Shown: in pieces, positions 1 to 64,000 of the stretch
How the letters are laid out: each line of letters starts with the position of its first letter
Numbering within the stretch: the stretch's first letter is position 1
Virus record (IMG/VR): IMGVR_UViG_3300036770_005214
Coordinates: 44,123 to 108,122 of that record
DNA: 64,000 bases
Direction: 5' to 3' (one strand)
Origin: a virus
The notes under the pieces: generated by a model
Databases searched by the model: none
Told to the model about the DNA's origin: nothing
Seen by the model: only the letters and a program-made list of their open reading frames with translations
Position numbers and translations under genes: made by a program

Positions 1-1410
1 GTGAACCGGCGTCAGGCGGAGGTCTTCGACTTCGACCGGCGGGCGGCCCGCGTGGCCCGCGAGATGACGCATCTGGGGCTTCGGGTCAACCAGAGCGTGC
101 GGGAGCGGTTGGAGCGGGAGTACGTCGAGAAGATCAAGGCGAGCCGGGAGAAGATTGCAAAGCTCGTTGGGCGGGCGGACTTCAACCCCGCGTCGACCTT
201 GCAACTCGGCGAACTCCTCTATGAGGAGATGGGTCTACCCATCGTGCGCTACACCGATACGCACGCCCCGAGCACCGACGACGACACGCTACGCGACCTG
301 ATGCAGCACACGTCCGGCGACCAGCGCGAGCTACTGGCGGCCATCCGACACGACCGCCAACTGAACAAGATGCTGGGCACGAGCATCCTGCCCCTGCGCC
401 CCTGGAATGACCTGCGCGAGGGGAGCAGCGGCAAAGCGGTCGGGGGGCTCGTTGGCCCTGATGGCCGCGTCCACCCCCAGTACCCCATCTTCGTTCCGGC
501 GACGGGCCGCTTCTCCAGTAAGAACCCGAACTCGCAGAACTACCCCGCATCGCTCCGCGTCATGTTCGAGCCGGAAGACGGGCACGTCTACCTGATGGCG
601 GACTTCGACCAGATCGAACTGCGCCTGTTCGCAGCCCTGGCCGGGGTCCGCGGCTACCTCGACGTGTTCGACCAGGGCGGCGACCCGCACGCCATCACGG
701 CGATCCTCATCTACCAGGAAGCGTTCCGAAAGGAACTCATCGCCGGTATGTCGCCCGAGCAGCGGGAGCGGTACGAGCGCACCAAGGTCCCCGACAAGGT
801 GAAGGGGAGCAAGAAGTACAACCTCCTGCGGACCTTCGCCAAGACGTTCGTCTACTGCGTCATCTATGGCGGGACCGACGACACGGTGTACCTCTCGGTC
901 TCGTCGGCGACCGACCCCGAGACGGGGGCGCTGTTGTTCCCCGATATGACCCGCCGCGAGGTGACGGCCGCTTACAACGCGTTCCTGCGCAACGCCCCGG
1001 AGATCACTGGTTACTGGCGCAAGCTAGAGCAGTTTGGGCAGGAAAACCGCTTCATCTCCGAGCCCGTCATGGGTCGGCGGCGGGACTTCCCCGAGTACGA
1101 CCGCAACGGCATCTTGAACCATCCGATCCAGGGCGCCGCCGCCGTCATCGCGACCCGCGGCCTCTTGTCGCTGCGCGAATACTTCATCCCCGACTTCGAC
1201 CGGCGCACGGGCATCGTGAACCAGATGCACGACGCGTACACCATCGAGGTCCCGGAGAGCATCGCCCTGGAAGCGAAGGCGGCGATGGAAGAGCGGGTCA
1301 ATATGCGCTTCGAGCAGGTTCCGGGGATGCTGTTCTCGGCGGAAGCGGATGTGTGCGTGAACTGGAGAGCGAAGGAGAAATCGGACTTCTGGAAGCCTCC
1401 GGTGGGGTGA
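1..1410 (+). CDS. polA: Family A DNA polymerase, polymerase domain (5'-truncated)
   Basis: ATGRFSSKNPNSQN; motif A ADFDQIELR; motif B RTFAKTFVYCVIYG; motif C NQMHD. Confidence 0.95.
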   Translation: MNRRQAEVFDFDRRAARVAREMTHLGLRVNQSVRERLEREYVEKIKASREKIAKLVGRADFNPASTLQLGELLYEEMGLPIVRYTDTHAPSTDDDTLRDLMQHTSGDQRELLAAIRHDRQLNKMLGTSILPLRPWNDLREGSSGKAVGGLVGPDGRVHPQYPIFVPATGRFSSKNPNSQNYPASLRVMFEPEDGHVYLMADFDQIELRLFAALAGVRGYLDVFDQGGDPHAITAILIYQEAFRKELIAGMSPEQRERYERTKVPDKVKGSKKYNLLRTFAKTFVYCVIYGGTDDTVYLSVSSATDPETGALLFPDMTRREVTAAYNAFLRNAPEITGYWRKLEQFGQENRFISEPVMGRRRDFPEYDRNGILNHPIQGAAAVIATRGLLSLREYFIPDFDRRTGIVNQMHDAYTIEVPESIALEAKAAMEERVNMRFEQVPGMLFSAEADVCVNWRAKEKSDFWKPPVG

Positions 1411-1462
1411 GTGGCGGCCGGTAGCCCATCGGGTTACACTCGCGACAAGTGGAGGAACGATC

Positions 1463-1798
1463 ATGGAAGCCACGACCCGCACCCCGGAGGCCTCTCCGCC
1501 TGTCGGCGTTCGTATGTCAGCCCGTGACCGGTCGACAATCTTGGAAGCGGCAAAGCACTCCTTCCAGCCCGTGTCGGATTGGGCGGTGGATGCGATCGAC
1601 TATGTGCTGCGCAACGGCTTCCCGAGCATCGCCGAGCGCCCAGACGAGAAGAACCTGACGGACCGGGTGGCGGTGCGCCTGCCCGACGAGTTGGAGACGC
1701 GTATCGAGTCTGCTCGCGGGCCGGCGACTGCACGGTCTTGGATCCGCATGGCGCTTGTGCTCCGGGCCCACCAAATCCTGCAAGCCCGCGTCGCCTGA
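1463..1798 (+). CDS. Tandem ribbon-helix-helix DNA-binding protein
   Basis: Two RHH-like units: VGVRMSARDRSTILEAA..VSDWAVDAI and VAVRLPDELETRIESA..ARSWIRMAL; GGAGG upstream. Confidence 0.6.
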   Translation: MEATTRTPEASPPVGVRMSARDRSTILEAAKHSFQPVSDWAVDAIDYVLRNGFPSIAERPDEKNLTDRVAVRLPDELETRIESARGPATARSWIRMALVLRAHQILQARVA

Positions 1799-1856
1799 TA
1801 GACAGGGGTCCCCACCCCTGATACCCCTTCCGGGAGACTTACGGGAAGGTGCCTCC

Positions 1857-4427
1857 ATGGCCCGACAAGGGACGCTCACTCCGGCGGAGATCGCGCCTGC
1901 GATCCGCTACATGAAAGACCTCGGCGTGTCGGAGGTGGCGCGGAGTCGGCGGGGGTTCCTGCACCGCTTCATGGCGATGGATGGAGACTGGGAGTCGCTT
2001 GGCACCGACCGGCACTCGGGCCAGGACTGGCAGGACCGGCAGCGGAACTTTGTGGCGCGTCACTGGACGCAGATCCGCGAACGCAAAGAGCCCCTGTGGA
2101 CGACGCACAAGGGCGAGCGCATCCCGACGCGCCATCATCTCGCCTTGATCGCCTGGGCCTGGACGCCGGACATTGAGGCGTACCGCAAGTGGCTGAAGGG
2201 CTTGGAGGCGCAACCGAGCAAGGCGGAGCGCCTGATGGCTCCCGGCTACCGCTCGTGGGCCTGGACGCAACAAGACTGGCGCTCGGTCGTGAAGGGTCCG
2301 GGGGGCCGGCTCGACTGGTCGCGGCAGTGTGGCGCAGAGGGGACGCGGGACGCCTCGGGCAAGCCCGCCCTGTGCCTGCCGGTCGCGGTCATCGAAGAGT
2401 TGGTGAGCGAGGGCGAGTCGGGCCGGCGCATCCTCCGCCAGCAGGTCGAGAAGAAGGCCGCCGCCAAGAAGGGGCAACGCGTCCCCTGGCATCCCCGCAT
2501 CGCCGAACTGTGGAACCGCGTCGAGGCCGACACGGAGCCCGACCGGCTGGCCGCCAAGAAGCAGCCCGGCCTCCGGGTGCAGTCGCTCCTCTTCGACCGC
2601 GACGTGTTCACCAAGACGGACGCTCGCAAGTGGGTCAAGAGCCACGGGTTTGTGGACCTCGGCGTGGACGAGAAGCCGAACACATGGCGCTTTCGCCAGC
2701 ATGAGCCCACCGAACACGAACGAGACAGCTTCCGCACCATCTACTTCCGCCCTGGAGTGCAAGCCGTGGTCGCTCGACCTGATGTGGAACGGATGCAGAC
2801 CTACCGCGACGTGGAAGGGATGACGGAGGAGTCGTCCCCGTACTGGGAGATGGGCTACGCGGCCCAGATGCCGACGGCAGAGCAGTCCGACTACATGGAA
2901 GCGCACCCAGCACTGTGGGATGCCTACATGGAGGGGCTGTCTGCCGGTCCGCAGATCTCGGTCATGCCCGAGCGCCCCATCGGCTCCTACCCAGACGAGG
3001 ACCGCATCATCACCGTGTTCGTCGAGCAGGATGCCGACGGCCGGTGGAGCGTCGTCGAGCAAGGCAACAAGGGCACCTCGCGCCTTCCGGTCCCGGTGCT
3101 GTGGGGCTACCAGAGCGAAGAAGAAGCCACCCGCGGGGGCCGTGACCACCTCGCCCAGATGGGCCAGCCCACCGAAGAGCGGTGCATGTGCGGGCGGACG
3201 CTCCACACCCCCCTGGCGCCTGTCGAGCGGCTAGACCGGGTGCGGCGCTCGCAGGTCGCCAAGCGGCGCGAGCAAGCCCAGGTGTTCTTCCTGATGGAGC
3301 CCAGCGCCCACACCCAATGGCTCGCGGGGCGTTCGGGCCTCTCGCCCGATGCGGTGCGGGAGTACGACGCCGCCCTCGTCCGCAGCGCCAAGACGGCGCA
3401 GACCTACACGGTCGGGATGCTCCAGGCCATGTTCACCGGCGGGGCGCTCCGCGTGACCCGGAGCGGGACCTCCCTCGTGCTGGACGGCAAGGTGCTGATG
3501 GCGCACGAGCAGGCTCGCGACGCGTTGGTGAGCCCCTTCGGTGCGCGGCCCAGCATCTTCACGCAGACCACCAAGATGAGTTGCCCTTCCTTCTCGCTCC
3601 CCGCAGGGCCCCCCAGCATCGGCGGCACCTGTGCGCTCGCGAACCACGCCCCCAACGGTCCGGGCGCTGAGGAGCTACGAATCTGCTCCAACTGCTACGC
3701 GCTCAAGGGGAACTACATGCAGGCCGAAGTGATGGTCGGCCAACTGTTCCGCTTGGCGTGGGTCCACCGGCTCGTCAAGGGCGATCCCTCGGGGGCGATG
3801 TTCGCTCGCGAGATGACCACCGCCATGAACCTGCTCGCGGACCAGGGACCGTCCGAATCGAGCCTGCGGGCCCGTCCCAATCTGGAGTACGGCGTCATCC
3901 GTGCGGGCAAGCTCACCTACAACGCCGGGCGCAGTGCTCGCGTGCTGCCGGCCCATCCGCTCCTCTCCGGTGCGTCGAGCCAGGAAGGCTTCGACGAGCT
4001 TCCCGATGGGACCGTGGCGGGCTACTTCCGCGGGCACGACTCCGGGGACTTCTCGGTGCTCACGGGCGATGACTCGCTCGGCTACGTCCGAGGCTGGCAG
4101 CAGGTCATCGCGGCCTTCCCGCATGTCCACTTCTGGTTTCCAACGCGGCTGTGGAGGATGAAGGGGGGAGCGACGCGGAACGCGCTCGACAACTTGGCGA
4201 CCGAGCCGAACCTCGCCCTTCGCCCGAGCGCCCTGTACGTCAACGACCCGCCGCCCATACAGAACGGGTGGGCGGTTGGCACCACGGCGAACACGCCGAA
4301 CGCGGACGTCCCCGAGGAGGTTTGGCGTTGCCCGGTGCAAGACGAGGACAAGTCGTCGTGCGCCTCGACTCGGTGTAGGACGTGCTGGCTGCGCAAGTCG
4401 GTCGGCGTGACCTACGGAAAGCACTAG
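1857..4427 (+). CDS. Multidomain protein with C-terminal Gp88-like (radical-SAM-like, Cys-rich) domain
   Basis: C-terminal TKMSCPSFSLPA..TC..ICSNCYALKGNY..FRGHDSGDF..HFWFPTR..CRTCW; internal VQSLLF..W..HGF..RFRQ..FRT domain; start chosen at ATG 1857. Confidence 0.65.
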   Translation: MARQGTLTPAEIAPAIRYMKDLGVSEVARSRRGFLHRFMAMDGDWESLGTDRHSGQDWQDRQRNFVARHWTQIRERKEPLWTTHKGERIPTRHHLALIAWAWTPDIEAYRKWLKGLEAQPSKAERLMAPGYRSWAWTQQDWRSVVKGPGGRLDWSRQCGAEGTRDASGKPALCLPVAVIEELVSEGESGRRILRQQVEKKAAAKKGQRVPWHPRIAELWNRVEADTEPDRLAAKKQPGLRVQSLLFDRDVFTKTDARKWVKSHGFVDLGVDEKPNTWRFRQHEPTEHERDSFRTIYFRPGVQAVVARPDVERMQTYRDVEGMTEESSPYWEMGYAAQMPTAEQSDYMEAHPALWDAYMEGLSAGPQISVMPERPIGSYPDEDRIITVFVEQDADGRWSVVEQGNKGTSRLPVPVLWGYQSEEEATRGGRDHLAQMGQPTEERCMCGRTLHTPLAPVERLDRVRRSQVAKRREQAQVFFLMEPSAHTQWLAGRSGLSPDAVREYDAALVRSAKTAQTYTVGMLQAMFTGGALRVTRSGTSLVLDGKVLMAHEQARDALVSPFGARPSIFTQTTKMSCPSFSLPAGPPSIGGTCALANHAPNGPGAEELRICSNCYALKGNYMQAEVMVGQLFRLAWVHRLVKGDPSGAMFAREMTTAMNLLADQGPSESSLRARPNLEYGVIRAGKLTYNAGRSARVLPAHPLLSGASSQEGFDELPDGTVAGYFRGHDSGDFSVLTGDDSLGYVRGWQQVIAAFPHVHFWFPTRLWRMKGGATRNALDNLATEPNLALRPSALYVNDPPPIQNGWAVGTTANTPNADVPEEVWRCPVQDEDKSSCASTRCRTCWLRKSVGVTYGKH

Positions 4428-4443
4428 CAGCAGGAAGGATGGC

Positions 4444-4890
4444 ATGACGACGAAAGAGATTGAGTACGAGAAGACCGAAGACGGGTTCGACGTGTTGGAC
4501 CGGGCTGAAGTCTACGCGAGCCGCCCGTATGCGGGGGACAGCTACACCCAGTTCCGGGTGCCGCTGACTCACCAGCCGGTGCGCGTCGAGGTCAAGTATG
4601 AGGGCGAGACGGGCGTTGGCATCCGTAGCGCCTGGAGCATCGGCAACGACCGCAACGTCCTGATGAACGGGCGCCCGGTCGTCGTGCCCGACGACGCGAC
4701 CAAGCGCGACTACCCGCTGCTCACGCCCACCCATTCCTGGTGGTGCAAGGATGCGGGAGCGGTCAACGTGCGCTATCTCGGCGTCGAGACCGACCTGCCC
4801 CCCGGCTTGCTCCCCGCGCCCGTCGGAAAGGGCTACATCGACCAGTATTGCAAGATGACCGTCCTGCTGGTTGGTCAGCGGCGCAGTTGA
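4444..4890 (+). CDS. Hypothetical protein
   Basis: 148-aa ORF with purine-rich RBS, co-directional with neighbours. Confidence 0.6.
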   Translation: MTTKEIEYEKTEDGFDVLDRAEVYASRPYAGDSYTQFRVPLTHQPVRVEVKYEGETGVGIRSAWSIGNDRNVLMNGRPVVVPDDATKRDYPLLTPTHSWWCKDAGAVNVRYLGVETDLPPGLLPAPVGKGYIDQYCKMTVLLVGQRRS

Positions 4891-4913
4891 CCGCGTGAAC
4901 CCTCGGGGCTACC

Positions 4914-5222
4914 ATGCGTGCCCTGGGGGTTTGGGATGAGGAGCGGGGAGTTCTGGATTATGGCGATCGCCTCGATGCTCGGGGCGGGCCTCGGCGTGTA
5001 CGTCTCGACGGCGCTGACGCAGGTGGCCCGATGACGTGGGACACCGTTCACGACATTCTGGTCGAGGCCGAGTTGCGGCGTCAGGCACAAGAGGCGCGGG
5101 CTCGGGGCGACGTCTGCCCGGTGTGTCGCGGTGCGAGTCGCGCCGGCTTGCTTTGCGGTGAATGTGCAGCCGCGAAGCGCGCTCCGTACCGGCCGGTCGA
5201 CTACGACGAGGATCGGGTGTAG
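4914..5222 (+). CDS. Small Zn-finger-like hypothetical protein
   Basis: CPVC...CGEC motif. Confidence 0.5.
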   Translation: MRALGVWDEERGVLDYGDRLDARGGPRRVRLDGADAGGPMTWDTVHDILVEAELRRQAQEARARGDVCPVCRGASRAGLLCGECAAAKRAPYRPVDYDEDRV

Positions 5223-5279
5223 CCACGCCCTTGCGCTCCGGTGCCCTCCGGGCTACGACGGACGAGGAAGGATGGAACC

Positions 5280-5687
5280 ATGAACGAAGCACCGGAGCCG
5301 GCCGGATCGGTCGTGCTCGACCTGCACATACCACCGAGTACGCGGGATGACATTCGCGAGCGGCTGACCGAGATTGTTGGTCCGCTCACGTTTCCCTCCT
5401 TGTCGGTCCGCGAGCGCATCCGGGAGGTCCTGCACGCCGAGCGGGTCATCGTCCCCGTGTTCGCGCAGAGCCAGCACACCATCGGGTTCTCGATCCCGTC
5501 CTACGACTACCACGCCCTCACGGCGCGGCTGATCTCGGACTACCGGCGTGACCCGCTGGGGGGATCGAACCCGCAGGTAGTGTCGGTAGATGGTCAGGGG
5601 TCTTGGACCATCTACCAGACCTTCCAATCGGCTCCCGATGAGGAGGGCCGGCAAATGTACTCCCTTTACGCTGAACGAGGTGCCTGA
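5280..5687 (+). CDS. Hypothetical protein
   Basis: ORF coupled by a TGATG overlap to the downstream ATPase. Confidence 0.6.
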   Translation: MNEAPEPAGSVVLDLHIPPSTRDDIRERLTEIVGPLTFPSLSVRERIREVLHAERVIVPVFAQSQHTIGFSIPSYDYHALTARLISDYRRDPLGGSNPQVVSVDGQGSWTIYQTFQSAPDEEGRQMYSLYAERGA

Positions 5688-7621
5688 TGCTTCACTTCAC
5701 AGAGTTGTCGACGACGGTTGGATGGAAGCCGGGGCGGTGGCAGGCCGTTCCGCTGGGTCCGCGGGTGGTGGTGATCGGCAAGAACACGGCCGGCAAGTCT
5801 CGGCTGATCACTGCCCTCTCGCTGCTCGTCTCGGGCAAGGCACCGGGTGAGGTGTTCGGAAAGGAGGCCGAGGTCGCGCTGAGCAGTGACCTCGCCATGC
5901 TCTACCCGACCGACGACACCGAGACCTGGGGCCGCACGAGCGACGGGCGCCGCTTGCAGCCGACCAAGGGAGGCTCCCCCTGGGTGCATCCCATCCGCCA
6001 CATCACGGGCTCGCTGCGCAAGCCGAGCATCGCGGACACGTTCCTGGGCCAGTTTATCATCGACCCGAAGGCGGACGTCAGCGCGTTGATCCCGTCCTTC
6101 TATGCGGACGAGGCGAAGGCGAACAGCAGCCGCCCGAAGGTGCCGAGCACGGTCAACGAACTTCTCTCCGCCCTCTCTTCCGCGTCCGAGCACATCCGGG
6201 GGCTGAATCAGGCGGTGAAGCAGGCCGAAGACGGCCTCTCCAACAACAACGCCATCGCGGACGTATCAAACGACCAGATCTCCGCCGCCGCAGCCCTCGT
6301 GCAAGCCCTGGAGCACGACCTAAGCACGGTGCAGCAGCGGACCGCCCTCGCGTCGACCCGCGAGCAGGCGATGCAGGCGAAGCAGCAGCGGGACAACCGC
6401 CTCGCCGAGATCGCCGAGCAGACCGCCCAGATGGAGCCGATGCTCGCGCAGTACGACGCGGAGATCGGTCGCGTCGAGGCGATGCGCCCGAGCTACGTCG
6501 ATGCCGTCCGTCAGGCGGAGGTCGGGGCCAACGGCGACCTGTGGCGGGCCATGGCGGCGCTCGACGCGAACAACCCGCACTCGCAAGGGTGCCCGGCCTG
6601 CGCGAGCAAGATCGATCGAAACGCGTGGCGGAACTGGGTCCAGTACAACGCCGAGCAGGCCGAGAACGCCGTCGTCAACGCCCGCCGGGCGCTCTCCGAC
6701 CTCGACGCCTACCTCGCCCAAGGCAAGACGGGCCGCAGCACGATTGGCGCCAAGTATGACGGGCTGAAGCGAGAGGAGACCTGGATCGCCGGGCAGCCCC
6801 CGATTGTCATCCCCGAGGTCGGCAACGTGCCCGAGCGTGCGGAGGACGTGGAGAAGCTGCGGGCCGACCTCGCGCAGGCGAAGCGGGTCCACGCTGACCT
6901 CCTCAAGCAGAAGGGAGCGGCCGATCAGGTCGCGACACTCCGCGCTCGCTTGGTCCGCGCCGAGACGGACAGCGTGTGGTGGAAGGCGTGGCGGGACGCG
7001 CTCAACAGCGCCCATGGCATCCTCTTGTCGCGGGGCGTGGCCTCCTTCGAGCAACACGTCCAGCGGTACATGCCGACGCAGTACACCTTTCGCCTCATCT
7101 TGGAGAAGCCGCAGGGCGCTGCGACCTTCCGCTTCGGGCTCGAAACGGACGGCGATAAGCACATCATCGTGTCGGGTGCGCAGCGGGCGTTGATCTTGTT
7201 CGCCCTCGCGGCCACCTGCCTCGACCGCTTGCCCCCCGAGGACCGCCCGCAGATGCCCGTGCTGATGCTCGACGAAGAGCGGGCGATCGACGGCGAGCAC
7301 CTGACCATGCTCATGCAGGCGCTCTCCGCCGCCCCCTATCAGGTGGTCGTGACGAGCATCGTGGGCCCGGTCAAGGCGGTGGACGGCTGGCAGGTGCTCG
7401 ACCTGTCGACCGTCTCTCCCACGGGCGACGTGGCGCTCACCAGCGAGGTCAAGAAGACCCGCAAGCCGAGCACGCGGAAGAAGGCCGATGCCCTCGTGAC
7501 CGCGGACCCGTACTTCGACGCCGGGCTCCCGCTCGCCTCCGGGGGCGTAGCCGCGCCATCCGACACCGTTCCGGCCGTCTCCGATGGCGAGTTGGACTCA
7601 CTGATGCCGCGGCTTGTGTAG
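5687..7621 (+). CDS. Rad50/SbcC-like SMC ABC-ATPase
   Basis: Walker A GKNTAGKS, coiled coils with central CPAC zinc hook, signature VSGAQ, Walker B VLMLDEE. Confidence 0.8.
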   Translation: MLHFTELSTTVGWKPGRWQAVPLGPRVVVIGKNTAGKSRLITALSLLVSGKAPGEVFGKEAEVALSSDLAMLYPTDDTETWGRTSDGRRLQPTKGGSPWVHPIRHITGSLRKPSIADTFLGQFIIDPKADVSALIPSFYADEAKANSSRPKVPSTVNELLSALSSASEHIRGLNQAVKQAEDGLSNNNAIADVSNDQISAAAALVQALEHDLSTVQQRTALASTREQAMQAKQQRDNRLAEIAEQTAQMEPMLAQYDAEIGRVEAMRPSYVDAVRQAEVGANGDLWRAMAALDANNPHSQGCPACASKIDRNAWRNWVQYNAEQAENAVVNARRALSDLDAYLAQGKTGRSTIGAKYDGLKREETWIAGQPPIVIPEVGNVPERAEDVEKLRADLAQAKRVHADLLKQKGAADQVATLRARLVRAETDSVWWKAWRDALNSAHGILLSRGVASFEQHVQRYMPTQYTFRLILEKPQGAATFRFGLETDGDKHIIVSGAQRALILFALAATCLDRLPPEDRPQMPVLMLDEERAIDGEHLTMLMQALSAAPYQVVVTSIVGPVKAVDGWQVLDLSTVSPTGDVALTSEVKKTRKPSTRKKADALVTADPYFDAGLPLASGGVAAPSDTVPAVSDGELDSLMPRLV

Positions 7622-7681
7622 CGGTCGGGTGGACACACGCCGCCGCTCCCGGTAGGAAGGAAGGGGTATAAGGGGTCGAAA

Positions 7682-10600
7682 ATGAGCTACGCGGACGCAC
7701 AACGCCGGAAGCACGCCTACCTGTCGTGGATGCTCCGCACAGGTCCCACCCAAGACCCCAAGCGGATGCCGAATCCGAAGTCCCTCTCTGCACCCTCCAG
7801 TCTCATCTGGACTGTCTTGAAGCGGGATGGGAAGTACCTCCCCTATGTGTCCAATGGGCATGTGCTCTTTCCCGGGATCTACGACAAGGTGAAGGACGGT
7901 GCAAGTAAGCACTTGCACTACCCGAACGAGCAAGACCTCTACCGCCAACTGCACGAGATGGGTGAGGCGCGAAAACTGCCAGAATGGGCAGGGGAAGACT
8001 GGCACTACGTCTCTTCGGGAACAGTGGAGAGCTTGATCCGCGCCGCCGGGGAGGACGCAAACGTCCTTTCCAACCCGAACATGGAAGCCCTGTTTCCGGT
8101 CCGACTTCGGGACACCGCGAACGGCAAGGAGATGGAGTTCGTTTGGCCGGTCGAGGTCTACGGAAGCCGGCCGGTGTCTGCTCTTCTGCGCCCCTACGCC
8201 GAGATGGTCACCCCCGTTCTGGGGAAGGTCACCAAAGCCTACCTCCCGCGCGGGGGCAGGTCCCCCTTCCGCTTCGAGAACGATGATGGCGAGGTGTTCC
8301 TTGTCATGCCCGCCAACCTTCCCATGACAGAAGAGGAGAGGGAAGCCAAGCGGCAAGTAGAGGAAGAAGAGAACCGCAAGCGCATGGAGCGTGCTGCCGA
8401 GGAGAAGCGGCAAGAAAAGGAGAGGAAGCGGCAGGAAGAGGAGAAGAAGGCCAAGCTCGAAGACACGGACGGCTACGCGGACCAGTTCGGCAAGCTACGC
8501 CGTGGGACCATCGTGAAGTCCCTGCTGGGAAAGATCCGAACCAACACCTTCGGGATCCTCTCTCTCCGAGATCTCATCCGCAAGCTGGTCAAGGAAGGCT
8601 ACAGGGTCAAGGTCATCTCGGGAGATCGGGTCATCTCCAACGGTGAGGGTTTCTGGTGGGAGAAGGACCTGGGCAAGATTTCCCTCGACTACGCCGAATG
8701 GTTGATCGAGAAAGGATACGGTCCTGCGCAGTCCGAACCCGAGCCCACCCCGAGCGACCTCCCTTCGCTGTCTCCCGAAGAAGAGGCACACTTGTTTGGC
8801 GAGGCCCCTGTTGAACCCGCACCAGCGGTCCCGCTCCCGGTGCAGTCGATCTCCCCGGTGACAAAGCACGTCAACGGCTTTCTCGCCTTCCTGGCGGCGC
8901 AGGGCATCTCCTACCCCTATGCGGCGTCCCTGTTGGCGGCGTCCAGTTGGTACAGCACGCACCGCGACCATCACCACCTTCCGATCGGCCCTTTCGATCC
9001 GCTCCCGCCCTTCAACCCCGAGATTGCCGAGCACCGCAAGCTGTCCCAGAAAGGGGTGGAGTATCAGATCGGGAAGTCCCCGATGTTGTTCCAGGGCTTC
9101 GACGGTCAACGCAAGGTCGCGCTCCTCCGAGAGCTAGGCGACCTCGCGCAAGTGGTCGCCTACGGAATCAACCTAAAGGTCCCTCTGACCGGCGCCTGCC
9201 TCGTCGTGGGGCTTGTGCCTCTCCTAGAGGACCGTTGGGCTGCGGCCGGCTATTCGGAGGGCGACGTCGAGTTGTCCGAGGCCGCCGTCCGCGAGTACCC
9301 CTGGCTCTGGAAGCACCTCAAGAAGCGCCTCACCACAGCACCCGTCACCGAGCCCAGCGTGGGCCCGATCGATATGCCCGATATGCCGGCGGGCACCACG
9401 GCCCCCGAAGAGCCCATGGGGCAACTCTACGAACCCGAGCCCTACTACACGGACACGCCCGAGCCCGAACCGGAGCCCGAACCGGAGCCCGAGCCGGAAC
9501 CGGAGCCCGAGCCGGAGCCCGGGCCTCCCCGCATCTCCAATGAAGCAGTGTACCACGCCGGAGTTAAGCCGCTGACTCCGACCCAGCAGCCGGGTGTAGC
9601 ACTTGCGTCGGACGGAAGCGTCGTCACGCTCACAAACGAGTACGTCAGGCAGCAGCGGGCGACCATGCAGCCGCCTCCTGGGGAAGCGAACGTACTGAAG
9701 CAGCACATCCGCTACAATCCTCCTTACGATGACCCGCAGGTCATCGACAACGCCAGGGTGACGGGCAAAGCCCAGGTCTCTGACCACGCCACGATCTCCG
9801 GGAACGCCCAAGTGTGGGACATCGCGAGCGTGCGAGGTCGGGCGACGGTGACCGACAACGCCAAGGTCTTTGGGGGCGCCAAGGTGTTCGGCAAAGCCAC
9901 CATCTCTGGCAACGCTGTCGTCACCGACAGCGCCGAGGTCTGGGACAACGCCGTCGTGACCGAGGATGCCCACATCATCGGCAACGCCAAGGTGTTCGGG
10001 GACGCGCATATCAGTGGAAAGGCCACGCTGGTCGGCGGTCGGGTGACCGGTAACGCTCGGATCGGCGGGGATGCGCAAATCCTCGGGGGCCTTTGGGATG
10101 GCTCGGAAGGGGAGATCACCACGGGGATGTGGCACTCGCCGCCCAAGCCCGCCTCTGATGCGCCTCGCAGCGTCGCCCAACAAGCGGTGGAAGACCTGAT
10201 CGAAGGCGTCCGCCGAATCGTCGGCGACTACCAGACGACCGGTAAAAGGGAGATTGGGCGGTTCAACAATGAGCTAGTCCGCCTCGAATGGCGGCGTCTC
10301 CGCCCGGGGCAGAAGGCGCGTAGCTACGATCCGCCTGTACCCTATGTCACCTTTGTTATCGGCTGTGACTCCAAGCCGATGACGCGGAATGGGGCGTTTC
10401 CGAGTTGGAAGCAAGGGGAGGAGCCGGTTGGCAAGCTCTCGGTCGGCGCCAGTGCTCCTTCCGGCTCGTGGGGTCTTCTGGGGCCGCCCTCACAGATGTC
10501 GCCTTACGTCACCCCGGACGGCGGGATGGCGGGACTAAAGCAAGCGATCGACCACATCTTCAAGTGGTTTGAGAGGAACAAGAAGGCACTCATCGGTGAC

Positions 10601-11542
10601 TCGCCTCTGCCTGCCCCTTCGGCCCCCGCCGACCCCAACCGCAGCGTTGCTCGGCAGGCGGCTGACGACCTGATCGAAGGCATCCGGGGGACCGTCGGCG
10701 ACTACCGGCTGACCGCAAAGCCGGTGACGTTGATCGGAAGCGAATCCATCCTGCTCGACTGGTATCGCCTGCGCCCAGGGGAGATCCCTGCGCAGAACAT
10801 CGTCGAGAACGCGCCTGGGTTCCGCATCCGTGTCTCCCTCGCCGACGACGGCATGTGGAGCCCGGGTCAGGCGCCGAAGGGGAAGATCAAGGTCCAGATG
10901 GTCGCCGTTCACGGCTCGCGAGAGGGCTGGGGGCCCAACGGCACGCCCAACATGCGGGCCTACACCACCACCCGCGTTGGCGTCGAGGGTCTGGAGCAAG
11001 CGGTCGCTTACATCCTCAAGTGGTTCCACGGCAACACGAAAGTCCTCGTCGAGGGGCCGCCCGGAGGCTACGCGCCGAAGCCGAAGCCGACGGAAGGGGC
11101 GCCTCCCGTGGTGCGCGAGGTCCAGCGGGTGCGATACTCGACCGGCGGGCCGAAGGTCTACATCGTCGAGAACCCCGCCCTTGGGATGGAAGACTCCCTC
11201 GACTTCGCCACGATCGGCGAGGCGGAGGAGTTTCTGTCCCGCGCGCACAAGGGCGACAAGAACGTGCGGGTGTACGTCCGCCTGACGTGGCCGGACGGCG
11301 CCAACTATGCCGACGAGGTGGAGTGGCCCCGCCAGCAGATCTCCCCCGCCCTCCGCGGCCATCTGGAGCGCAACCTGAAGGACGACCCGCGCACCGCAGC
11401 GGCACGTCAGATGAAGGCTGCCGCACGCCGGATGACCGTGGAAGAACTGGACGCCGAAGCCCGTGGTTTCTTGGACCGCGATTGGGGGGTGTCCACGGAG
11501 TCCATGCGGGCGTATCGTCGGCAGTGGAAGGGGGGAAGGTGA
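7682..11542 (+). CDS. Large mosaic (polyvalent-type) protein with PE linker, hexapeptide beta-helix and a duplicated domain
   Basis: 1286 aa; (PE)n linker, A-x-V-x-G/D-N hexapeptide repeats, two copies of RSVA.QA..DLIEG..VGDY..W.RLRPG. Confidence 0.75.
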   Translation: MSYADAQRRKHAYLSWMLRTGPTQDPKRMPNPKSLSAPSSLIWTVLKRDGKYLPYVSNGHVLFPGIYDKVKDGASKHLHYPNEQDLYRQLHEMGEARKLPEWAGEDWHYVSSGTVESLIRAAGEDANVLSNPNMEALFPVRLRDTANGKEMEFVWPVEVYGSRPVSALLRPYAEMVTPVLGKVTKAYLPRGGRSPFRFENDDGEVFLVMPANLPMTEEEREAKRQVEEEENRKRMERAAEEKRQEKERKRQEEEKKAKLEDTDGYADQFGKLRRGTIVKSLLGKIRTNTFGILSLRDLIRKLVKEGYRVKVISGDRVISNGEGFWWEKDLGKISLDYAEWLIEKGYGPAQSEPEPTPSDLPSLSPEEEAHLFGEAPVEPAPAVPLPVQSISPVTKHVNGFLAFLAAQGISYPYAASLLAASSWYSTHRDHHHLPIGPFDPLPPFNPEIAEHRKLSQKGVEYQIGKSPMLFQGFDGQRKVALLRELGDLAQVVAYGINLKVPLTGACLVVGLVPLLEDRWAAAGYSEGDVELSEAAVREYPWLWKHLKKRLTTAPVTEPSVGPIDMPDMPAGTTAPEEPMGQLYEPEPYYTDTPEPEPEPEPEPEPEPEPEPEPGPPRISNEAVYHAGVKPLTPTQQPGVALASDGSVVTLTNEYVRQQRATMQPPPGEANVLKQHIRYNPPYDDPQVIDNARVTGKAQVSDHATISGNAQVWDIASVRGRATVTDNAKVFGGAKVFGKATISGNAVVTDSAEVWDNAVVTEDAHIIGNAKVFGDAHISGKATLVGGRVTGNARIGGDAQILGGLWDGSEGEITTGMWHSPPKPASDAPRSVAQQAVEDLIEGVRRIVGDYQTTGKREIGRFNNELVRLEWRRLRPGQKARSYDPPVPYVTFVIGCDSKPMTRNGAFPSWKQGEEPVGKLSVGASAPSGSWGLLGPPSQMSPYVTPDGGMAGLKQAIDHIFKWFERNKKALIGDSPLPAPSAPADPNRSVARQAADDLIEGIRGTVGDYRLTAKPVTLIGSESILLDWYRLRPGEIPAQNIVENAPGFRIRVSLADDGMWSPGQAPKGKIKVQMVAVHGSREGWGPNGTPNMRAYTTTRVGVEGLEQAVAYILKWFHGNTKVLVEGPPGGYAPKPKPTEGAPPVVREVQRVRYSTGGPKVYIVENPALGMEDSLDFATIGEAEEFLSRAHKGDKNVRVYVRLTWPDGANYADEVEWPRQQISPALRGHLERNLKDDPRTAAARQMKAAARRMTVEELDAEARGFLDRDWGVSTESMRAYRRQWKGGR
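9458..9520 (+). repeat. Coding tandem repeat (Pro-Glu)n
   Basis: About 10 CCC/CCG-GAG/GAA units. Confidence 0.9.
9740..10090 (+). repeat. Hexapeptide (left-handed beta-helix) repeats
   Basis: NARVTG KAQVSD HATISG NAQVWD ... NAKVFG DAHISG. Confidence 0.85.
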
Positions 11543-11961
11543 CAGCAGGTGAGTGCTATCAAATCGATCTCGGGAGGCAACGGATTGACTCGAAAGGCTG
11601 GGGGGTGAGCCTTTCGATGCAGCCGGGTACGACGCTGGAGGGCGTGTACCTCATCGTCTCCAAGAGCAAGGGCAAGACCCGAGCGATGATCAAGGCGGAC
11701 GGGCGTGTCCAGGTCTGCCGGACCTACACGCTGGAAGCGCAGAACCAGCACGCCATCCCCCGGTTCGATGGCAAGCCGTCGAGCATCTACCAGTACGGCC
11801 TCGACTGCACAGACGAGAGCGGCCGGCACATCTTCCGGGGGTCGACGCTCGCCATCGCCCTGGAGCAGCCCGACGGGCCGCCTGCGGAGGCGCTGGTGCT
11901 CGTGCGATGGCTCGGGCGTCCAGGTGCGGTCCGCGTTCTTTGCATGAGCGACGAGAACTAG
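11539..11961 (+). CDS. Hypothetical beta-rich protein
   Basis: GTG start overlapping the upstream stop (GTGA); protein-like C-terminal part of ORF 10855..11961. Confidence 0.55.
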   Translation: MTAGECYQIDLGRQRIDSKGWGVSLSMQPGTTLEGVYLIVSKSKGKTRAMIKADGRVQVCRTYTLEAQNQHAIPRFDGKPSSIYQYGLDCTDESGRHIFRGSTLAIALEQPDGPPAEALVLVRWLGRPGAVRVLCMSDEN

Positions 11962-14678
11962 CGGACCCGGACGAAATCCAGACCTCCAAGTCCTTTATTC
12001 CCTTCGATGATGGCGCGGGCTTCCCGCATCGTCCGGGCAGCATCGGGCTGGATGGGCTCGGGCATCGGGCGGGTGCTCGCGAGCATGACCTCGATAGCCA
12101 CCTGGGGGTTGGTGCGGAGCATCTGCACCATCTGGCCCCAGCCTGTCTCGGTGACGCCCGCGGGCCAGTTTGCCGGGCCCAGCTTGGCGAGCCAATCCGC
12201 GAACCGCTGTGCGGCCTCGTGCTGGTCAAGGCGTTGCAGGAGGGTGTGAATGGCCCCCTCGTCCCGCTTGAACCAGTCGCGGTAGTGGAGCACATCGCGA
12301 TTCAGCTTCTCGACCTTCGCCCGGTACTCCTCAAGCTCCTTCCGGGTCTGGGCCAACTCCGCCGCCGTCTTGGTGTCGACGGTCGACTTCGGCGCCTTCA
12401 GCTTGTAGACCTTGCTCACCATCTTGATGATCAGGGGCAGGGCCGGCGCCGCGTTGAAGCCCAGGTCCTCGCGGGCGCGGGAGAAGTCGTCGTTATGGCC
12501 CCTGCCGAGTCGAGGGACGTGTGCGATCTCGTGGGCGGCGATGTTGAACAGGTACGACGCCCAGAGGTCCGGCCGGTTCGGGTAGAGCTTCTGGTAGTCG
12601 TCGAACATGAGGGGGTTCACGCAGACATACGTCCGCATCCCCTTGTCCGTCTTGACCGCGAGCGCCATCCCCCGCGTTCCATCCTCCAGCACGAACCCGG
12701 GCTGGAAGTTCTGTGGCATACGAGCGCCATGGGTCAGCAGGCGCAGCGTCGAGTCCCAGCACGCGAGCAGCGGGACGTACCGCTTGATGTTCTTCTTGAA
12801 CGCCTTGACCTTCTCGGGAGCCATCTTCCGGGAGATTCGGATGAACGCTCGATTGCCGAACGGGTTGATCTTGTCGCGGGCCTTCTTGACCTCGGCCTGC
12901 CCGGCGGGCTCGGTGACGCGAACCACCGCATCGGCGAGCGCGCTCACCGCGGCGGCCTGGGTCATCCCCGTGGGTCCGCCCCCCAAGCCCCCTTGCACGA
13001 GAGCGGTGTCAATGTCTTTGATGAGGCCCAGGATGACCTTCGTATCGCCGGCGGTCGGCGTGTCCCCGTGCGAGAGGTTGCTCAGGATGGTCTGCACCTC
13101 GGTCGGGGGCGCGGCGGTCCCGGTGGCGTCGAGCAACGCGTTCAACACCCGTGCAATATCGGCGGGGTCCGTGGTGGTGCTGGCGATCTCCGTCGCCTTG
13201 TCAAACACCGTCTCGGGCTTCGGAGGCGGCTCCGCGCCCTCCTCTTCGGGTGCATACTGCGCCGGGTCGTTGGTGTAGCGGGCCATATCGGCCATCACCT
13301 CGCGCATATCCGGGGAGAGGCCGCTCACCGCCTCTTGGATCGCATCGTCCACGGCCGCCGCGCCCTTGCGCTCGGACTCGTCTGCGGCGTCGGGCAGAAT
13401 GTCCTCCCACTCCGCCTTCTCTTTCTTCTCCTTGGCGAGCGCCTGCTTCTGCCCCTCTTCGCTGGCGAGGGTCGAGCGGACGGTGCTGTAGCTCTCCATC
13501 GCGTTCGGATCGACGAACGAGTCTCGCGAGACGCGAAGGGGGTAGCCGGGGCTGTCGGGAGCCACGCCACGGGCCAGCGCAATATCGAAGAAGATGTCGC
13601 GATTGAGGGTGTTGTAGTCCTTGTCCGCGTGCTGGACGAGGTAGCAGGTTCCCCAAGGGGTCGTCTTGCGAAGGCGCAAGATCATGCGGTTGAAGTTGCT
13701 GGCGTACCCTTCCCGCTTGGCATCGAACATGCGAATGTCGACCGTCGCCGAAGGCGGGTCCGTCGCCGACCAGGACAGCGACTCCCACTCCGAGGTCGAC
13801 GACGAACGCTGGCCTTCGTACAGAAACTCGACGGGGGCGCCGTTCAACGTGATGCTGACCCCCGGGATCTTGTTCAACGCAAGCATCCCCCGGATGCGCT
13901 CATCGACCCAACTGGAAGTAAGGGTGTAGGGGGTCGACAGGTATGTGTTGGGGACGCCGTAAGCCACCACCTCGACGCCTTGGATGAAGGTGTCCGAGGT
14001 GAAGACGTCATACTGCTGCTTCGGGTTGGTGCTCGGGGACCGGATCTCCACATACCCCGTGCGGACACGCCAGCCCTCTTTGCCCGCGCCAAGGATGACG
14101 GCCTTGGCGGCGCCGAAGCCCCCAAACGCATCCCCTTCCTTCTGCGACCCGCCAAGGGTCAGGAACTTGCGGAGGCGCGGCGTAAGGGGCGCTGCCTTCG
14201 AGGGGCGGAAGGAGCGGTCGGCCATGCCGATCCCGTTGTCCGTCATCGTCAGCGTGCCCTTTTCGTAGCTATCGTCCGGCTCCCACTTGACCGCGAAGCT
14301 GGGCGAGAACCCAGACTCGGGCTCTTTCCGATGCCGCTCGGCGAGCCCGTCCAGGCTGTTCTGGAGGGCTTCGCGGACCGCGAGCACGGGGAGGTCGCCG
14401 CCGGCGTAGAACTTCTCGGTCAGCAGCGCCCACATGCGGGGCGCGTCCACTTCGAGCACGCCGCCGCCCACGGCCTCCATGCGGTCGATCGCGGCCATCG
14501 CCCCCCGGTGGTGGCTTCCGCACGAGCAGCCGCCCCGAGCGTAGCTGCGAAGCGCCTGCGCGATCGGAGCGTGCATCCCGAGACGCCCCGCGGCGACGGG
14601 CCCATCTCCCACAGACAAGCGGTCCACGGTCCGAGCGGGGAGGGCAAAGTCGAACGTGAACTGACGGGTCGCAGACAT
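11958..14678 (-). CDS. GHKL (Hsp90/MutL/MORC-like) ATPase fused to zincin-like metallopeptidase and coiled coil
   Basis: REALQNSLDG, MTDNGIGM, GGFGAAK; C-terminal AAHEIAH..GHNDDF. Confidence 0.8.
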   Translation of the reverse strand: MSATRQFTFDFALPARTVDRLSVGDGPVAAGRLGMHAPIAQALRSYARGGCSCGSHHRGAMAAIDRMEAVGGGVLEVDAPRMWALLTEKFYAGGDLPVLAVREALQNSLDGLAERHRKEPESGFSPSFAVKWEPDDSYEKGTLTMTDNGIGMADRSFRPSKAAPLTPRLRKFLTLGGSQKEGDAFGGFGAAKAVILGAGKEGWRVRTGYVEIRSPSTNPKQQYDVFTSDTFIQGVEVVAYGVPNTYLSTPYTLTSSWVDERIRGMLALNKIPGVSITLNGAPVEFLYEGQRSSSTSEWESLSWSATDPPSATVDIRMFDAKREGYASNFNRMILRLRKTTPWGTCYLVQHADKDYNTLNRDIFFDIALARGVAPDSPGYPLRVSRDSFVDPNAMESYSTVRSTLASEEGQKQALAKEKKEKAEWEDILPDAADESERKGAAAVDDAIQEAVSGLSPDMREVMADMARYTNDPAQYAPEEEGAEPPPKPETVFDKATEIASTTTDPADIARVLNALLDATGTAAPPTEVQTILSNLSHGDTPTAGDTKVILGLIKDIDTALVQGGLGGGPTGMTQAAAVSALADAVVRVTEPAGQAEVKKARDKINPFGNRAFIRISRKMAPEKVKAFKKNIKRYVPLLACWDSTLRLLTHGARMPQNFQPGFVLEDGTRGMALAVKTDKGMRTYVCVNPLMFDDYQKLYPNRPDLWASYLFNIAAHEIAHVPRLGRGHNDDFSRAREDLGFNAAPALPLIIKMVSKVYKLKAPKSTVDTKTAAELAQTRKELEEYRAKVEKLNRDVLHYRDWFKRDEGAIHTLLQRLDQHEAAQRFADWLAKLGPANWPAGVTETGWGQMVQMLRTNPQVAIEVMLASTRPMPEPIQPDAARTMREARAIIEGNKGLGGLDFVRVR

Positions 14679-14731
14679 CGCTTCCACCTCGGCACAGGTC
14701 TACCCCATGCGACCCTTCCGATCCAGCCTTC

Positions 14732-15178
14732 CTATCGGCGGAGGCGAGGCCGCATCGCGGGGAACACCTTGGGAGGCACGATGACCTCGCGCACGCCGAG
14801 GCCCGGATCGCGGTGCTGGTCGGTCGTCTCGACGCGGCTACGCCATGCGGAGAGGCGCTGGTCCTCTTCGATGACGCGCAGCCACGAGTAGTTTCGATTG
14901 TCGAGAAGGAGCCCCAGGACCTCCGACTGCTCGGTCTCTGGCACGTCGTAGTACCGGAAGAGGTAGTACAAGGTGTGCTGGCTCGGCGTGCGGGCGCCGC
15001 CCTCGTAGGACTTGATCGTGATGGTGGCGACGCCCATCGCCCGCGCGGCCTTGACCTGCCGGACCCCTTTGCGGGCCCGCCACTCGCGCAGTAGCTCCGC
15101 GAGACGCAGATAGCGCACGTTCTGTTGTTCGATCTCCGCTAACGCTTCCGCGACCACCGGATCGAGCGCCGTCTCCAT
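14732..15178 (-). CDS. XRE-family HTH transcriptional regulator
   Basis: LREWRARKGVRQVKAARAMGVATITIKSYEGGARTP; GGAGG RBS. Confidence 0.8.
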   Translation of the reverse strand: METALDPVVAEALAEIEQQNVRYLRLAELLREWRARKGVRQVKAARAMGVATITIKSYEGGARTPSQHTLYYLFRYYDVPETEQSEVLGLLLDNRNYSWLRVIEEDQRLSAWRSRVETTDQHRDPGLGVREVIVPPKVFPAMRPRLRR

Positions 15179-15186
15179 CCTTCCTC

Positions 15187-18100
15187 CTACGCAGGCAACG
15201 CTGGCCCAACCTTTTCCTGCACCCACTCGACAGTGGTCCCGAGAGTCGACTCCGAGACGACCGAGAACCAGCCCGAGGACGTCAGCGCCGCGAGGTTGAA
15301 GCCCGAGTAGACCGTCGTCCGAGAGCCCCCTTCGGTCAGCGCCGAGGCGTGCAGGTAGTCTCCCAACGAGTAGATCTTCAACTCGCTGCCAAACTTGGTG
15401 GTCTTGATGGTCGGAGGCACACCGTAGGGGTGCGCCATATCGAGCGTCAGGTTTCCGGGCGCCCCCTTGAACGTCAGTGCTTTCCCGAGCCCAGCCCCCC
15501 ACAAGAGCAGGTCGCGCACGCCGATGCCGGGCGTGTCCAGGAAGTCGAGCACGAGGTCATCGGTCTGCTGTGCCGCGAAGGCCGTCAGGTCCATCGCCGG
15601 GAGCATGGAGAGGCTGTTCGTCCCGGGCGGGATCTCAAGCGTCATCATGGGGTGCAGAACGCCCGCGAAGCCGTCGCCGGCAGACACGGTGTAGATCTCC
15701 AACGCCGAGCCCGTGTCGTAGGTCAGCGTCGACCCTTCGAGCATGTAGTAGGACCGAACCTTCTCGCCGCTCCGGGGCTCCAGGGACAGCGTGAAGTTGC
15801 CGACGTAGGTCCCGCCCGGCGAGATGATGTGCAGGAGGTAGTTGAAGGCCCCCGTAGCGGAGTCTTCGATCCCGCGGCGCTTGGGTAGCTCCACCCGCAC
15901 CAGCTTGCGGATGCGGCGAACCCGAGCGACCGGCGTCGGCACTTCCCCGAACGCGATCGGCGTACCGAGGTTGTTCAGCGGGACGGATTGAGCGGTCAAG
16001 ATCTCCGCGGCGGTCTCGCCCACCTGCTCCAGGGGCCGATCGAGCATCGGGCGCTCTTCGGGCTGGTCCAGGTTGATGGCGCTCCCGGGGCGCTCGCGCT
16101 GCTCGGGCACCAGCGTCCCGTACACCGAACGGGCGTCGAGAAGGGCCAGCGAGTCGTCGGCGAACAGAGAGCCGTACCGGACATTGACCTGTTCGCGGGG
16201 GATGACCTCGACCGTGTACTCGTTGAAGGGGGCCCGAAGCTCCATGTACCCGTGGAACACCATCTGTGGCGACCGGACCAGATAGCCGATCGTGCGGTCC
16301 CCGAAGCGGATGCGCAGCGTGTCTCCCGAGACGTCGGGGAACAGGTCGCCGAGACGGCGCCAGCCGAGCCGTTCGGTGGACAGGTCGTCGGCGATGATGG
16401 CGCTGACGAGTTGCCGGTATGCGGGGTGGACCTGGACGCGAAGGGCGACCTCGGGCGCGTTCTGGTTCAGCCACAGGATGAAGGTGTCCACCCGATCGGC
16501 CATCGGCCGGGGCGCCTCTTCGTGGGGCACCAAGTAGGCCTCGATGGCCTCCTCGGAGGTGGGCCAGGAGGAGACGATCAGCCCATCGACTGTGATGGCG
16601 TAGCGGCGCCCCTCCTTGAAGATCTCATACCCTGACGGGCCTTCGATGACCTCGATCTCCCGCAGGCGGGCGGCACGCTGGGCCTCCTCACGCTGCCGCA
16701 GTTGGAGGGCGGTGATCTTTCGGATGGCCCGCGTGGCGAGACCCGACGCCCCCTCCTTCCCGCAAACCATATACACGACGTTCTCGGCACGGGTCACCGC
16801 GACGTAGAAGAGCCGGACCTGTTCCTCACGCTCGGAACGTGTGCTCTTCTTCCGAGGCCACTCGCGGTCCGCGAGCACAAACACCGTCGGCCACTCAAGC
16901 CCCTTGCTGGAGTGCGCCGTCGTCAGCGACACAGCGTCCTTGGGCTTCTCTTCCTGGCTGTCATCCGGGTTTTTATTCTTCCCCTCTCGCCCACCCTTGA
17001 TGTACTCCATGAAGCTCTTGAAGTCTTGGAACTGCTCCGCCAAGTCTTTCATGGTGGTGTAGATCTCGACGGCGGAAGAGTTGCTGCCTCCGCCTTCCTC
17101 GCTCGTCTCCTCTTCCCCTTCCTCTTCCTCCCCATCTCCCATGGGGAGTTCTTCCCACTCCCTTAGGAGATTCATGGCGATTATCGGTGCGTCCTCCCAC
17201 TTTGCATCACACAACTCCTCCAACTCGTCCGCTACCGTGAGAAAGTCGTCGAAGGCGGCATCGCGCTTGCTGGTCACGAGCTTGTGAAGGCCGCCACGCA
17301 GCATGGGGACAATACCGGACTCTCCGCCCCTCCACCTGTCGCGAAATACTTTGTTCACGGACCCGCTGGGCAGGTACTTGAACCGTCCTCCAAAGAACTT
17401 GCTCTCGTCGTTCTTGAGGATCCCCATGAGGGCTTCTTTCGCGGCTTCCGGGTCTTCGATGCTCTTCGCTGCGAGGGCCAGGAGCATGAAGTACCGGGTG
17501 GCGGCTTTCCCCTCCAGCACCCCTTGCGTCTCCCGTGCATACATCGCCTTCAGGCCGCGACGGGTCAGCGCCCGCTCCACGAGCGCCAACGGTGCGTTGG
17601 TTCGGCTCACCACCGCAAAGTCGGTCAAGGGGCGGCCGTTGCGGACCACCTCATCGTAGATCTTCTCTGCGATAAACTTGGAAATGCCTATATCGGAAGC
17701 AGACGGCTTGAACTTGCGCCGGCCCGCAAGGCTTTCCTTCTCCGCTTCCTTCTCCACGCGCTCCAGGGCGGCCTTCTCCACCTCCTCTCGCTGCGCTTCG
17801 CTCAACGGGAGACCCTTCGAGTCGACCATCGTCAGGGTCACTTGCCCCTGGAACTTCTCGCCGAGCGTGCCACCGTAGCTGACCTCGTTCGGGCCGGTGA
17901 TGCGCATGGAGACCGCGGGGGTTCCGCTGGCCCACTCATACCGCTCCGTCTTTACCTTGACACCTTCGTCATTGGCGACGTAAGTCTCGTAAGTCGCGGT
18001 GATATTCCCCGCCTCGACGATCCAGTGCCCGGAGCGGTAGTTAGACGAGATCTCATACTTCTGCGTCTCGGGGCGCTGGGTGATCAACTCAAACATGCTG

Positions 18101-19341
18101 GGGTCGGCGCCGCGGAAGCTGTAGACGGCCTGTCGGGAGTCGCCGATCAGCAGGCAAGTCCCCTCGCTCATGCGGGCGACTTCGGCCGCGATATTCACCT
18201 GGATCCAGGTGTTGTCCTGGGCCTCATCCACGATGAACAGCTTGGCTTTCTTCGATACCTTCACGTTCCGGTAGTACGCGATCAGCAGGTCATCGGCGGT
18301 AAGGCGATACCGCCGCCTCTTGAGTTCGTTCGATTGCCTCCACAACTGGATGGCAAGCTCCGCGCCACTGGGGGACACTCCTGGCTCGGTCAGGCCATCG
18401 ACCAACTCTTCCCAATACCGCTTGACATCTTGATACCGAGTATAGTCCGGGTCACCTTTACTCGGAGGCTTGGCCTCATAGGCCTCCATATAGGCCTTCA
18501 ACTCCTTGTAGGAGTTGATGTTGCGGCTTTGTAGCTGACCCTGTACGATGGACTCAAACTTCCGAGCGATGGTCTTCGGGGCGTCCTTGAACGCGTCAAA
18601 GACCGTCTTTCCGGTCTGGGAAGTCTCGCGTCCAAATGAATCGGTCGTGGTCACCGTAAACCGGTAGGCGCGCATATCTGCCTGCCCGTAAACCTCGACA
18701 TCGCTGAATGGCCTTCCGGGATCAACCTGTCTGTGTTCGGAGCGCGCCGTTACATGCGGGTTCAGCAGGGAGTTTACATGCTCACGCACAAGAGCCTTCC
18801 CAAACTTGAAATCCCGGGGGGGAAGCACGGACGGAGGTAGGCTCTTGAAGGGCATCGAGTGATAGGTGCCGACCCGCATCCCCCAGATGACACCCTTGGG
18901 GATGTACTTTGCCAGCTTGCGGGTGAGGTCTGCGGCTGCCTTGCGGGTGAAGGTCGTGAGGACCATCTCGTTCGGGCTCATGCCGCCCGGCTCTCGCCGA
19001 AGAAACCGGTGATAGGCCTTGGCGGCGCCGAGGGTCACGCACCGGGTCTTGCCCGAGCCCGCGCAGGCGGAAGCCCGAAGGATGCGGTAGCCCTGCGAAC
19101 CCGACTCCGCGATGGCGTCCACGAGCAGCCGTTGTTGGGGGTCGCAGCTTTCGTAGTCCCGCAGGAAGTTCTCGTAGCCCTTCGCATTGGTGATGTCCTC
19201 AATGCTGGCAAACAGCTTCTCTTTCTCGGCATCACTTGATTCTTTCTCTGCCTCGTAGGCAGCGTCCCGATCTGCCTGCGAAACGATCGAGGTCACGCCT
19301 GGGATCAGCGGAATGTCTCTGGGGTTCGGGCAGAAGCTCAT
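15187..19341 (-). CDS. UvrD/PcrA superfamily-1 helicase with long C-terminal extension
   Basis: ACAGSGKT, TTFTRKAA, IVDEAQD, GDSRQAVYSFRGA, NYRS, SRTN, TAHSSKGLEW, LFYVAVTRA. Confidence 0.92.
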   Translation of the reverse strand: MSFCPNPRDIPLIPGVTSIVSQADRDAAYEAEKESSDAEKEKLFASIEDITNAKGYENFLRDYESCDPQQRLLVDAIAESGSQGYRILRASACAGSGKTRCVTLGAAKAYHRFLRREPGGMSPNEMVLTTFTRKAAADLTRKLAKYIPKGVIWGMRVGTYHSMPFKSLPPSVLPPRDFKFGKALVREHVNSLLNPHVTARSEHRQVDPGRPFSDVEVYGQADMRAYRFTVTTTDSFGRETSQTGKTVFDAFKDAPKTIARKFESIVQGQLQSRNINSYKELKAYMEAYEAKPPSKGDPDYTRYQDVKRYWEELVDGLTEPGVSPSGAELAIQLWRQSNELKRRRYRLTADDLLIAYYRNVKVSKKAKLFIVDEAQDNTWIQVNIAAEVARMSEGTCLLIGDSRQAVYSFRGADPSMFELITQRPETQKYEISSNYRSGHWIVEAGNITATYETYVANDEGVKVKTERYEWASGTPAVSMRITGPNEVSYGGTLGEKFQGQVTLTMVDSKGLPLSEAQREEVEKAALERVEKEAEKESLAGRRKFKPSASDIGISKFIAEKIYDEVVRNGRPLTDFAVVSRTNAPLALVERALTRRGLKAMYARETQGVLEGKAATRYFMLLALAAKSIEDPEAAKEALMGILKNDESKFFGGRFKYLPSGSVNKVFRDRWRGGESGIVPMLRGGLHKLVTSKRDAAFDDFLTVADELEELCDAKWEDAPIIAMNLLREWEELPMGDGEEEEGEEETSEEGGGSNSSAVEIYTTMKDLAEQFQDFKSFMEYIKGGREGKNKNPDDSQEEKPKDAVSLTTAHSSKGLEWPTVFVLADREWPRKKSTRSEREEQVRLFYVAVTRAENVVYMVCGKEGASGLATRAIRKITALQLRQREEAQRAARLREIEVIEGPSGYEIFKEGRRYAITVDGLIVSSWPTSEEAIEAYLVPHEEAPRPMADRVDTFILWLNQNAPEVALRVQVHPAYRQLVSAIIADDLSTERLGWRRLGDLFPDVSGDTLRIRFGDRTIGYLVRSPQMVFHGYMELRAPFNEYTVEVIPREQVNVRYGSLFADDSLALLDARSVYGTLVPEQRERPGSAINLDQPEERPMLDRPLEQVGETAAEILTAQSVPLNNLGTPIAFGEVPTPVARVRRIRKLVRVELPKRRGIEDSATGAFNYLLHIISPGGTYVGNFTLSLEPRSGEKVRSYYMLEGSTLTYDTGSALEIYTVSAGDGFAGVLHPMMTLEIPPGTNSLSMLPAMDLTAFAAQQTDDLVLDFLDTPGIGVRDLLLWGAGLGKALTFKGAPGNLTLDMAHPYGVPPTIKTTKFGSELKIYSLGDYLHASALTEGGSRTTVYSGFNLAALTSSGWFSVVSESTLGTTVEWVQEKVGPALPA

Positions 19342-19426
19342 GGTGACCTCGGCAAGTGGATCGGGTGGGAGCAGAAACCTACGCCCACCGTGTAGCCCTA
19401 AGGGCTCTACTTGGCAACCTAGTAGA

Positions 19427-19729
19427 TCAGCCCTTCAGTTCGCTGCTCGGGCGGAACACAAACTTCTTCTTGGCCTTCACGCGGACCGTCTTGCCAAACG
19501 CTTTCATGGTCCGAGCCTTGGTCGCCCGCACGCGGAACGTCCCGAAGCCCTTGATGCGCACCGGATGGCCGCCCTTCACATGCGCCACGATCTGCTCAAA
19601 CAGGAAGCCAACGGCATCCTTCGCCGCCGTCTTCGAGCAGCGCATACCCGCACCGGTCATGTGCTCCGCAAGCTCACGAGCCAGCGTCACCGTCGTCGCA
19701 CTCTTCGTCTTCGCCTTCGCCTTTGCCAT
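19427..19729 (-). CDS. hup: HU/IHF-family DNA-binding protein
   Basis: VRIKGFGTFRV..KAR..FRPSSELK; GGAGG RBS before ATG 19729. Confidence 0.88.
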   Translation of the reverse strand: MAKAKAKTKSATTVTLARELAEHMTGAGMRCSKTAAKDAVGFLFEQIVAHVKGGHPVRIKGFGTFRVRATKARTMKAFGKTVRVKAKKKFVFRPSSELKG

Positions 19730-19930
19730 AGAAACCTCCGCCGAGAGGCTAACATACGCCACCAGCGGAGCAAACACCGCTGCTTCCGCGACGTATACCC
19801 CCTTTGGGCATCCCCCGTCCCGGATACACCGCTTCGTATACCACGAAAGGCGGAATACGTCACGGCATGGTCCGCGAAGACCGGGTAGCATCCCCGTGTG
19901 AGGCTACCGCGCCCACTCTAAGGAGCCACC

Positions 19931-20215
19931 ATGGCGTTCACCGTCACCCGTTACCGTGCCAACAACCCGGGCCAGAATACCCGGTACTTCGACATCACCG
20001 CCCTCGATGCCGACCTGACCACCACCTTCAACCACAACTGCGGTTGGACCCCGGACGACTGGGATCTCGTCTCGACCGACGGCTCCCCCTGCGCCTACGC
20101 GGGCGTGTGGCGTGCGCAGGTCAACGCGACCCAGGTCACCATCACCAAGTCCGGTGCGGGTAGCTCGGGCGGCGCGGTGCGTCTCACCTTGAACCACTCC
20201 GCGCTTCGTCCCTGA
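19931..20215 (+). CDS. Small beta-rich putative virion protein
   Basis: AAGGAG RBS; Thr/Val-rich strands, FNHNCGWTPD. Confidence 0.55.
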   Translation: MAFTVTRYRANNPGQNTRYFDITALDADLTTTFNHNCGWTPDDWDLVSTDGSPCAYAGVWRAQVNATQVTITKSGAGSSGGAVRLTLNHSALRP

Positions 20216-20224
20216 TTCTGGCCT

Positions 20225-20262
20225 GACGAGCCACGAGCGGTTACCGCTGCTCGTGGCTCGTC
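20225..20262 (+). terminator. Strong hairpin (terminator or processing stem)
   Basis: Perfect 14-bp inverted repeat GACGAGCCACGAGC / GCTCGTGGCTCGTC right after the stop codon; weak U-tract. Confidence 0.6.
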
Positions 20263-20304
20263 TGTGTCTGCCCCTTTCCCCCCTTCGCACTACCGGGTGG
20301 AGCT

Positions 20305-20682
20305 ATGGCGCTGTTTCTTCAGCTTCCCTTCTATGTCCAAGAAACGGCCCTGACCCTCGACGCCCTCTCCAAGACGGGTGTTGGGGCGGTGCTCCCTGAC
20401 CAGTGCGGGGCCCTCGGCCTGTACGCCATCTTCGCCTCGACCGGTGTTCCCCCCTTCGGCGCCTACCAGATGTTCTTGGAGACCCGGATCAGCGGGGCTG
20501 CCGAGTGGACCGACACGGGCGAGATCTTCCCGATCGTATCGGCCGCGGGCGTCTACAAGTTCGCGTTCTCCTCGCCCGTCCTCGATGAAGTCCGCATCCG
20601 TGTGGAAGGGACGAACACGGTGGGCGCGGTGGTCCAGTTCACTTGGCTGGCCGACGTAGACGGCCTGACCCTTTCGACCTGA
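20305..20682 (+). CDS. Putative single beta-sandwich (jelly-roll-like) vertex/spike-base protein
   Basis: 125 aa alternating strands; FLETRISGAAEW..VRIRV pattern paralogous to the next gene. Confidence 0.5.
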   Translation: MALFLQLPFYVQETALTLDALSKTGVGAVLPDQCGALGLYAIFASTGVPPFGAYQMFLETRISGAAEWTDTGEIFPIVSAAGVYKFAFSSPVLDEVRIRVEGTNTVGAVVQFTWLADVDGLTLST

Positions 20683-20689
20683 GGCTCGC

Positions 20690-21061
20690 ATGTTCTTCCA
20701 GTGTAGCTACCAGAAGGACGTCCGCGACTCCGCGACGGTCCCGGTCGTCGAGCAGATCGACTGGCAGATCCTCCAAGCCGCAGGCGGCGGGGCGTACCTC
20801 GTTGGGAACCTCCGCCAGTTCACCATCGGGACGCTGAACGTCCTGGTGCAGACGAGCCTGGATGGGGTCAACTATGTCACGCTGGACAACACCACGCTGA
20901 CGGCAGTGGACACCACCTACTACTACCGCTACGACGGCCCCATTCCACGCTACCAGCGCATCACGTTGACCCCCGCTGGGGGCTTCAACGGAACCCTCGC
21001 CGTCAACTATTACGGCGCCGCTGACGTGGGAGACATCCCCATCTCCACCCTGGTCCTCTGA
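20690..21061 (+). CDS. Putative single beta-sandwich (jelly-roll-like) vertex/spike-base protein
   Basis: LNVLVQTSLDGVNYVTL..PRYQRITL pattern typical of small jelly-roll domains. Confidence 0.55.
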   Translation: MFFQCSYQKDVRDSATVPVVEQIDWQILQAAGGGAYLVGNLRQFTIGTLNVLVQTSLDGVNYVTLDNTTLTAVDTTYYYRYDGPIPRYQRITLTPAGGFNGTLAVNYYGAADVGDIPISTLVL

Positions 21062-21070
21062 GGTTCCGTC

Positions 21071-21640
21071 ATGGCTGACTACCAGGATCGCAGCATCCGT
21101 CGGAAGCTCGGTAAGAACCAGACGCTCCCGCACACGCACCATCCCCGTGACGTCCCCGGCGTCCTGTCGGTCGTGAGCGCACCGGCGTCCCTGATCCCCT
21201 TCGACACGTTGGTCGAAGAGGGCGTGACGGTCAACCCGAGCACGAGCGCGGTCGTCTTCTCGGTGCTCGACGAGATGTTTATCTCGGCGGTCCTCCCGCC
21301 CCTCACGACGCCGGCCAACAAGTATCGCGTCCACCTTCGGTTCAACGGCAGCTTCCTGTGCGGCTCCGAGTCGCGGCTGGAGTTGCAGTTCTTCCAGGGC
21401 AACCCGCTGGTGCCCCCGACCGTGGCCATCGGCACTGCGTTGCAGGCGGGCAACCCGGGTGCGGGTGGCATCGCGCAGATCCACGCCGTCTCGCTGACGC
21501 AGACCTTCGAGGTCGCGCCCGGAAACTACCTGTGGCAGGTGCAGTGGCGCGAGGTCAACGGCCTGCCCGGCAACGCGGTGGCGAGCGTGGGCGTGCTGCG
21601 CCGCTTCGAGGTTGAAGCCGACACGCTGGTCGTAAGCTGA
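21071..21640 (+). CDS. Putative beta-rich spike/structural protein
   Basis: C-terminal strands FEVAPGNYLWQVQWR; operon context. Confidence 0.5.
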   Translation: MADYQDRSIRRKLGKNQTLPHTHHPRDVPGVLSVVSAPASLIPFDTLVEEGVTVNPSTSAVVFSVLDEMFISAVLPPLTTPANKYRVHLRFNGSFLCGSESRLELQFFQGNPLVPPTVAIGTALQAGNPGAGGIAQIHAVSLTQTFEVAPGNYLWQVQWREVNGLPGNAVASVGVLRRFEVEADTLVVS

Positions 21641-22017
21641 TGGCCTACGCGGCAATCGTCACCGTGAAGCAAGTCGGGCCCGGCGAATACCTCGTCCGGG
21701 TCTCGGAAACCGACTGTGGGGCCGCGGACGAGGCCACGATCACCGGGCTTCCCGTTGTGGGTCGCGTGCGCCGCCTGACCTGCCAACTGGTTGGCGGGAC
21801 GGCGGTCTCCGTTGACCCCGTGCTGGCGATGGCCGCTGGTGGAACAGGCGTTGATGCCATCGTCGGGCCGGGCACCCCCGCGGCCATCGTGACGAGCCTT
21901 AGCGCCAACACTTATGCGACGCCCACCGGGGACTCGGTATTCTATCACCGCAGTCAGCCGAACGCGGGCGCCGACAACGTGATCGAGACGGTATACAACG
22001 TCTCGGGACGTTGGTAG
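21640..22017 (+). CDS. Putative beta-rich structural protein
   Basis: TGATG coupling; V/T/G-rich strands. Confidence 0.5.
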   Translation: MAYAAIVTVKQVGPGEYLVRVSETDCGAADEATITGLPVVGRVRRLTCQLVGGTAVSVDPVLAMAAGGTGVDAIVGPGTPAAIVTSLSANTYATPTGDSVFYHRSQPNAGADNVIETVYNVSGRW

Positions 22018-22038
22018 AGTTTTGGGAGGAAGGGAAGG

Positions 22039-22584
22039 ATGGAAATCCAAGGTCTGTTGATCGGAGCGGGGCTCGGCTACATGCTGGGCGACCAGAAGGA
22101 CGCGAAGAAGGTTGCGAGCCGCGAGGTGTGGGCCGTTGGTGGCGCCGCCCTGGGGCACCTCCTTCAAGAGCAGATGGGGCCCAAGCCGGCGCCCGCGCAG
22201 TCGCAGGTCGTTGTAGACCCGGGCCTGTCGCACGAGAACGCTCGGCTCAAGCGCGCCCTCGTGGAGACTCGCGCGAACCACTCGCGGACGCTCGCGGCGA
22301 TCGAAACCCAGGTCGACGAACTCTTGGCCGATCGCGAAGAGGCGCCAGCGCCTCGGGTCGCCCGTGCCGCTCGCCAGCCGGCCGCCGAGCCCGCGCCCCG
22401 TCGTCGGGTGGTGTCGCTCGGAACGATGGAGCGTGAGGCGGCACCGTCGCCCGCTCCGAAGCAAGCTCCCAAGGCAGCCGTCCGGCGCCCCCAACTTCCC
22501 GATTACGGGCAGCTTGATGGGCTCCGTGGTGAACTTGCAGAGGCAGACTTGGCCGAAGTGTTCGGCCGAAGCAACACAAGGTAG
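22039..22584 (+). CDS. Membrane protein with N-terminal glycine-zipper helices and coiled coil
   Basis: GLLIGAGLGYML and AVGGAALGHLL segments. Confidence 0.6.
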   Translation: MEIQGLLIGAGLGYMLGDQKDAKKVASREVWAVGGAALGHLLQEQMGPKPAPAQSQVVVDPGLSHENARLKRALVETRANHSRTLAAIETQVDELLADREEAPAPRVARAARQPAAEPAPRRRVVSLGTMEREAAPSPAPKQAPKAAVRRPQLPDYGQLDGLRGELAEADLAEVFGRSNTR

Positions 22585-22593
22585 GGAGTTACC

Positions 22594-22845
22594 ATGTACT
22601 ACGTTGGCGAAGTTGGCGGAAACAAGAAGGATGTTGTGGTGCCCGAGCCCAAGATGAAGGTTGACACCACCACCGTTCTCACCTCCGGTGTGGGCGCGCT
22701 GGGCGGCGGCCTCGCGGCTACCGCGGTGGGCCCCTCGCTCGGCCTCAAGGGCAAGAGCGGCAAGACCATCGGCATGGCGCTCGGCGCCCTGGCTGGGTTC
22801 ATGTACGACCAGCGCGCGAAGAAGAAGGCCGCTGAGCAGCTCTGA
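22594..22845 (+). CDS. Small glycine-zipper membrane protein
   Basis: MYYVGEVGG start; two Gly/Ala-rich hydrophobic helices. Confidence 0.65.
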   Translation: MYYVGEVGGNKKDVVVPEPKMKVDTTTVLTSGVGALGGGLAATAVGPSLGLKGKSGKTIGMALGALAGFMYDQRAKKKAAEQL

Positions 22846-22867
22846 TCTGTCGACGTAGCGTGTAACC

Positions 22868-22900
22868 AAGGGCCCACGTCGCTCGCCGCCGTGGGCCTTT
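22868..22900 (+). terminator. Possible intrinsic terminator
   Basis: AAGGGCCCACG ... CGTGGGCCTTT inverted repeat after the stop codon. Confidence 0.45.
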
Positions 22901-22916
22901 GCACTTGGAGGGAGCC

Positions 22917-23579
22917 GTGCCTACTGCCCGTCAGAGCATCGGGATCGCTTTCGTGAAGCTGGGGCAATCCGACGACCCGGCTATCCGCGCAAAGGGCCGA
23001 CTGGCCCAGACGCTTTGGGTGCGGTCCTCGACGGAGGATATGTCCCCAGGACGGCTTATCGCGCTCGCGGATGCGTTGGTCGCCTTGGCGGACGAGCTAC
23101 CGAGCCCCGAGCCTGACGCGCCCTCCGTGCAGGAAGCATGGGTCGATGTGCGCCCGCAGATCTCCGCGCAGCCGGGAGAGCCCATCCCCAACTACGGCAA
23201 GGCTCTAAGGAGTGTTGCGAGCGCCGGCTTTGCCTACAGCGGTCAGGCCGACGAGACGGACGCCTACCTGGACGAGGCGGACGAGTTTTACGGTGACGCG
23301 GCACCCGAGCAGACCTGGGGCGAATGGGCCGCAGAGAAGGCGGCGGCGCTGGCCTCCCCGGTGACGTCCCGCATCGCCGCGGCAGAGAAGGCCGTCGCAG
23401 ACAAGATTGCCGCGGCAGAGAAGGCCGTCGCAGACAAGTTTGCCGAGCTAAAGGAGGCCGCCACCGCTCCGGTGGAGGAGGGATGGGAAGATCTGAAGAA
23501 CGCCATGATTGCCATCGGCCTCACGGGCGTTCTGGTGGTGGCGATCAGCGCCTCCGCAGGTAGAGGAAGGCGCCGATAA
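22917..23579 (+). CDS. C-terminally anchored membrane protein
   Basis: GGAGGGAG RBS then GTG; C-terminal MIAIGLTGVLVVAIS followed by RGRRR. Confidence 0.6.
   Translation: MPTARQSIGIAFVKLGQSDDPAIRAKGRLAQTLWVRSSTEDMSPGRLIALADALVALADELPSPEPDAPSVQEAWVDVRPQISAQPGEPIPNYGKALRSVASAGFAYSGQADETDAYLDEADEFYGDAAPEQTWGEWAAEKAAALASPVTSRIAAAEKAVADKIAAAEKAVADKFAELKEAATAPVEEGWEDLKNAMIAIGLTGVLVVAISASAGRGRRR
23376..23441 (+). repeat. 33-bp coding tandem duplication (AAAEKAVADK x2)
   Basis: gccgcggcagagaaggccgtcgcagacaag present twice. Confidence 0.9.
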
Positions 23580-24858
23580 GGCCGAGGCCCACGAGCACCA
23601 GGGCGCCGCCGGCTGCCGCGGGGATGGCACCCAGGGTGTTCGCCCGCACGTTCGCGAGGGGGCCCAGGAACTTGCGCATGACGCTGATGTTCGCGTTGGC
23701 GGCTTCGGTCCCGAACTGGTCACGCCATGCTGGCCGCTCGATGTCCCGTGCGAAGATCTCCGCCAGAGAGAGCACCGTCGCCCCGTTCGCGTAGGCCTGA
23801 CGGAGCCTGTTCCCCCGCTCCCCTTGGTACTCGACGATGATGCGCTGGGTGTTCGCCGTGGGGTCGTGGCGAGCCGCAGACGACATCCCCGCACCTGCCC
23901 CCCTCGCATTGAGTTGGAACAGCCCGCGGCTGTCTTCCGAGCCCGCGGGCACGACGTAGGCGACCGCATCACGGGTCGAGCCGAAGGCCCATGCGCCACG
24001 CCCCGAGATTGCGTTCGTGTCGAGTTGCGACTCGCGGAAGGCGTTGGCGAGTGCGGCCAGCGCGATGCCCGCCGGGATGCCCGCACGCGAGAACTCGGCC
24101 ATGACCACACGCCCGGCGGACATCTGCCGCTCGAAGCGTTCGGGGTACTGGGTGAGATTCGGATAGTTGATGTTCTTGTTTCGGATCACCGTCTCAAGCG
24201 CGGCGTCCGTATCGAAGGCGCCGACGAACACACCGGCCGCCCGCGGAAGGGATGCCAGCATCTCCACCTCTTCGAGCTTGCCGCGAAGCGCAGACGTGAT
24301 CCCTTTGAGGTAGTCCGCCGGCGTGCGGATGCCCGCGTTCGCGAGCCGCACCCGCTCCGGGAACACGGTCGAGGGGTCCTTGTTCATGTACAGCGGGTAG
24401 AAGGTGGCCATCGCAATCTTGGCCAGCGTGTCGAGCGGTCCGCCCTCCAGCCGCTCGCGGGCCCGTGCGGCGTAGTATCGCTGCACGAGGTCCATCTGCT
24501 GCTGCGCATCCATCGCACGGATGGCCCGCGTCGTCGTGCCGAGCCCCTTCGCCGTGCTGGGGGTGAACTGGATCAGCCCTTGCGCCACGTCGGGGTTGAA
24601 CGGCTTGACCCCTTTGACGTCCCCATACTGCGCCTTCGGGTTGAACCGCGACTCGTGCTGGATGACCGCTGCAAGGTGCGCCGGGTTCGCGCCGAGGCTC
24701 CGCGCCACCTCGATGATCTTCAGCATGAGGGTGAGCGGTGGCGGCGACCCGGTGTAGTCCCGGTAGTAGGGCTGAAGCGTGCTCGCGAGCCGCACGTCTC
24801 GCGATATGCGGTAGGGCTCGGTCGCCTCTGCAAAGCTGGGGGACGGTGCGGTAGACAT
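23545..24858 (-). CDS. Two-domain lytic transglycosylase/lysozyme with C-terminal membrane anchor (putative virion entry enzyme)
   Basis: SLT: IQHESRFNP..GLIQFTPSTA; second lysozyme-like domain ANAFRESQL..SRGLFQ..IERPA; TM GGALVLVGLGLIGAFLYL then RRR. Confidence 0.8.
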   Translation of the reverse strand: MSTAPSPSFAEATEPYRISRDVRLASTLQPYYRDYTGSPPPLTLMLKIIEVARSLGANPAHLAAVIQHESRFNPKAQYGDVKGVKPFNPDVAQGLIQFTPSTAKGLGTTTRAIRAMDAQQQMDLVQRYYAARARERLEGGPLDTLAKIAMATFYPLYMNKDPSTVFPERVRLANAGIRTPADYLKGITSALRGKLEEVEMLASLPRAAGVFVGAFDTDAALETVIRNKNINYPNLTQYPERFERQMSAGRVVMAEFSRAGIPAGIALAALANAFRESQLDTNAISGRGAWAFGSTRDAVAYVVPAGSEDSRGLFQLNARGAGAGMSSAARHDPTANTQRIIVEYQGERGNRLRQAYANGATVLSLAEIFARDIERPAWRDQFGTEAANANISVMRKFLGPLANVRANTLGAIPAAAGGALVLVGLGLIGAFLYLRRR

Positions 24859-24887
24859 GGGATAGACCCCTTCTCGGGAGGATAACC

Positions 24888-25568
24888 GTGGCCAGCTTCG
24901 ACGACGACGAAGATCAAGACATCCAGGGCAAGTACCGACGGGCGTGCGCCACGCTGGGCGTCTCGCTGCCGAAGACTGCCCCGAAGACCCCCCGTGCCGA
25001 ACAGGAGCAGGTGCTCACGCGCTGGAAGGACGGGGTACTCAAGAAGGCTTGGCAGGCTGCCGCGAAGCAGTGGCACCCCGACACGCCCACCGGCAACGCG
25101 GACAAGTTTAAGTCCGCAAAGGAGGCGTATGACCTGCTGGCCGGGCTCCAGTTGCGGCCCGAACGGCCGCCCGAGCCGCCCCCCGAAGTCGACCTCGACT
25201 TTGCGGACGTGCGTCCGAACCGGCGGCCTCCCCCCGCCGAGCCGGGAGCGGCATGGGCTCCCAGGGTCTCGCGGGGCTCGGACGGGGGCATGGTCATCGA
25301 CGTGGGCTTCCTGTCGTTTGACGTCTCGGCGGTGCAGATGCAGGCGCTCGCCGAGGCGCGGAAGATGGCAGAACAGATGCTCGAAGCTCGGCTAGAGAAG
25401 GAACGGAGAGCCCTGAAGAACCGGGTGCAGCGCGAGGCGACCGACAAGTTTATGGACCTGCTCGGCCCCATCCTCGACGGCGTGCCGCTCGCTGACGCAG
25501 TGGACAAGCCAAAGCGCAAGCGAGCGGCGAAGAAACCTGGGTCCACGCGCACAACCGTCATCGGATAG
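24888..25568 (+). CDS. J-domain (DnaJ-like) protein
   Basis: ACATLGV..LKKAWQAAAKQWHPD..KFKSAKEAYDLL with HPD motif. Confidence 0.8.
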   Translation: MASFDDDEDQDIQGKYRRACATLGVSLPKTAPKTPRAEQEQVLTRWKDGVLKKAWQAAAKQWHPDTPTGNADKFKSAKEAYDLLAGLQLRPERPPEPPPEVDLDFADVRPNRRPPPAEPGAAWAPRVSRGSDGGMVIDVGFLSFDVSAVQMQALAEARKMAEQMLEARLEKERRALKNRVQREATDKFMDLLGPILDGVPLADAVDKPKRKRAAKKPGSTRTTVIG

Positions 25569-25570
25569 GC

Positions 25571-26281
25571 TCACCCGATCTTCTGGTTGCGGACGGTGAG
25601 GGGCATCGCCAGCGACCAGTTGCCTTGGTCGGCGATCGCTTGCAAGGCATCCATGCGGTACACCGTCTTCTGCACCAGCGGGTTGCTATTCCCCGCGAGC
25701 CATGCACGGCGGGCGGCGATGTAGGCACGCGTCCAGGCCTTCTCGTCGCCTCCGTTCGCGGGGCTCTTCTCGGGGAACTTGGCGCGGATGGTGTCAACGC
25801 CCTTCGGACCCGAGTGGATGCAGGTGTCGTACAGCACCAACACCGTCAGGGCGTGGCAGGCCTTCACGGCTTCCGCGTGGGCCATCGCCGGGGCGAAGTA
25901 TTGCTCGTCGAATACCTCGTCCTGGGCCCTCTGCATGACCGGATCGGTGCCGGCGGCCTTCAGGGCGTCGATCAACTGCTGAACCGGCGCGGTGTACGGT
26001 CCGCCCGGCGTCTCTTTTGTGGACACGTTCCCGGCCAGGGTCGCCTCGTGGAGCCGAAGCTCGGCAGCGAGCCGGCCGCCGAGGGCGATGTACCGCTTCA
26101 CCACGGCATCCAGGCTCCCGGCCTTGTCGGTACACTGGTGCTTTCCGTAGGAGATACCTGCGCCATCCTTCAGAATGGTGCAGGTGGCGTAGCTCGCCGC
26201 CGACGGAACCTTGCCCGTCTCGAAGATGGAGAGAACGCAGTCGATAACGTGCTTCTGGTCGTGTGACAGTTGCAGTGGCAT
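25571..26281 (-). CDS. GH46 chitosanase-like / lysozyme-fold hydrolase (putative endolysin)
   Basis: SIFETG, DGAGISYG..Q, DPVMQRAQD..YFAPA, LYDTCIHSG. Confidence 0.7.
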   Translation of the reverse strand: MPLQLSHDQKHVIDCVLSIFETGKVPSAASYATCTILKDGAGISYGKHQCTDKAGSLDAVVKRYIALGGRLAAELRLHEATLAGNVSTKETPGGPYTAPVQQLIDALKAAGTDPVMQRAQDEVFDEQYFAPAMAHAEAVKACHALTVLVLYDTCIHSGPKGVDTIRAKFPEKSPANGGDEKAWTRAYIAARRAWLAGNSNPLVQKTVYRMDALQAIADQGNWSLAMPLTVRNQKIG

Positions 26282-26288
26282 GGGTCCC

Positions 26289-27179
26289 TCAAACGCTGAA
26301 GCGGACGACGCCGCGGATGTTGCTCGCCTTCACGTTGCGCTCGACATACTTGGCGGTGTCCCCCAGGTTTCCGCCCACGCACGCGAGCGTGGTGGCGTCC
26401 TTCCACCCCAAGATCAGGTCCGTGTGGCCCGCCTTGGTCGCCGAGCCACCCGCGTCCGATCCCGACCCTTCCCGCGACTGGAGCAGCAGCGAGCCCGTCA
26501 GGACCTCCGAGCCGGTGAGGGCCGATGCAGGCGTCCACAGCCCGAGCTTCTTCCCCTCGTCCTCTTGGCCCTGCGCCGCTCCGAACCAGTTTTTGAGCGG
26601 GTGCGCCGACCACGCCGAAGGGGTCGCCCAACGGAGCCCCATCGCTTCCGCCTGCGCCCACTGCGCCGACAGGGCGCACCACGCGAGCCCCGTCCCCGCC
26701 TTGTCCTTCGCGATCGCGTAGTGCTCGACGTACTCGCCGACCAGCCCCGAGAGGGCCGGGCCCCGGTTGGAGGACGCCGGATTCTCGCGGATGCCGATGA
26801 TGCTGACCATCGCCAGGGCCGCCGCACGCTGCACGGCGGATGCCCGGGGGTCGATCGCCCGCGTGGCCGTCTCCTGGCTCCCCTTGACCCAGGACTGCTC
26901 CGCCTGCTCGGCACGCAGCGCCAGCCGCCAGGGTGCTTCCGGCTGGTCAGGCGCCGGCGGGAGGCCCGTTGGTTGGGCCAGCAGCGACGCCCACGTCTTC
27001 TCTTCGACCACACCGTCTGCGGTCAGCTTCTTGGCGCCCTGGAACTGGATCACCTTGGCCTCGGTCCCGGGGCCGAAGCCCCCGTCCGCCGTGCAGGCGA
27101 ACCCGTGCGCGGTCAGGCGCTCCTGACAGAGCTTGACGTCAGACCCCTGTGAACCCTTACGAATGGTCGCTTGCGGCAT
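26289..27179 (-). CDS. Endolysin: peptidoglycan-binding domain plus CHAP-like amidase
   Basis: GSQGSDVK..Q..L..DGGFGPGTEAKVIQFQ..LTADGVV..TW; catalytic WCA..GHT..GGN. Confidence 0.8.
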   Translation of the reverse strand: MPQATIRKGSQGSDVKLCQERLTAHGFACTADGGFGPGTEAKVIQFQGAKKLTADGVVEEKTWASLLAQPTGLPPAPDQPEAPWRLALRAEQAEQSWVKGSQETATRAIDPRASAVQRAAALAMVSIIGIRENPASSNRGPALSGLVGEYVEHYAIAKDKAGTGLAWCALSAQWAQAEAMGLRWATPSAWSAHPLKNWFGAAQGQEDEGKKLGLWTPASALTGSEVLTGSLLLQSREGSGSDAGGSATKAGHTDLILGWKDATTLACVGGNLGDTAKYVERNVKASNIRGVVRFSV

Positions 27180-27514
27180 GGCTATTCACTCTCCCGAGTG
27201 CATGGTAAGCGTATCGAGGTAGCGGAGGATAGGCATACCCCTTGGACCCCTTACTAGAGCCTACACCAGAACCTAGACCTCTTACCCCAATATGCCGCGT
27301 TCGGGCTGGTGAATCGGCCCTGTTCGTAGTGAGAAGCCAGATCGACGATAACGGGGTATCACACCCCCTGGGGGGCTTCCTGACCCCCGACGGCATCTTC
27401 CACCCTCGCGGGGAGCCTTGCGACTTCGAGGTCGGCGCCGTCTTCCGCATCGGGGTCTCGGGTCCGACGACCCTCCAGACCCCCGTCCCACCTACCGCAC
27501 GTCGAGGAGCCCAC

Positions 27515-28081
27515 ATGGACCCGCAGCCCGAGCAGACCCCCGAGCACGCCCCGGAGCACACCACCGAGCACGCCCCCGAGCACGAGGCCCCCGCCCACGA
27601 GGCGCCCGCCCACGAGGGCAAGACGCACGCCAGCGCCGGGCTCCCGACGGGGGATGGCCCCGACTTCTCCGGTGCGCTTGGAGCGGCGGAAGCCCTCGGC
27701 GACAGCCCCTATGCCCCCTTCATCCTCTTGGCCATCGCGGCGATGACGGTGCTCGGCGGCAAGAAAGCATGGGACTTCTGGGGGGAGCGGAGCGAGCGCC
27801 AGCACCAACTGGAACTCAAGCGGCTCGACATCCAGGCCCAGCAGGCCGGGCTTCAGGGCGCCCAGCCGCCCCCCTGCCAAGTGAAGCAGGCCGAGACGGA
27901 GGCCCGCCTGACGGCCCTAGAGGAGGCCCTGAAGAGCGTCCAGCAGGCCACCGGGGGCCTCGGCGGCTTCGACCCCGAAGTCGTTGAGGAGATCGACAAG
28001 CGCCTCAAGCGGGTCGAGCGAGCCGAGAAGGCCCGCCGGGAGGAGGAGCGCGACGAGGAGCGCCGCGAGCGCAAGGGCTAG
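27515..28081 (+). CDS. Single-TM coiled-coil protein (holin/spanin-like candidate)
   Basis: GAGGAG RBS, PEH repeats, TM PFILLAIAAMTVLGG, next to the lysins. Confidence 0.5.
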   Translation: MDPQPEQTPEHAPEHTTEHAPEHEAPAHEAPAHEGKTHASAGLPTGDGPDFSGALGAAEALGDSPYAPFILLAIAAMTVLGGKKAWDFWGERSERQHQLELKRLDIQAQQAGLQGAQPPPCQVKQAETEARLTALEEALKSVQQATGGLGGFDPEVVEEIDKRLKRVERAEKARREEERDEERRERKG

Positions 28082-28284
28082 GCCTCGGCGGCCTCCACGT
28101 CGTCTAGCAGGGCGGCGAGGAGGATCGCCGGAACCCCATCGGGGGTCTCCAACGCCGCTACGATGCCCTCGGGCACAATCAGCAGGTGGGCGTGGACCCA
28201 TGCCACCCGCCCCCCTTCCAGCACGACCAACACATCGGCCTCGATGTCTTCCACGACTCCTCCCCGACTGGGAACGGAACCCAT
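28078..28284 (-). CDS. Small hypothetical protein
   Basis: 68-aa ORF at the end of a minus-strand operon. Confidence 0.35.
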   Translation of the reverse strand: MGSVPSRGGVVEDIEADVLVVLEGGRVAWVHAHLLIVPEGIVAALETPDGVPAILLAALLDDVEAAEA

Positions 28285-28319
28285 CCCGGTGCGGATGGAC
28301 CCCGTGCGCAGCCGGGGAG

Positions 28320-28859
28320 CTAGGCCGTGAAGCCGTAGGACGTGCGCTGCGTCGGCACATGCCCCATCTCGGCCAGCGACGAGGCGCGGAGCCCCGCATA
28401 GGGGTCATCTACCACGACAAGGTGGTCGAGCAGAAGGATCCCCACCGCCGCGCAGGCTTGGGCCAGCTTGGCGGTCACGCCGATGTCTTCACGGCTCGGG
28501 GTCGGGTCGCCCGACGGGTGGTTGTGCGCGAGCACGATGCCGTAGGCGCCGGACCGGGGGCGGGTCAGCGCCCACCGGAGGATCGTCCGGGGGTCCACGA
28601 TGGCGGCGCCGTCGGTCCCGGAGGAGAGGCGCGCCACGTCGAGGACCCGCAGCCGGCGGTCTACCGCGATCACTGCGACGTGCTCGACCTCGTGCCCGGC
28701 AAGGTGGGGCACCAGGACGGAGATCGCGTCTTGCGGGGTGCGGATGCCCCCGCCTTGGGGAGCCTCGGTCAGCATCCGGGCGAGCCGGGCGGCCGTCTCG
28801 GGGTCTCGGGCGGCTAGCTCCCGCACGAGGGCGGCAGCGGTGCGGGCGGCGGCGGTCAC
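28320..28859 (-). CDS. radC: RadC-like JAB-domain protein
   Basis: E..VDPRTIL..LAHNHPSGDPTPSRED..LLDHLVV; GTG coupled to the upstream stop. Confidence 0.9.
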   Translation of the reverse strand: MTAAARTAAALVRELAARDPETAARLARMLTEAPQGGGIRTPQDAISVLVPHLAGHEVEHVAVIAVDRRLRVLDVARLSSGTDGAAIVDPRTILRWALTRPRSGAYGIVLAHNHPSGDPTPSREDIGVTAKLAQACAAVGILLLDHLVVVDDPYAGLRASSLAEMGHVPTQRTSYGFTA

Positions 28860-29206
28860 TTGCCACCCCCCGGACCGTAGGAGGCCCAATCGGCTTTCCA
28901 GTTAGCCCCAGGGATCGAGCCGGCCGGGCGGCGGGCCCGGACCACCGCGTACCGGGATGCAGGGCTACGGCGCCGCTCCGCGGCCAGGACGGCGGCCCCG
29001 AAGGCCGCCCCGCTCGGGATGTCGACCAGCATCCGCACCCGGCGGCCTCGGGACGGGACGGTCAGGGGGTACATGCGCCCCGCGCCGTCCTCGGTGATCA
29101 GGTGGCCCCCGCGGACTGCGTAGAGCAGCCCGTCGGGAGCCGTGTACTTGCAGAGAGCCGGATCAGTGCCGGCGAGGGCCACGAGGGCGGGGGGAAGGTA
29201 GCGCAT
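28856..29206 (-). CDS. Hypothetical protein
   Basis: GGAG RBS, coupled to radC. Confidence 0.55.
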   Translation of the reverse strand: MRYLPPALVALAGTDPALCKYTAPDGLLYAVRGGHLITEDGAGRMYPLTVPSRGRRVRMLVDIPSGAAFGAAVLAAERRRSPASRYAVVRARRPAGSIPGANWKADWASYGPGGGK

Positions 29207-29231
29207 GGGGTCTCCAGACTTGGGGGTTGGG

Positions 29232-29723
29232 CTAGTAGTGGTCGGGGCCAGCTTCGGCGGCCTCGCGGTCCTGCTCGTCTCGCCATGCGGCTTCCGCTGC
29301 GTCGAGGTCGCGCTCCTGGCGCAACAGGCGGGCCTCCTCGGCGACCTCTTGAGCGGCGTCTACCCAGACGCGGGGGGAAGCCGTGGCGCCTCTCGTCTCG
29401 GAGAGGACCCGCTCCGCGCGGCGGCGAAACTCCTTTGCAGGGAGCCCCGACTGACGGCGGTAGGCGATCCAGGCCTTGCGGTACTGGCGGAGGCCGTAAG
29501 CCTTCCAGTCGTAGGCCTCGGCGGCCTGACGGTCCCCCTCCGTCCACTCATCGGGATTCCGGTGCGGAACGCCCTGCTCGTGGTGGAGCGGGCAGCGGTG
29601 CAGAGTATCGAAGTCGGACAGTAGCCAGCCGCCATCGCAGGGGCAGAGATCCGGGTGGATATGGGCCCAGGCTCCCCCTTCCAGATCACGGTAGGCATTT
29701 CCCAGGAAGTCGCCCTCAAACAT
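29232..29723 (-). CDS. Hypothetical Cys/His-containing early protein
   Basis: GGGAGG RBS; CPC..GW..SDFD..H.CP.H. Confidence 0.65.
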   Translation of the reverse strand: MFEGDFLGNAYRDLEGGAWAHIHPDLCPCDGGWLLSDFDTLHRCPLHHEQGVPHRNPDEWTEGDRQAAEAYDWKAYGLRQYRKAWIAYRRQSGLPAKEFRRRAERVLSETRGATASPRVWVDAAQEVAEEARLLRQERDLDAAEAAWRDEQDREAAEAGPDHY

Positions 29724-29730
29724 CGCATCC

Positions 29731-29815
29731 TCCCTTGCCGGCCGGGCACCGTTGCCGCCGGTGACTCTCTCTTATCCCCCTGGGTCCGAACCGTCAACCT
29801 AGACGGTGCATATTG
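29731..29815 (-). promoter_or_regulatory. Repeated sigma70-like promoter plus leader, copy 1
   Basis: Minus strand CAATATGCACCGTC-TAGG-TTGACG-17nt-TAAGAG...GGCGGCAACGGTGCCCGGCCGGCAAGGGAG; conserved blocks repeated at about 31130-31214. Confidence 0.7.
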
Positions 29816-29958
29816 CCGAAAGCGGGCTTTCTACCGTGATCCGCCGGGGGCCTTCCGCGCCCCCTGGCCCGCTCCCGCCCTCGCGGGGCGCCCTCGCGCC
29901 CGACCCCCAAGGGAAGCCCCAAGGGGGGTAGGAAGCTCCAAGGGGGGTAAGGGGATGG

Positions 29959-30339
29959 TCACTCAGGGTCGGGGGCCGAGTACCGGACGGTCCGATGCCC
30001 CTGGGTTCCGTCGGATGGGTCGGTGGCCCAGGTGTCGACGTGCCGGCGGAGGCCGCAGTGGGCGCAGGTATCAGTGTAGGCGATGCCGCCGCCCGAGCCG
30101 TAGACGGGCCCATCCTTCCAGGCGTGCTCCACATCGTCGCAGTCGGGCTCGGTCGGGTCGATCTGGACCTTGTGGCGGTCCCAGCCGTCGCCGTCGCTGT
30201 CGGCCACGAAAACCGTCAGCAGCACCGTGGCCTCGCACTCCCCCACCTCTGCCGCGGCGTAGGCCTCAGCGGCCTCGGTGGCGTCGGTGGCGTCGATCTC
30301 GGCATCTCCATACTCCTCGGACCGGCAACGGAACAACAT
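29959..30339 (-). CDS. Acidic hypothetical protein with CAHC motif
   Basis: GGAGGGAG RBS before ATG 30339. Confidence 0.6.
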   Translation of the reverse strand: MLFRCRSEEYGDAEIDATDATEAAEAYAAAEVGECEATVLLTVFVADSDGDGWDRHKVQIDPTEPDCDDVEHAWKDGPVYGSGGGIAYTDTCAHCGLRRHVDTWATDPSDGTQGHRTVRYSAPDPE

Positions 30340-30445
30340 GGCTCCCTCCCTCGGGGCTTGTGCCCCTCTGACACCTCGACCCCGCGGCGATGACGCCAGC
30401 GGGGCAAGGGGATGGAGCGGGGGAAGGGGATAAGGGGGGTCGGGG

Positions 30446-30715
30446 CTACCCCTCGACCACGAGCATGGCCGTCTGGTGCCCAGCGCCCTGCAACTCCGAA
30501 GCGGCTCGGCGCACCGCATCGAGGGCGGCCTGGAAGCGGTCCGGGCGGACCTCGGTCGCATCCCCCCCTAGCCATCGGGCCGCCCACGGCTCGCCGTTGG
30601 TCATCGTGTCCGCGAGCCCCGCTACCCGTTCGCACAGGTACTCAAGCTCCGCGGTCAGATCCCGCAAGTCCTCGGTTTCGTAGGCCTTCACGACCCTGGT
30701 TTCTTTCGTGCTCAT
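30446..30715 (-). CDS. Small hypothetical protein
   Basis: GGAGGACCTATG RBS shared with the neighbouring gene. Confidence 0.6.
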   Translation of the reverse strand: MSTKETRVVKAYETEDLRDLTAELEYLCERVAGLADTMTNGEPWAARWLGGDATEVRPDRFQAALDAVRRAASELQGAGHQTAMLVVEG

Positions 30716-30753
30716 AGGTCCTCCGAAGGGCCCCATGGGGCCCGGTTGTGTCT

Positions 30754-31053
30754 TCAGGCCTTCGCTGCCGCCCAGGACGCCCACGCCGCTGCCAGCGCCG
30801 CCCCGTTCGCGGTCCCTGCCAGCCGACGGGCCAGCGCCGGCGTCAGGACGGGCGCCCGGTCTCGCGCCAGCCGGGGATGGTTGACCACCCCCCAAGCGAC
30901 GGCGCGATCCTCGCCCACCGACGACAGCAGCCAGTCGACGGCGTGGCCCTGGTCGTCCGTCCAGGTGTAGGCCTCTCCCTCTCCCAGTACCCACCCGCCG
31001 CTCTTCCGACGGAGGGACAGGGCTTTGCGCCGCGAGGTCGTGATCGCGCTCAT
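30754..31053 (-). CDS. Small hypothetical protein
   Basis: GGAGGACCTATG RBS. Confidence 0.6.
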   Translation of the reverse strand: MSAITTSRRKALSLRRKSGGWVLGEGEAYTWTDDQGHAVDWLLSSVGEDRAVAWGVVNHPRLARDRAPVLTPALARRLAGTANGAALAAAWASWAAAKA

Positions 31054-31129
31054 AGGTCCTCCAAGGGGGCCCCGAAGGGCCCGGTTTGTGTGTGTGTCAG
31101 GCGAGGTCAGCGGTCGTCGTTAGGTCCTC

Positions 31130-31214
31130 TCCCTTGCCGGCCGGGCACCGTTGCCGCCGACACTCTCCATCTATCCCCCTCTCTCCGACACGTCAACCAA
31201 GACGGTGCATATTG
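31130..31214 (-). promoter_or_regulatory. Repeated sigma70-like promoter plus leader, copy 2
   Basis: Minus strand CAATATGCACCGTC-TTGG-TTGACG-17nt-TAGATG...GGCGGCAACGGTGCCCGGCCGGCAAGGGAG. Confidence 0.7.
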
Positions 31215-31371
31215 TCCAAAGTGACGGTTCTAACTAGGTCGGCCGGACCCTCCCCGGGGCGCTGGGGGGCCGTCGGGGCGGGGTCCGGGGCGGGGGGCGG
31301 GGGCGGGAGCCGGGGGGGTGGGCGCTCGCGAGGGAAAGGGGGTAAGCTAAGGGCGGAAGGGGGGAAGGGGC

Positions 31372-32379
31372 ATGGGGGGCTACGATCTCGTCGAGGGGGA
31401 AGGGGGTGGGCTGGCGAGGCCTGCCGAGTTTCGAGACCTGCTCCAGCAGGCAGGGGAAACGCTCGGGCGCAAGCTGTCGCCGCGGACCCGCCAGGAGTAC
31501 GCCAAGGCCTTTCGGCACTTTGAGGCATGGGCCAACGGCATGGGGCTCCCGGCGCTGCCTACGACGCCCGTGGTGGCCTTGGTCTACGTCCAGTCGATGC
31601 GGCCGGACCTGGAGAAGGGGCAGATCTCCTTCTCCACCGTGACCATGCGCCTCGCGGCCCTGGCCGACGCCCAAGCCACCGCCGGGGGTTTGCCCGTGAC
31701 CTCGGACCCCAAGGTGAAGGAGCTACTGCGGGTGCTCCGCCGGGAGGTCGGCACCAAGCAAGTCCAGAAGGCTCCCCTGACGCTGAAGATGCTGGAACGG
31801 CTGCAACCCCTCTGGGAGGGCAACACGCTGACCCGGCGGCAACTCCAAGCCCGAGCCATCATCCTGCTCGGCTTCGCCCTGGCCGCCCGTCGGAGCGAAC
31901 TGGTGGGGCTCGACCTCTCTGACCTTCGCTTGGAGGACGAGGGGATGGTGGTCCTGATCCGGCGGTCCAAGACCGACCAGGAAGGCAAGGGCGCCGAGCT
32001 AGGCGTACCGCGTGTGAGCGGGCCTCTGTGCCCCGTGGCCGCCGTCGAGGCCTGGGTGCGTCAGCTACCGCTCGACGTGGACGGGCCCTTGTTCCGCACC
32101 GTGGACCCCGCTGACGTCGCCACCACACAGCGCCTCTCGGAGCGTGCCGTCGCCCGCATCGTCCAGCGGGCCGCCAAGGTCTGCGGAGTCGACGCCGAAC
32201 GCTTCGGGGCCCATTCCCTGCGAGCCGGCTACGTCACCGAGGCCGCTCGCAACGGCTATGACGCCACGCGGATCAGCTTCCAGACCCGTCACCGCTCCCT
32301 CGACCGCTTGAAGGGGTACATCCGCCGGGCGACCCTGTTCGAGCACAACGCCGGCGCGTTGCTCGGCCGGAAGGCTTGA
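31372..32379 (+). CDS. Tyrosine recombinase (Cre-like resolvase/integrase)
   Basis: ARRSEL (R), RRSKTDQ (K), AHSLRAG (HxxR), TRHRS (H), KGYIR (Y); N-terminal SAM-like domain. Confidence 0.93.
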   Translation: MGGYDLVEGEGGGLARPAEFRDLLQQAGETLGRKLSPRTRQEYAKAFRHFEAWANGMGLPALPTTPVVALVYVQSMRPDLEKGQISFSTVTMRLAALADAQATAGGLPVTSDPKVKELLRVLRREVGTKQVQKAPLTLKMLERLQPLWEGNTLTRRQLQARAIILLGFALAARRSELVGLDLSDLRLEDEGMVVLIRRSKTDQEGKGAELGVPRVSGPLCPVAAVEAWVRQLPLDVDGPLFRTVDPADVATTQRLSERAVARIVQRAAKVCGVDAERFGAHSLRAGYVTEAARNGYDATRISFQTRHRSLDRLKGYIRRATLFEHNAGALLGRKA

Positions 32380-32454
32380 GTTAGCTCACCCAGGGGCAGT
32401 ATCGCCCTGCGGTCGCTCGGGTTTGGTTAGGCTGGCCCCCGAGCGTCCGCGCCT

Positions 32455-32622
32455 TCACCGCTTGCGGGGCAGGTGGGCGCCTTCTTCGATCTGCCCGGCT
32501 GCCCACGGAAAGGCCGCACTCGTCCACATGGGCTTGCCCTGCTCGCGTAGCCACGCCGCGATCAGCGTCCGTTCTTCCCGGCGAACAGCGTCGAGGACCC
32601 GTTCCAACTCGGCCGGGCTCAC
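32455..32622 (-). CDS. Small hypothetical protein
   Basis: GTG start overlapping the upstream TGA (VSPAELERVLDAV...). Confidence 0.45.
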   Translation of the reverse strand: MSPAELERVLDAVRREERTLIAAWLREQGKPMWTSAAFPWAAGQIEEGAHLPRKR

Positions 32623-32771
32623 TGGTCTCTCCGGGGGCGGTAGACCACCGGGATGCTCTCGACGTAGCGCCGGTACGCCTCCGTACCCATGCGGGCCTCC
32701 GGGGGGCTCGCCTCCTTGCCCTGCCGCCGCTGGTCCTCGCTCTGCTCCGCCTTCCCTCGCTTCCCTGTCAT
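32619..32771 (-). CDS. 50-aa hypothetical protein (not in the ORF track)
   Basis: GGAGG RBS then MTGKRGKAEQ...YRPRRDQ*. Confidence 0.4.
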   Translation of the reverse strand: MTGKRGKAEQSEDQRRQGKEASPPEARMGTEAYRRYVESIPVVYRPRRDQ

Positions 32772-33109
32772 GCCCGCCTCCGCGTCTATTCTGCCCTACC
32801 GGGCGTGGGCTCGATAGAGGTCGACCGTTCCGAGTGCGGCCAGGACGCAGAAGACCGCTGTAGGCAGCAGGCAGCACACCGAACCGGTAACCGTGGTCAC
32901 GAGAACCCCCTGGCGCCTACCCTAGCCGGCGCGGTGTGAGGGGGCAAGAGTATGTCCGCAAAGTTGGTGGCGAACCCGATGACCGCAAACGCACCCTTAG
33001 CGGACACACCTGCCACCGCGCACCCACGAGCACCCACGAGCACCAGCAGGCACCTCCGAGCACCCCCGAGGGGGTAGAAGGGGGCAGGGGGAGTGCCGCT
33101 AGAGGCAGG

Positions 33110-33137
33110 TTGACAGGCGATGATGGGAAGATAGGAT
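33110..33137 (+). promoter_or_regulatory. Sigma70-like promoter
   Basis: TTGACA-16nt-TAGGAT upstream of ATG 33153. Confidence 0.5.
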
Positions 33138-33152
33138 GGAAGGGGAGCCAGG

Positions 33153-33410
33153 ATGAGCAAGAAGAACCTAGTCACGATCCCGTCTTCAGTCCTCGACCGC
33201 GTATGCCGACTGCAACCGTGGGTGGAGGGGCAAGCCCTCGCCGGTACGAGCACTACCCGTTCGGTACTGCTACATGCGCTGGCCCTGGGTTTGGCGCAGA
33301 TGGAGCACGCCTTCGCCAACGCGGAGCGGTTGCCGATGCCCGACCACCCCATCCCCTTGCCGGTCCCGACGAGCACCTTCCCGCCGCTGTCTGACGACGA
33401 CGGAGAGTGA
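33153..33410 (+). CDS. Small RHH-like hypothetical protein
   Basis: LVTIPSSVLDRV..TRSVLLHAL. Confidence 0.5.
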   Translation: MSKKNLVTIPSSVLDRVCRLQPWVEGQALAGTSTTRSVLLHALALGLAQMEHAFANAERLPMPDHPIPLPVPTSTFPPLSDDDGE

Positions 33411-33901
33411 GCGTGGACGTCAAGCAGTTCATGGAGGCCGTCAAGGCCGACGCACGCCGTTGGGACGAGCGCCCTCGGTCGACGGAGGTCTACGCCCTGC
33501 TCACACGGGACGCCGAAGCGTGCCGCTTGTGGGTGTCGTCGCTGCGGCTCCTCGAAGAGTCGATCAACGTCGACATCGAGACGCGGGACCAGCAGGCCGC
33601 CACGCTGCGCAACGCGGGAGCCGTCAGCGAGTACGACACGCACCTCCAATGGCGGCGCAAGGCGCTGCGATTCCGGGGCGCCATCCGTAACCGCATCGTC
33701 GAGGCCGAGTACGAGCTACGCCGCCGCACGGGCTTGTCGGAGATGGTGGACCAGTTGATCGTGGGGGCGTTTCACCTGCTACGCGACGTCGCCGGCAGCG
33801 AAACGTGGGTGAAGGACTACCAGGAGTACAAGCGGCTGCGCCTCGGGCAGATTGGGCCGCTTAACGACGGGAGCGAGTCTTCTTCCCCACCGACTGACTG
33901 A
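33407..33901 (+). CDS. Helical hypothetical protein
   Basis: GTGA coupling to the upstream gene. Confidence 0.6.
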   Translation: MSVDVKQFMEAVKADARRWDERPRSTEVYALLTRDAEACRLWVSSLRLLEESINVDIETRDQQAATLRNAGAVSEYDTHLQWRRKALRFRGAIRNRIVEAEYELRRRTGLSEMVDQLIVGAFHLLRDVAGSETWVKDYQEYKRLRLGQIGPLNDGSESSSPPTD

Positions 33902-34268
33902 AGACGTACAAGCTCCCGATGGCGACCGCACCGATGACAAGCCGACTGACAGCGGTGCTGGTCGACCCCTTGTGCTTGCTTTCGAGCGTCCCCCGCACGA
34001 TGGCTCGGATGCGATCGGCGGGCGCCAGCGCCTCGGTCTCTTGCACGAGCATCTGGAGGTCCTGGTACAGGTCTTCCTGTTCCTCCGGGACCTCGGGCGC
34101 ATCATAGAGCCCGTCGAGGCCGAACGCGGCTTGCACGACCGCGGCGAGCGTGACCGGCGGAACGGCCAGACGGCGGGAGAGGTTGCGCCACACGCCCTTG
34201 GCGACGCCGATCAACGCTTGTTCGTCGCTGGTCGGCGTGTTCCTGGTAGACCACAATGCCTGCGCCAC
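33861..34268 (-). CDS. C-terminal TM protein
   Basis: LVIGAVAIGSLYVF then basic tail. Confidence 0.55.
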   Translation of the reverse strand: MAQALWSTRNTPTSDEQALIGVAKGVWRNLSRRLAVPPVTLAAVVQAAFGLDGLYDAPEVPEEQEDLYQDLQMLVQETEALAPADRIRAIVRGTLESKHKGSTSTAVSRLVIGAVAIGSLYVFSQSVGKKTRSRR

Positions 34269-34269
34269 G

Positions 34270-34578
34270 CTAACCCCCGAAGATGAGCCATCTTCCGCGC
34301 CGTTGAAGCTCCGTAAGACGCTCCTCCGTGCAAAGCAACTCGGCGGACAGGCGCTCGATGTGGTCTCGCTGGATCTGATTCACTTGCTGGGCCGTCGCCA
34401 AGGCTTCCTGCATGGCCACCATCGCATACAGGGTCGCCGTGGCGATCTCCAGCGCCTTGATTCGGCGCTCGACACACGCTTGCTCCTCCGCTGTCTCGGC
34501 AGTGCGAAGGGACTCGTAGGCTTCCATGCTCTCGACCGCGAGCAAGGCCAGCCCGCGTTCAAGAGCGGAGGGCAGCAT
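34270..34578 (-). CDS. Coiled-coil hypothetical protein
   Basis: TAATG coupling; heptad pattern. Confidence 0.55.
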   Translation of the reverse strand: MLPSALERGLALLAVESMEAYESLRTAETAEEQACVERRIKALEIATATLYAMVAMQEALATAQQVNQIQRDHIERLSAELLCTEERLTELQRRGRWLIFGG

Positions 34579-35069
34579 TAGGGGGGCGTTCCGGGTTGGA
34601 CCACAGCGGGCGAGGGAGTGGGTTCGGGCTTCGCAGGCGCCACGCCGTAGCGGATGGTGAGGTAGAGTGTGATCGCCATGCCGAGGAACTTCAAGACCTC
34701 GATGCCGATTGACTGCGCGACCGCGAGGCGCTGTTGCGACGTCTCCGCCTGCTTCGTGCGGACTTGCGCATCCGCCTTGATCGCTTCGCGCCGGTCGCCG
34801 GCGTTCACGTCCATCTGCTTCTTCAAGAGGTCGGCGAACTGCTGATTCTGCCGAATGGCCTCCGCCCTGATCTCCCGGACCTCTTTCAGTAGCTCCTGGT
34901 GGCGTGTCTGGCTTGCGGACTCTCGGACGTCAGACAACTTCTCACGCACCTGGACAGAGGTCTCAAGACTTCCCAAACGGACCTCCATCGTGTGAAGGCC
35001 TTTGGTCAGGTCGTCTACACGGGCCGACAAGCCATCGATCTCTTGGGCCAGTTTGTCGGTGTCTCCCAT
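34578..35069 (-). CDS. Coiled-coil protein with C-terminal TM helix (holin/XhlA-like architecture)
   Basis: Heptads then VLKFLGMAITLYLTI. Confidence 0.55.
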   Translation of the reverse strand: MGDTDKLAQEIDGLSARVDDLTKGLHTMEVRLGSLETSVQVREKLSDVRESASQTRHQELLKEVREIRAEAIRQNQQFADLLKKQMDVNAGDRREAIKADAQVRTKQAETSQQRLAVAQSIGIEVLKFLGMAITLYLTIRYGVAPAKPEPTPSPAVVQPGTPP

Positions 35070-35116
35070 GTAACCCTCTCCCTGCCACCGAGACTAACCG
35101 AAGGGGGTCAGGGGGT

Positions 35117-38100
35117 CTAGCCTTCGGACGCACGCGGAAGCAACAGACCCACCGGCCGCTCCCCCTCTTCGTATTCCCGAAGGCGATACACCGAGTCTTT
35201 CAACTTCTCGTTGGGCCACTCGGAGATCGACTTCAGCACGAGCGCAATAAGGCTGCGAGGCAGACGGCGGTCCCACATCTTGCGCAGCGTCCAGACGAAC
35301 GACGCCAACAGCCGTTGGGCGGAGGATTCCGATAGGTCTCCTACGGCAACGACCTTCCCCATGAGATTGCGCCAGAACTCGAAGTTGCCCGACTCGAAGC
35401 TCTCGACGATGGTCGTGAAGTCCCCGTCATCCTTGGGCTGCATGACGCGCTCAAAGGCTTTCTCTGCGCTCTCGTAGTTGTTGTAGTATTTGGGATTGGA
35501 GAGGCAGGAGCAGAAAGCGATCTTGCCGTCCGGCAAACGAAGGAAGATGCCCGACTGGATGGGGCTGAAGTCCTCGCCCTCCACGAACACCCCCGCCCAG
35601 GAGAAGTAGGTCGAGGAGTACATCGCTTTTACTGCCTCGAAGAAAATACCCATTTCGTAGTAGGAAGAACCCTTCGCGGCGGCTTCCTGCACTTGCTGCA
35701 CGCTCAAGCGGTTCCAGGCCATCAGGGCGGCCTTGGCGGCCCGCTTGTGCCACACGTCCCGACGGGTCTCAATGAGCGCCTGGAAGATGGTGACGAGGTT
35801 CGGAGGCGCCTCCGCAAACTCCGTGCGCTCGGACCACGCGATCGGCTCCGCACGCTCGGCGACAAACGATGGTGCGCCAAGCTGCCCGAAGTTGGGCGGG
35901 TGGATGATAGACCAGTCCGGCGGATCGTCGCCTGGGGTTGCGGCCTTCGAGATATTCCCCGCGAACCCAGGGGCATAGAGGACAGCCGTGGAGAGTTGGA
36001 GCTTCCCTTCCTCGCGGAAGATGACGCGGAAGCTGGAGTCGCCGGGATAGACCTGGGCGATGTAGACCTTCTTCTCGCCCTCGGCGTTCCGCAAGAGGTT
36101 GCCGCGGTCGCGATAGACCACGCCGGTCACGAGGTCGGGGAACACCATCTGACCTGCCATCAGGCCTTCGATGGCTTCCGAGGGGATGCAGCTTAGCATC
36201 GCGGCGCTGGCGTTGCGCAGCGCGTAACGCACCCCATCCAGCTTCTCTTCCCGCTTCTTCTCGTCTTCCTGCTGGCGTGCGATGCCAACGGAGTTCAACG
36301 CGTTGCGGACCGCAGACCAAGCCTGCCGACGTGCGCTCATCCGACGCTGGTACTCTTGCTTCTTCCGAATGTCCGCGAACATCGCCTCGGCACGCTCGGG
36401 GTTGCGGACGACGAACCGGATCAACATCTCTTCACGGTCGGACCCGTCCGTCTGGAAGTTCGGCGCGTTGCCGGTGAAGATCTCATTCTGCCACTCGGCT
36501 TTCCCTTGCGCGGCGTTCATCAGGATGCCGTCGAAGGACTGCGAGGAGACGACGTTGTAGATCTTCACGAGCGACAGGGTGTTGCCTTGGCGGATGGCCC
36601 GCCCTTCCCGCTGCTCGATGGTCGCCGGCTCCCAGGTGTAGCTGAGGTGGTACAGCGAGCCCGTGCGGCGCTGGAGGTTCAAGCCCTCGGCCATCGCCCG
36701 ACTGGTCCCGATCAGAATGTCATAGGCCGGGGGACACGCGTCCTGCTCCCGCTCTTGGGTGATGGGATTGATCTCCTCATCCACGCCGTTGAAGCCACCA
36801 TTGACCCAGCCGCCCGTCTTCTCATCCCGCTTGCCGTTGGCGATCTCATCCCGCTTGGTCTTGTCCACGTTGCCCGTGATCGACTTGATCCGGTCGCGGC
36901 GGATGCCGGCCGCCACGAGGGCGTCAATCAGCCACCCGTGCGCCTCTACCGAGTCGAGGAAGATCAGCGTACCAAACGGGGGCAGGCCCGCCGCTGCCCG
37001 CTCCGCGTTGTCGGCCACAATCTGCCGAACGGTTTGCGTCAGCTTCTCGGGGAGCTTGGTGCTGATCAGGTCATTCGGGAGCGACAGCCCGCACGCTTCC
37101 ATGACGTCGAACAAGTGCGCATAGGCATCGAGGGCTGCATCGGACCGCTTCTTCTCCGCCTTCTTCTCTCCATCCTTCTCGTCTTTCCCGTCGTCCTTCT
37201 TGTCCCGCTTTAGCTTGGTCTCCCCTTTCTCCTGCATCCGTTTGAGGACACGCTGCTCCTCGGGCGTGTCGGTCACGTCGTAGTAGTCAAGGAGGATCAA
37301 CCGGGGATCGATGGCGACCTTGATCATCATGCTCATGCTGATCAAAGTGAGCGCGGCCTCTACATCTTCGGTGACCTGGACCTTCCGCAAAGAGTATGCG
37401 ACGTCTCGGAGTTCGGGGTCTTCGATCGTATCAACCCAACTCCCGCTCGCCGCAGCTTCCTTTCCGGCCGCCTTCCGGGCCATGCGAAGCTCCATCGCGG
37501 TCCGCAACGCGTCGGAGATCTTTGCCTGCTCGTCGCGCATCGTGACGGCCAGCGTCGTCTTGTCGACGTCCGGGAGCCGCAAGATGCCCGCGTTGGTCAG
37601 GTCGGCCTTGGTGCGCCGCTGCATGATGGGAGCGAGCGCCGACAACAACTCGCGGAGCGGGGCCTCCTTAAACTTCAGGACCCCGGGGCCCACCTTGGGC
37701 GTCAGGTCGAAGACGCCCGCCGTGTTGGTCTCCCCAATCTCCAGGTAGCGGTCGATAAACTCCTCTTTGTGCTGGATGCCCATCCGCGGCCACAGGTCAT
37801 CGCTGACGTACTCGCCGAGGTTGTACAACTCGATCGGGCTGTTCTTGAGCGGGGTGGCGGTCATCAGCATGACGCCCTGCCCATCTCCCCGAGCCTCAAA
37901 CAACTCGCGGGTCTTGAAGAGCAGGTCCCAACACAGCTTGGTGAGCCCGCCGCCCTCTTCTTCGTCGCCCTTCTCCTTCTTGGTCGAGCCCAGGAACGCG
38001 ATGGTGGACGCGCCCATCCGCGGGCTCGGATACCACAGGTTCTTGTAGTAGTGGGCCTCGTCCACGATGATCGCGGTGTCGGGGGCCAAGATGGCTTCCC

Positions 38101-41100
38101 AGGAGATCAGGTTCGCGGAGTCCTTCACCCGGAAGTCGGTCTCCCCCTTCGCCTGCCCTTCCGCAACCGCATCGAGCAGTTCGCGGTCCGTCGGCGTCAG
38201 CTTCGTGACCTGCTCCTCCAGGTTTTTCTTCTTCTTGAGGAGTTCTTCGTCCCTTGGCCGAAGGCGGAGCTTCGCCTCCGCCTCTTCGAGCTTCGCCTTC
38301 ACCACCCGCAGGAGCTTGAGACGCTGGCTAAGCCCGCGGCGGATCCAGGCCTGATCCATGATCAACTTGCGGGACTTCTCGCCGTCGGGGAAGACGTCGC
38401 GCAGGAACCCGGTGTGCCCGCAGATGAGCACGTCAAAGTGCCCGTCCGCGAACGCCCGCCACTTCTCGCTACGGGTCTCGGGGCTGTCATCCTTGCCCGC
38501 CGTGATCCCGACCAAGCAGATGCGGTAGTCGGGCAGGAAGCGAAGCGTCTGGGTGTACCACTGCGCGAGGGTGTTGTTCGGCACGACGATGACGACACGG
38601 CGAGCCCGCCCCGTCTGCCGCCACATCGCGATCGAAGAGAAGGACAGGAACGTCTTGCCCGCGCCCACGGCGTCGAAGATGAGCCCGCCGACGCGCTCAC
38701 GCTGCCACCGCACCGTCTGATTCTGGTGGGCGTGCAGGGTAATGTCGGGGTTCTGGCGAGCGAGGGGGTAGGGCTCGGTCGAGTACAGGCGCCCCCGCTG
38801 TTGGGGCATCCGCTCGGAGTAGATGACTTCGATCTGATCGAGGTAGGCCTGATTGTCGGGGATGGAGAGCCATCCAGTGAAACTCGCTTCGATGGCTTGC
38901 TCTTGCGCGACGCGCCCGGAGAAACCGATGTTGTTCTCAAACACCTGCTTCTGGCTCGACCGGCCAATGTCGACCTTCTCTTCGCGATTCAGGTAGCCCA
39001 GCACCTTCGCGGCGAGTTCGACCTCGGCTGCGCGTTGCGCCTCTTGGGTCCTCTTCATCTCTTTCGCGGTCTCATCCTTGGCACGAGCCTTGTCCCCCGT
39101 TTCGTACTCGTGCAGGGTCATCAACGAGGTGTCGGGCGAAACGGCGTCCTCGTCCTTCACTCGGATGTCGTAGCGAACGCCGTCGAAGGTGAGCAGGAAG
39201 CTGTTGTTGCCGCAGAACGACTTGACCCATTCGGCGACCGTCTCAATCGGGACGATGCCCGAGCGGGGAGCAACACCCACGCTCAATACGTTCTGGGCGC
39301 CGAGCAGGGCTTGCAGACGGGTCACCCCTTCCCGCAGGCGCTCCATCACCTCGGCGTTGTCGATCTCCGCCATATCAATGACCCGCGAGGTCACCGCGAG
39401 GCGATCGGTGAGGTTCCCCGTCAGGTAGTGTTCCTCGGTGTAGTACCGGAAGCCCTGCTCGCTCGGCTCGATAAAGATACCCGCACGGATCAACGAGAAG
39501 ACCAGCCCCTCATCCGCGTCCGGGTAGTGCCGTTGCAGATCTTGCTCGTCGCAGTAACCACGGAGCCGGCAGTAGTACGCCACGAGGTCAAAGAGGGACA
39601 GGTTCTCGGTGTTGCGCGGGTACTCCTCCACCGAGACGATGGGGGTCTCCTGCACGCCATCGCGGAGGTACTGCTCCCAACCCCGCCGGGCCTGCTCGGG
39701 GAGGTCGCTGAAGCCCTCCGAGACGTCCCCCCACTTGGCGGCGAAGTCTTGCAGGTCGGTCAGTAGCTCGACGCGGCCCACCTCTGCGAGCGTCAACTTC
39801 TCGGGCGAACTGAGCCGCTGGTAGTACACAAACAGGCGATTCCCCAGCAGACGAGCCGTGTGGTAGCGGTAGTCGGTCGGGGGACGCTTGGAGGGGCGTG
39901 CGGGTGCTGCGGTCGGGCGTCCCGGGCGGGTCGTCGTGGGCGCCGGGGCCGCAGTCGAGCCAGGGATCGACGAGACCATAAAGGGGACGCCGGGGTCGAC
40001 GCTGGTCCGGTCGGCGGCACGGAACACCGCCGCCAAGGCGATCGTGGGGTCGAAGGTCCCAACGATGGAGCCACCCCGGTAGCCTTCCTGGTAGGTTCCG
40101 AGGATGTTCGATTCCTCGAAGTGGTAGGGCACGCGAGACAGGTCGCGGGCTTCAGCGCCCGAGCGGTTCACTGCCCGCCGCGTCCACGCTTGGATGCAGA
40201 ACACGCCAGGGACGTCGGGGAACACTTCGGAGGGGAGCGCGACGGCTCCGCGGAAGTCCCCTTGGACCAGCATCTCCTCCCGGAACTTCATCTGGTCCTT
40301 GCTGGTCGCTTGGACCAACGACCACGGGGTCAGCGTGACGAGCACGCCACCAGGGCGCAGGAGCTTCAGAGACTTGAGGAGCGAGTAGTGCTCGGCCCGG
40401 TCGACGTCCTTCCGGTCCACCGCCAGCGCCTTGCGCGAGCGGTCCATGAAGGGCGGATTGGAGATCGCGAGGTCGAAGCCTTCGCCCTGGTAGCGGAAGG
40501 CCTCAAACATCGACGAGTGGACCTGCACCTCACGCCCTTGGAAGCGCAGGGCCAGCATCTCCGCGAGGCGAGGATCGTACTCGACGACCTGGAAGCGCAC
40601 GTCCGCGTTGTCGAGCGGCGTCGCGTCAATCATGCGGCCGATGCCCGCGGAGGGCTCCAGCACGTTGCGGATGGGCCCGCTCACCAGCCGGCGAGCGTAG
40701 TCCCACATGACCCCGCAGACGGCCAGCGGCGTGAAATACTGGGTGCGGATCGCCTCTTCGGTCGCGAGCACCGCCGGCGATGGGGCCCGACCCAGACGGG
40801 TGGCCTCGCTCCACGCGACGATGGCCTCCTCAAACTCGGGAGCGAACAACCCGGAGCCGGGGGAAAGCTGCGAGAGGAGACGGGTGAAGCCCCCCCAGCC
40901 CGTGTAGGCCCGAAGGGACCGCGCGAGCACCGCCCGACTGGTTGGGGCGCCTTCCTTGGCCGCTCGATAGGCCCGCAGCGCGTTCAGGTTCCAGCGCAGC
41001 CGGCGAGGCGTCGACCAGCGATGGAAATCCATCGAGTCGCCCGGGTCCTCGATATGCGTCCCCGTGTACCCCATGAGGGCCGCTTCAAGGTTCCCGCGCC

Positions 41101-41218
41101 GACGGCTGGCTTCCTTGGCCACATCGGACCAGGACGTGCAGCCCTCGGGCAGAGGACCAGACTGGCCCGAGAGCCACGCGACGAAACCGTCAAAGGTGGG
41201 CAGGGAAGGAGCGGTCAT
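35117..41218 (-). CDS. DarB-like N6-adenine methyltransferase fused to SNF2 helicase
   Basis: YTGWGG, QYFTP, VLEPSAGIG, ISNPPF; helicase VGAGKT, IVDEAHYYKN, TATPLKNS, EGLNLQ, EQREGRAIRQGN. Confidence 0.9.
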   Translation of the reverse strand: MTAPSLPTFDGFVAWLSGQSGPLPEGCTSWSDVAKEASRRRGNLEAALMGYTGTHIEDPGDSMDFHRWSTPRRLRWNLNALRAYRAAKEGAPTSRAVLARSLRAYTGWGGFTRLLSQLSPGSGLFAPEFEEAIVAWSEATRLGRAPSPAVLATEEAIRTQYFTPLAVCGVMWDYARRLVSGPIRNVLEPSAGIGRMIDATPLDNADVRFQVVEYDPRLAEMLALRFQGREVQVHSSMFEAFRYQGEGFDLAISNPPFMDRSRKALAVDRKDVDRAEHYSLLKSLKLLRPGGVLVTLTPWSLVQATSKDQMKFREEMLVQGDFRGAVALPSEVFPDVPGVFCIQAWTRRAVNRSGAEARDLSRVPYHFEESNILGTYQEGYRGGSIVGTFDPTIALAAVFRAADRTSVDPGVPFMVSSIPGSTAAPAPTTTRPGRPTAAPARPSKRPPTDYRYHTARLLGNRLFVYYQRLSSPEKLTLAEVGRVELLTDLQDFAAKWGDVSEGFSDLPEQARRGWEQYLRDGVQETPIVSVEEYPRNTENLSLFDLVAYYCRLRGYCDEQDLQRHYPDADEGLVFSLIRAGIFIEPSEQGFRYYTEEHYLTGNLTDRLAVTSRVIDMAEIDNAEVMERLREGVTRLQALLGAQNVLSVGVAPRSGIVPIETVAEWVKSFCGNNSFLLTFDGVRYDIRVKDEDAVSPDTSLMTLHEYETGDKARAKDETAKEMKRTQEAQRAAEVELAAKVLGYLNREEKVDIGRSSQKQVFENNIGFSGRVAQEQAIEASFTGWLSIPDNQAYLDQIEVIYSERMPQQRGRLYSTEPYPLARQNPDITLHAHQNQTVRWQRERVGGLIFDAVGAGKTFLSFSSIAMWRQTGRARRVVIVVPNNTLAQWYTQTLRFLPDYRICLVGITAGKDDSPETRSEKWRAFADGHFDVLICGHTGFLRDVFPDGEKSRKLIMDQAWIRRGLSQRLKLLRVVKAKLEEAEAKLRLRPRDEELLKKKKNLEEQVTKLTPTDRELLDAVAEGQAKGETDFRVKDSANLISWEAILAPDTAIIVDEAHYYKNLWYPSPRMGASTIAFLGSTKKEKGDEEEGGGLTKLCWDLLFKTRELFEARGDGQGVMLMTATPLKNSPIELYNLGEYVSDDLWPRMGIQHKEEFIDRYLEIGETNTAGVFDLTPKVGPGVLKFKEAPLRELLSALAPIMQRRTKADLTNAGILRLPDVDKTTLAVTMRDEQAKISDALRTAMELRMARKAAGKEAAASGSWVDTIEDPELRDVAYSLRKVQVTEDVEAALTLISMSMMIKVAIDPRLILLDYYDVTDTPEEQRVLKRMQEKGETKLKRDKKDDGKDEKDGEKKAEKKRSDAALDAYAHLFDVMEACGLSLPNDLISTKLPEKLTQTVRQIVADNAERAAAGLPPFGTLIFLDSVEAHGWLIDALVAAGIRRDRIKSITGNVDKTKRDEIANGKRDEKTGGWVNGGFNGVDEEINPITQEREQDACPPAYDILIGTSRAMAEGLNLQRRTGSLYHLSYTWEPATIEQREGRAIRQGNTLSLVKIYNVVSSQSFDGILMNAAQGKAEWQNEIFTGNAPNFQTDGSDREEMLIRFVVRNPERAEAMFADIRKKQEYQRRMSARRQAWSAVRNALNSVGIARQQEDEKKREEKLDGVRYALRNASAAMLSCIPSEAIEGLMAGQMVFPDLVTGVVYRDRGNLLRNAEGEKKVYIAQVYPGDSSFRVIFREEGKLQLSTAVLYAPGFAGNISKAATPGDDPPDWSIIHPPNFGQLGAPSFVAERAEPIAWSERTEFAEAPPNLVTIFQALIETRRDVWHKRAAKAALMAWNRLSVQQVQEAAAKGSSYYEMGIFFEAVKAMYSSTYFSWAGVFVEGEDFSPIQSGIFLRLPDGKIAFCSCLSNPKYYNNYESAEKAFERVMQPKDDGDFTTIVESFESGNFEFWRNLMGKVVAVGDLSESSAQRLLASFVWTLRKMWDRRLPRSLIALVLKSISEWPNEKLKDSVYRLREYEEGERPVGLLLPRASEG

Positions 41219-41234
41219 GGCGCGGGCACTCCGG

Positions 41235-41564
41235 TCAGGCTGCTTCGCCAAGGGTCTCGACGTAGCGGGAGTAGTAGGGACGCAGCATCGCGATGACCTG
41301 ATCGTCCGTCATCTCGGACAAGGGGACCACCGCTGGGGGAGTGTACCCCGGAAGTGTGATGCCCTTGCGCTGGTAGATACGCGCACCGTACCCGTTCACC
41401 AAGGACAGGTAGTGGTTGATGATCAGCTTCTCGATCCCCGGCGCCGCTGCCGGGCTCTTCGCTCGGAGAGCATTGACCACGTTGACGATGGTCTGCGCAA
41501 GCCCTGGAGCCCCGCTCGCAGTATACAGGGCTAGGATGCCCTCAATAGCCTGTTCGTAGTTCAT
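41235..41564 (-). CDS. Hypothetical protein
   Basis: GAGG RBS; co-directional with the DarB-like gene. Confidence 0.6.
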   Translation of the reverse strand: MNYEQAIEGILALYTASGAPGLAQTIVNVVNALRAKSPAAAPGIEKLIINHYLSLVNGYGARIYQRKGITLPGYTPPAVVPLSEMTDDQVIAMLRPYYSRYVETLGEAA

Positions 41565-41572
41565 CTGCTACC

Positions 41573-43069
41573 TCACCGATACCGACGGGTGCGGAGGGAT
41601 TCTCCCCCAAAGGCGGCTTGTACTGCTGCGGCCCCTTGATCCAAAGCGCCCTGGAGTGCTGCGAGCAGTGCCGCCACTTCAGCGTCACCCGAGACTGCGG
41701 GCGCCGGTGCGGGAGCCGGTGCGGGGGTCATGGTCATGGGGGGAGGCGCCACGGTCACGACGGGGGGCGGCGGCTCCTCGATCACAACCGGAGCGACCGG
41801 GACCGACACGGGCGCCTGCACGGGCCGCGCCGGCACGTCCGCATCGAACTGCGGAAGGAAGGACGGGGCCACCTTGGCGATGTGCTTTCGGAAGTTGGCA
41901 CGAACCACCGGGATCATTCCGGCAAGGAACGCAGCCCCACGTCCATCGGCCACCGCCGCACGGTAGTCGTTCAGCATCGCGTCAAACTTGCTGGGCGCGG
42001 CTGGTGCGGCTGGTGCGGGCGGAGGGCGAACCGGTGCGGGCGGAGGGCGGACCGGTGCGGGGGTCGGAGCGGGCGCCGGGGTCGGAGCGGGCGCCGCGGC
42101 CCGGTAGGCCTTCGCGGCGTTGTAAAGCTCCCGCACCTCGGGCGAGGCCTTCGACGCCATGAGGCCGCCGATGCCCCGGCGATCGGGGATCGAAAGGCTG
42201 CCAAGCCAAGCGTTCAAGTGGGCGAGGTCGTTGCCGGTCTTGCGGGCCTCGGCGAGGAACTGGGTGATCAAGCTCGCCTCCTGGGGGGCTACCGCTTGCT
42301 GCTTGATGCTGTCCATGACGGCCTTGAAGACCTCGCGGACTTCGGAGGGAGTGTCCCCCCGCCGCATCTTGCCAGCGAGCACCGCACGGGTCGGACCCGG
42401 CATGGCCATGACGTAACTCACCGCGCCGCCAAAGCCCCCTGCGTTGTAGGCATCGGCGAACGCCACGACGACCGGATCGGGCTGCGCCATGACGGGAGGC
42501 GCCTCGACGGCCATCGGGGGCGCCTCGACGAACACGGGAGCGGCTTGCACGACTGGCGGCGAGTAGACGACGGTGGGCGTCGGCGCTTCGACCATCGCGA
42601 GGGCCGGGGGAACCTCGGGAGCGGGGCGCTGACGGCGGGCGGGGCGCTGGCCAGCCGGCTTGGTCGGCTTCGCCACGTCGCGACGCAGCCCCATCTCGGC
42701 GCTGGTCATCGGGAGCGGCGAGCACCGAGCGGGGGGAACGCCCTCGGCCGGCTCGCGGTGCTGCTCGGTGGTCCCGTTGATGTGGTAGGTCTTCGACTCG
42801 AACTCACCCGTCGTGTCGGTGAAGTCGACGCGAAGCTCCACATCATACGCGAGGCACTCGCCCACACGCTCCCGCACGACCTGGAGCGCCTGCGCCTTGC
42901 TGGTCAACTCGACCTGCCCGCTCTGCGCCTCCAGCTTGGTGCCGCTGCGGTTGTACGCAAGCTGCTGGACTACCCAGACCCACTTGGGGCGGTTCCGCGC
43001 ACCCTCCGCCGTGACGGGCTCGATGGCGAGGATCAACAAGGCCTTGGCGTTCGGATGACTCGGCTTCAT
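41573..43069 (-). CDS. Pro/Ala-rich protein with repeated small helical domains
   Basis: PAP linkers separating three helical units; start uncertain. Confidence 0.65.
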   Translation of the reverse strand: MKPSHPNAKALLILAIEPVTAEGARNRPKWVWVVQQLAYNRSGTKLEAQSGQVELTSKAQALQVVRERVGECLAYDVELRVDFTDTTGEFESKTYHINGTTEQHREPAEGVPPARCSPLPMTSAEMGLRRDVAKPTKPAGQRPARRQRPAPEVPPALAMVEAPTPTVVYSPPVVQAAPVFVEAPPMAVEAPPVMAQPDPVVVAFADAYNAGGFGGAVSYVMAMPGPTRAVLAGKMRRGDTPSEVREVFKAVMDSIKQQAVAPQEASLITQFLAEARKTGNDLAHLNAWLGSLSIPDRRGIGGLMASKASPEVRELYNAAKAYRAAAPAPTPAPAPTPAPVRPPPAPVRPPPAPAAPAAPSKFDAMLNDYRAAVADGRGAAFLAGMIPVVRANFRKHIAKVAPSFLPQFDADVPARPVQAPVSVPVAPVVIEEPPPPVVTVAPPPMTMTPAPAPAPAPAVSGDAEVAALLAALQGALDQGAAAVQAAFGGESLRTRRYR

Positions 43070-43195
43070 CGGAGGACCCCGAAAACAGTTGGGGGGCAAG
43101 TGGCCCGCTATAGACCCCTTACCCCCCTTCTATCCGTAGGTCAATCCCTTCACAGGTCCGACCGACCTAGCCCCGCCTGCTGCGAGGCTTTACGG

Positions 43196-45160
43196 TCAAC
43201 GCTTCGACGTCCGACGCTTGGGGGCGGACCGCTTCTTGACCGCGCCGTGCTTCCGACGAGCCGTGCGGAGCGCCGCCTCCGCCACCACATCGCCAACCGC
43301 GGGGAGAGCCGCAGAGGACTTCGCCTTGGTGGTCTTGGCCTTGGTGGTCTTGGCCTTGGTGGTCTTGGCAGGCCGCGCCTTGATGCTGCGCTCCCCGGGG
43401 AGCTTGCGCTTGGGGTTCTCCCGAACCCAGTTGTCCTGCGCAATACTCAAGGGGTAGCCCATCTTAATCTGGGCCGCGATGTACTTCTGGTAGCTGGTCC
43501 TGCGGGTTCCGGCCTTCGCCTTGGAGGCCTTGGTGCTCTTGCCCTTGGTGCTCTTGCCCTTGGTGGTCTTCTTGATCACTTCGGTCTTCGCAGTCTCGCC
43601 CTTGTGAGCCCGCCAAGCCGCCGCCGCTTCCTTCATGGACTTGCCAGCCTTACGCTGCGCGGCCACGAACTTGTTGTAGGCGCTGACCTTGCGGGTTCCA
43701 GACTTCGCCTTGGAGGCCTTCGGCTTCGCGGTCTTCGGCTTCGAGGTCTTCGGCTTCGCGGTCTTCTTCACAGTCTTCTTGGCGGTCGTGCCGGACTGCG
43801 CACGCCATGCGGCTGCCGCCTGCGCCATCGTCTTGCCAGCCTTCATCTGGGCCCCGACGAACTTGTTGTAGGCGCTGACCCCAGCCCCGGTCGTCAGTTC
43901 CGAGAGCCCAGCGGCCATCACAGCTTCATCCCACTCCCTCTTCTCCCTTTCAGTCATAGCGTTGGAACGACGACGACGAGCACCCGCTCCCAGCCCCCCG
44001 CCCACTGGGCGCCCTGGCAGATTGTTGACCCACTCATCGAGATACTTGTTGTAGGCGCTGACCTTGCGGGTTCCCGTCTTGCGGGTCTTGCGGGTCTTGC
44101 GGGTCTTGCGGGCCTTACGGGCCTTGGGCGCCGCCTCCGCGGCGGTGGTGGTCTTGGCCTTGGTGCTCTTCGCCTTCCGACGTACCGTGACCTTGGTTCC
44201 AATCCGCTTCTTCGTGGACTTGGTGCAGACGTAGCGGGTGCCTTCCTTGGTGTAGGTGCAGACCTCCTTCGAGCCCTCCACCGTCATCACCACCTGGACG
44301 CCAGTGCGGCACCAAGCGCGGATGAGGCGCTGGAGACCCTTCTTCTGGGCCGCAGCAGAGCCTTCCAGCGACCCCGTGACGGTCTTGGTGCCCCGACGCA
44401 CGCTCACAGAGCGAACGCCATCCTTTGCGGCTCCGATGTGGATCCGAACCGACGTAATCTTCCTGGCCATAGCTCGCTCCTTATTGCCTTCTTCGGCGGC
44501 GATGTGGGTTGCCCGACGGCTCCCGGCAAGGGTGCTCGACGAGACGATGCGGTCACCCCGCTTGACGTAGGTGTACTGCCGTCCAGACTCCTCGTCCTCG
44601 ACAAGGACCTTGGAACCTGGAGTAGCCCACTTTTCGATCAGTTCTTGCATCACAGAACGCTGCGCCCTCGCATCGCCCATGAGCGGAGTGTTGCTGTACT
44701 TGTCTTTCCCAGTGCTGGGATCGGTGTAAGTGACCTGCACAAAGCGCAGGCGCTTGCCGTCCTCTTTCGTGACGACCATGCGGACCAAGTAGACGTGGCC
44801 CTCAACGACCTTCCGCTTGGCTTTCTTGGGGCTCTTGCCAGCAGAGTCGGCGCTCTTCATGGACCCTCCGCGCGGGGACACCGGGGCGAAACTGCCATCG
44901 TCCTGCCGGCCGTAGGTCACGGTCTTTCCAGTCGCCTCGTAGGTGACGATGACCTTATTGCCCTTGTACCTCTGAATCTGATCTTCAAGGTCCGCTCGCC
45001 GTTCGGCCTCCGTATTGCCCCGGATAAAAGTCCCTTGGCCAGAGATCCGCTCTCCCCGTGCGCCCAGTTGTTGAACGCTCACATTCCGCCGTAGGTTGTG
45101 AACGCTCTTGCCCACGGACATCCGAACCAAACTGACCGCGACTGACTTCCGTGCAGGCAT
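43196..45160 (-). CDS. Highly basic DNA-condensing protein (H1-like tails, HMG/YABBY-like SAYNKF repeats)
   Basis: K/R/T/A-rich repeats (KTTKA, RKT, AKPKT) and four S[AY]YNK/YQK..W units. Confidence 0.75.
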   Translation of the reverse strand: MPARKSVAVSLVRMSVGKSVHNLRRNVSVQQLGARGERISGQGTFIRGNTEAERRADLEDQIQRYKGNKVIVTYEATGKTVTYGRQDDGSFAPVSPRGGSMKSADSAGKSPKKAKRKVVEGHVYLVRMVVTKEDGKRLRFVQVTYTDPSTGKDKYSNTPLMGDARAQRSVMQELIEKWATPGSKVLVEDEESGRQYTYVKRGDRIVSSSTLAGSRRATHIAAEEGNKERAMARKITSVRIHIGAAKDGVRSVSVRRGTKTVTGSLEGSAAAQKKGLQRLIRAWCRTGVQVVMTVEGSKEVCTYTKEGTRYVCTKSTKKRIGTKVTVRRKAKSTKAKTTTAAEAAPKARKARKTRKTRKTRKTGTRKVSAYNKYLDEWVNNLPGRPVGGGLGAGARRRRSNAMTEREKREWDEAVMAAGLSELTTGAGVSAYNKFVGAQMKAGKTMAQAAAAWRAQSGTTAKKTVKKTAKPKTSKPKTAKPKASKAKSGTRKVSAYNKFVAAQRKAGKSMKEAAAAWRAHKGETAKTEVIKKTTKGKSTKGKSTKASKAKAGTRRTSYQKYIAAQIKMGYPLSIAQDNWVRENPKRKLPGERSIKARPAKTTKAKTTKAKTTKAKSSAALPAVGDVVAEAALRTARRKHGAVKKRSAPKRRTSKR

Positions 45161-45212
45161 CCGATCTCCCAAGGTACCGCACCGTTGGTATCAGAATGGG
45201 CCTTGAAACTGC

Positions 45213-45244
45213 AAACGGTAGCCCCCCATTGAGGAGCTACCGTT
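45213..45244 (-). terminator. Intrinsic terminator-like hairpin
   Basis: Minus strand ACGGTAGCTCCTC-AAT-GGGGGGCTACCGT then TT. Confidence 0.6.
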
Positions 45245-45289
45245 GTGCGCGGCGCGAATAGGATGTGAGCCAGGAAACTAGGCTGTCAG

Positions 45290-45955
45290 CTACTCCTCGT
45301 CGTCGTAGTCGCCGTCGTCGTCCAGATAGTCGTTGTCTTGCGGCTCGTCCTCGTCCTCAAACTCGGCATTGTCCTCGGCTTCTTCCATGAGCGCCGTTTC
45401 GACTTGGCGCAACATGGCGCGCACTGCACGACCCATCTGCGCAGGGCGAACGCGGATGGGCTCCAGGTAAGGAACAGCCTGGACACTGCGCTTTCCGTTG
45501 CGCTCGGTCTCCTCAAAACGGAACGGCTGCAAGGCGAGACCTTGCGCATCCAGTTGGAGGTTCAAGCGGATCGCACCGCCGAACCGGCGCCCCAGAATGG
45601 CCGCGAGACGGCGCCCGAAGGCGTCGCCCTGGTCCGCGAACGAGGCAGCGCCCCCGACGTCTTCCTGGGCCGTTTCTGCCCCACCAGAGGCCACCGGGGG
45701 AGCATCGGAGGCGACGGGCTGTTGCTGCGCGGCGAGTTGGGTGAGCAGGCCCCGCGCTTCGGGGTTGGAGAGGAGCATCGGCAAGATCTTCTGGATGGGC
45801 GACCAGTCGCCACCAGCGATCCGCTGAATGTCATCGGGGCCCAATCCGGCTTGCATGGCAAGCTCCAGAAAGTTCACCCCACCACTCGACTGCGCTGCGC
45901 TCTCCATCGGAGTCTCCTGTGCCTTGCTCGGCTTCGCCGGCTGCTTTCGGGTCAT
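45290..45955 (-). CDS. Hypothetical protein with acidic C-terminal tail
   Basis: Ends EDEDEPQDNDYLDDDGDYDDEE. Confidence 0.6.
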   Translation of the reverse strand: MTRKQPAKPSKAQETPMESAAQSSGGVNFLELAMQAGLGPDDIQRIAGGDWSPIQKILPMLLSNPEARGLLTQLAAQQQPVASDAPPVASGGAETAQEDVGGAASFADQGDAFGRRLAAILGRRFGGAIRLNLQLDAQGLALQPFRFEETERNGKRSVQAVPYLEPIRVRPAQMGRAVRAMLRQVETALMEEAEDNAEFEDEDEPQDNDYLDDDGDYDDEE

Positions 45956-45965
45956 GGGTTCCATC

Positions 45966-46286
45966 CTACTCGAAGTTGTTGCGGAGGCATGGCAGCACCC
46001 CAGGCGGGATGACCTGCGCTCCGAAGCCATAGCCGGCCAGTGCATACGTCCGAACGGTCAGGTTGGAACCCTTGACCTCCGTAACGGTGCTCACCGTGAT
46101 GCCCCGACGGTCGAAGTGGTGCAGGATGCGCCGGACGTAGCTCTCCGACACACCCAGACGCTCCGCGATCTTCGACGCGGTGGCGGGCCAGTAGCCCGTG
46201 AGCAAGAGCAAGACGATGCGAGCGCCCGTCTCGGCGCCCGATCGACCTCGCTTGGTCTCTTCGCTCAGGTCACGGTCTTGCGGCAT
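45966..46286 (-). CDS. Winged-helix HTH protein
   Basis: PATASKIAERLGVSESYVRRILHHF. Confidence 0.75.
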   Translation of the reverse strand: MPQDRDLSEETKRGRSGAETGARIVLLLLTGYWPATASKIAERLGVSESYVRRILHHFDRRGITVSTVTEVKGSNLTVRTYALAGYGFGAQVIPPGVLPCLRNNFE

Positions 46287-46335
46287 CCCTTATGGGGTAA
46301 CGCGCCCCTTCCTGATACGCCACAACCCTTATGGG

Positions 46336-46788
46336 CTACCAGCGCCGGCCATTCCGCTGGGGGATGGGATCGTTGATCTCCACCGTTTCGCCGTCCGTAT
46401 CGCGCAGGAGTGCGCCGACCTGCACGCCCCCCGAAGAGGTCGCCCGGCGACTCCGCGAACGCCCCGACTCGGGCGTGAGCAGCACTTGACCCGTGTCCAA
46501 CCGCTCCGCCTTCCACCGCCGGCCTCGTTGCACGGCGATGCGGAGACCTTCCACGATCTCCTTCTCTTGCCAATCGTCCCGCGGAGCCACCGCAGCGATG
46601 GGCGTCTCGTACTCGCCGCCTTCCCAGTAGGCAGGGGACCAGCCGCCCGGACGGTCCGTCGTGTAGACGCTCGCCGAGGCGTTCGCCGCCGAGAAGCCGC
46701 CGGGGTTGACCGAGTTCGCGGTGATGTACCCCGCGTGCTCACCGATCCGTGCGAGCATCTGCCCATTCACCCGTCCGATGCGCCGCAT
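46336..46788 (-). CDS. Putative virion protein (MRRIG tag)
   Basis: Starts MRRIGRVNG..RIGEH; TGATG coupling. Confidence 0.55.
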   Translation of the reverse strand: MRRIGRVNGQMLARIGEHAGYITANSVNPGGFSAANASASVYTTDRPGGWSPAYWEGGEYETPIAAVAPRDDWQEKEIVEGLRIAVQRGRRWKAERLDTGQVLLTPESGRSRSRRATSSGGVQVGALLRDTDGETVEINDPIPQRNGRRW

Positions 46789-47096
46789 CACGACTCCCCA
46801 CGCGCCGGAACCCGCGGCGCTTGCACAGGGTAACCCATGAACGTGGTAGGAGGCTTGCCCTCCGTCCACCGCTCTACCACGAGTGTCAGCTTGCCCTGCG
46901 AAAGTCCCGTGCGGACCTTGGCACGCTTCCCTCCCAACCCTTCCAGCCTTCGCGCCGCGATGCGAGGACGACGCCGCCCCGCCCGGTCCGCGATGCGCTT
47001 CCGCCGTGCGTCCCGAGCTTCGGTGACGTTACGGCTGAAGTCGAAAGCCGTGTTGATGCTCGTGAGCACCAGCACGATGTTGGTGAGGAAGCCCAC
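46788..47096 (-). CDS. Basic hypothetical protein with hydrophobic N-terminus
   Basis: GGAG RBS, operon context. Confidence 0.55.
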   Translation of the reverse strand: MGFLTNIVLVLTSINTAFDFSRNVTEARDARRKRIADRAGRRRPRIAARRLEGLGGKRAKVRTGLSQGKLTLVVERWTEGKPPTTFMGYPVQAPRVPARGES

Positions 47097-47099
47097 GCG

Positions 47100-47378
47100 T
47101 CACTCCCCCGCGTCGCCGCGAGAGGGCCAATCCAACAGGTTGTAGTTTTGGTACAACTTGTCGATGTCCACGCCGACGTCCGCCAGCTTCTCTTCCTTCC
47201 GCCGGAGCTTCGCGACTTCGCGCTCAATCCGAATGTGCTGCTTGAGGACGTCCTGGGTCCGCCGCCGAATCTTGTTGACCTCGCGGACCTCCGCCGGATC
47301 CCAGAAAGCGCCCACCGCGTTGTGTTGCCACATGCCTAACTCCTCTAGTTGTTTGTACTTTTCTTGGAAGTCGTACAC
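47100..47378 (-). CDS. Small coiled-coil protein
   Basis: Overlaps the upstream stop; operon context. Confidence 0.5.
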   Translation of the reverse strand: MYDFQEKYKQLEELGMWQHNAVGAFWDPAEVREVNKIRRRTQDVLKQHIRIEREVAKLRRKEEKLADVGVDIDKLYQNYNLLDWPSRGDAGE

Positions 47379-48313
47379 TACACATCCGCGAAGATGACCA
47401 CCGAACCGCCGTCCGTTGGCTCCACTTGCAAAGCACCGCGAGCCTTCGTGTTGATGCCGTACTTCAGCGCCTTGGCAAGGGCCAGATTGTTAATCATCGT
47501 CGCCTTGTCGGGAGCATGGGTCACCGTGACCGCCGAGCCGTCAAAGCGGTTGTTGTCGACGATGACCGTGCTCTCCCGAGGTTCCGAGACGGGGTAGCCG
47601 TTTTCCGCCAGAATGGTGCTGAACTCGGTCACCGCATCGGCCACCGCCCCGACGTAGCCCGTCCCAGGGGTAGCCGGCGTGGTCACATAGCGGTTGATCA
47701 GGAAGCCCACGAGCGCCCCGATCCCAGTCGCCACCCCGCGGTTCTTGCGGGCCACCGCATAACCAACCCCAGCCCCCACGAGCGAGTACAAGAGCGGGCC
47801 TGCTTCAGTCCCGAACCCCGCCGCCGCCGCGTCCTTCTTCTTGAACTTCTCCCGCACCGAGGTCACCGCCTTGGCGGTCCCTTGCTTCACGCTAGAGGCT
47901 GCTTTCGCAGTCCCTTGCTTCACACTGTAGGCCACCTTGTCAGCTACCTCGCCAGACTTGCGGAAGAACAGGCGACCGCCGACAGCGTGCAGGCGCCCAT
48001 AGGGTCCGGGCACCTTGTCGGCGCGCAAGAGCGCGGCCGTAGTCTCGTTCACCTTGTCGGACAAGTGCTGAAGCTCTTTGTAGAAGGGAGTACGGCTTTG
48101 CTTCCCATTCGGGTCTTTCTTCAGAACGTAGGCGGAGAAGAACGCGTTTAGTTTCGAGACGGCTCTTTCGATCTCCTGGAGATTCCCGGAGCCCATGCCG
48201 TACTCGTACATGGAAGTCTGCAAACCCACCAGCGGAGACGGATCAGCGTCGTAAGCGGTATTGTAGAAGTCCTCGACAGCGCCCACCGAGCTAATCATCC
48301 CGATGCGTTGCAT
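47378..48313 (-). CDS. Putative virion membrane protein, paralog A
   Basis: MQRIG start; two TM helices PLLYSLVGAGVGYAVA / GIGALVGFL; extra domain after YVG. Confidence 0.7.
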   Translation of the reverse strand: MQRIGMISSVGAVEDFYNTAYDADPSPLVGLQTSMYEYGMGSGNLQEIERAVSKLNAFFSAYVLKKDPNGKQSRTPFYKELQHLSDKVNETTAALLRADKVPGPYGRLHAVGGRLFFRKSGEVADKVAYSVKQGTAKAASSVKQGTAKAVTSVREKFKKKDAAAAGFGTEAGPLLYSLVGAGVGYAVARKNRGVATGIGALVGFLINRYVTTPATPGTGYVGAVADAVTEFSTILAENGYPVSEPRESTVIVDNNRFDGSAVTVTHAPDKATMINNLALAKALKYGINTKARGALQVEPTDGGSVVIFADV

Positions 48314-48339
48314 GTGCGTCTCTCCAGGTCAGTAAGGGA

Positions 48340-48915
48340 CTATTGCCGTAGGGCTTGGTTGGCCAGGAAGCCCACGAGCGCCCCAACACCAGCGGCCATT
48401 CCGCGGTTCTTGCGGGCCACCGCGTAGCCGACACCCGCTCCCATGAGCGAGTACAACAGCGGCGCCGAGTCAGACCCGAACCCAGCGGACTCGGCCCCCT
48501 TCCCAGCGCGGGGCTGGACCCCTGGACCCAGAGAGACCCGCGCTCCAGGATCCCGGAAGGACAGACGACCGTTGGTAACGGTAAGACGCCCATGTGGGCC
48601 GGGCACCCCGTCGCGTCGCAGATCGAACGCCACGAGTTGATTCACTGCGGCAGCGTATTCTTCAAGCTCTTTATAGAACAAGTCACGAGGCTTGCCCGAG
48701 GCCTCTTTCTCTGAAACGTAGTCAGAAAAATAATCGTTCACTTTCTTGATCTCAAACTGAACATCCCCGATGCCCCTTTCGCCTCGGTACATCATAAGAA
48801 TGGTCTGCTTCAAGGAATCGTAGGCTCTTCCCCCAGGACCGGGGGAGATAGCGTTCTCCCAAGCGTACAATCCCCTGGCCTCGCTCACTGACCCAATCAT
48901 TCCGATGCGTTGCAT
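48340..48915 (-). CDS. Putative virion membrane protein, paralog B
   Basis: MQRIG start; shares FYKEL, VPGP.GRL, AGFG and the TM pair with paralog A. Confidence 0.7.
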   Translation of the reverse strand: MQRIGMIGSVSEARGLYAWENAISPGPGGRAYDSLKQTILMMYRGERGIGDVQFEIKKVNDYFSDYVSEKEASGKPRDLFYKELEEYAAAVNQLVAFDLRRDGVPGPHGRLTVTNGRLSFRDPGARVSLGPGVQPRAGKGAESAGFGSDSAPLLYSLMGAGVGYAVARKNRGMAAGVGALVGFLANQALRQ

Positions 48916-48930
48916 GTGCAGATCTCCGAG

Positions 48931-49248
48931 TCAGTAGCAGGAGCTACTGCCGTAGGGTTGTGGCCCACAATGTAGCGCATCGTAGACAAGGGATTCCATG
49001 CGACGGCGGCCCGGTCCGCCCATCCCGCCGAGGTCAGCGTGGAGGAGGTAACCGTCCTCGTCGAAGGTGAAACGCTCCGGGAAGCGATCTTCCAAGAGCG
49101 AGGCCAGTTGGATGCGGCGAGCACCCAAGCGGAGGATACGCGCACGGTACGGCCCGAGGTTGCGCCCCACCGCTCGCGCACGCTGGTACTTCGACGATGC
49201 GACGTCGAGGCTGCGCAGCACCAGCATGTAGCGGTTGAACAGGGCCAT
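48931..49248 (-). CDS. Hypothetical protein
   Basis: ORF within the morphogenesis block. Confidence 0.5.
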   Translation of the reverse strand: MALFNRYMLVLRSLDVASSKYQRARAVGRNLGPYRARILRLGARRIQLASLLEDRFPERFTFDEDGYLLHADLGGMGGPGRRRMESLVYDALHCGPQPYGSSSCY

Positions 49249-49277
49249 CTGCTCTCGTTCCGTTTGCACGCGAACCC

Positions 49278-50174
49278 CTAGATAGAGCGGCCGGCGGCAC
49301 GCCGACGTCGTGACTGGTCCATGTACCAACGGGGCACCGGCATCCCGAGCACCGCTGACGGGTCGTCGTAGACCACGCTTCCATCCGGCTGACGGATCTT
49401 CGTCACCGCATGGAACAGCCGCACGCCCGAGCCGCCGCCCATCCCGGAAGCGGGGCCCTCAATCAAGCGGCAGTACACGCTGGCGTCGTGGCCAGCGTTG
49501 ATCAGTTCGCCCGCACGGTAGGCGGCGAGGCCTTCGCAGTCGTCATGCCCGCGGCGAGCGATCTCTTCGGCATCCCACCACAACTCGGGCGACCCCTCGG
49601 TCTGATACCGGATGCTCCCCGAGTACAACCGGGGGAGACCCTTCGCCTCGATCTGCTTCGCGTTGTGACGTGCGATGGCGTTGTTGATGTCGACCACCGG
49701 AGACGCCGTGGAGTCGTCGATGGTCAGCATCATGTACTCGTTGGTCCGGCCCCGGTCGCCCGGCACCCGAACCCGCTCGCCCCCCGCGAACCCCATCACG
49801 GCGCCCGAGCCCGAGACGTACACGGGGCGACCGCTCTCGAAGCCGATGCGGGCCGCCGAGTCCTCGCCATAGATGCGTTCTTCGGCAGTCCGCCACGCCG
49901 CCAGCGTGCCCGCGGTCACACAGCCATCCTTGGAGGCCGTCACCGCGTCCCGCCACACGCCGTCGGTGCAGTTCACACGGCTCGGCGCACGGGGCACACG
50001 CCCCGCCCGGATCGAGCGCATGTTCCGCTGGACAAGGCCTTCCATGACGTCCGCGAGCGCCTGCTGACCACCATGCACGTTCAGCACGACCCGCATCCCG
50101 TCCTGCCGTGGGGGCAGTGGATGGGGGTCACGCTTCAGGATGGAGCCAGTCAGGCCGATCGCGATCTCGTTCAC
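49278..50174 (-). CDS. Transglutaminase-fold cysteine enzyme (putative maturation protease) with inactive N-terminal repeat
   Basis: Triad GHDDCEGLAA (Cys), FHAV (His), YDDPS (Asp). Confidence 0.75.
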   Translation of the reverse strand: MNEIAIGLTGSILKRDPHPLPPRQDGMRVVLNVHGGQQALADVMEGLVQRNMRSIRAGRVPRAPSRVNCTDGVWRDAVTASKDGCVTAGTLAAWRTAEERIYGEDSAARIGFESGRPVYVSGSGAVMGFAGGERVRVPGDRGRTNEYMMLTIDDSTASPVVDINNAIARHNAKQIEAKGLPRLYSGSIRYQTEGSPELWWDAEEIARRGHDDCEGLAAYRAGELINAGHDASVYCRLIEGPASGMGGGSGVRLFHAVTKIRQPDGSVVYDDPSAVLGMPVPRWYMDQSRRRRAAGRSI

Positions 50175-50198
50175 GGAAACCCCCGCCCGGATGGGCTG

Positions 50199-50525
50199 TC
50201 AGTAGTGACGGCGGTGGTGGAGACGACCGACGTACATGCCCTCAGCGGCGGCGGGAGCAGCCTCCTCCGCGTTTGCTTTCGCTTCCGCGATGAGCCGGTC
50301 AGATTCCAAACGCTCCTCGGACTTCCGACGGCCCAGGACCGGGACCCCTGCTGCGGGCTTGCCCATGATCATGGGGAGGACGGTCTTGCCGGCCACAGCA
50401 CCGATGACGCCGTACAGGGCGGCGCGGGGCAGGGTGCCCTTGCCCGAGCCCTTCATCGCGTAGCTGGCACCGACACCGATGGCGGCGCCGATCAAGAGGT
50501 TCCGGTCTTTGAGCATATCCAACAT
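50199..50525 (-). CDS. Glycine-zipper membrane protein with C-terminal EGMYVG tag
   Basis: Two hydrophobic helices; AGGAG RBS. Confidence 0.65.
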   Translation of the reverse strand: MLDMLKDRNLLIGAAIGVGASYAMKGSGKGTLPRAALYGVIGAVAGKTVLPMIMGKPAAGVPVLGRRKSEERLESDRLIAEAKANAEEAAPAAAEGMYVGRLHHRRHY

Positions 50526-50562
50526 GGTCTTCTCCTAAGGGGCGGAAGGGGGTGAGAGGGGA

Positions 50563-51330
50563 CTAGAAGTAGATCTGACCGATGTAGTGGAAGCCTTCGG
50601 CTTCGGCCTCATCGCCTTCCGCAACCAACTCGTCGATTGCTGCTTGCCGACGGTCGGCGGCCATCTGAGCGAGGATGTCATCGTCGTCTTCATCGCCTTC
50701 CGCGATCAGGTCAGCGGTTCGCCGCTCTGCGAGTTGGCGCTGAGCTTCCGCTGCATCCTCTGCTGCTTTACGGGCGGCTCGCTGGGCGTTTTGGGTCTCC
50801 CGACTACCCCGTTCCTCCGCTTCACGGGCGGCCTCCAACTCTGCCGCAGCTTTGCGCTGCAACTCCTCCGCAGCCCTGAGGGCGTCTGCTGCTTTCCTCG
50901 CCTCACGAGCGGCCCGGTCGGCATCTCGTTGGGCCTCCGCAGCTTCCAGGTTCAACGCTTGGCGCGCTTGCAGTTCTTCAGCCTTGGTCAAAGCACGATT
51001 CGCACCTGCCCTGCGGATGGCCGTCACGGGGGACATCGCGGCCTTTTTGGCAGCGACCGCAGCCTTGTTCACCGCGATCGTGCGACGACGAGCGGCCTCT
51101 AGCTTGGCCTGCTTGGCGTTCTGCTCGGCGAGCGCCAACTGCTCCTGGGGCGACAGAGGGCGCTGGGGCAGGAGCATCCGGCCGGCAGCCGCCCCGATGG
51201 CGCCGAACACCGCAGCGCGGACGAGGGATCCCTTTGCAGGTCCGCCGACTGCGTAGCTGGCGACAACACCCAACGCGAGACCCGTCAGGGTGCTTGGGTT
51301 GGTCAGTCCGAGGGATTCGAGGGTGGCCAT
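50563..51330 (-). CDS. Membrane-anchored coiled-coil protein with C-terminal EGFHYIG tag
   Basis: N-terminal TM pair paralogous to the 50199 gene; long Ala/Glu/Arg coiled coil. Confidence 0.65.
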   Translation of the reverse strand: MATLESLGLTNPSTLTGLALGVVASYAVGGPAKGSLVRAAVFGAIGAAAGRMLLPQRPLSPQEQLALAEQNAKQAKLEAARRRTIAVNKAAVAAKKAAMSPVTAIRRAGANRALTKAEELQARQALNLEAAEAQRDADRAAREARKAADALRAAEELQRKAAAELEAAREAEERGSRETQNAQRAARKAAEDAAEAQRQLAERRTADLIAEGDEDDDDILAQMAADRRQAAIDELVAEGDEAEAEGFHYIGQIYF

Positions 51331-51344
51331 GATGGTTCCTGCGG

Positions 51345-51794
51345 CTAGTAGGAGGTCTGGTTCAACACGCGAGCGGCCTGCGCACGGTGCTGGGGACGGA
51401 TGTAGGACGCGAACTTGGTGGCCGTGGCGGCGACGACCGCGGCGTCATCGGCGGGGCCGGGGACGTCCACGGGGTTGACGATGTAGAGCAGGGCGCCCGC
51501 GATCGACAGCTTCGCAGCCATGGGGGTCTCGGGGTCAAGCATGACGTAGTACAGCGCGACCACTTCGTTCGAGAAGGGGACGTGACCCGCGATGGCGAGA
51601 AGCCGGGGAAGGACCCGCTGCGCCTTGCCGAGATCTTTCGTCGAGGCCGCTGGGACGGACAGACGGTCGAGCGAGGACGAGCCCCACGACGCCACCGACA
51701 GCCGCTCGGGCAGCCCGTAGAAGCCCCCAGACGCCCGCTTGCCGCGGGAGCCTACCGAGAGCCGTTCCGGGAGCCCGTAGAAGGTCGCCATCAC
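51345..51794 (-). CDS. YkvA/DUF1232-like membrane protein with N-terminal repeats
   Basis: DPETPMAAKL..GALLYIVNPVD..G.ADD. Confidence 0.7.
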   Translation of the reverse strand: MMATFYGLPERLSVGSRGKRASGGFYGLPERLSVASWGSSSLDRLSVPAASTKDLGKAQRVLPRLLAIAGHVPFSNEVVALYYVMLDPETPMAAKLSIAGALLYIVNPVDVPGPADDAAVVAATATKFASYIRPQHRAQAARVLNQTSY

Positions 51795-52252
51795 TGCACC
51801 AGCGACGCGACGAGGTAGCCCACACCAGCACCGATGGCAGCCGACTGGATCCGGCGCCCGGAGCCGCCCAGCAGGAGGCCCACCGTGGCCCCGAGCATGA
51901 CGGACGTCCCGGTGCCAATGTCCGCGATCAGCCCCTCCGACTTGGCGGCGTTGACCACCTCGGTCGGGACCACGCGGGCTGCTTCCGCCTTCTTGGCCTT
52001 GCCCTTCGCGGCCTTGGTGATCTTGGTCGGGTCCTGCTCCTCGGGAGCCGCCGGAGCCGCCGCCTTCTTCTTGCCGAAGAGCTTGCCGAGCCCCTTGCGC
52101 TCCTCGGGAGGCTTGGCCGCATCCTTCGCGGCACGAGCAGCCGCGGCCTTCGCCCCGATGCCGATCAACGGCACCAGGAAGAACACCCCGCTCTCGGGCT
52201 CTTCGATGTAGCCGACGCGCTCATACGCGACGACTTCGCCACGCCGGCCCAT
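51791..52252 (-). CDS. Putative virion membrane protein
   Basis: ERVG near the N-terminus, hydrophobic helix, C-terminal glycine zippers. Confidence 0.6.
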   Translation of the reverse strand: MGRRGEVVAYERVGYIEEPESGVFFLVPLIGIGAKAAAARAAKDAAKPPEERKGLGKLFGKKKAAAPAAPEEQDPTKITKAAKGKAKKAEAARVVPTEVVNAAKSEGLIADIGTGTSVMLGATVGLLLGGSGRRIQSAAIGAGVGYLVASLVQ

Positions 52253-52255
52253 GTT

Positions 52256-52852
52256 TCAGCGACCCCGACGGCGCGGAGCGTAGTTGGAGCCAAACTGGTC
52301 ATCGGCGTCGTAGCCGGGGTGGAACTGGTTGCCGTAGTAGGGGTCGTACTCGTCCGACTCGCCGCGGAAGGGGTCCGCGAGGCCCCAGTCGAGGTCGCCG
52401 ACGTTGCCGATGTGGACCAGCCCCTCCGCCTCGGCCTCGTCCCCGTCGAGGTCGTCATCCATGCGGCGCAGCGAGCGCGAGGCCCGCGCCGCTTCCCGGC
52501 CCATCTGGCGATAGGAGCGACGGATCTGCCGGCCGCTCGGGGCGTCCTCGGCAAGCTCACCAGCGCACTCCGCGAGGCCCGCGAGCGCCGCCTCGACGCC
52601 ATACGAACTCGGGCAGGCCCGGAGCACGTCATACATGCCCTCGATGGCCTCCACCACTTCCGCCTTGGTCGGGGCGGGCATCGGGCTGCCCTCGCCGTCT
52701 TCGTCATCGCCGAACTCGTCCATCACGGTCGACGAGAGGCGCTTCGAGGCGCCCTGCTTCGCCTGCCCGTAGGCCGGCTTGACGACCGAAGAGAACTCGG
52801 CGCCGATCCGCTTGAACAGGCCCAGCTTCCCAACTTGTCCGATGCGACGCAT
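52256..52852 (-). CDS. Putative virion protein (MRRIG and EGLVHIG tags)
   Basis: AAGGAG RBS; MRRIGQVG..; EAEAEGLVHIGNVGD. Confidence 0.6.
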   Translation of the reverse strand: MRRIGQVGKLGLFKRIGAEFSSVVKPAYGQAKQGASKRLSSTVMDEFGDDEDGEGSPMPAPTKAEVVEAIEGMYDVLRACPSSYGVEAALAGLAECAGELAEDAPSGRQIRRSYRQMGREAARASRSLRRMDDDLDGDEAEAEGLVHIGNVGDLDWGLADPFRGESDEYDPYYGNQFHPGYDADDQFGSNYAPRRRGR

Positions 52853-52862
52853 GATGGACTCC

Positions 52863-53618
52863 TTATCCGAGACAGTAGTATGCGACTTCGTAGGTGGTAG
52901 GCAGGATGCCCCCGGAAGCCGCAAGGGTGTAGCGAAGACCGGGGACAACAGCGATCCGGTCACTGCGGGGAGACGTCAACACTTCGTCGTAAACCAGCAC
53001 ACCCGCCGCATTGTACCCGCGGAGTTGTGCGCCAGGGCTGGTCGACAGGGTGACGACCTCAAACGAGGAACAGAAGGGCGGCAGGTCGAGCAGGACCTCG
53101 GCCGCCGCCGTGCTCACCGTCTGGAAGTCGCTCCAGTAGGAGAAGCCCGCCGTCGCCTCGTCGAGCCCGTAGTGAGCCGTGATCGGGAAGGCGTTGGGGT
53201 TCTCGACCTCGAAGTCGATCGAGCGCCCGAAGACGTACAGAATCGACGCGTTGCCCACCACGCCGTTGCTCAATGCCGCCTGCACGAACACCCGGCGGGT
53301 GATGACCTCGTTGCCGGACGAGGCCCGGACAAAGAAACGCAAGCCGGCCGATCCGTTCGCCGGCAGCACCGTCCCCGGGGGGATGGCGGCGGCAAGCTGA
53401 ATCTTCCAGCGGAAGATGTGGTTTGGCAGACTGCCGATGCGGAGCGCCTGCCGCGGGTTCCCCACGAATCCCGCCAGCGCGGCGACCTCTACTTGGTCGC
53501 CAATCTTGTACCCAATCAGGTCCCGGTCGAACACCTGATCGCGCGTCGTCACCGCGTAGGGTGGCGTCTGCTCAAACGGGTTCTGGTGCCAGTTGGCAAG
53601 GTTGCGGGGGAAAGCCAT
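52863..53618 (-). CDS. Beta-rich putative minor capsid/penton protein
   Basis: All-beta pattern, directly downstream of the capsid candidate. Confidence 0.5.
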   Translation of the reverse strand: MAFPRNLANWHQNPFEQTPPYAVTTRDQVFDRDLIGYKIGDQVEVAALAGFVGNPRQALRIGSLPNHIFRWKIQLAAAIPPGTVLPANGSAGLRFFVRASSGNEVITRRVFVQAALSNGVVGNASILYVFGRSIDFEVENPNAFPITAHYGLDEATAGFSYWSDFQTVSTAAAEVLLDLPPFCSSFEVVTLSTSPGAQLRGYNAAGVLVYDEVLTSPRSDRIAVVPGLRYTLAASGGILPTTYEVAYYCLG

Positions 53619-53669
53619 GTGGGTAGAGCCTCAAGGGCCGATAGATCAGAACAGACAGAGGGAGGTAAG

Positions 53670-53711
53670 AAAAAAAGCGGCCGAGCACCCCGTTCGGGAC
53701 ACTCGGCCGCT
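53670..53711 (-). terminator. Rho-independent terminator after the capsid candidate
   Basis: Minus strand AGCGGCCGAG..CTCGGCCGCT followed by a T-run (A7 on plus). Confidence 0.85.
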
Positions 53712-53761
53712 AGTCAGCCCGGCGGATGGGGAAGTCCCCCGGTCAACGGGCCGAGGGTCGA

Positions 53762-54445
53762 TCAGCCGCCGACGCCGGACAGCGCGAGCGCCGCGTCGAT
53801 GAGCACCTTCTCAAGCGCCTGCTGCGCCATGTAGGGCGAAAGCTCGTCACCGATCAGACCGCCAGAGACCGTGTGGCCCGAGCCAGCGTCGATGTTCTGG
53901 AGGTTGATACGGAACTGCTGACCGACGTTGATCGGACGGCGGCCGATGACCTGCATGAAGCGCGTAGAATCACGGCTCCAGAGGGACAGCGGGATGCCCT
54001 GCGACCCGACGTTGACCGGCAACCCGGCGACCGTGATACCGGTCACGAGGATGCTGGCCGGATCGTCCGAGTCGAGGATGACCGACTTGGCCCAGAAGGT
54101 ACGGTTCAGGGTGTCGTTCAGGTTGCCGGTGCCGCCCGCCGCGATGGTGGTGGACCCGAGGCCGTCAAACTGGTTCTCTTGGACCAGATTGGCAGCGCCC
54201 GCGAGCCGGTAGGACTCGACGAGGTTCGCGCGAGCCGGGGGCATCTCGAAGTCGACGTCCGACTCGTCAGCTTCGGCCAGCATCGCCTCGTACTTCGCAG
54301 CGCGACCGCGAGCGCGGGCGGCACGGCGAGCGAGACGGCCAGCGCGGCGGGGGCCGTACGCGGCGCCCGAGTCAACGTCGCCCACGCCGGAATCGGCGAA
54401 GACTTCGCCAGTGGCGGTGTCGATGTAAGCGTTCATCAGGGACAT
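53762..54445 (-). CDS. Putative single-jelly-roll major capsid protein
   Basis: Basic N-arm (RRAGRLARRAARARGR) plus about 110-aa eight-strand-like domain (FWAKSVIL, ILVTGITVAG, GIPLSLW, VGQQFRINLQN, VSGGLIG); own structured leader and strong terminator. Confidence 0.6.
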   Translation of the reverse strand: MSLMNAYIDTATGEVFADSGVGDVDSGAAYGPRRAGRLARRAARARGRAAKYEAMLAEADESDVDFEMPPARANLVESYRLAGAANLVQENQFDGLGSTTIAAGGTGNLNDTLNRTFWAKSVILDSDDPASILVTGITVAGLPVNVGSQGIPLSLWSRDSTRFMQVIGRRPINVGQQFRINLQNIDAGSGHTVSGGLIGDELSPYMAQQALEKVLIDAALALSGVGG

Positions 54446-54501
54446 GGTGTCCTCACAGGTGTTTGGAAGTTGAAGGAATCACGCAGTCACGCACGCAGAA
54501 G

Positions 54502-54590
54502 ATGGGCCGGGTAGCTAGGAGACCAGTTGTTTTGGAAGGATGGAACCGGGATGGCCCGATTGCACTGGACGACGGGCTACCCAAGCCCAT
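54502..54590 (-). other. Structured RNA element upstream of the capsid candidate
   Basis: Nested stems ATGGGC/GCCCAT, GGGTAGC/GCTACCC, CCAGT/ACTGG, AATCGGG/CCCGGTT. Confidence 0.5.
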
Positions 54591-54598
54591 GAGACCCG

Positions 54599-55405
54599 TC
54601 AGCGTCCGCGACCGCCGCGGAAACGGGGGAGGACGCGAACGGGAGCCAAGGGACGGCGGCGGGGCACGAGCACCGGAGCGGCCGGACCGCGGCGCACGAC
54701 AACGGACGGGGCGTCGTCATCGTCAACGGCGTCGCGCAGAAGCTCCTGCGCCTCCTCTTCCAGGTTCTTCTTCTTCAGCCGGCCTTCGAGACGAGCGACG
54801 CGCTTGTCCTTGCCCTTGGCCTTCGCCTTCAAGATCTTGGCCTGGATGCGGGCCGCGCGCTTCTCGTCCTTGTCCACGTCGTCACCGCCGACGTCGACAG
54901 TGCCGATGTGGATCAGGCCTTCGCTGTCCATGCCGTCCACGTCCATCCCGTCCACATCGCCCACGTCGATGTAGCCGGCCTCGTAGCCAGCCGCGGAGGC
55001 CGCGGGGATCAGCTTCGAGCTACGGGCGAAGGACAGACCAGCCGGGACGATCATGCCGATCGCCGCGTTCTGGAGCAGGTGCCGGTAGTTGGTCAGCGCC
55101 TTGGTCTGGCCAGCGATCAGGGTCGCCGCCGCGCCGACGATGCCGAGCGGAAGGGTCAGACCGGTAGCCTGCTCGTACTTGCCCTGGAACTTGCTCTCCA
55201 GGGTCGCGGCGGTCGCCGCACCAGCCACCACAGCCAGCGCGTTCTTGGCGGTGCTCATGGTGAAGGCGCCGGCGAGGCGCGACATGCCCTTGCGGCTCTT
55301 GCGGCTCTTACGGCTCTTGCGACCGCTCTTGCGGCTGCCCTTGCCCCGCTTGTTGCTCTTCCGGCTCTTACCGCCGCCAAACGAACTCGGCATGGGGAGA
55401 CTCAT
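54599..55405 (-). CDS. Putative major virion membrane protein
   Basis: Basic (SRK)n N-terminus, about three hydrophobic helices, VGDVD and EGLIHIG tags, basic C-terminus. Confidence 0.65.
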   Translation of the reverse strand: MSLPMPSSFGGGKSRKSNKRGKGSRKSGRKSRKSRKSRKGMSRLAGAFTMSTAKNALAVVAGAATAATLESKFQGKYEQATGLTLPLGIVGAAATLIAGQTKALTNYRHLLQNAAIGMIVPAGLSFARSSKLIPAASAAGYEAGYIDVGDVDGMDVDGMDSEGLIHIGTVDVGGDDVDKDEKRAARIQAKILKAKAKGKDKRVARLEGRLKKKNLEEEAQELLRDAVDDDDAPSVVVRRGPAAPVLVPRRRPLAPVRVLPRFRGGRGR

Positions 55406-55508
55406 CGAAACCTCCGACGTGGTACGGCTACCACGAGAATCAGGTGAAAGCAGAACTGTAGTCGCTCAAAAGGGGTATGCTCTCGCATCGCCCCGGTTCC
55501 CTGACGGT

Positions 55509-57371
55509 CTACTTCCGCCAGAACTCGTCAGGACCTTGGGTCCACGCGGGGGGGATACGCTTCACACGAGGCGTCGCGTCCCACTTGCGCGGAGACTTCT
55601 CCAACCAAGCAGAATCCCCGTCCGACCAGAACCCGCCGATGCTCGCGTTCGTGCCGTAGCTACGGTAGCCGCCCGGCGCGAACATGGAGGGAGGAGGGGC
55701 ACCAAAGGAAGGCATCGGCCCCGCGTAGGACATCGGGGGCTGCGGCGGCATCGGATACTGCGGCATCTGGGGCTGCGGCATCGGATAGCCGTAGGGCTGC
55801 GGCTGCGGATACGGCTGGGGCTGCTGCTGTTGGCGACGACGCCCGCCACCGCCGCCACGTCCCTGGCCGCCGAAGGCCCGACCGGGCAGCGGGACCGCGG
55901 AGAGGCCCCGGCGCTGCAACTTCTCGGCAAGCTCCCGCTCCTCTTTCTCATCCTTGAGGCGCTGGACAAGCGCCTGCATCCCGGGACGGTCTTGGACTTC
56001 AAGGCCCGCCTGCCGACGCGACTGCCGCTGCGCCTTCAGCGCCTTCAAGCGGGACGCGAGGCCCCCGCGACCACCACGCCCGGAGACCATCGCACCCGTG
56101 TAGAACCCGGTCGCCTTGGCTTCCGCTTCGGCCTTCCAGGGGGTGTAGTCCTCGCCGTCGGAAAGCTCCTTGAACTTCGCGCGGAGCTTCTGGAGCTTGG
56201 CCCAGGTCTTCTCAAGCTGTTTCTTCACCTTCTCGGGGTTGTCCTTCGAGAACGTGCCCTTCAACTTCTCGAAGATGTTGCCGACGTTCGGGGCGACGAT
56301 GCCGAAGCACCCATCCCCCATCGGAACCACCTCGCCTCCCTCGATCTCCCCGGTGAGCACGCCCACGAGGACCGACATCGCCGCGATGCCCGCTGCGTTG
56401 TAGCCCACGCCCGCCGTCGTCGGCTCCGCGGTGAAGGTGTAGACGATCTGGCTGTCCGACACGACAGCCGCCGTGTAGTAGATGCCTTCACCGCCCGCGA
56501 GGTTCTTCGCAAGCTCGGAGAGTTCGGAGCGGACAGTGGCGGTCAGCGGACCATTGATGGTGACGGTCGCGGCTTCAACGTCCACACTGTCTGCCATTCC
56601 CTTGCCAGCGACGCGCTTCCCAAACTTTGCGGCGATCTTGAGCGCCTTCTCTTGGCGCTTGGCCAGCTTCTTCTGGTACTCGGACTGGAACGTCTGGACT
56701 TCACCGACGCCACCAGCGCCCCACTGCATCGGGCCCGCGTCGCCGTAGCGGGGAGCGAGCGCGAACTTGCCCCAGAAGGAGGGCTCGCGGCTGTAGCAAC
56801 CGGTCCACAGGTCGTAGCCGGTCTCGGGCGAGCAGCAGTACAGGCCGGGCCACGCTTCGGAAGCGGCCTCGCACATGTTGTACTGCGGCAGATCAAGGTA
56901 GCTGTTGAAGTTGAAGTCGGTGTCGCCGACGAGCGCACCGACCGGGCGCACATCGTAGGCGCTCGCGGCTTCTTCGCGGTTCCAGGGGTCGTCCATCGAG
57001 ATGGAGGGCGAGTAGGAGAGGGTGTCATCCCCCGCGCCGTACTTCCAGTAGTCGCGACGCTCGCGCAACGCGCCGACGCTCGCCAAGCCTTCCGCCCGGG
57101 GGTTCCACTGATACAGCGGCATCCGGTCGGTGAAGTACGACTGGTGGTCCATCGCGTGATCGGCCTTGTGCCACGCAGAGTCCCAGTAGTCGTAGTCGTC
57201 GTCCGCAGTCCACGGCGAGAAGTTGTTGAGGTGGCCCACAATGGCGCCGAGGATGCCTGAAGCAGTCGTCGGGCACTGGATGACCATCGCGTGCTCGTCG
57301 CCGACGGGTCCGCTGCAACGCTCGTTCTCGCGCTCACCGACCAGCCGACCGATCGCGATGCTCTCGAACAT
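55509..57371 (-). CDS. Putative virion polyprotein punctuated by VG motifs
   Basis: GGAGG RBS; ten VG dipeptides separating compositionally distinct segments. Confidence 0.6.
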   Translation of the reverse strand: MFESIAIGRLVGERENERCSGPVGDEHAMVIQCPTTASGILGAIVGHLNNFSPWTADDDYDYWDSAWHKADHAMDHQSYFTDRMPLYQWNPRAEGLASVGALRERRDYWKYGAGDDTLSYSPSISMDDPWNREEAASAYDVRPVGALVGDTDFNFNSYLDLPQYNMCEAASEAWPGLYCCSPETGYDLWTGCYSREPSFWGKFALAPRYGDAGPMQWGAGGVGEVQTFQSEYQKKLAKRQEKALKIAAKFGKRVAGKGMADSVDVEAATVTINGPLTATVRSELSELAKNLAGGEGIYYTAAVVSDSQIVYTFTAEPTTAGVGYNAAGIAAMSVLVGVLTGEIEGGEVVPMGDGCFGIVAPNVGNIFEKLKGTFSKDNPEKVKKQLEKTWAKLQKLRAKFKELSDGEDYTPWKAEAEAKATGFYTGAMVSGRGGRGGLASRLKALKAQRQSRRQAGLEVQDRPGMQALVQRLKDEKEERELAEKLQRRGLSAVPLPGRAFGGQGRGGGGGRRRQQQQPQPYPQPQPYGYPMPQPQMPQYPMPPQPPMSYAGPMPSFGAPPPSMFAPGGYRSYGTNASIGGFWSDGDSAWLEKSPRKWDATPRVKRIPPAWTQGPDEFWRK

Positions 57372-57452
57372 GAAGACCTCCGACGCGGATGGTAACAGAT
57401 GCGTCGGAGGGGTCACACGCTCAAAGGGGGTCTACTCCCTCACTTTCTCGCG

Positions 57453-57474
57453 GAAGGGGTATGTATACCCCTTC
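57453..57474. promoter_or_regulatory. Palindromic operator-like site GAAGGGGTAT-GT-ATACCCCTTC
   Basis: Perfect 10-bp inverted repeat; half-sites recur in other intergenic regions. Confidence 0.65.
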
Positions 57475-57482
57475 GATTGTCG

Positions 57483-59327
57483 TCATTCGTCCTCGTCCTC
57501 GTCCTCGTCTTCGTCCTCGTCATCCCCTTCATCTTCGTCGTCGAAGTCGTCATCTTCGTCTTCGTCTTCGTCTTCGTCGTCTTCTTCGTCCTCGTCCTCG
57601 TCTTCGTCGTCATCATCGAAGCTGACGGCGGGCAGCTTACCCCCTCGGGGCTTCGGCTTCGCCTTGGGCTTGGGCTTCGGCTTGGCCCCCCGACGGGGCT
57701 TCACCTCCTCCTCTTCCTCTTCCTCTCCGTCTTCCGAGAGGAGCAACGGGTCCTCGACGTCCTCATCCTCGTCTTCGCCATGCCCGAGGGCGCCGGACAA
57801 CTCGCTGCGGAAGCTCTCCGCAAAGCCGGGGCTCGCGTGCGCCAGCTTCTCGACGGCCTTGCGCCGCGTCTCGCTCGGGAGCATCTGAAGCACGAGGGCG
57901 GCCTGCTCGGGCGTCACGTTCGCGAGGTCGAGACCACCGAGGCCCCCCGACTTCTTCTCGACTTCGCGCCGGCGACCCCGCTGGCGCGCGACCCGCGACT
58001 CCCGCTCGGTGCGGCGCCGCTCCCGGCGAACGCGCGTGATCTCCCCGATGACGGGCGTGCTGGAGATCTCGTCAATGTCCTCGTCCACCTCGTCGCGGGC
58101 GGGCGCCTGCGGGGCAGCGACGGGAGCCTCGTTCGCCTGCTGGCCTTGCTGGCCCTGTTGGACCATCCCGAGCAGCGTGCTGAGCATCCCGCCCTCGTCG
58201 CCCGACTTCGCCTGTTTCTTGAGTCGCTTGATCTCCCGTACCACCTTCTCATAGGCCCGGCGCATGGTCCCCAAGTGCGTCTCCGCGACCTCGGCGCGTT
58301 GCTTGTACCGGACCAGCTTCTCTTGCGCGATCGACGCCCGGCGCTCGGCGTCCGAGAGGGAGTCGCGAATGTCGTCGACCTCCTCCTCCAGGGCTTTGTA
58401 CTCGTCTACCATCTCGCGCTTCTCGCGCTTCCATTCCTCGCGGATGCGGTCCCACTCCTCCCGCTGACGCTGGCGCTCGGTCTCGATGACCTCCACCTTC
58501 GCCTTGGCGCGCTCCCCCTCGCGGGTCATCACGAGCAGTTGGTCATTGTGCGCCTTCAAGATGGCGACCATGTTCTCGCGAAGGGTCCGCTGGTCCTCGA
58601 CGGACAGCTTGCGGTCCTCTTTCAAGACTTCGATGATCTGCTCGGCTTGCTTCCCCTCGCGGCTCGACGACCGGGCGCTGATCTCCGTCAGCGTGGTCAC
58701 CAACCAGTTGATCGTGGAGAAGGTGACGCTCGACTCGTAAGCCTGGGGACGCGCTTCGTGCATGGGTGCCACACGGGGTTCGAGGACGGGAGACGGGGCC
58801 GGGGGAGGATAGGCCGGGCGGGGCGCCTGCGGAGGCGTCACAAGCTGCTGCGGCGTGTAGGCGGGTGCTGGGGCGGGTGCGGGCGCGGGAGCGGGCGCTG
58901 GGGCCATCGTGGGCGCAGGGGAAGGCATCGCCGGCAGCCGGGGAGGCGGCGAGACCATGCCGTGCTCCGGGGAGACCGCGTGGCGCTCGCTGACGCAGTT
59001 GAGATCGAAGCCCTCGGCGTCGACCCAGGTGTCCATCCTCTCGTCCTGAATCTGCACCAGGAGCCGGAACTGCACCACCGCCTCGTCCGGGTATCGCTCC
59101 AAGATCTCGTCGACCTTGCGGAAGACCTCCGTCTGCACCTCGGACTCGCTCTTGAGACCAATCTGCACATACTCGGGCGCGAACTTCGGTCCTTGCCCCG
59201 TCGCACGCGCCGAGATGGCCACGCGTCCGGGAAGCTCGTCTAGGGGTACGTCGTCTTCTTCGAGGCGTAGCTGGGCCGTCAGCCACTCCCCCGCGCTCGT
59301 CGCGTTGTAGAACCACCCTCGGGCCAT
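57483..59327 (-). CDS. Pro-rich, long coiled-coil protein with poly-D/E tail (scaffold-like)
   Basis: AAGGAGG RBS; PAPAP segment, long coiled coil, about 35-residue acidic tail. Confidence 0.75.
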   Translation of the reverse strand: MARGWFYNATSAGEWLTAQLRLEEDDVPLDELPGRVAISARATGQGPKFAPEYVQIGLKSESEVQTEVFRKVDEILERYPDEAVVQFRLLVQIQDERMDTWVDAEGFDLNCVSERHAVSPEHGMVSPPPRLPAMPSPAPTMAPAPAPAPAPAPAPAYTPQQLVTPPQAPRPAYPPPAPSPVLEPRVAPMHEARPQAYESSVTFSTINWLVTTLTEISARSSSREGKQAEQIIEVLKEDRKLSVEDQRTLRENMVAILKAHNDQLLVMTREGERAKAKVEVIETERQRQREEWDRIREEWKREKREMVDEYKALEEEVDDIRDSLSDAERRASIAQEKLVRYKQRAEVAETHLGTMRRAYEKVVREIKRLKKQAKSGDEGGMLSTLLGMVQQGQQGQQANEAPVAAPQAPARDEVDEDIDEISSTPVIGEITRVRRERRRTERESRVARQRGRRREVEKKSGGLGGLDLANVTPEQAALVLQMLPSETRRKAVEKLAHASPGFAESFRSELSGALGHGEDEDEDVEDPLLLSEDGEEEEEEEVKPRRGAKPKPKPKAKPKPRGGKLPAVSFDDDDEDEDEDEEDDEDEDEDEDDDFDDEDEGDDEDEDEDEDEDE

Positions 59328-59416
59328 CGATCCCTCCTTCCGCCTTCCTGGGTAACCCGGTGGCTACCAGAGGCACAGGAAGATATACAAGGGGGGACAA
59401 GGGGCGAGGGGGGAGG

Positions 59417-59848
59417 ATGAGTCAGTCGAAGCAGCCCGTGGACACCTACGCCATCGGGGTCCACTTGGCAGACCAGTTGCGGAAGCAAATCCAGTGGATC
59501 GAACCGCTCGACTGGAACAGCTACAAGCCCAAGCAGATGGTCATCGTGGGGTACGACCAGGGCCCCATCCACGTCCGCCTGGGCTACGTCCACCTCGCCG
59601 GCTGGATGCGTATCTCCAAGGGCGAAGACGAGATGGCCAGCATCGCGGTGCAGGTGAAGGACAGCGTTCACCTCTTCGTCATCGAAGCGCCCGGCTTGAA
59701 CCCATCCGAGCAGCACGACTTGGAGAAGATCTTGACCGTCGCCCGTCGCGCCCTCGGAGCCGACGACCACCGCCGCAGCTACATCCCCGGCAAGGTCGCC
59801 ACGACGCGCTGGTCCTGGGCCTACCAGCACGCGACCATGGACTACTAG
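59417..59848 (+). CDS. Hypothetical protein
   Basis: GGAGG RBS, divergent from the structural block. Confidence 0.6.
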   Translation: MSQSKQPVDTYAIGVHLADQLRKQIQWIEPLDWNSYKPKQMVIVGYDQGPIHVRLGYVHLAGWMRISKGEDEMASIAVQVKDSVHLFVIEAPGLNPSEQHDLEKILTVARRALGADDHRRSYIPGKVATTRWSWAYQHATMDY

Positions 59849-60126
59849 AGCGATTCCGGGTCTTTCGTCAAGACGACCAGGGACTTCCCACAGCGGCACT
59901 TCTGCAACGCCGTCGCGACCTTCCCCAACGTCTCAAAGTCCATCGGAAGCCCGAGCACCGCTCGGGTATGCTCCAGGTTCGTCCAGCGCCCCCAGGCGCC
60001 ATCCTCGCCCCAACAAGGGCACGCGATGATGATGGGGAGGTTGCTCTTGGTCACCTTCTCTCCTTCGCCCGCTCGGTGGGCAATCATTCTGTTTCCTGGT
60101 CCCATGCTGATCTGAAAGCTGCTCAC
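59845..60126 (-). CDS. Small Cys-containing protein
   Basis: CPC and CRC; GTGA coupling. Confidence 0.5.
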   Translation of the reverse strand: MSSFQISMGPGNRMIAHRAGEGEKVTKSNLPIIIACPCWGEDGAWGRWTNLEHTRAVLGLPMDFETLGKVATALQKCRCGKSLVVLTKDPESL

Positions 60127-60362
60127 AGTCTCTCCTCAAAGCCCTGACACTCACACTCGGGACCGGTAGCCTCTTCGTGAGCGTTCACAGCGCACGGGCC
60201 CTCGTCGTGCGCATCCATGTGGTGCCCGCACACGCACCGCGGCAGCGCCTCCCAGCACGGCCCGCAGAGGTCGCTTCCTGGCCTCGCGTTCCGCAGACAG
60301 GTGTCATGCCTGCCAACGCAACGCCGTGCGGCCATCTCTCGGATCACTTTGTACTGCCACAT
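60123..60362 (-). CDS. Small Cys/His-rich zinc-binding protein
   Basis: GGAGGAG RBS; CGPC, CVCGH..H..C..CEC. Confidence 0.55.
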   Translation of the reverse strand: MWQYKVIREMAARRCVGRHDTCLRNARPGSDLCGPCWEALPRCVCGHHMDAHDEGPCAVNAHEEATGPECECQGFEERL

Positions 60363-60556
60363 GGCTCCTCCCTCGACAGGTCCCGCAGCGGCGCCAGCCG
60401 CCCGCCCTGCGCCCAAACTCGCCCCGCGCCCAGACACGACCAGCAGGTGACCCGGCGGGCCGTGGTCGTCGCGTCCTCGGGCCGCCAACCCCATCCGTTG
60501 CAGGTCGGGCAGGTGCGGACCGTCACGCCGTCGGGGATGACGTAGATCGCGCTCAC
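60344..60556 (-). CDS. DnaJ-type CxxCxGxG zinc-finger mini-protein
   Basis: CPTCNGWG and CWSCLGAG. Confidence 0.6.
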   Translation of the reverse strand: MSAIYVIPDGVTVRTCPTCNGWGWRPEDATTTARRVTCWSCLGAGRVWAQGGRLAPLRDLSREEPCGSTK

Positions 60557-60564
60557 GGCTTCTC

Positions 60565-60969
60565 CTACCGCTCTTTGTCGGTGTAGCTGTCGGTGTACTC
60601 GCGGTAGCCGCAGTCCTGGCACTTCTCATACTTGCGCCAGTGGGTGCGAAGCATCGGGACCAGTCGCTCCCGCTGTACCTCCCGCACGACCATCGAGTTC
60701 TTGTCCCGGTGGACGTTCGAGAGCGTCACACGGTCGGACCACTTCTCTTTGGAGCGGATCTCGTACTTCTCGTGCTGCATGATGTGACTCCGCTGGGTCT
60801 TGGGACACATAGGGGTCTTCAAGATGCGCATGATGCGCTCCAACTCCGCTAGCTCTTCATCGAGCTTTTTCTTCCTGCGCCTCTTCTCGTTCTCGGAGGC
60901 CAACGCCATCATCCACAGGAAGAAGGTGAAGCCCAGGAAGCCCAGAAAGCCGATGACGAGGATTTCCAT
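60565..60969 (-). CDS. N-terminally anchored membrane protein with CxxC
   Basis: MEILVIGFLGFLGFTFFLWMMAL then basic stretch; CQDC. Confidence 0.6.
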   Translation of the reverse strand: MEILVIGFLGFLGFTFFLWMMALASENEKRRRKKKLDEELAELERIMRILKTPMCPKTQRSHIMQHEKYEIRSKEKWSDRVTLSNVHRDKNSMVVREVQRERLVPMLRTHWRKYEKCQDCGYREYTDSYTDKER

Positions 60970-60976
60970 GCGGCAC

Positions 60977-61192
60977 CTAGCCCTTGTTCCGTTCGATCTT
61001 GGATAGAGACTCCGCAAGAGACTCCGCAAGGTCGCGGAACGCCTTGCGCAACTCGATGGTGCCGGCGGACACGATCTCCAGATGGCCGTCGGTGTAGGTG
61101 GTCGCCCCGCTCACGGGGTAGACCGTCACCCGCAAGCCGTCGAGGGGATGGCCGGCGGGTACGATGACGGTGAAGGCATCGGCGGCGATCAT
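60977..61192 (-). CDS. Small hypothetical protein
   Basis: ATGA coupling. Confidence 0.5.
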   Translation of the reverse strand: MIAADAFTVIVPAGHPLDGLRVTVYPVSGATTYTDGHLEIVSAGTIELRKAFRDLAESLAESLSKIERNKG

Positions 61193-61488
61193 GGGCCTTC
61201 CGCCTTCCACGCGGGCAACCCCAGGTCACTCCGCCATGCCTCGGCGCCACCTCGCGCGCAGAACGCGAAGCCCCCCAGGTAGCTCCCGATGTCCCCCACC
61301 GCGATGGCATCCTTGCCACAGATAGCGAGCATCATCTTGAAGATCGGGTGTGACCCGGCGAAGGTGGACGAGGGGACCGGACCTTTCAGAAAGACGCGTT
61401 TCGCTTCTGGCCAGACACGAATGTCAATCCCAGATTTAGGAGGATCCTTGAGTGTGATCGGCATGGGGGTCTCGCAGTGGGGGGTCAT
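61189..61488 (-). CDS. Small hypothetical protein
   Basis: ATGA coupling. Confidence 0.5.
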   Translation of the reverse strand: MTPHCETPMPITLKDPPKSGIDIRVWPEAKRVFLKGPVPSSTFAGSHPIFKMMLAICGKDAIAVGDIGSYLGGFAFCARGGAEAWRSDLGLPAWKAEGP

Positions 61489-61973
61489 GGCTCCCCCTTC
61501 CTAGACGGCTTGAGGGGCTGTTCGGAGGTCATCGCGTCGATCCACCGGGGCTGGTCGTCTTTCGAGACCTGGAGGACGTGGAAGAGCGTCGCCCAGCGGT
61601 CGGGGGAAGGCTTGGAGGCGCCCCGCACCCAGGAGGATACGGCTTGCCGGGACGTCTCCTTGCCTCGGTTGGTGAGGTTTGCGGCGAGGACCATCTGTGT
61701 CATGCTCTTCGCCGTCATCGCCTCGGTGAGCAGGTCGGGGAAGCTCGCCGGCGGGGCCGGGAGCGGGGACGCCTTGGGCTCCGGGATGACCATGCGGTCG
61801 GTCCACTCCGCGGCCAACGCTTCGATGTGTTCATCGAGGGCTGACCGGAGGCGGGTGTTCTCGCGGATCAACTCGTCCACCTTCGCTCGGAGGTGGAAGA
61901 CCGACTCGCGAGCGGTGTCCCGCTCGGCCATCATGCGCTCCGCGAAGAGCATCCAAGAGCGTTCCCCGGTCAT
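61485..61973 (-). CDS. Coiled-coil plus XRE-like HTH protein
   Basis: MTQMVLAANL..SRQAVSSWVRGASKP. Confidence 0.65.
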   Translation of the reverse strand: MTGERSWMLFAERMMAERDTARESVFHLRAKVDELIRENTRLRSALDEHIEALAAEWTDRMVIPEPKASPLPAPPASFPDLLTEAMTAKSMTQMVLAANLTNRGKETSRQAVSSWVRGASKPSPDRWATLFHVLQVSKDDQPRWIDAMTSEQPLKPSRKGEP

Positions 61974-62458
61974 TCCTCCTCTCCCCCTTCCGCGTCTTCG
62001 CCTTCGCCTTCGCCCTCTTCTTCGAGGTCGAACTCGGCGCCGATCTCCTCAAGGGCGCCCGTCTCGGTGAACTGGAGCCCTTCGGCTTCCAGCGTCGTCC
62101 ACAGGAGGGAAGGCTGCGCGGGGTTCGGACGCGCCTCGATCTCCTCTTGGCGGGCCTGGGGCGTCATCTTCGCGTGGCCCTTGGCGTTGGGGTACGCGAG
62201 GCTCCCGATGATGGCTTCCATCATGGTCGCGCTCGGGATGTTCCCAAAGCCCCGTGCGCTCAGCACAGACAGCGCAGCCTTGCCCTCGCGGTACTCCATG
62301 CTGAAGCCTACGACGACCGGGCCGTCGTAGCGCATCCAAGACGCACTCTCGGGCTCCCCGTACTCGGAGAGGATGGCCACAAGCTCGCGCTCGTTGCGGG
62401 CCTGGACGAGCAAGGTGACCTCGTTCGGCCAGTGCGCGAGGTACAGTTTCTTTCCCAT
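61970..62458 (-). CDS. Hypothetical protein with acidic tail
   Basis: AGGAG RBS, coupled. Confidence 0.6.
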   Translation of the reverse strand: MGKKLYLAHWPNEVTLLVQARNERELVAILSEYGEPESASWMRYDGPVVVGFSMEYREGKAALSVLSARGFGNIPSATMMEAIIGSLAYPNAKGHAKMTPQARQEEIEARPNPAQPSLLWTTLEAEGLQFTETGALEEIGAEFDLEEEGEGEGEDAEGGEEE

Positions 62459-62467
62459 GACAGTCTC

Positions 62468-62950
62468 CTACAGGTCGCCTTTGCTGGCTTCGATTGCGAT
62501 GGTTTTCTGACGTTCCAGCATCTCCTGGTAGAGGTCGTTTCGCTGGATATGCACCCGGAAGGCCCCCTGGACGGGCTCCCAACGGAAGGAGGCGCTACCC
62601 TCCCCGTCGAGCCACATCCAGGTGGCCAGCACGTCTCCGGTCGAGGCGTTCTTCGGCGCCGCAGGAGGGCCCCAAGAGCCCTCAAGGGCGGCGAGGATGA
62701 GTTGGGCATCCCCAGGGGAGATGACCCCGTGGAAGCTCACGGCGAAGAAGACGCCGTACTGGTGGAAGTAGTCCGCGATCACGGACACGCCGGCCAGCGT
62801 CGTCGGGCAACTCCACCCAACACCTTTCTCCACTCCCTTCTCACAGCCCGCCAAGGGAGCCGTGGGAAGGTCCCGAACCCCATACTCCAACCCTCGGAAG
62901 TCTTCGGAGAGCTTCCCGGCCAACGCCACAGAGGTCAGAAGGAACAGCAT
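62468..62950 (-). CDS. Putative exported protein
   Basis: Short signal-like N-terminus MLFLLTSVALA; FRGLEYG motif. Confidence 0.55.
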   Translation of the reverse strand: MLFLLTSVALAGKLSEDFRGLEYGVRDLPTAPLAGCEKGVEKGVGWSCPTTLAGVSVIADYFHQYGVFFAVSFHGVISPGDAQLILAALEGSWGPPAAPKNASTGDVLATWMWLDGEGSASFRWEPVQGAFRVHIQRNDLYQEMLERQKTIAIEASKGDL

Positions 62951-62953
62951 GGG

Positions 62954-63301
62954 TCACGCGTTCTCGGAGCGAGGATAGGGCGAGAAGGCCTTTTCCTGCG
63001 ACCAGTTGCTCACCACCTCGCCCAAGGCGGGGAGCGTCTTGCACAGGAAGATGTAGCGACCATTCTCGTCGTCCTTCCACCACCGCTCGACGACGCCACG
63101 CTTGTAGTCGCCCGATGCCTTCGACTCGTGCAGGCGCACCTCGCGGATGAGGTCCGCCGTGTTGTCGCCGCCTTGCAGCGCCCACTCGGCAGAGACAAAC
63201 ATGGTGTTGTCCATCGACGTGTAGACGCCCGTCAGCCCCTTGCAGATGAAGTGGACGATGCGGTCCTCTCCACCCTGGTCCACCTGATCTCCCTTGCTCA
63301 T
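62954..63301 (-). CDS. Hypothetical protein
   Basis: GGAGGAAGG RBS, ATGA coupling. Confidence 0.55.
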   Translation of the reverse strand: MSKGDQVDQGGEDRIVHFICKGLTGVYTSMDNTMFVSAEWALQGGDNTADLIREVRLHESKASGDYKRGVVERWWKDDENGRYIFLCKTLPALGEVVSNWSQEKAFSPYPRSENA

Positions 63302-63513
63302 CCTTCCTCCTCGGGCTTCCGCCCCTTCGCCCACGACTCGGGCACAGTGACTTCCAGAATCTCGGCCTTCGGGTGCTCGGCTCGCGCCGCCTCGAAGCTC
63401 AAGTAGATGGGGCAGTAGCCCACGACGTTCGGCGGGAAGGTGAGCGTGAGGTCTTGCCCCATCACCCTCGCGGTCAACGTGTTGAACCCAGAGATGACCA
63501 ACCAGCCTTTCAT
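63298..63513 (-). CDS. Small hypothetical protein
   Basis: ATGA coupling. Confidence 0.5.
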   Translation of the reverse strand: MKGWLVISGFNTLTARVMGQDLTLTFPPNVVGYCPIYLSFEAARAEHPKAEILEVTVPESWAKGRKPEEEG

Positions 63514-64000
63514 GGGATCACCCGAAACAGAGCCAAAGTGCAGTTGTCTTTCGACCCGGCCTTGACCGCGCTCTCACACGCCCACACCGCCGTGCGGGTC
63601 ATCGCTGGCACCGTGCGGTCGGTCATCGCGCGGGCGAAGAACGTCCCCACCCAGGACCGGTTGTGCGCACGGCTCCGCAGGTCATCGTCCAGAAGCACGT
63701 CGAAGCCGTCCGAGTAGGCGACGTAGACGACGCCGGGGACGAGCGGGACCGAGCCCGTATCGAACGCGTCCGAGTTGGTGTGGCTCAGGCAACGCGTCAC
63801 CAGATGCGCGAAGCCGTGCGGAGCGGTCAGGTGCTCCAAGCGGTCTCGGCTGTAGATGGCGCACAGCCCCGAGTCCCCCATCCACCCGAAGTCGAGGCGT
63901 TTCGCGTCCGCGTTGGCCTCGAAGGCGACGATGGTGGTCGACCCCTCGCCCTCGCTCACGCCCGCGCGGGAGGCTTCCAGCACCCGATCCCATCCGTCGG
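63510..64000 (-). CDS. PP2C-family Ser/Thr phosphatase (5'-truncated)
   Basis: STT, GDSG, LT..H, VTRCL, SDG, DNCT motifs; frame stays open to the window edge. Confidence 0.8.
   Translation of the reverse strand, partial: DGWDRVLEASRAGVSEGEGSTTIVAFEANADAKRLDFGWMGDSGLCAIYSRDRLEHLTAPHGFAHLVTRCLSHTNSDAFDTGSVPLVPGVVYVAYSDGFDVLLDDDLRSRAHNRSWVGTFFARAMTDRTVPAMTRTAVWACESAVKAGSKDNCTLALFRVIP

Follow-up and report, generated by a model that had tools for sequence, protein, structure and literature searches.

Conserved jelly-roll gene block in a circular 108-kb virus genome: a possible particle-building module of an undescribed clade of large, non-tailed dsDNA viruses of bacteria

We describe a gene block and propose that it is the particle-building (morphogenesis) module of large dsDNA viruses that infect high-GC bacteria, are not tailed phages and form a clade not described before; we give this reading roughly an even chance. 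The block occupies positions 45290-59327 of the window, a 64,000-nucleotide stretch taken from an IMG/VR virus genome (G0) that is circular, complete and 108 kb long; the contig ends of G0 overlap and one gene spans the contig junction. Two complete relatives, G1 and G2 (118 and 178 kb), each have terminal overlaps of ~127 bp, and the clade's genomes, which assemble as circles, have sizes from 108 kb up to at least 187 kb. As the original prediction had it, the 14-kb block is co-directional, on the minus strand; the 658-aa Lys-rich protein, the methyltransferase-helicase and the transglycosylase described below are encoded on that strand as well. Its gene order (Q/P-rich protein, basic membrane protein, JR1, JR2 and, further downstream, a Cys-His-Asp enzyme) repeats in G1 and G2, and ten metagenome fragments carry all or some of it. 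The synteny of homologues across these 12 further loci identifies the block as a conserved module. Few genes outside replication are common to the three complete genomes, and those for JR1, JR2 and the cysteine enzyme are among them.

JR1 (227 aa; 53762-54445) was modelled with AlphaFold2 from a 23-sequence alignment (mean pLDDT 72, ~88 across residues 88-202). The basic N-terminal arm and single beta-sandwich originally read from its sequence appear in the model as an Arg-rich arm and helix, followed by an eight-stranded jelly roll (residues 88-202) and a C-terminal helix. The fold on which the original reading depended is thus the one predicted, and the reading was not refuted. Structural matches to JR1 are jelly rolls and include one PRD1 P3-like alignment, and we regard JR1 as a candidate main shell protein. 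In its distant relatives the domain occurs two or three times per chain, and fifty of these relatives gave no informative Pfam family. A search of the JR1 profile against all PDB sequences returned nothing meaningful and no link to any solved capsid protein, and a search of 185,579 species genomes found no JR1 relative. Directly after the JR1 stop codon lies an intrinsic terminator or attenuator (53711-53676), a hairpin with a 16-bp stem containing 11 GC pairs and followed by U7, in agreement with the strong terminator expected there. Long GC hairpins of differing sequence occupy the matching position in G1, G2 and loci L028 and L029 (z -2.5 to -4.6). The structured leader claimed upstream of JR1 did not survive analysis, as its folding is no better than that of shuffled sequence (z -1.39; 19 of 200 shuffled versions folded equally well).

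JR2 (251 aa; 52863-53618) adjoins JR1 at every module locus. The prediction of a second all-beta protein here held, and the model, built from an alignment of 7 sequences, has a disordered N-terminus and two beta-sandwich domains (37-159 and 160-251). With pLDDT values of 70-72, the JR1 and JR2 models are of moderate confidence. JR2 is a candidate second shell protein. No homology between JR1 and JR2 was detectable with hhalign, and the JR2 profile likewise gave nothing meaningful against all PDB sequences, linking it to no solved capsid protein. We considered JR2 as a minimal double-jelly-roll coat because the coat proteins of STIV and phiCjT23 were among the Foldseek matches, but Z-ranked alignments did not support this, and no good-scoring match to double-jelly-roll capsid proteins was found. 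The N-terminal domain of JR2 also bears a likeness to pilins (Ena) and to the toxin subunit PirA.

The signature gene of the clade encodes the Cys-His-Asp enzyme (298 aa; 49278-50174). A cysteine enzyme had been noted in the block, and Cys213, His255 and Asp270/271 are indeed invariant in six orthologues (43-53% identity; the G1 and G2 copies are 43-48% identical). The putative catalytic residues, spaced by 42 and 15 residues, follow the order Cys, His, Asp as in the transglutaminase-like superfamily, and the nearest neighbours by language-model features are transglutaminase/BTLCP clusters (PF06035, PF01841; 0.87, which is under the tool's trust level). These features offer a lead towards a transglutaminase-like protease fold rather than an Ulp1-like one. 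Homologues of the enzyme form 75 clusters at E below 1e-67, in none of which a Pfam domain was found; the enzyme itself has no Pfam match even at E 1, no PHROG match and no PDB match by sequence or profile. When JR1, JR2 and the enzyme were searched by tblastn against 50,697 phage records there was no credible match. Judged from its sequence, the enzyme is a candidate maturation protease or cross-linking transglutaminase. Peptides of the form x-[RHY]-[IV]-G-x-[IVL] recur across the module proteins. In adenovirus, the cysteine protease adenain cleaves the precursors of core and cement proteins at (M/I/L)XGX-G, and the two systems may be functionally analogous in having a cysteine enzyme in a jelly-roll module, a recurring hydrophobic-x-Gly peptide and basic DNA-condensing proteins; however, the adenovirus protease is Ulp1-like and has no homology to the putatively transglutaminase-like enzyme of this clade.

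The first gene of the module encodes p614 (57483-59327), which has an N-terminal domain, a Pro/Ala linker, a long Glu/Arg coiled coil and a poly-Asp/Glu tail. It belongs to no Pfam or PHROG family and may have a scaffold-like role; G1 (104163-105968) and G2 (73215-74525) have proteins at the corresponding position whose C-terminal helix region is similar. Next is p635 (55509-57416), with a Cys/Trp-rich N-domain, a Lys-rich coiled coil, one hydrophobic segment and a Gln/Pro/Tyr-rich tail; weak homologues stand at the matching position in G1, G2, L023, L027 and L028. The p268 protein (54599-55405; pI 10.5) combines a very basic Ser/Arg/Lys N-terminus, one or more transmembrane segments (80-99), an acidic stretch containing the peptide EGLIHIGTV and a Lys-rich C-terminus. 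In G1, G2 and six metagenome loci a member of its family immediately precedes JR1, and p268 is a candidate DNA-to-membrane linker. Downstream of JR2, the acidic p199 (52256-52855; a 97% identical copy is present in L022) begins MRRIGQVG and has the peptide EGLVHIGNVG near its C-terminus. The many Gly-zipper membrane proteins of the original prediction were recovered as five, in each of which two Gly-zipper helices enclose a basic loop, a layout read from the sequence and accompanied by a weak Pfam Gly-zipper match. Among the membrane proteins, p153 (51791-52252) carries such a hairpin at its C-terminus, and p255 (50563-51330; Gly-zipper_Omp, E 0.005) has an N-terminal hairpin, an Ala/Glu/Arg coiled coil and the C-terminus EGFHYIGQIYF. 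The hairpin protein p108 (50199-50525) ends in EGMYVGRLHHRRHY, and the paralogues p311 (47378-48313) and p191 (48340-48915), both without family matches, begin MQRIGMI and share a Gly-zipper hairpin. A repeated FYGLPERLSV peptide and a DUF1232-like membrane domain mark p149 (51345-51794; phrog_14750, E 7e-13; the DUF1232 match is weak), and a homologous domain occurs in a 464-aa G1 protein. Whether the distal genes (45290-46869) belong to the module is uncertain; their products are p177, in which MRRIGRV occurs, a helix-turn-helix-like small protein (45966-46286) and p251, which is acidic, and no structural-protein family was among the PHROG families listed for the pooled 48 small proteins.

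Just downstream of the block is a 658-aa Lys-rich protein (43196-45172; pI 11), with a Lys-rich counterpart at the matching position in G2, which by its composition is a candidate DNA-condensing protein; a match to an HU-like DNA-binding family (phrog_379) was found among the small proteins of G0. A 2044-aa methyltransferase and SNF2 helicase (35117-41251; Pfam Eco57I, SNF2-rel_dom, ResIII and Helicase_C) has orthologues that adjoin the module in G1 and G2, and in G1 a 476-aa Lys/Arg-rich protein adjoins the giant enzyme. G0 also has phage-type replication genes and an endolysin-like gene; the PolA, UvrD and Rad50 machinery originally proposed is all present (the last as a Rad50/SbcC-like protein). 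So is the membrane-anchored transglycosylase (23545-24858), which has an SLT domain (E 1e-11; Phage_lysozyme2, E 6e-10) and a C-terminal hydrophobic anchor at segment 414-432. Five fibre-like paralogues with a common N-terminal anchor are encoded elsewhere on the contig, one of them with a virion-protein domain found in T4-like cyanophage virions (phrog_1645, E 1e-87). The phage-like character of these replication, lysis and fibre genes speaks against the idea that the module does not build a virion at all but something else for a virus or plasmid-like element (for example a structure of the cell envelope or surface, a compartment for membrane-bound replication or pilus-like jelly-roll fibres), with the real capsid genes missing or not recognised. 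We consider this rather unlikely: no conjugation or FtsK-type ATPase was found, no module protein starts with a hydrophobic signal-like segment, and the three genomes share no second conserved block that could code for a capsid.

The case that the module belongs to a virus other than a tailed phage draws on a six-frame search of the three complete genomes with eleven hallmark Pfam families. None of the five terminase families (Terminase_6N, TerL_ATPase, Terminase_3, Terminase_6C and TerL_nuclease) gave a credible match to a large subunit. Searches for an HK97-fold capsid (Phage_capsid) and a portal (Phage_portal), one family each, were negative, with the proviso that sequence profiles covering a subset of portal and capsid families leave room for extreme divergence. 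The whole scan produced two matches, at 10-12 bits and far under the cut-off, and the 12-bit match from the terminase scan sits within a helicase gene. When 49 G0 proteins were scanned singly against PHROGs, no family for a terminase, portal, capsid or tail tube was found, and these were also absent among the 25 families listed for the pooled 48 small G0 proteins and the 25 listed for 117 pooled G1 and G2 proteins. The original statement that no terminase, portal, HK97 capsid or tail gene is recognisable therefore extends from the window to the whole contig and both complete relatives, and the contig-wide search did not refute the reading built on it. Under a further alternative, the virus is a tailed phage with head, portal, terminase and tail genes too diverged to be recognised, and JR1 and JR2 are decoration, cement or receptor-binding proteins. 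This would account for the five fibre-like paralogues, including the one with the cyanophage virion domain, and for weak PHROG matches in G1 and G2 to families labelled as tail fibre, baseplate hub and head decoration; jelly-roll decoration proteins are, moreover, known in tailed phages. We nevertheless think it improbable, and the least probable of the alternatives. Even in very divergent phages the large terminase subunit can normally be detected, the three genomes hold no unexplained conserved protein of 300-700 aa able to be a terminase, portal or capsid protein, and the 'baseplate hub' match is probably a lysozyme domain.

Packaging ATPases of other kinds were equally elusive, with nothing above noise for FtsK_SpoIIIE, Pox_A32 or DUF87 (HerA) in the three genomes, in which PF09018 (PRD1 capsid) was also negative. 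The P-loop proteins common to G0, G1 and G2 are Sak4-like, Rad50-like and UvrD only, all of them ATPases of replication or repair. The absence of a packaging ATPase of any kind, together with the Lys-rich pI-11 protein and the many membrane proteins in or beside the module, would also suit a tailless virus that is not icosahedral but enveloped, pleomorphic or a rod-like nucleoprotein, with Lys-rich-coated DNA in a membrane and JR1 and JR2 as matrix or spike; known motor-less viruses are mostly of such non-icosahedral kinds. We judge this unlikely, since the layout of JR1 (arm, jelly roll, C-terminal helix) and its PRD1 P3-like alignment suit shell proteins better, and since the Portogloboviridae are motor-less yet have a jelly-roll shell. 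In that family (Sulfolobus polyhedral virus 1, SPV1) the outer shell encloses a membrane-wrapped nucleoprotein core with circular dsDNA, and no packaging ATPase is encoded. The same logic may apply to the present clade, where it is read from genes alone: the ATPase is absent, and a nucleoprotein is hinted at by the 658-aa protein and the phrog_379 match. The Portogloboviridae differ in their archaeal host and ~20-kb genome and have no sequence similarity to the clade. JR1 has no PDB sequence match to SPV1 VP4, and no SPV1 chain is among the structure-search matches listed for JR1, an absence from those matches that is compatible with a relation of fold.

Capsids built from two single-beta-barrel proteins are described for P23-77, IN93 and SSIP-1 (PMC6356626) and for the Simuloviridae (PMC12642351). 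Members of the Halopanivirales / Singelaviria (the Thermus phages P23-77 and IN93, the archaeal SH1 and HHIV-2, and Simuloviridae) have two major capsid proteins, each with a vertical single jelly roll, and an internal lipid membrane, of which the five Gly-zipper hairpin proteins and other membrane proteins of the module may be an indirect sign in this clade. Their genomes are 16-31 kb (PMC12642351, PMC12643093), in contrast to the 108-187 kb of this clade, and the cultured tailless, membrane-containing bacterial viruses in the cited literature all have genomes of a few tens of kb. Unlike the Halopanivirales, in which an FtsK/HerA-type packaging ATPase is typical, the clade lacks such an ATPase, and it also has the Cys-His-Asp enzyme and replication machinery of its own; no sequence or profile link joins JR1 or JR2 to the capsid proteins of that group, and JR2 is modelled with two sandwich domains. 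The original prediction of a large single-jelly-roll lineage therefore stands in part: the jelly-roll module and the lack of tailed-phage hallmarks are retained, whereas placement with the Halopanivirales or Portogloboviridae is not established, for want of a capsid link and of an FtsK/HerA ATPase and because JR2 is predicted to have two domains. From the Tectiviridae and other double-jelly-roll phages (PRD1, PR772, PM2) the clade differs in that neither a double-jelly-roll coat nor an A32/FtsK ATPase was recognised and in a genome ~7-10 times larger. SSIP-1 is a further point of comparison, as a tailless membrane-containing bacterial virus with two types of coat protein and a genome almost without database similarity (PMC6356626).

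Under the preferred reading of the block as a particle-building module, in which 'membrane-containing', 'tailless' and 'capsid' are readings of gene content, assembly might proceed as follows. JR1 would form the bulk of the outer shell together with JR2, and we propose that an excess of it is made because most transcripts end at the hairpin that follows its gene. Beneath the shell, the Gly-zipper hairpin proteins and p268 would occupy a lipid layer and tie the shell to the DNA, with the coiled-coil, acidic p614 and p635 as scaffolds. The cysteine enzyme would mature the particle, either by cutting at the x-[RHY]-[IV]-G-x-[IVL] peptides or by cross-linking Gln-rich tails to Lys-rich proteins. 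Since the genomes code for no known type of packaging motor, it is probable that the 658-aa protein and HU condense the DNA, which is then enclosed rather than pumped into a preformed shell. The five fibre-like proteins would serve as host-recognition spikes.

Taken further, the module might define a new high-rank lineage, with a jelly-roll shell over a protein-rich membrane, a motor-less, chromatin-like genome of 100-190 kb and a transglutaminase-fold maturation enzyme that reads an [IV]-Gly code in a dozen structural proteins; we offer this as a doubtful extension. To our knowledge no virus has been described with this combination of shell, motor-less large genome and peptide code, and among viruses without a motor we know of none in which an icosahedral shell holds more than 100 kb of genome. 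The large bacterial viruses known to us are all tailed; if the proposal is true, the size range of non-tailed bacterial viruses grows several-fold, and one must ask how a genome of this size comes to be enclosed with no motor. JR1 and the enzyme, with its 75 clusters, could serve as markers for viruses that marker-based detection may miss, and a peptide tag common to many structural proteins beside a dedicated cysteine enzyme makes a testable case.

Several other proteins were considered as candidates for particle functions and rejected. A 349-aa Walker-A protein was set aside as a packaging ATPase, its orthologues matching AAA_24, a Sak4-type recombination ATPase. A conserved 909-aa protein, considered as a portal or packaging enzyme, is a GHKL/MORC-like ATPase by language-model features (0.96), and its G1 orthologue has a weak HATPase_c match. 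MoxR-type AAA+ and vWA proteins have no conserved copies in the relatives. PDB sequence searches with the 890-aa, 1286-aa, 349-aa and 501-aa proteins gave no useful match, and no tRNA genes were found. The ~160-aa genes at 61485-63983 show no paralogy to one another, and the small proteins at 20305-21640 are conserved in both complete relatives.

The contig that holds the window is a single sequence of 108,122 bp (66% GC; the window covers bases 44123-108122), which IMG/VR lists among its virus records at 92% CheckV completeness. Its initial ~125 bases are repeated identically at the far end, and a minus-strand gene truncated at the left end resumes in the open reading frame at window 63510-63983, the two sharing 40 identical residues where they overlap; the gene (window 63510-64000 plus contig bases 1-586, minus strand) crosses the contig junction. 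Because the ends overlap and a gene spans the junction, the record given as 'linear, 92% complete' is a closed circle of ~108 kb, and the DNA is circular or circularly permuted. Pfam and PHROGs searches with the large proteins encoded anywhere on the contig revealed replication and repair functions, including a primase-helicase, helicases, a Dda-like helicase and, as expected from the original prediction, PolA, UvrD and a Rad50/SbcC-like protein. The scans also identified a MoxR-type AAA+ protein accompanied by vWA partners, an integrase, a giant methyltransferase-SNF2 protein, an endolysin-like protein and an SLT transglycosylase. A search for tRNA genes found none. With phage-type replication and lysis genes, fibre-like proteins, and neither a conjugation nor an FtsK-type ATPase, the element is a virus and not a plasmid.

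The same searches gave no credible terminase, portal, capsid, tail tube, sheath or tape-measure family. A weak tape-measure match (E 2e-4) on the Rad50-like protein overlaps its SbcC-like coiled coil. When 48 small proteins were pooled, the PHROGs matches listed were all to HNH endonuclease, DNA-repair and DNA-binding families. Two IMG/VR relatives, G1 (178,164 bp) and G2 (117,752 bp), are both complete by terminal overlap. A six-frame search of all three complete genomes with 11 Pfam families (Terminase_6N, TerL_ATPase, Terminase_3, Terminase_6C, TerL_nuclease, Phage_capsid, Phage_portal, Phage_Capsid_P3_N, FtsK_SpoIIIE, Pox_A32 and DUF87/HerA), in which positive controls were detected, produced only two noise hits of 10-12 bits. 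For 117 unexplained G1 and G2 proteins, the matches listed (25 of 57 PHROG families) include thymidylate synthase, methyltransferases, exonucleases and HNH, and no terminase, portal or major head protein. The only P-loop proteins common to the three genomes are a Sak4-like AAA_24 protein, the Rad50-like protein and UvrD. The absence of any recognisable terminase, portal, HK97 capsid or tail gene, first noted in the window, thus extends to the full contig and both relatives; the rest of the contig, where an HK97 capsid, terminase and tail had been named beforehand as contrary evidence, holds no credible match. One match each called tail fibre, baseplate hub and head decoration in the G1/G2 scan would suit a tailed phage diverged past recognition, which we consider unlikely given these searches.

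Genes common to the three genomes (BLASTP) comprise a replication/repair set, the integrase, the giant methylase-helicase, a few small proteins and three genes of the block at 45290-59327 (the module), where GC3-based gene calling places every real gene on the minus strand, in agreement with the co-directional 14-kb block first described. The three are JR1 (227 aa, 53762-54445), its neighbour JR2 (251 aa, 52863-53618) and a 298-aa Cys-His-Asp enzyme (49278-50174), with identities in G1 and G2 of 46 and 41%, 41 and 26%, and 48 and 43%, respectively. In both relatives the order runs from a coiled-coil acidic protein through a Q/P/Y-rich protein of 600-800 aa and a basic membrane protein to JR1 and JR2, then through variable genes to the Cys enzyme and, further on, a Lys-rich protein and the giant methylase-helicase, the same as here. 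The suggested check of metagenome synteny recovered the core order in ten fragments (66-70% GC), with JR2 after JR1 wherever the fragment was long enough to tell. Searches of 50,697 phage records with the three proteins gave nothing credible, and no JR1 relative was found in 185,579 species genomes. The JR1-JR2-Cys enzyme module is the best candidate for the particle genes, since none of the remaining conserved blocks could encode a particle.

Metagenomes supplied 22 homologues equal in length to JR1. A JR1 profile matches just 72 clusters out of 1.84 billion representatives, and no informative Pfam family turns up in any of them. An AlphaFold2 model from the homologue alignment places an Arg-rich helix in the N-terminal region, followed by eight strands within residues 88-202 (pLDDT mostly 84-94) and a C-terminal helix. 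As its structural matches (Foldseek, VIA-align) are exclusively jelly rolls, the fold is predicted to be the jelly roll originally proposed, the JR1 and JR2 models both being of moderate confidence. The matches include furin/kexin P-domains, GOLD domains, carbohydrate-binding modules and many virus coat proteins (PBCV-1, 8.4; nanovirus, 8.3; HHIV-2, 7.8; faustovirus, 7.8; STMV, 7.6), scores which by the tool's calibration do not single out capsid proteins. JR2, anticipated as a second all-beta protein, was modelled as two beta-sandwich domains (7-sequence alignment, pLDDT 70) resembling PirA, GOLD domains, Ena pilins, a rhinovirus VP and the tandem jelly rolls of SID1; a double-jelly-roll coat protein is not convincing from these matches. 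That the module builds a non-virion structure is an unlikely reading, given that no other conserved block could supply the particle. Some distant JR1 relatives carry two or three tandem domains per chain (P0063, 579 aa; P0086, 371 aa; P0091, 314 aa), which recalls the single-to-double jelly-roll route in coat-protein evolution.

Immediately 3' of JR1 lies a 16-bp GC-rich hairpin followed by U7, bearing out the proposed strong terminator. A long GC-rich hairpin directly follows the JR1 stop codon in the relatives G1 and G2 (L004:10640-10770 and L005:10630-10770) and in two metagenome fragments (L028:6320-6450 and L029:1365-1500), with z of -2.5 to -4.6, conserved in position and not in sequence. 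The structured leader also claimed was not borne out, the 153 nt upstream folding no better than shuffled sequence (z -1.39). JR1 would combine a coat-protein layout with predicted sequence signals for high, separately terminated expression.

We put at about even the chance that the virus is large and non-tailed, with JR1 and JR2 as the building blocks of its shell. Capsids of two small beta-barrel proteins occur in P23-77, IN93 and SSIP-1 (PMC6356626) and likewise in Simuloviridae (PMC12642351), in genomes of 16-31 kb (PMC12642351, PMC12643093) as against ~108 kb here. All of these have an FtsK/HerA-type packaging ATPase, whereas the three genomes have no match to one. Portogloboviridae, which are not known to encode a packaging motor, are nearer in that logic, with no sequence similarity to them found. 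The lineage proposed, of Halopanivirales/Portogloboviridae kind, is not supported by any sequence or profile link to a solved capsid protein, and the missing ATPase counts against Halopanivirales.

Gly-zipper proteins are numerous in the module, as first described: five (108, 153, 191, 255 and 311 aa) share a helix / basic loop / helix layout with Gly-zippers in both helices. These could fit a non-icosahedral particle, enveloped or nucleoprotein, which the coat-like layout of JR1 makes rather unlikely beside a JR1-JR2 shell. The 311- and 191-aa proteins (window 47378-48915) are adjacent paralogues sharing an MQRIGMI start, a helical N-domain and a nearly identical Gly-zipper hairpin (LLYSLxGAGVGYAVARKNRG). 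The cysteine enzyme seen at the outset retains Cys213, His255 and Asp270/271 in all six orthologues, and finds 75 clusters, all strong, without Pfam domains and on contigs up to 187 kb. A peptide, x-[RHY]-[IV]-G-x-[IVL], recurs in otherwise unrelated module proteins (window 46336-57416; also in L004 and L005 module genes), at N-termini (MQRIGMI twice, MRRIGQV, MRRIGRV, EIAIGLT, SIAIGRL) and, after an acidic 'EG', near C-termini (EGLVHIGNV, EGLIHIGTV, EGFHYIGQIYF, EGMYVGRLHH). Most JR1 homologues have a similar peptide at their N-terminus, and others occur in module proteins of G1 and G2. In each of the three genomes the pattern is ~2.3x denser in the module than elsewhere, a figure inflated by Gly-zipper segments. 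In adenovirus maturation an enzyme cleaves at peptide sites, and encapsulin cargo peptides act as docking tags; by analogy, the peptide could be a cleavage site of the Cys-His-Asp enzyme or, alternatively, a docking tag. Gln/Pro/Tyr-rich low-complexity tails are conserved in large module proteins (window 55509-57416, C-terminus; G1 101651-105968; G2 75369-77768), which adjoin very Lys-rich proteins and the Cys-His-Asp enzyme, putatively transglutaminase-like. If that enzyme is instead a cross-linking transglutaminase, the tails of the 635-aa protein and its counterparts, and the Lys-rich proteins that abound here, would be possible isopeptide substrates for it.

Before the window (contig bases 3560-12560) lie five consecutive large Thr/Gly/Ala-rich fibre-like proteins, four with an N-terminal anchor (ALRSPxxxHxxWG...GDTA). 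The 453-aa member has a domain known from virion structural proteins of cyanophages and HMO-2011 (phrog_1645, E 1e-87; identity to S-RIM8, S-RIM50 and HMO-2011, 39%), and the five are probably a set of alternative receptor-binding spikes. The methyltransferase-SNF2 protein (35117-41251, minus strand; 2044 aa, Eco57I-type methyltransferase plus SNF2 helicase) adjoins the module in all three genomes and, by analogy with DarB, the virion-packaged anti-restriction protein of phage P1, may likewise act against restriction and be carried in the virion. Also conserved in all three, a 909-aa protein (window 11958-14687) is identified as a GHKL/MORC-like ATPase by a language-model score of 0.96 to viral HATPase_c_3 clusters. 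A second conserved set, possibly a vertex or entry module, consists of a protein with a C-terminal GP88 domain (PF17338) and two small ~120-aa proteins, adjacent in G1 (57946-60660) and G2 (14059-17652) and apart here (window 1755-4427 and 20305-21061).

Follow-up and report, generated by a model that had tools for sequence, protein, structure and literature searches.

A short glycine-ended peptide on otherwise unrelated morphogenesis proteins of a large phage: a candidate docking or sorting motif

In a large uncultured phage, proteins that are otherwise unrelated but come from one morphogenesis block, which spans capsid and membrane genes, carry similar short hydrophobic peptides ending in glycine, which raises the question of whether these peptides constitute one tag and, if so, what it does. 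The window analysed here is the whole stretch of 64,000 nucleotides, taken from a 108-kb genome; its genes are named by their first coordinate. A preliminary description of this DNA quoted the strings EGMYVG, EGFHYIG, EGLVHIG, EGLIHIG, EGLASVG, M[QR]RIG, IAIG, MYYVG, ERVG and VGDVD, all of which are found at the genes that it named, and two of the tags do lie 4 to 8 residues from the C-terminus, as it claimed.

An enriched, frame-specific peptide in the morphogenesis block

Copies and looser relatives of the core tag are located as follows:

50226..50243, minus strand: EGMYVG, in 50199-50525, a membrane protein of 108 aa with two helices, followed by a C-terminal tail of 8 residues, RLHHRRHY
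50578..50598, minus strand: EGFHYIG, in 50563-51330 (255 aa), followed by the last 4 residues of the protein
51914..51937, minus strand: EGLIADIG, a looser copy in 51791-52252, directly preceding the C-terminal glycine-zipper helices
52406..52426, minus strand: EGLVHIG, in the acidic soluble protein 52256-52852, the first residues of a 57-residue C-terminal block
54902..54922, minus strand: EGLIHIG, in the membrane protein 54599-55405, the second of two tandem copies
54959..54976, minus strand: GYIDVG, in 54599-55405, aligned with G-Phi-[IV]-[ILV]-G of orthologues at distant loci, its second Gly invariant in A6
57072..57092, minus strand: EGLASVG, a loose copy in the 620/635-aa protein 55509-57416

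With a motif definition that was adjusted after the data were seen, EG[LFM]x?[HY][IV]G has 4 matches against 0.021 expected from composition-matched shuffles of the whole 108-protein set, a count reached in 0 of 2000 shuffles; the specific motif is thus enriched over a composition-matched background, which the preliminary description had set beforehand as a test. All four copies fall within about 5 kb (50.2-55.4 kb), each preceded by an acidic run. An unbiased seed scan of the 7-mers of the block (about 3,700 windows) ranks EGLVHIG first and MRRIGQV second, and its maximum statistic was matched in 8 of 260 shuffles (P ~0.03). Proteins 50563 and 52256 have GDEAEAEG-x3-IG in common although six of its codons differ synonymously between the two genes, which argues for selection on the peptide. 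Likewise, RTHGG is enriched in codon frame 0 of the sense strand only (4.86 vs 2.43 per kb), and this confinement of the [IV]G excess to the coding frame indicates a peptide-level effect rather than a DNA motif. The specific copies lie outside hydrophobic windows, adjoin acidic runs and do not have the glycine-zipper or GxxxG character of transmembrane segments. Because 50199 and 50563 are paralogues, as are 47378 and 48340, the independent carriers are fewer than previously listed. A loose near-C-terminal pattern is not significantly enriched, being present in 8 of 80 block proteins and 3 of 92 controls (P = 0.07).

The bare dipeptide [IV]G is not a tag. Its genome-wide count equals expectation (339 observed, 339 expected); within the block it occurs 73 times against 43, with 27 of the 73 in hydrophobic (glycine-zipper) membrane segments, and its rate beyond membrane segments is 1.33% in the block vs 0.93% elsewhere. 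At least six block proteins have glycine-zipper membrane helices. The extension of the tag to a dozen proteins in the preliminary description therefore reflects largely membrane-helix composition, and MYYVG, ERVG and VGDVD, although present where reported, do not rise above chance.

At protein N-termini, M.RIG has 4 matches vs 0.17 expected from composition-matched shuffles: M[QR]RIG opens 46336, 47378, 48340 and 52256, and IAIG is located near the starts of 49278 and 55509.

52838..52852, minus strand: MRRIG, where gene 52256 truly starts, 7 nt downstream of AAGGAG; MRRIGQV is invariant, and all 11 homologues are called from there
46774..46788, minus strand: MRRIG, where gene 46336 probably starts, 8 nt downstream of GGGGAG
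48299..48313, minus strand: MQRIG, the N-terminus of 47378-48313 (paralogue of 48340)
48901..48915, minus strand: MQRIG, the N-terminus of 48340-48915
50154..50174, minus strand: MNEIAIG, the N-terminus of the transglutaminase-like protein 49278, in a segment modelled as disordered (pLDDT <30)
57348..57371, minus strand: MFESIAIG, the possible true N-terminus (M16) of 55509

Type IV prepilin-like leaders are short, basic and Gly-ended, and lead into a hydrophobic helix some 20 residues long that has Glu at +5; what follows MQRIG or MRRIG here (MISSVGAVEDFY, QVGKLGLFKR, RVNGQMLAR) includes no hydrophobic segment.

Positional conservation across the virus family

Conservation in homologues, which the preliminary description had asked for, is seen among the relatives of 52256, 50563 and 54599. 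Eleven homologues of 52256 (65-97% identity) keep both the MRRIGQV start and AEGLVHIG, and the 57-residue block that begins at EGLVHIG is invariant or nearly so among them. Protein 50563 is laid out as a membrane hairpin, a coiled coil and then the tag; all 5 homologues retain GF[HQ]Y[IV]GQIYF at the C-terminus, while the preceding coiled-coil middle ranges from 164 to 301 aa. A conserved anchor, a variable spacer and a conserved end peptide are the layout expected of a tether. Orthologues of 54599 at all ten distant loci have diverged beyond detection by BLASTP and retain G-Phi-[IV]-[ILV]-G-x-Phi at the equivalent position, 67-105 residues from the C-terminus; in an alignment of eight of them the second Gly does not vary. 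In the blocks of relatives, outside membrane segments, Phi-Phi-Phi-G-x-Phi is observed 13 times vs 1.0 expected, about 13-fold over shuffles; elsewhere in this genome, 27,253 residues contain 3. A seed scan of the two loci L005 and L006 brought out no single recurrent motif.

The most constant position of the tag is its final Gly. The residues that follow it are conserved as well as those that precede it (position +2 is hydrophobic; QIYF and NVGDLDW are invariant), and conservation on both sides of the Gly is explained by retention of a binding peptide no less well than by trimming. Since the tag is kept across the virus family, it is probably a mark of proteins for particle assembly.

Capsid-type genes and a predicted transglutaminase-like enzyme

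Three genes of the block encode the capsid-type proteins and the enzyme:

52863..53618, minus strand: capsid candidate B, with two beta-sandwich domains that PRD1 P3 and the STIV coat protein match over the whole length
53762..54445, minus strand: capsid-associated protein A
49278..50174, minus strand: predicted transglutaminase-like Cys-His-Asp enzyme, with C213, H255 and D270/D271 invariant

The model of 52863 (pLDDT 87.5) has beta domains at residues 36-157 and 160-251 and looks like a double rather than a single jelly roll. It aligns over 204 residues with PRD1 P3 (Z 7.7) and over 197 with the STIV coat protein (Z 7.5), scores that unrelated single-domain sandwiches equal, and Foldseek matches include the capsid proteins of STIV, phiCjT23, PBCV-1, FLiP, Wip1 and GC1. 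These Z scores are middling, and the modelled protein looks like a double jelly-roll-like capsid candidate. Relatives of protein A outside the window's clade start with M-x(1-5)-[IV]G-x-[VAL]P, the [IV]G of which has been lost in the window's clade. The N-terminal arm of protein A (acidic run, Gly, basic helix) is similar to the C-terminal half of 54599 orthologues. The phage probably contains an internal membrane.

Protein 49278 has a conserved Cys-His-Asp triad, and the transglutaminase fold claimed in the preliminary description has weak matches (Z <=5). The three catalytic positions are in catalytic order and invariant across 5 sequences of 43-53% identity; in the AlphaFold2 model the Cys lies at the N-terminus of helix 213-226 and the His and Asp on strands 254-261 and 267-270, where pLDDT is mostly 75-96. 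The best Foldseek match is TgpA (E 9.6e-4), and VIA-align finds 3kd4, PeiP, PeiW, 3isr, TglA, LapG and TgpA at weak Z scores of 3.4-5.0. The matches cover residues ~154-298 at 6-18% identity, and the N-terminal half is without counterpart. Transglutaminase-like proteases and isopeptidases, CPR-C4 included, are the sole coherent fold matches; no adenain/Ulp1 chain is among those listed, and there is no match to Pfam, PHROG or PDB sequences. In four relatives the gene lies downstream of both capsid-type genes. The upstream reading frames of four homologues contain Phi-[IVL]-G, certainly within the protein only in L006 (MFVSIG, behind AGGAG).

Possible roles of the tag and known systems compared

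Tentatively, we read the tag as a short docking or sorting motif. It is a short linear motif, a hydrophobic stretch of 5-8 residues between glycines, with the family consensus G-Phi-[IV]-[ILV]-G-x-Phi; the window's clade has the form G-[LFMY]-x-[HYD]-[IV]-G-x-Phi, which an acidic run usually precedes. It is placed in flexible regions (extreme N-termini, near C-termini or behind Ala/Pro-rich linkers) of otherwise unrelated proteins of the block. Every carrier would offer the same small strand to a common partner, for which the capsid shell (52863 or 53762) and an assembly factor are the most plausible candidates. Membrane anchors, the transglutaminase-like enzyme, which carries the tag within its disordered N-terminal extension, and soluble components would thereby be co-assembled into the particle.

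The main rival to docking, which we consider somewhat unlikely, is that 49278, as a transglutaminase-like cysteine protease, cuts after the final Gly, removing N-terminal leaders of 4-7 residues, releasing short and often basic C-terminal peptides, and separating the membrane anchor of 54599-type proteins from their soluble half. The invariant triad in a papain-like or transglutaminase-like placement, fold matches to proteases and isopeptidases (3kd4, PeiP/PeiW, LapG, 3isr, CPR-C4), the position of the gene relative to the capsid genes and the constancy of the final Gly are all consistent with cleavage, as are the tails behind near-terminal copies (RLHHRRHY, RLRR, HIGDFVRR) and the tag in the enzyme's own N-terminal extension, which could be an autoprocessing site. 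Adenovirus maturation offers a parallel: pVI is cleaved at IVGL|G to give the 11-residue pVIc, and Met-Arg-Gly-Gly has served as a test substrate (PMC4246237). However, the fold similarity is weak and extends to cell-wall isopeptidases and cross-linkers, the residues downstream of the Gly are conserved like those upstream, there is no evident gain in trimming just four residues, the invariant QIYF, and the clade of the window has lost the [IV]G at the start of protein A. Cleavage could coexist with docking. It is unlikely, in our view, that the phages have evolved a maturation system of their own, in which a transglutaminase-fold cysteine protease and a Gly-ended tag on many virion precursors, with near-terminal cuts releasing short basic peptides, would be the prokaryotic equivalent, reached by convergence, of the adenain system found in adenoviruses, virophages and giant viruses.

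Most carriers are membrane proteins, the block encodes at least six with glycine-zipper helices, and the motif of the relatives is literally G-x-x-x-G with Ile or Val (GIVLG, GVVLG, GIVIG); the tag could accordingly be a GxxxG-like patch of beta-branched residues that dips into the viral membrane or packs on those helices, an interface or self-association element with no specific shared receptor and no cleavage. This is decidedly improbable, for the spacing between the glycines varies (3 or 4 residues), the copies in the window have a central His, Tyr or Asp in strongly acidic surroundings, and the soluble proteins 52256 and 49278 are also tagged. That the copies have no common function, and arise from paralogy, duplication of small modules among neighbours and the Gly/Val/Ile-rich composition of a genome with 65% GC, seems very improbable. 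The two paralogous pairs, the module duplicated between the 54599-type C-terminal half and the N-terminal arm of protein A, the expected genome-wide count of bare [IV]G and the frequency of isolated 6-of-7 identities between unrelated proteins of the proteome (hundreds of windows) would be explained in this way, but not a motif that stays fixed while its flanks diverge or vary in length, that recurs at the same position in orthologues beyond BLASTP detection and that is enriched about 13-fold over shuffles in relatives.

Sorting or maturation peptides are known from T4, encapsulins and adenoviruses; we know of none described for prokaryotic membrane-containing jelly-roll viruses. The 108-178 kb phages form an undescribed family and are unusually large for the jelly-roll, membrane-containing type. 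A compact conserved tag, carried by a minimum of six to eight proteins within a single morphogenesis block and recurring family-wide, offers a concrete experimental handle on the poorly understood coupling of many small membrane proteins to the shell. If cleavage were true, Gly-directed capsid maturation would have been invented independently within the lineage that includes adenoviruses.

The bacterial transglutaminase-like cysteine proteases LapG and TgpA and the pseudomurein endoisopeptidases PeiP and PeiW are the best, though weak, matches to 49278, with a similar Cys-His-Asp arrangement; LapG cuts at a di-alanine site, and PeiP and PeiW cut isopeptide bonds of the cell wall. In PRD1 and PM2, the extramembrane parts of small viral membrane proteins contact the double jelly-roll shell from inside; to our knowledge no shared linear motif has been described for these anchors, and their genomes are 10-15 kb rather than 108-178 kb. 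Encapsulin cargo-loading peptides are short, hydrophobic, Gly-containing and terminal behind a flexible linker, and dock diverse cargo to the inner shell uncleaved, but the shell is of the HK97 fold, the peptide consensus differs, and there is no membrane or associated protease. Adenoviruses belong to the double jelly-roll lineage, cut several precursors at hydrophobic-plus-Gly sites near termini and have the protease gene in a morphogenesis module. Their protease, AVP, cuts at sites with the consensus (M/I/L)XGG|X or, alternatively, (M/I/L)XGX|G, which the tag does not fit: its copies take the form G-Phi-x-[HY]-[IV]-G or, in other cases, G-Phi-[IV]-[ILV]-G, with a hydrophobic residue, not Gly, ahead of the last Gly; moreover, AVP is an Ulp1-like enzyme and 49278 is transglutaminase-like. 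Cleavage at IVGL|G frees a short basic C-terminal peptide, comparable to the short, often basic tails here, where cleavage is putative. The capsid targeting sequence of T4, a tailed phage of the HK97 type, is N-terminal, comprises about 10 residues and is cut at L/I-x-E by a serine head protease. Its presence on internal proteins is the subject of Mullaney and Black 1996, an entry in PMC9958956. The block N-termini M[QR]RIG, MNEIAIG and MFESIAIG are not followed by L/I-x-E, and the tag differs further in being Gly-ended, in lying at N-terminal, C-terminal or internal positions, in belonging to a jelly-roll-type virus and in lacking sequence similarity. Like the T4 sequence, in which docking and cleavage coexist, it is a short peptide, often near a terminus, on unrelated proteins, predicted here to direct their entry into the particle.

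Occurrence of the tag in the morphogenesis block

The window covers bases 44,123-108,122 of an IMG/VR virus record (108,122 bp, 65% GC), and its tag region is a single minus-strand block of morphogenesis genes at 46.3-59.3 kb of the window, with high third-position GC; genes are named here by their start coordinates in the window. A tag reduced to [IV]G and spread over a dozen proteins, as the preliminary description had it, does not survive counting: bare [IV]G occurs 339 times genome-wide against 339 expected, and MYYVG, ERVG and VGDVD, which had been listed as further copies, carry no weight on their own. Within the block, [IV]G occurs 73 times against 43 expected, and IG is the most over-represented x-Gly dipeptide (2.2-fold). 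Hydrophobic glycine-zipper membrane segments hold 27 of the 73 occurrences; outside such segments the frequency is 1.33% in the block versus 0.93% in the remaining genome. Only codon frame 0 on the sense strand shows the excess, which therefore acts at the peptide level; this rules out a DNA-level motif. Six of 15 block proteins versus five of 93 others have [IV]G in their first 12 residues (P = 8e-4, a value that rests on three chosen start codons). The 7-mer IAIGLTG is identical in the protein encoded at 22899-23579 (plus strand), where it sits in a hydrophobic, probably membrane-spanning C-terminal segment, and at the N-terminus of the enzyme encoded at 49278-50174 (minus strand); this sharing may be due to chance.

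The strings quoted in the preliminary description are all present in the sequence, and enrichment is borne out for two specific motifs. The pattern EG[LFM]x?[HY][IV]G has four copies among 108 predicted proteins (50199, 50563, 52256 and 54599), all within about 5 kb and each preceded by an acidic run, against 0.021 expected; none of 2000 composition-matched shuffles reaches four. M.RIG has four copies against 0.17 expected; the MRRIG start is established for the acidic soluble protein 52256 by a Shine-Dalgarno sequence and the gene calls of homologues, and is probable for 46336. Because these patterns were chosen or refined after inspection of the data, an unbiased scan was added that took each 7-mer of the block in turn as a seed, its score being set by how well it matched three other proteins at best. 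Among about 3,700 seeds, EGLVHIG ranks first and MRRIGQV second, with a top score equalled in eight of 260 shuffles; the scan is conservative, since it counts neither the acidic context, nor the clustering, nor the gapped copy. Both 50563 and 52256 contain the segment GDEAEAEG-x3-IG, but their codons for it differ synonymously at six places, which rules out a recent DNA duplication.

Conservation of the tag in related viruses

Related DNA comprises two complete IMG/VR genomes with terminal repeats (L005 and L006, 178 and 117 kb) and ten metagenome contigs, whose open reading frames were defined between stop codons and filtered by composition; several start codons are inferred. BLASTP in the distant loci yields matches only for the 49278 enzyme, the capsid-associated protein A (53762-54445) and the capsid candidate B (52863-53618). 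Overall, A has 22 homologues of 45-93% identity, and B has 45 cluster representatives among 1.8 billion. No match was found for B alone or the 52256 family against viral contigs, for 55509 against a phage collection, or for 47378 and 50563 against the two complete distant relatives. The exact pattern of the window clade is kept only in L007 (95% identical), and its absence from distant relatives could be taken for non-conservation, a reading that the alignment of positional orthologues overturns.

Conservation in homologues, which the preliminary description had left to be checked, is established for the 52256, 50563 and 54599 families. All 11 homologues of 52256 (65-97% identity) begin with MRRIGQV and retain AEGLVHIG together with the C-terminal block that it opens, and the preceding linker is variable. 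Homologues of 50563 (50563-51330; n = 5) retain an N-terminal membrane hairpin and a C-terminal [AES]GF[HQ]Y[IV]GQIYF, in which the leading Glu of "EG" varies and the Gly-to-Gly core and the next four residues are conserved; the coiled coil between them varies in sequence and in length, from 164 to 301 aa. For close relatives, the spacer between hairpin and tag is also put at about 100 to about 240 residues, an unexpected spread if it were a tether or tape measure of fixed length. True orthologues of 54599 lie directly before A in ten distant loci; they have its membrane core and its C-terminal VP...VRP.YR, and all ten carry G-Phi-[IV]-[ILV]-G-x-Phi (Phi, hydrophobic) 67-105 residues from the C-terminal end, following an Ala/Pro-rich linker. 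At the orthologous place 54599 itself has two tandem variants (GYIDVGDV and GLIHIGTV); across the alignment the second Gly never varies.

Copies of the tag in relatives
54599 orthologues: GVVLGAL, GIVLGQL, GVILGEI, GMVIGNI, GIVVGRV
54599 orthologues, continued: GIVIGRM, GVVVGVI, VVLGNI, GVVIGNV, GIVIGNV
L014: C-terminal GRIVIGRLRR
L013: C-terminal GIVLGHIGDFVRR and N-terminal MNRIVIGKL
L012: C-terminal MAVIGNVWVR
L005: N-terminal MVGAF

Protein A of most relatives has N-terminal M-x(1-4)-[IV]G-x-[VA]P, and several of the relatives' N-terminal copies lie behind clear GGAG ribosome sites. The N-extension of the 49278 enzyme reads MNEIAIG (Phi-[IVL]-G) and the L006 enzyme begins with MFVSIG behind AGGAG; DIIG, QAIG and IVLG occur in putative coding frames upstream of the other three enzyme homologues. 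With membrane segments set aside, the relatives' blocks contain 13 copies of Phi-Phi-Phi-G-x-Phi against 1.0 expected (0 of 100 shuffles), and the 27,253 residues of this genome outside the block contain three; the Gly-flanked form occurs eight times in relatives against 0.4 expected, three times in the window block against 0.2, and not at all in the remaining genome. Enrichment of a loose near-C-terminal pattern is not significant, and a 7-mer seed scan of L005 and L006 yielded no dominant recurrent 7-mer. Judged from these alignments and counts, the tag is a family-wide feature, which in the window clade takes a form whose middle residue is His, Tyr or Asp.

The C-terminal half of 54599-type proteins (54599-55405) and the N-terminal arm of A share a module in this genome, L005, L008, L011 and others, in which an acidic run is followed by a Gly-hydrophobic-Gly element and this by a helix rich in Arg (L011: EAGFLGRRARLRRIERRLARL and EAGVVWPFGRQARLSRIDRRIARL). 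The module looks like a duplication between adjacent genes that has been kept across the family.

Capsid candidate, enzyme and genome context

The confident model of B (pLDDT 87.5) contains two beta sandwiches, and structural matches span both domains (PRD1 P3: 204 residues aligned, Z 7.7, rmsd 5.9 A; STIV coat protein: 197 residues aligned, Z 7.5, rmsd 5.3 A); capsid proteins of phiCjT23, PBCV-1, FLiP and tectiviruses are further Foldseek matches. With middling scores, these results suggest a double jelly roll of compact form in place of the single one in the preliminary description. Profile searches with A and B against PDB sequences gave no match, a protein atlas gave nothing informative for A, and the A family has no match among 185,579 species genomes. 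Members of the B family are encoded in complete viral genomes of 108-178 kb, far above the roughly 10-20 kb of the known cultured bacterial viruses with the double jelly-roll fold.

The 49278 enzyme and its four homologues align at 43-53% identity with C213, H255 and D270/D271 invariant. In the AlphaFold2 model (pLDDT 76.7), Cys213 lies at the N-end of helix 213-226, His and Asp lie on the next two strands, and residues 1-24, including IAIG, are disordered. Fold matches are weak (Z 3.4-5.0; Foldseek E 1e-3 or weaker) but share a theme: TgpA, two putative cysteine proteases (3kd4, 3isr), PeiP/PeiW, TglA, LapG, transglutaminases and PNGase; a profile search against PDB sequences gave no match. 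We accept 49278 as a transglutaminase-like Cys-His-Asp enzyme, in line with the fold named in the preliminary description; that it is a protease we infer. A separate SLT/lysozyme-domain protein is encoded, and 49278 therefore need not be the lysin.

Other genes of the record
Window 23545-24858, minus: SLT lytic transglycosylase / phage lysozyme domain protein, 437 aa
Window 57483-59327, minus: 614-aa protein with 145 acidic residues and a C-terminal tail almost all Asp/Glu
Record 9760-11121, outside the window: 453-aa protein, phrog_1645 "virion structural protein" (E 1e-87)

Block genes have next to no matches in Pfam and PHROGs: Pfam gives only sub-threshold glycine-zipper matches (47378, 50563, 51791), and 51345 matches one PHROG of unknown function. 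Membrane helices of the glycine-zipper type are present in six or more block proteins, as expected for an internal-membrane virus. Next to the 57483-59327 protein are strongly basic proteins with Lys/Arg repeats (43196-45172, and 54599 at its N-end); together they may be core or scaffold components that balance charge. The screened part yielded no packaging ATPase. The replication module outside the block comprises a family-A polymerase and helicases, and the MoxR ATPase and SLT lytic transglycosylase point to a bacterial host with peptidoglycan. The fibre-like protein at record 9760-11121 is common to this genome and cyanophages (39% identity to cyanomyovirus and Puniceispirillum phage HMO-2011 proteins), stands among a run of large paralogous fibre-like genes, and may have passed between this lineage and tailed phages as a receptor-binding module. 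Record bases 1-121 reappear exactly near the window end (about 63,863-63,983), 138 bases before the record end, and one gene is divided between the two record ends; the assembly, listed as linear in IMG/VR, probably represents a genome of about 107,984 bp that is either circularly closed or terminally redundant. Limited literature searches found no description of the virus family.

Docking, cleavage and known systems

The tag is found on membrane anchors, on one acidic soluble protein, on the enzyme and, among relatives, on protein A as well. This diversity, together with the flexible context and the constancy of the tag amid drifting surroundings, suggests a short linear motif that would be read by one common partner. 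We tentatively favour a docking or sorting peptide, since residues after the Gly are also conserved (position +2 is hydrophobic, and QIYF and NVGDLDW... are invariant), since 50563 is laid out as anchor, spacer and end peptide, and since removal of four residues would be without much obvious purpose. Cleavage by 49278, also proposed in the preliminary description, is the main alternative though rather unlikely, and has in its favour the constant final Gly, the many copies near termini, the short and often basic tails, and a precedent in adenovirus, where pVI is cut at IVGL|G, freeing the 11-residue pVIc (PMC4246237). A receptor-less membrane or self-association patch is improbable, and sharing of the tag without a common function more improbable still. 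Docking and cleavage could coexist, by analogy with T4, in which the head protease afterwards cuts off the capsid targeting sequence.

The tag fits neither the adenovirus protease consensus, nor a T4-type targeting sequence, nor a prepilin-type leader. To our knowledge, and from few literature searches aimed elsewhere, no motif of this kind has been reported in jelly-roll viruses of prokaryotes. The observation of the tag is solid and conserved, and its function is testable: it would work like known targeting or maturation peptides, yet it lies outside the adenovirus, T4 and prepilin types.
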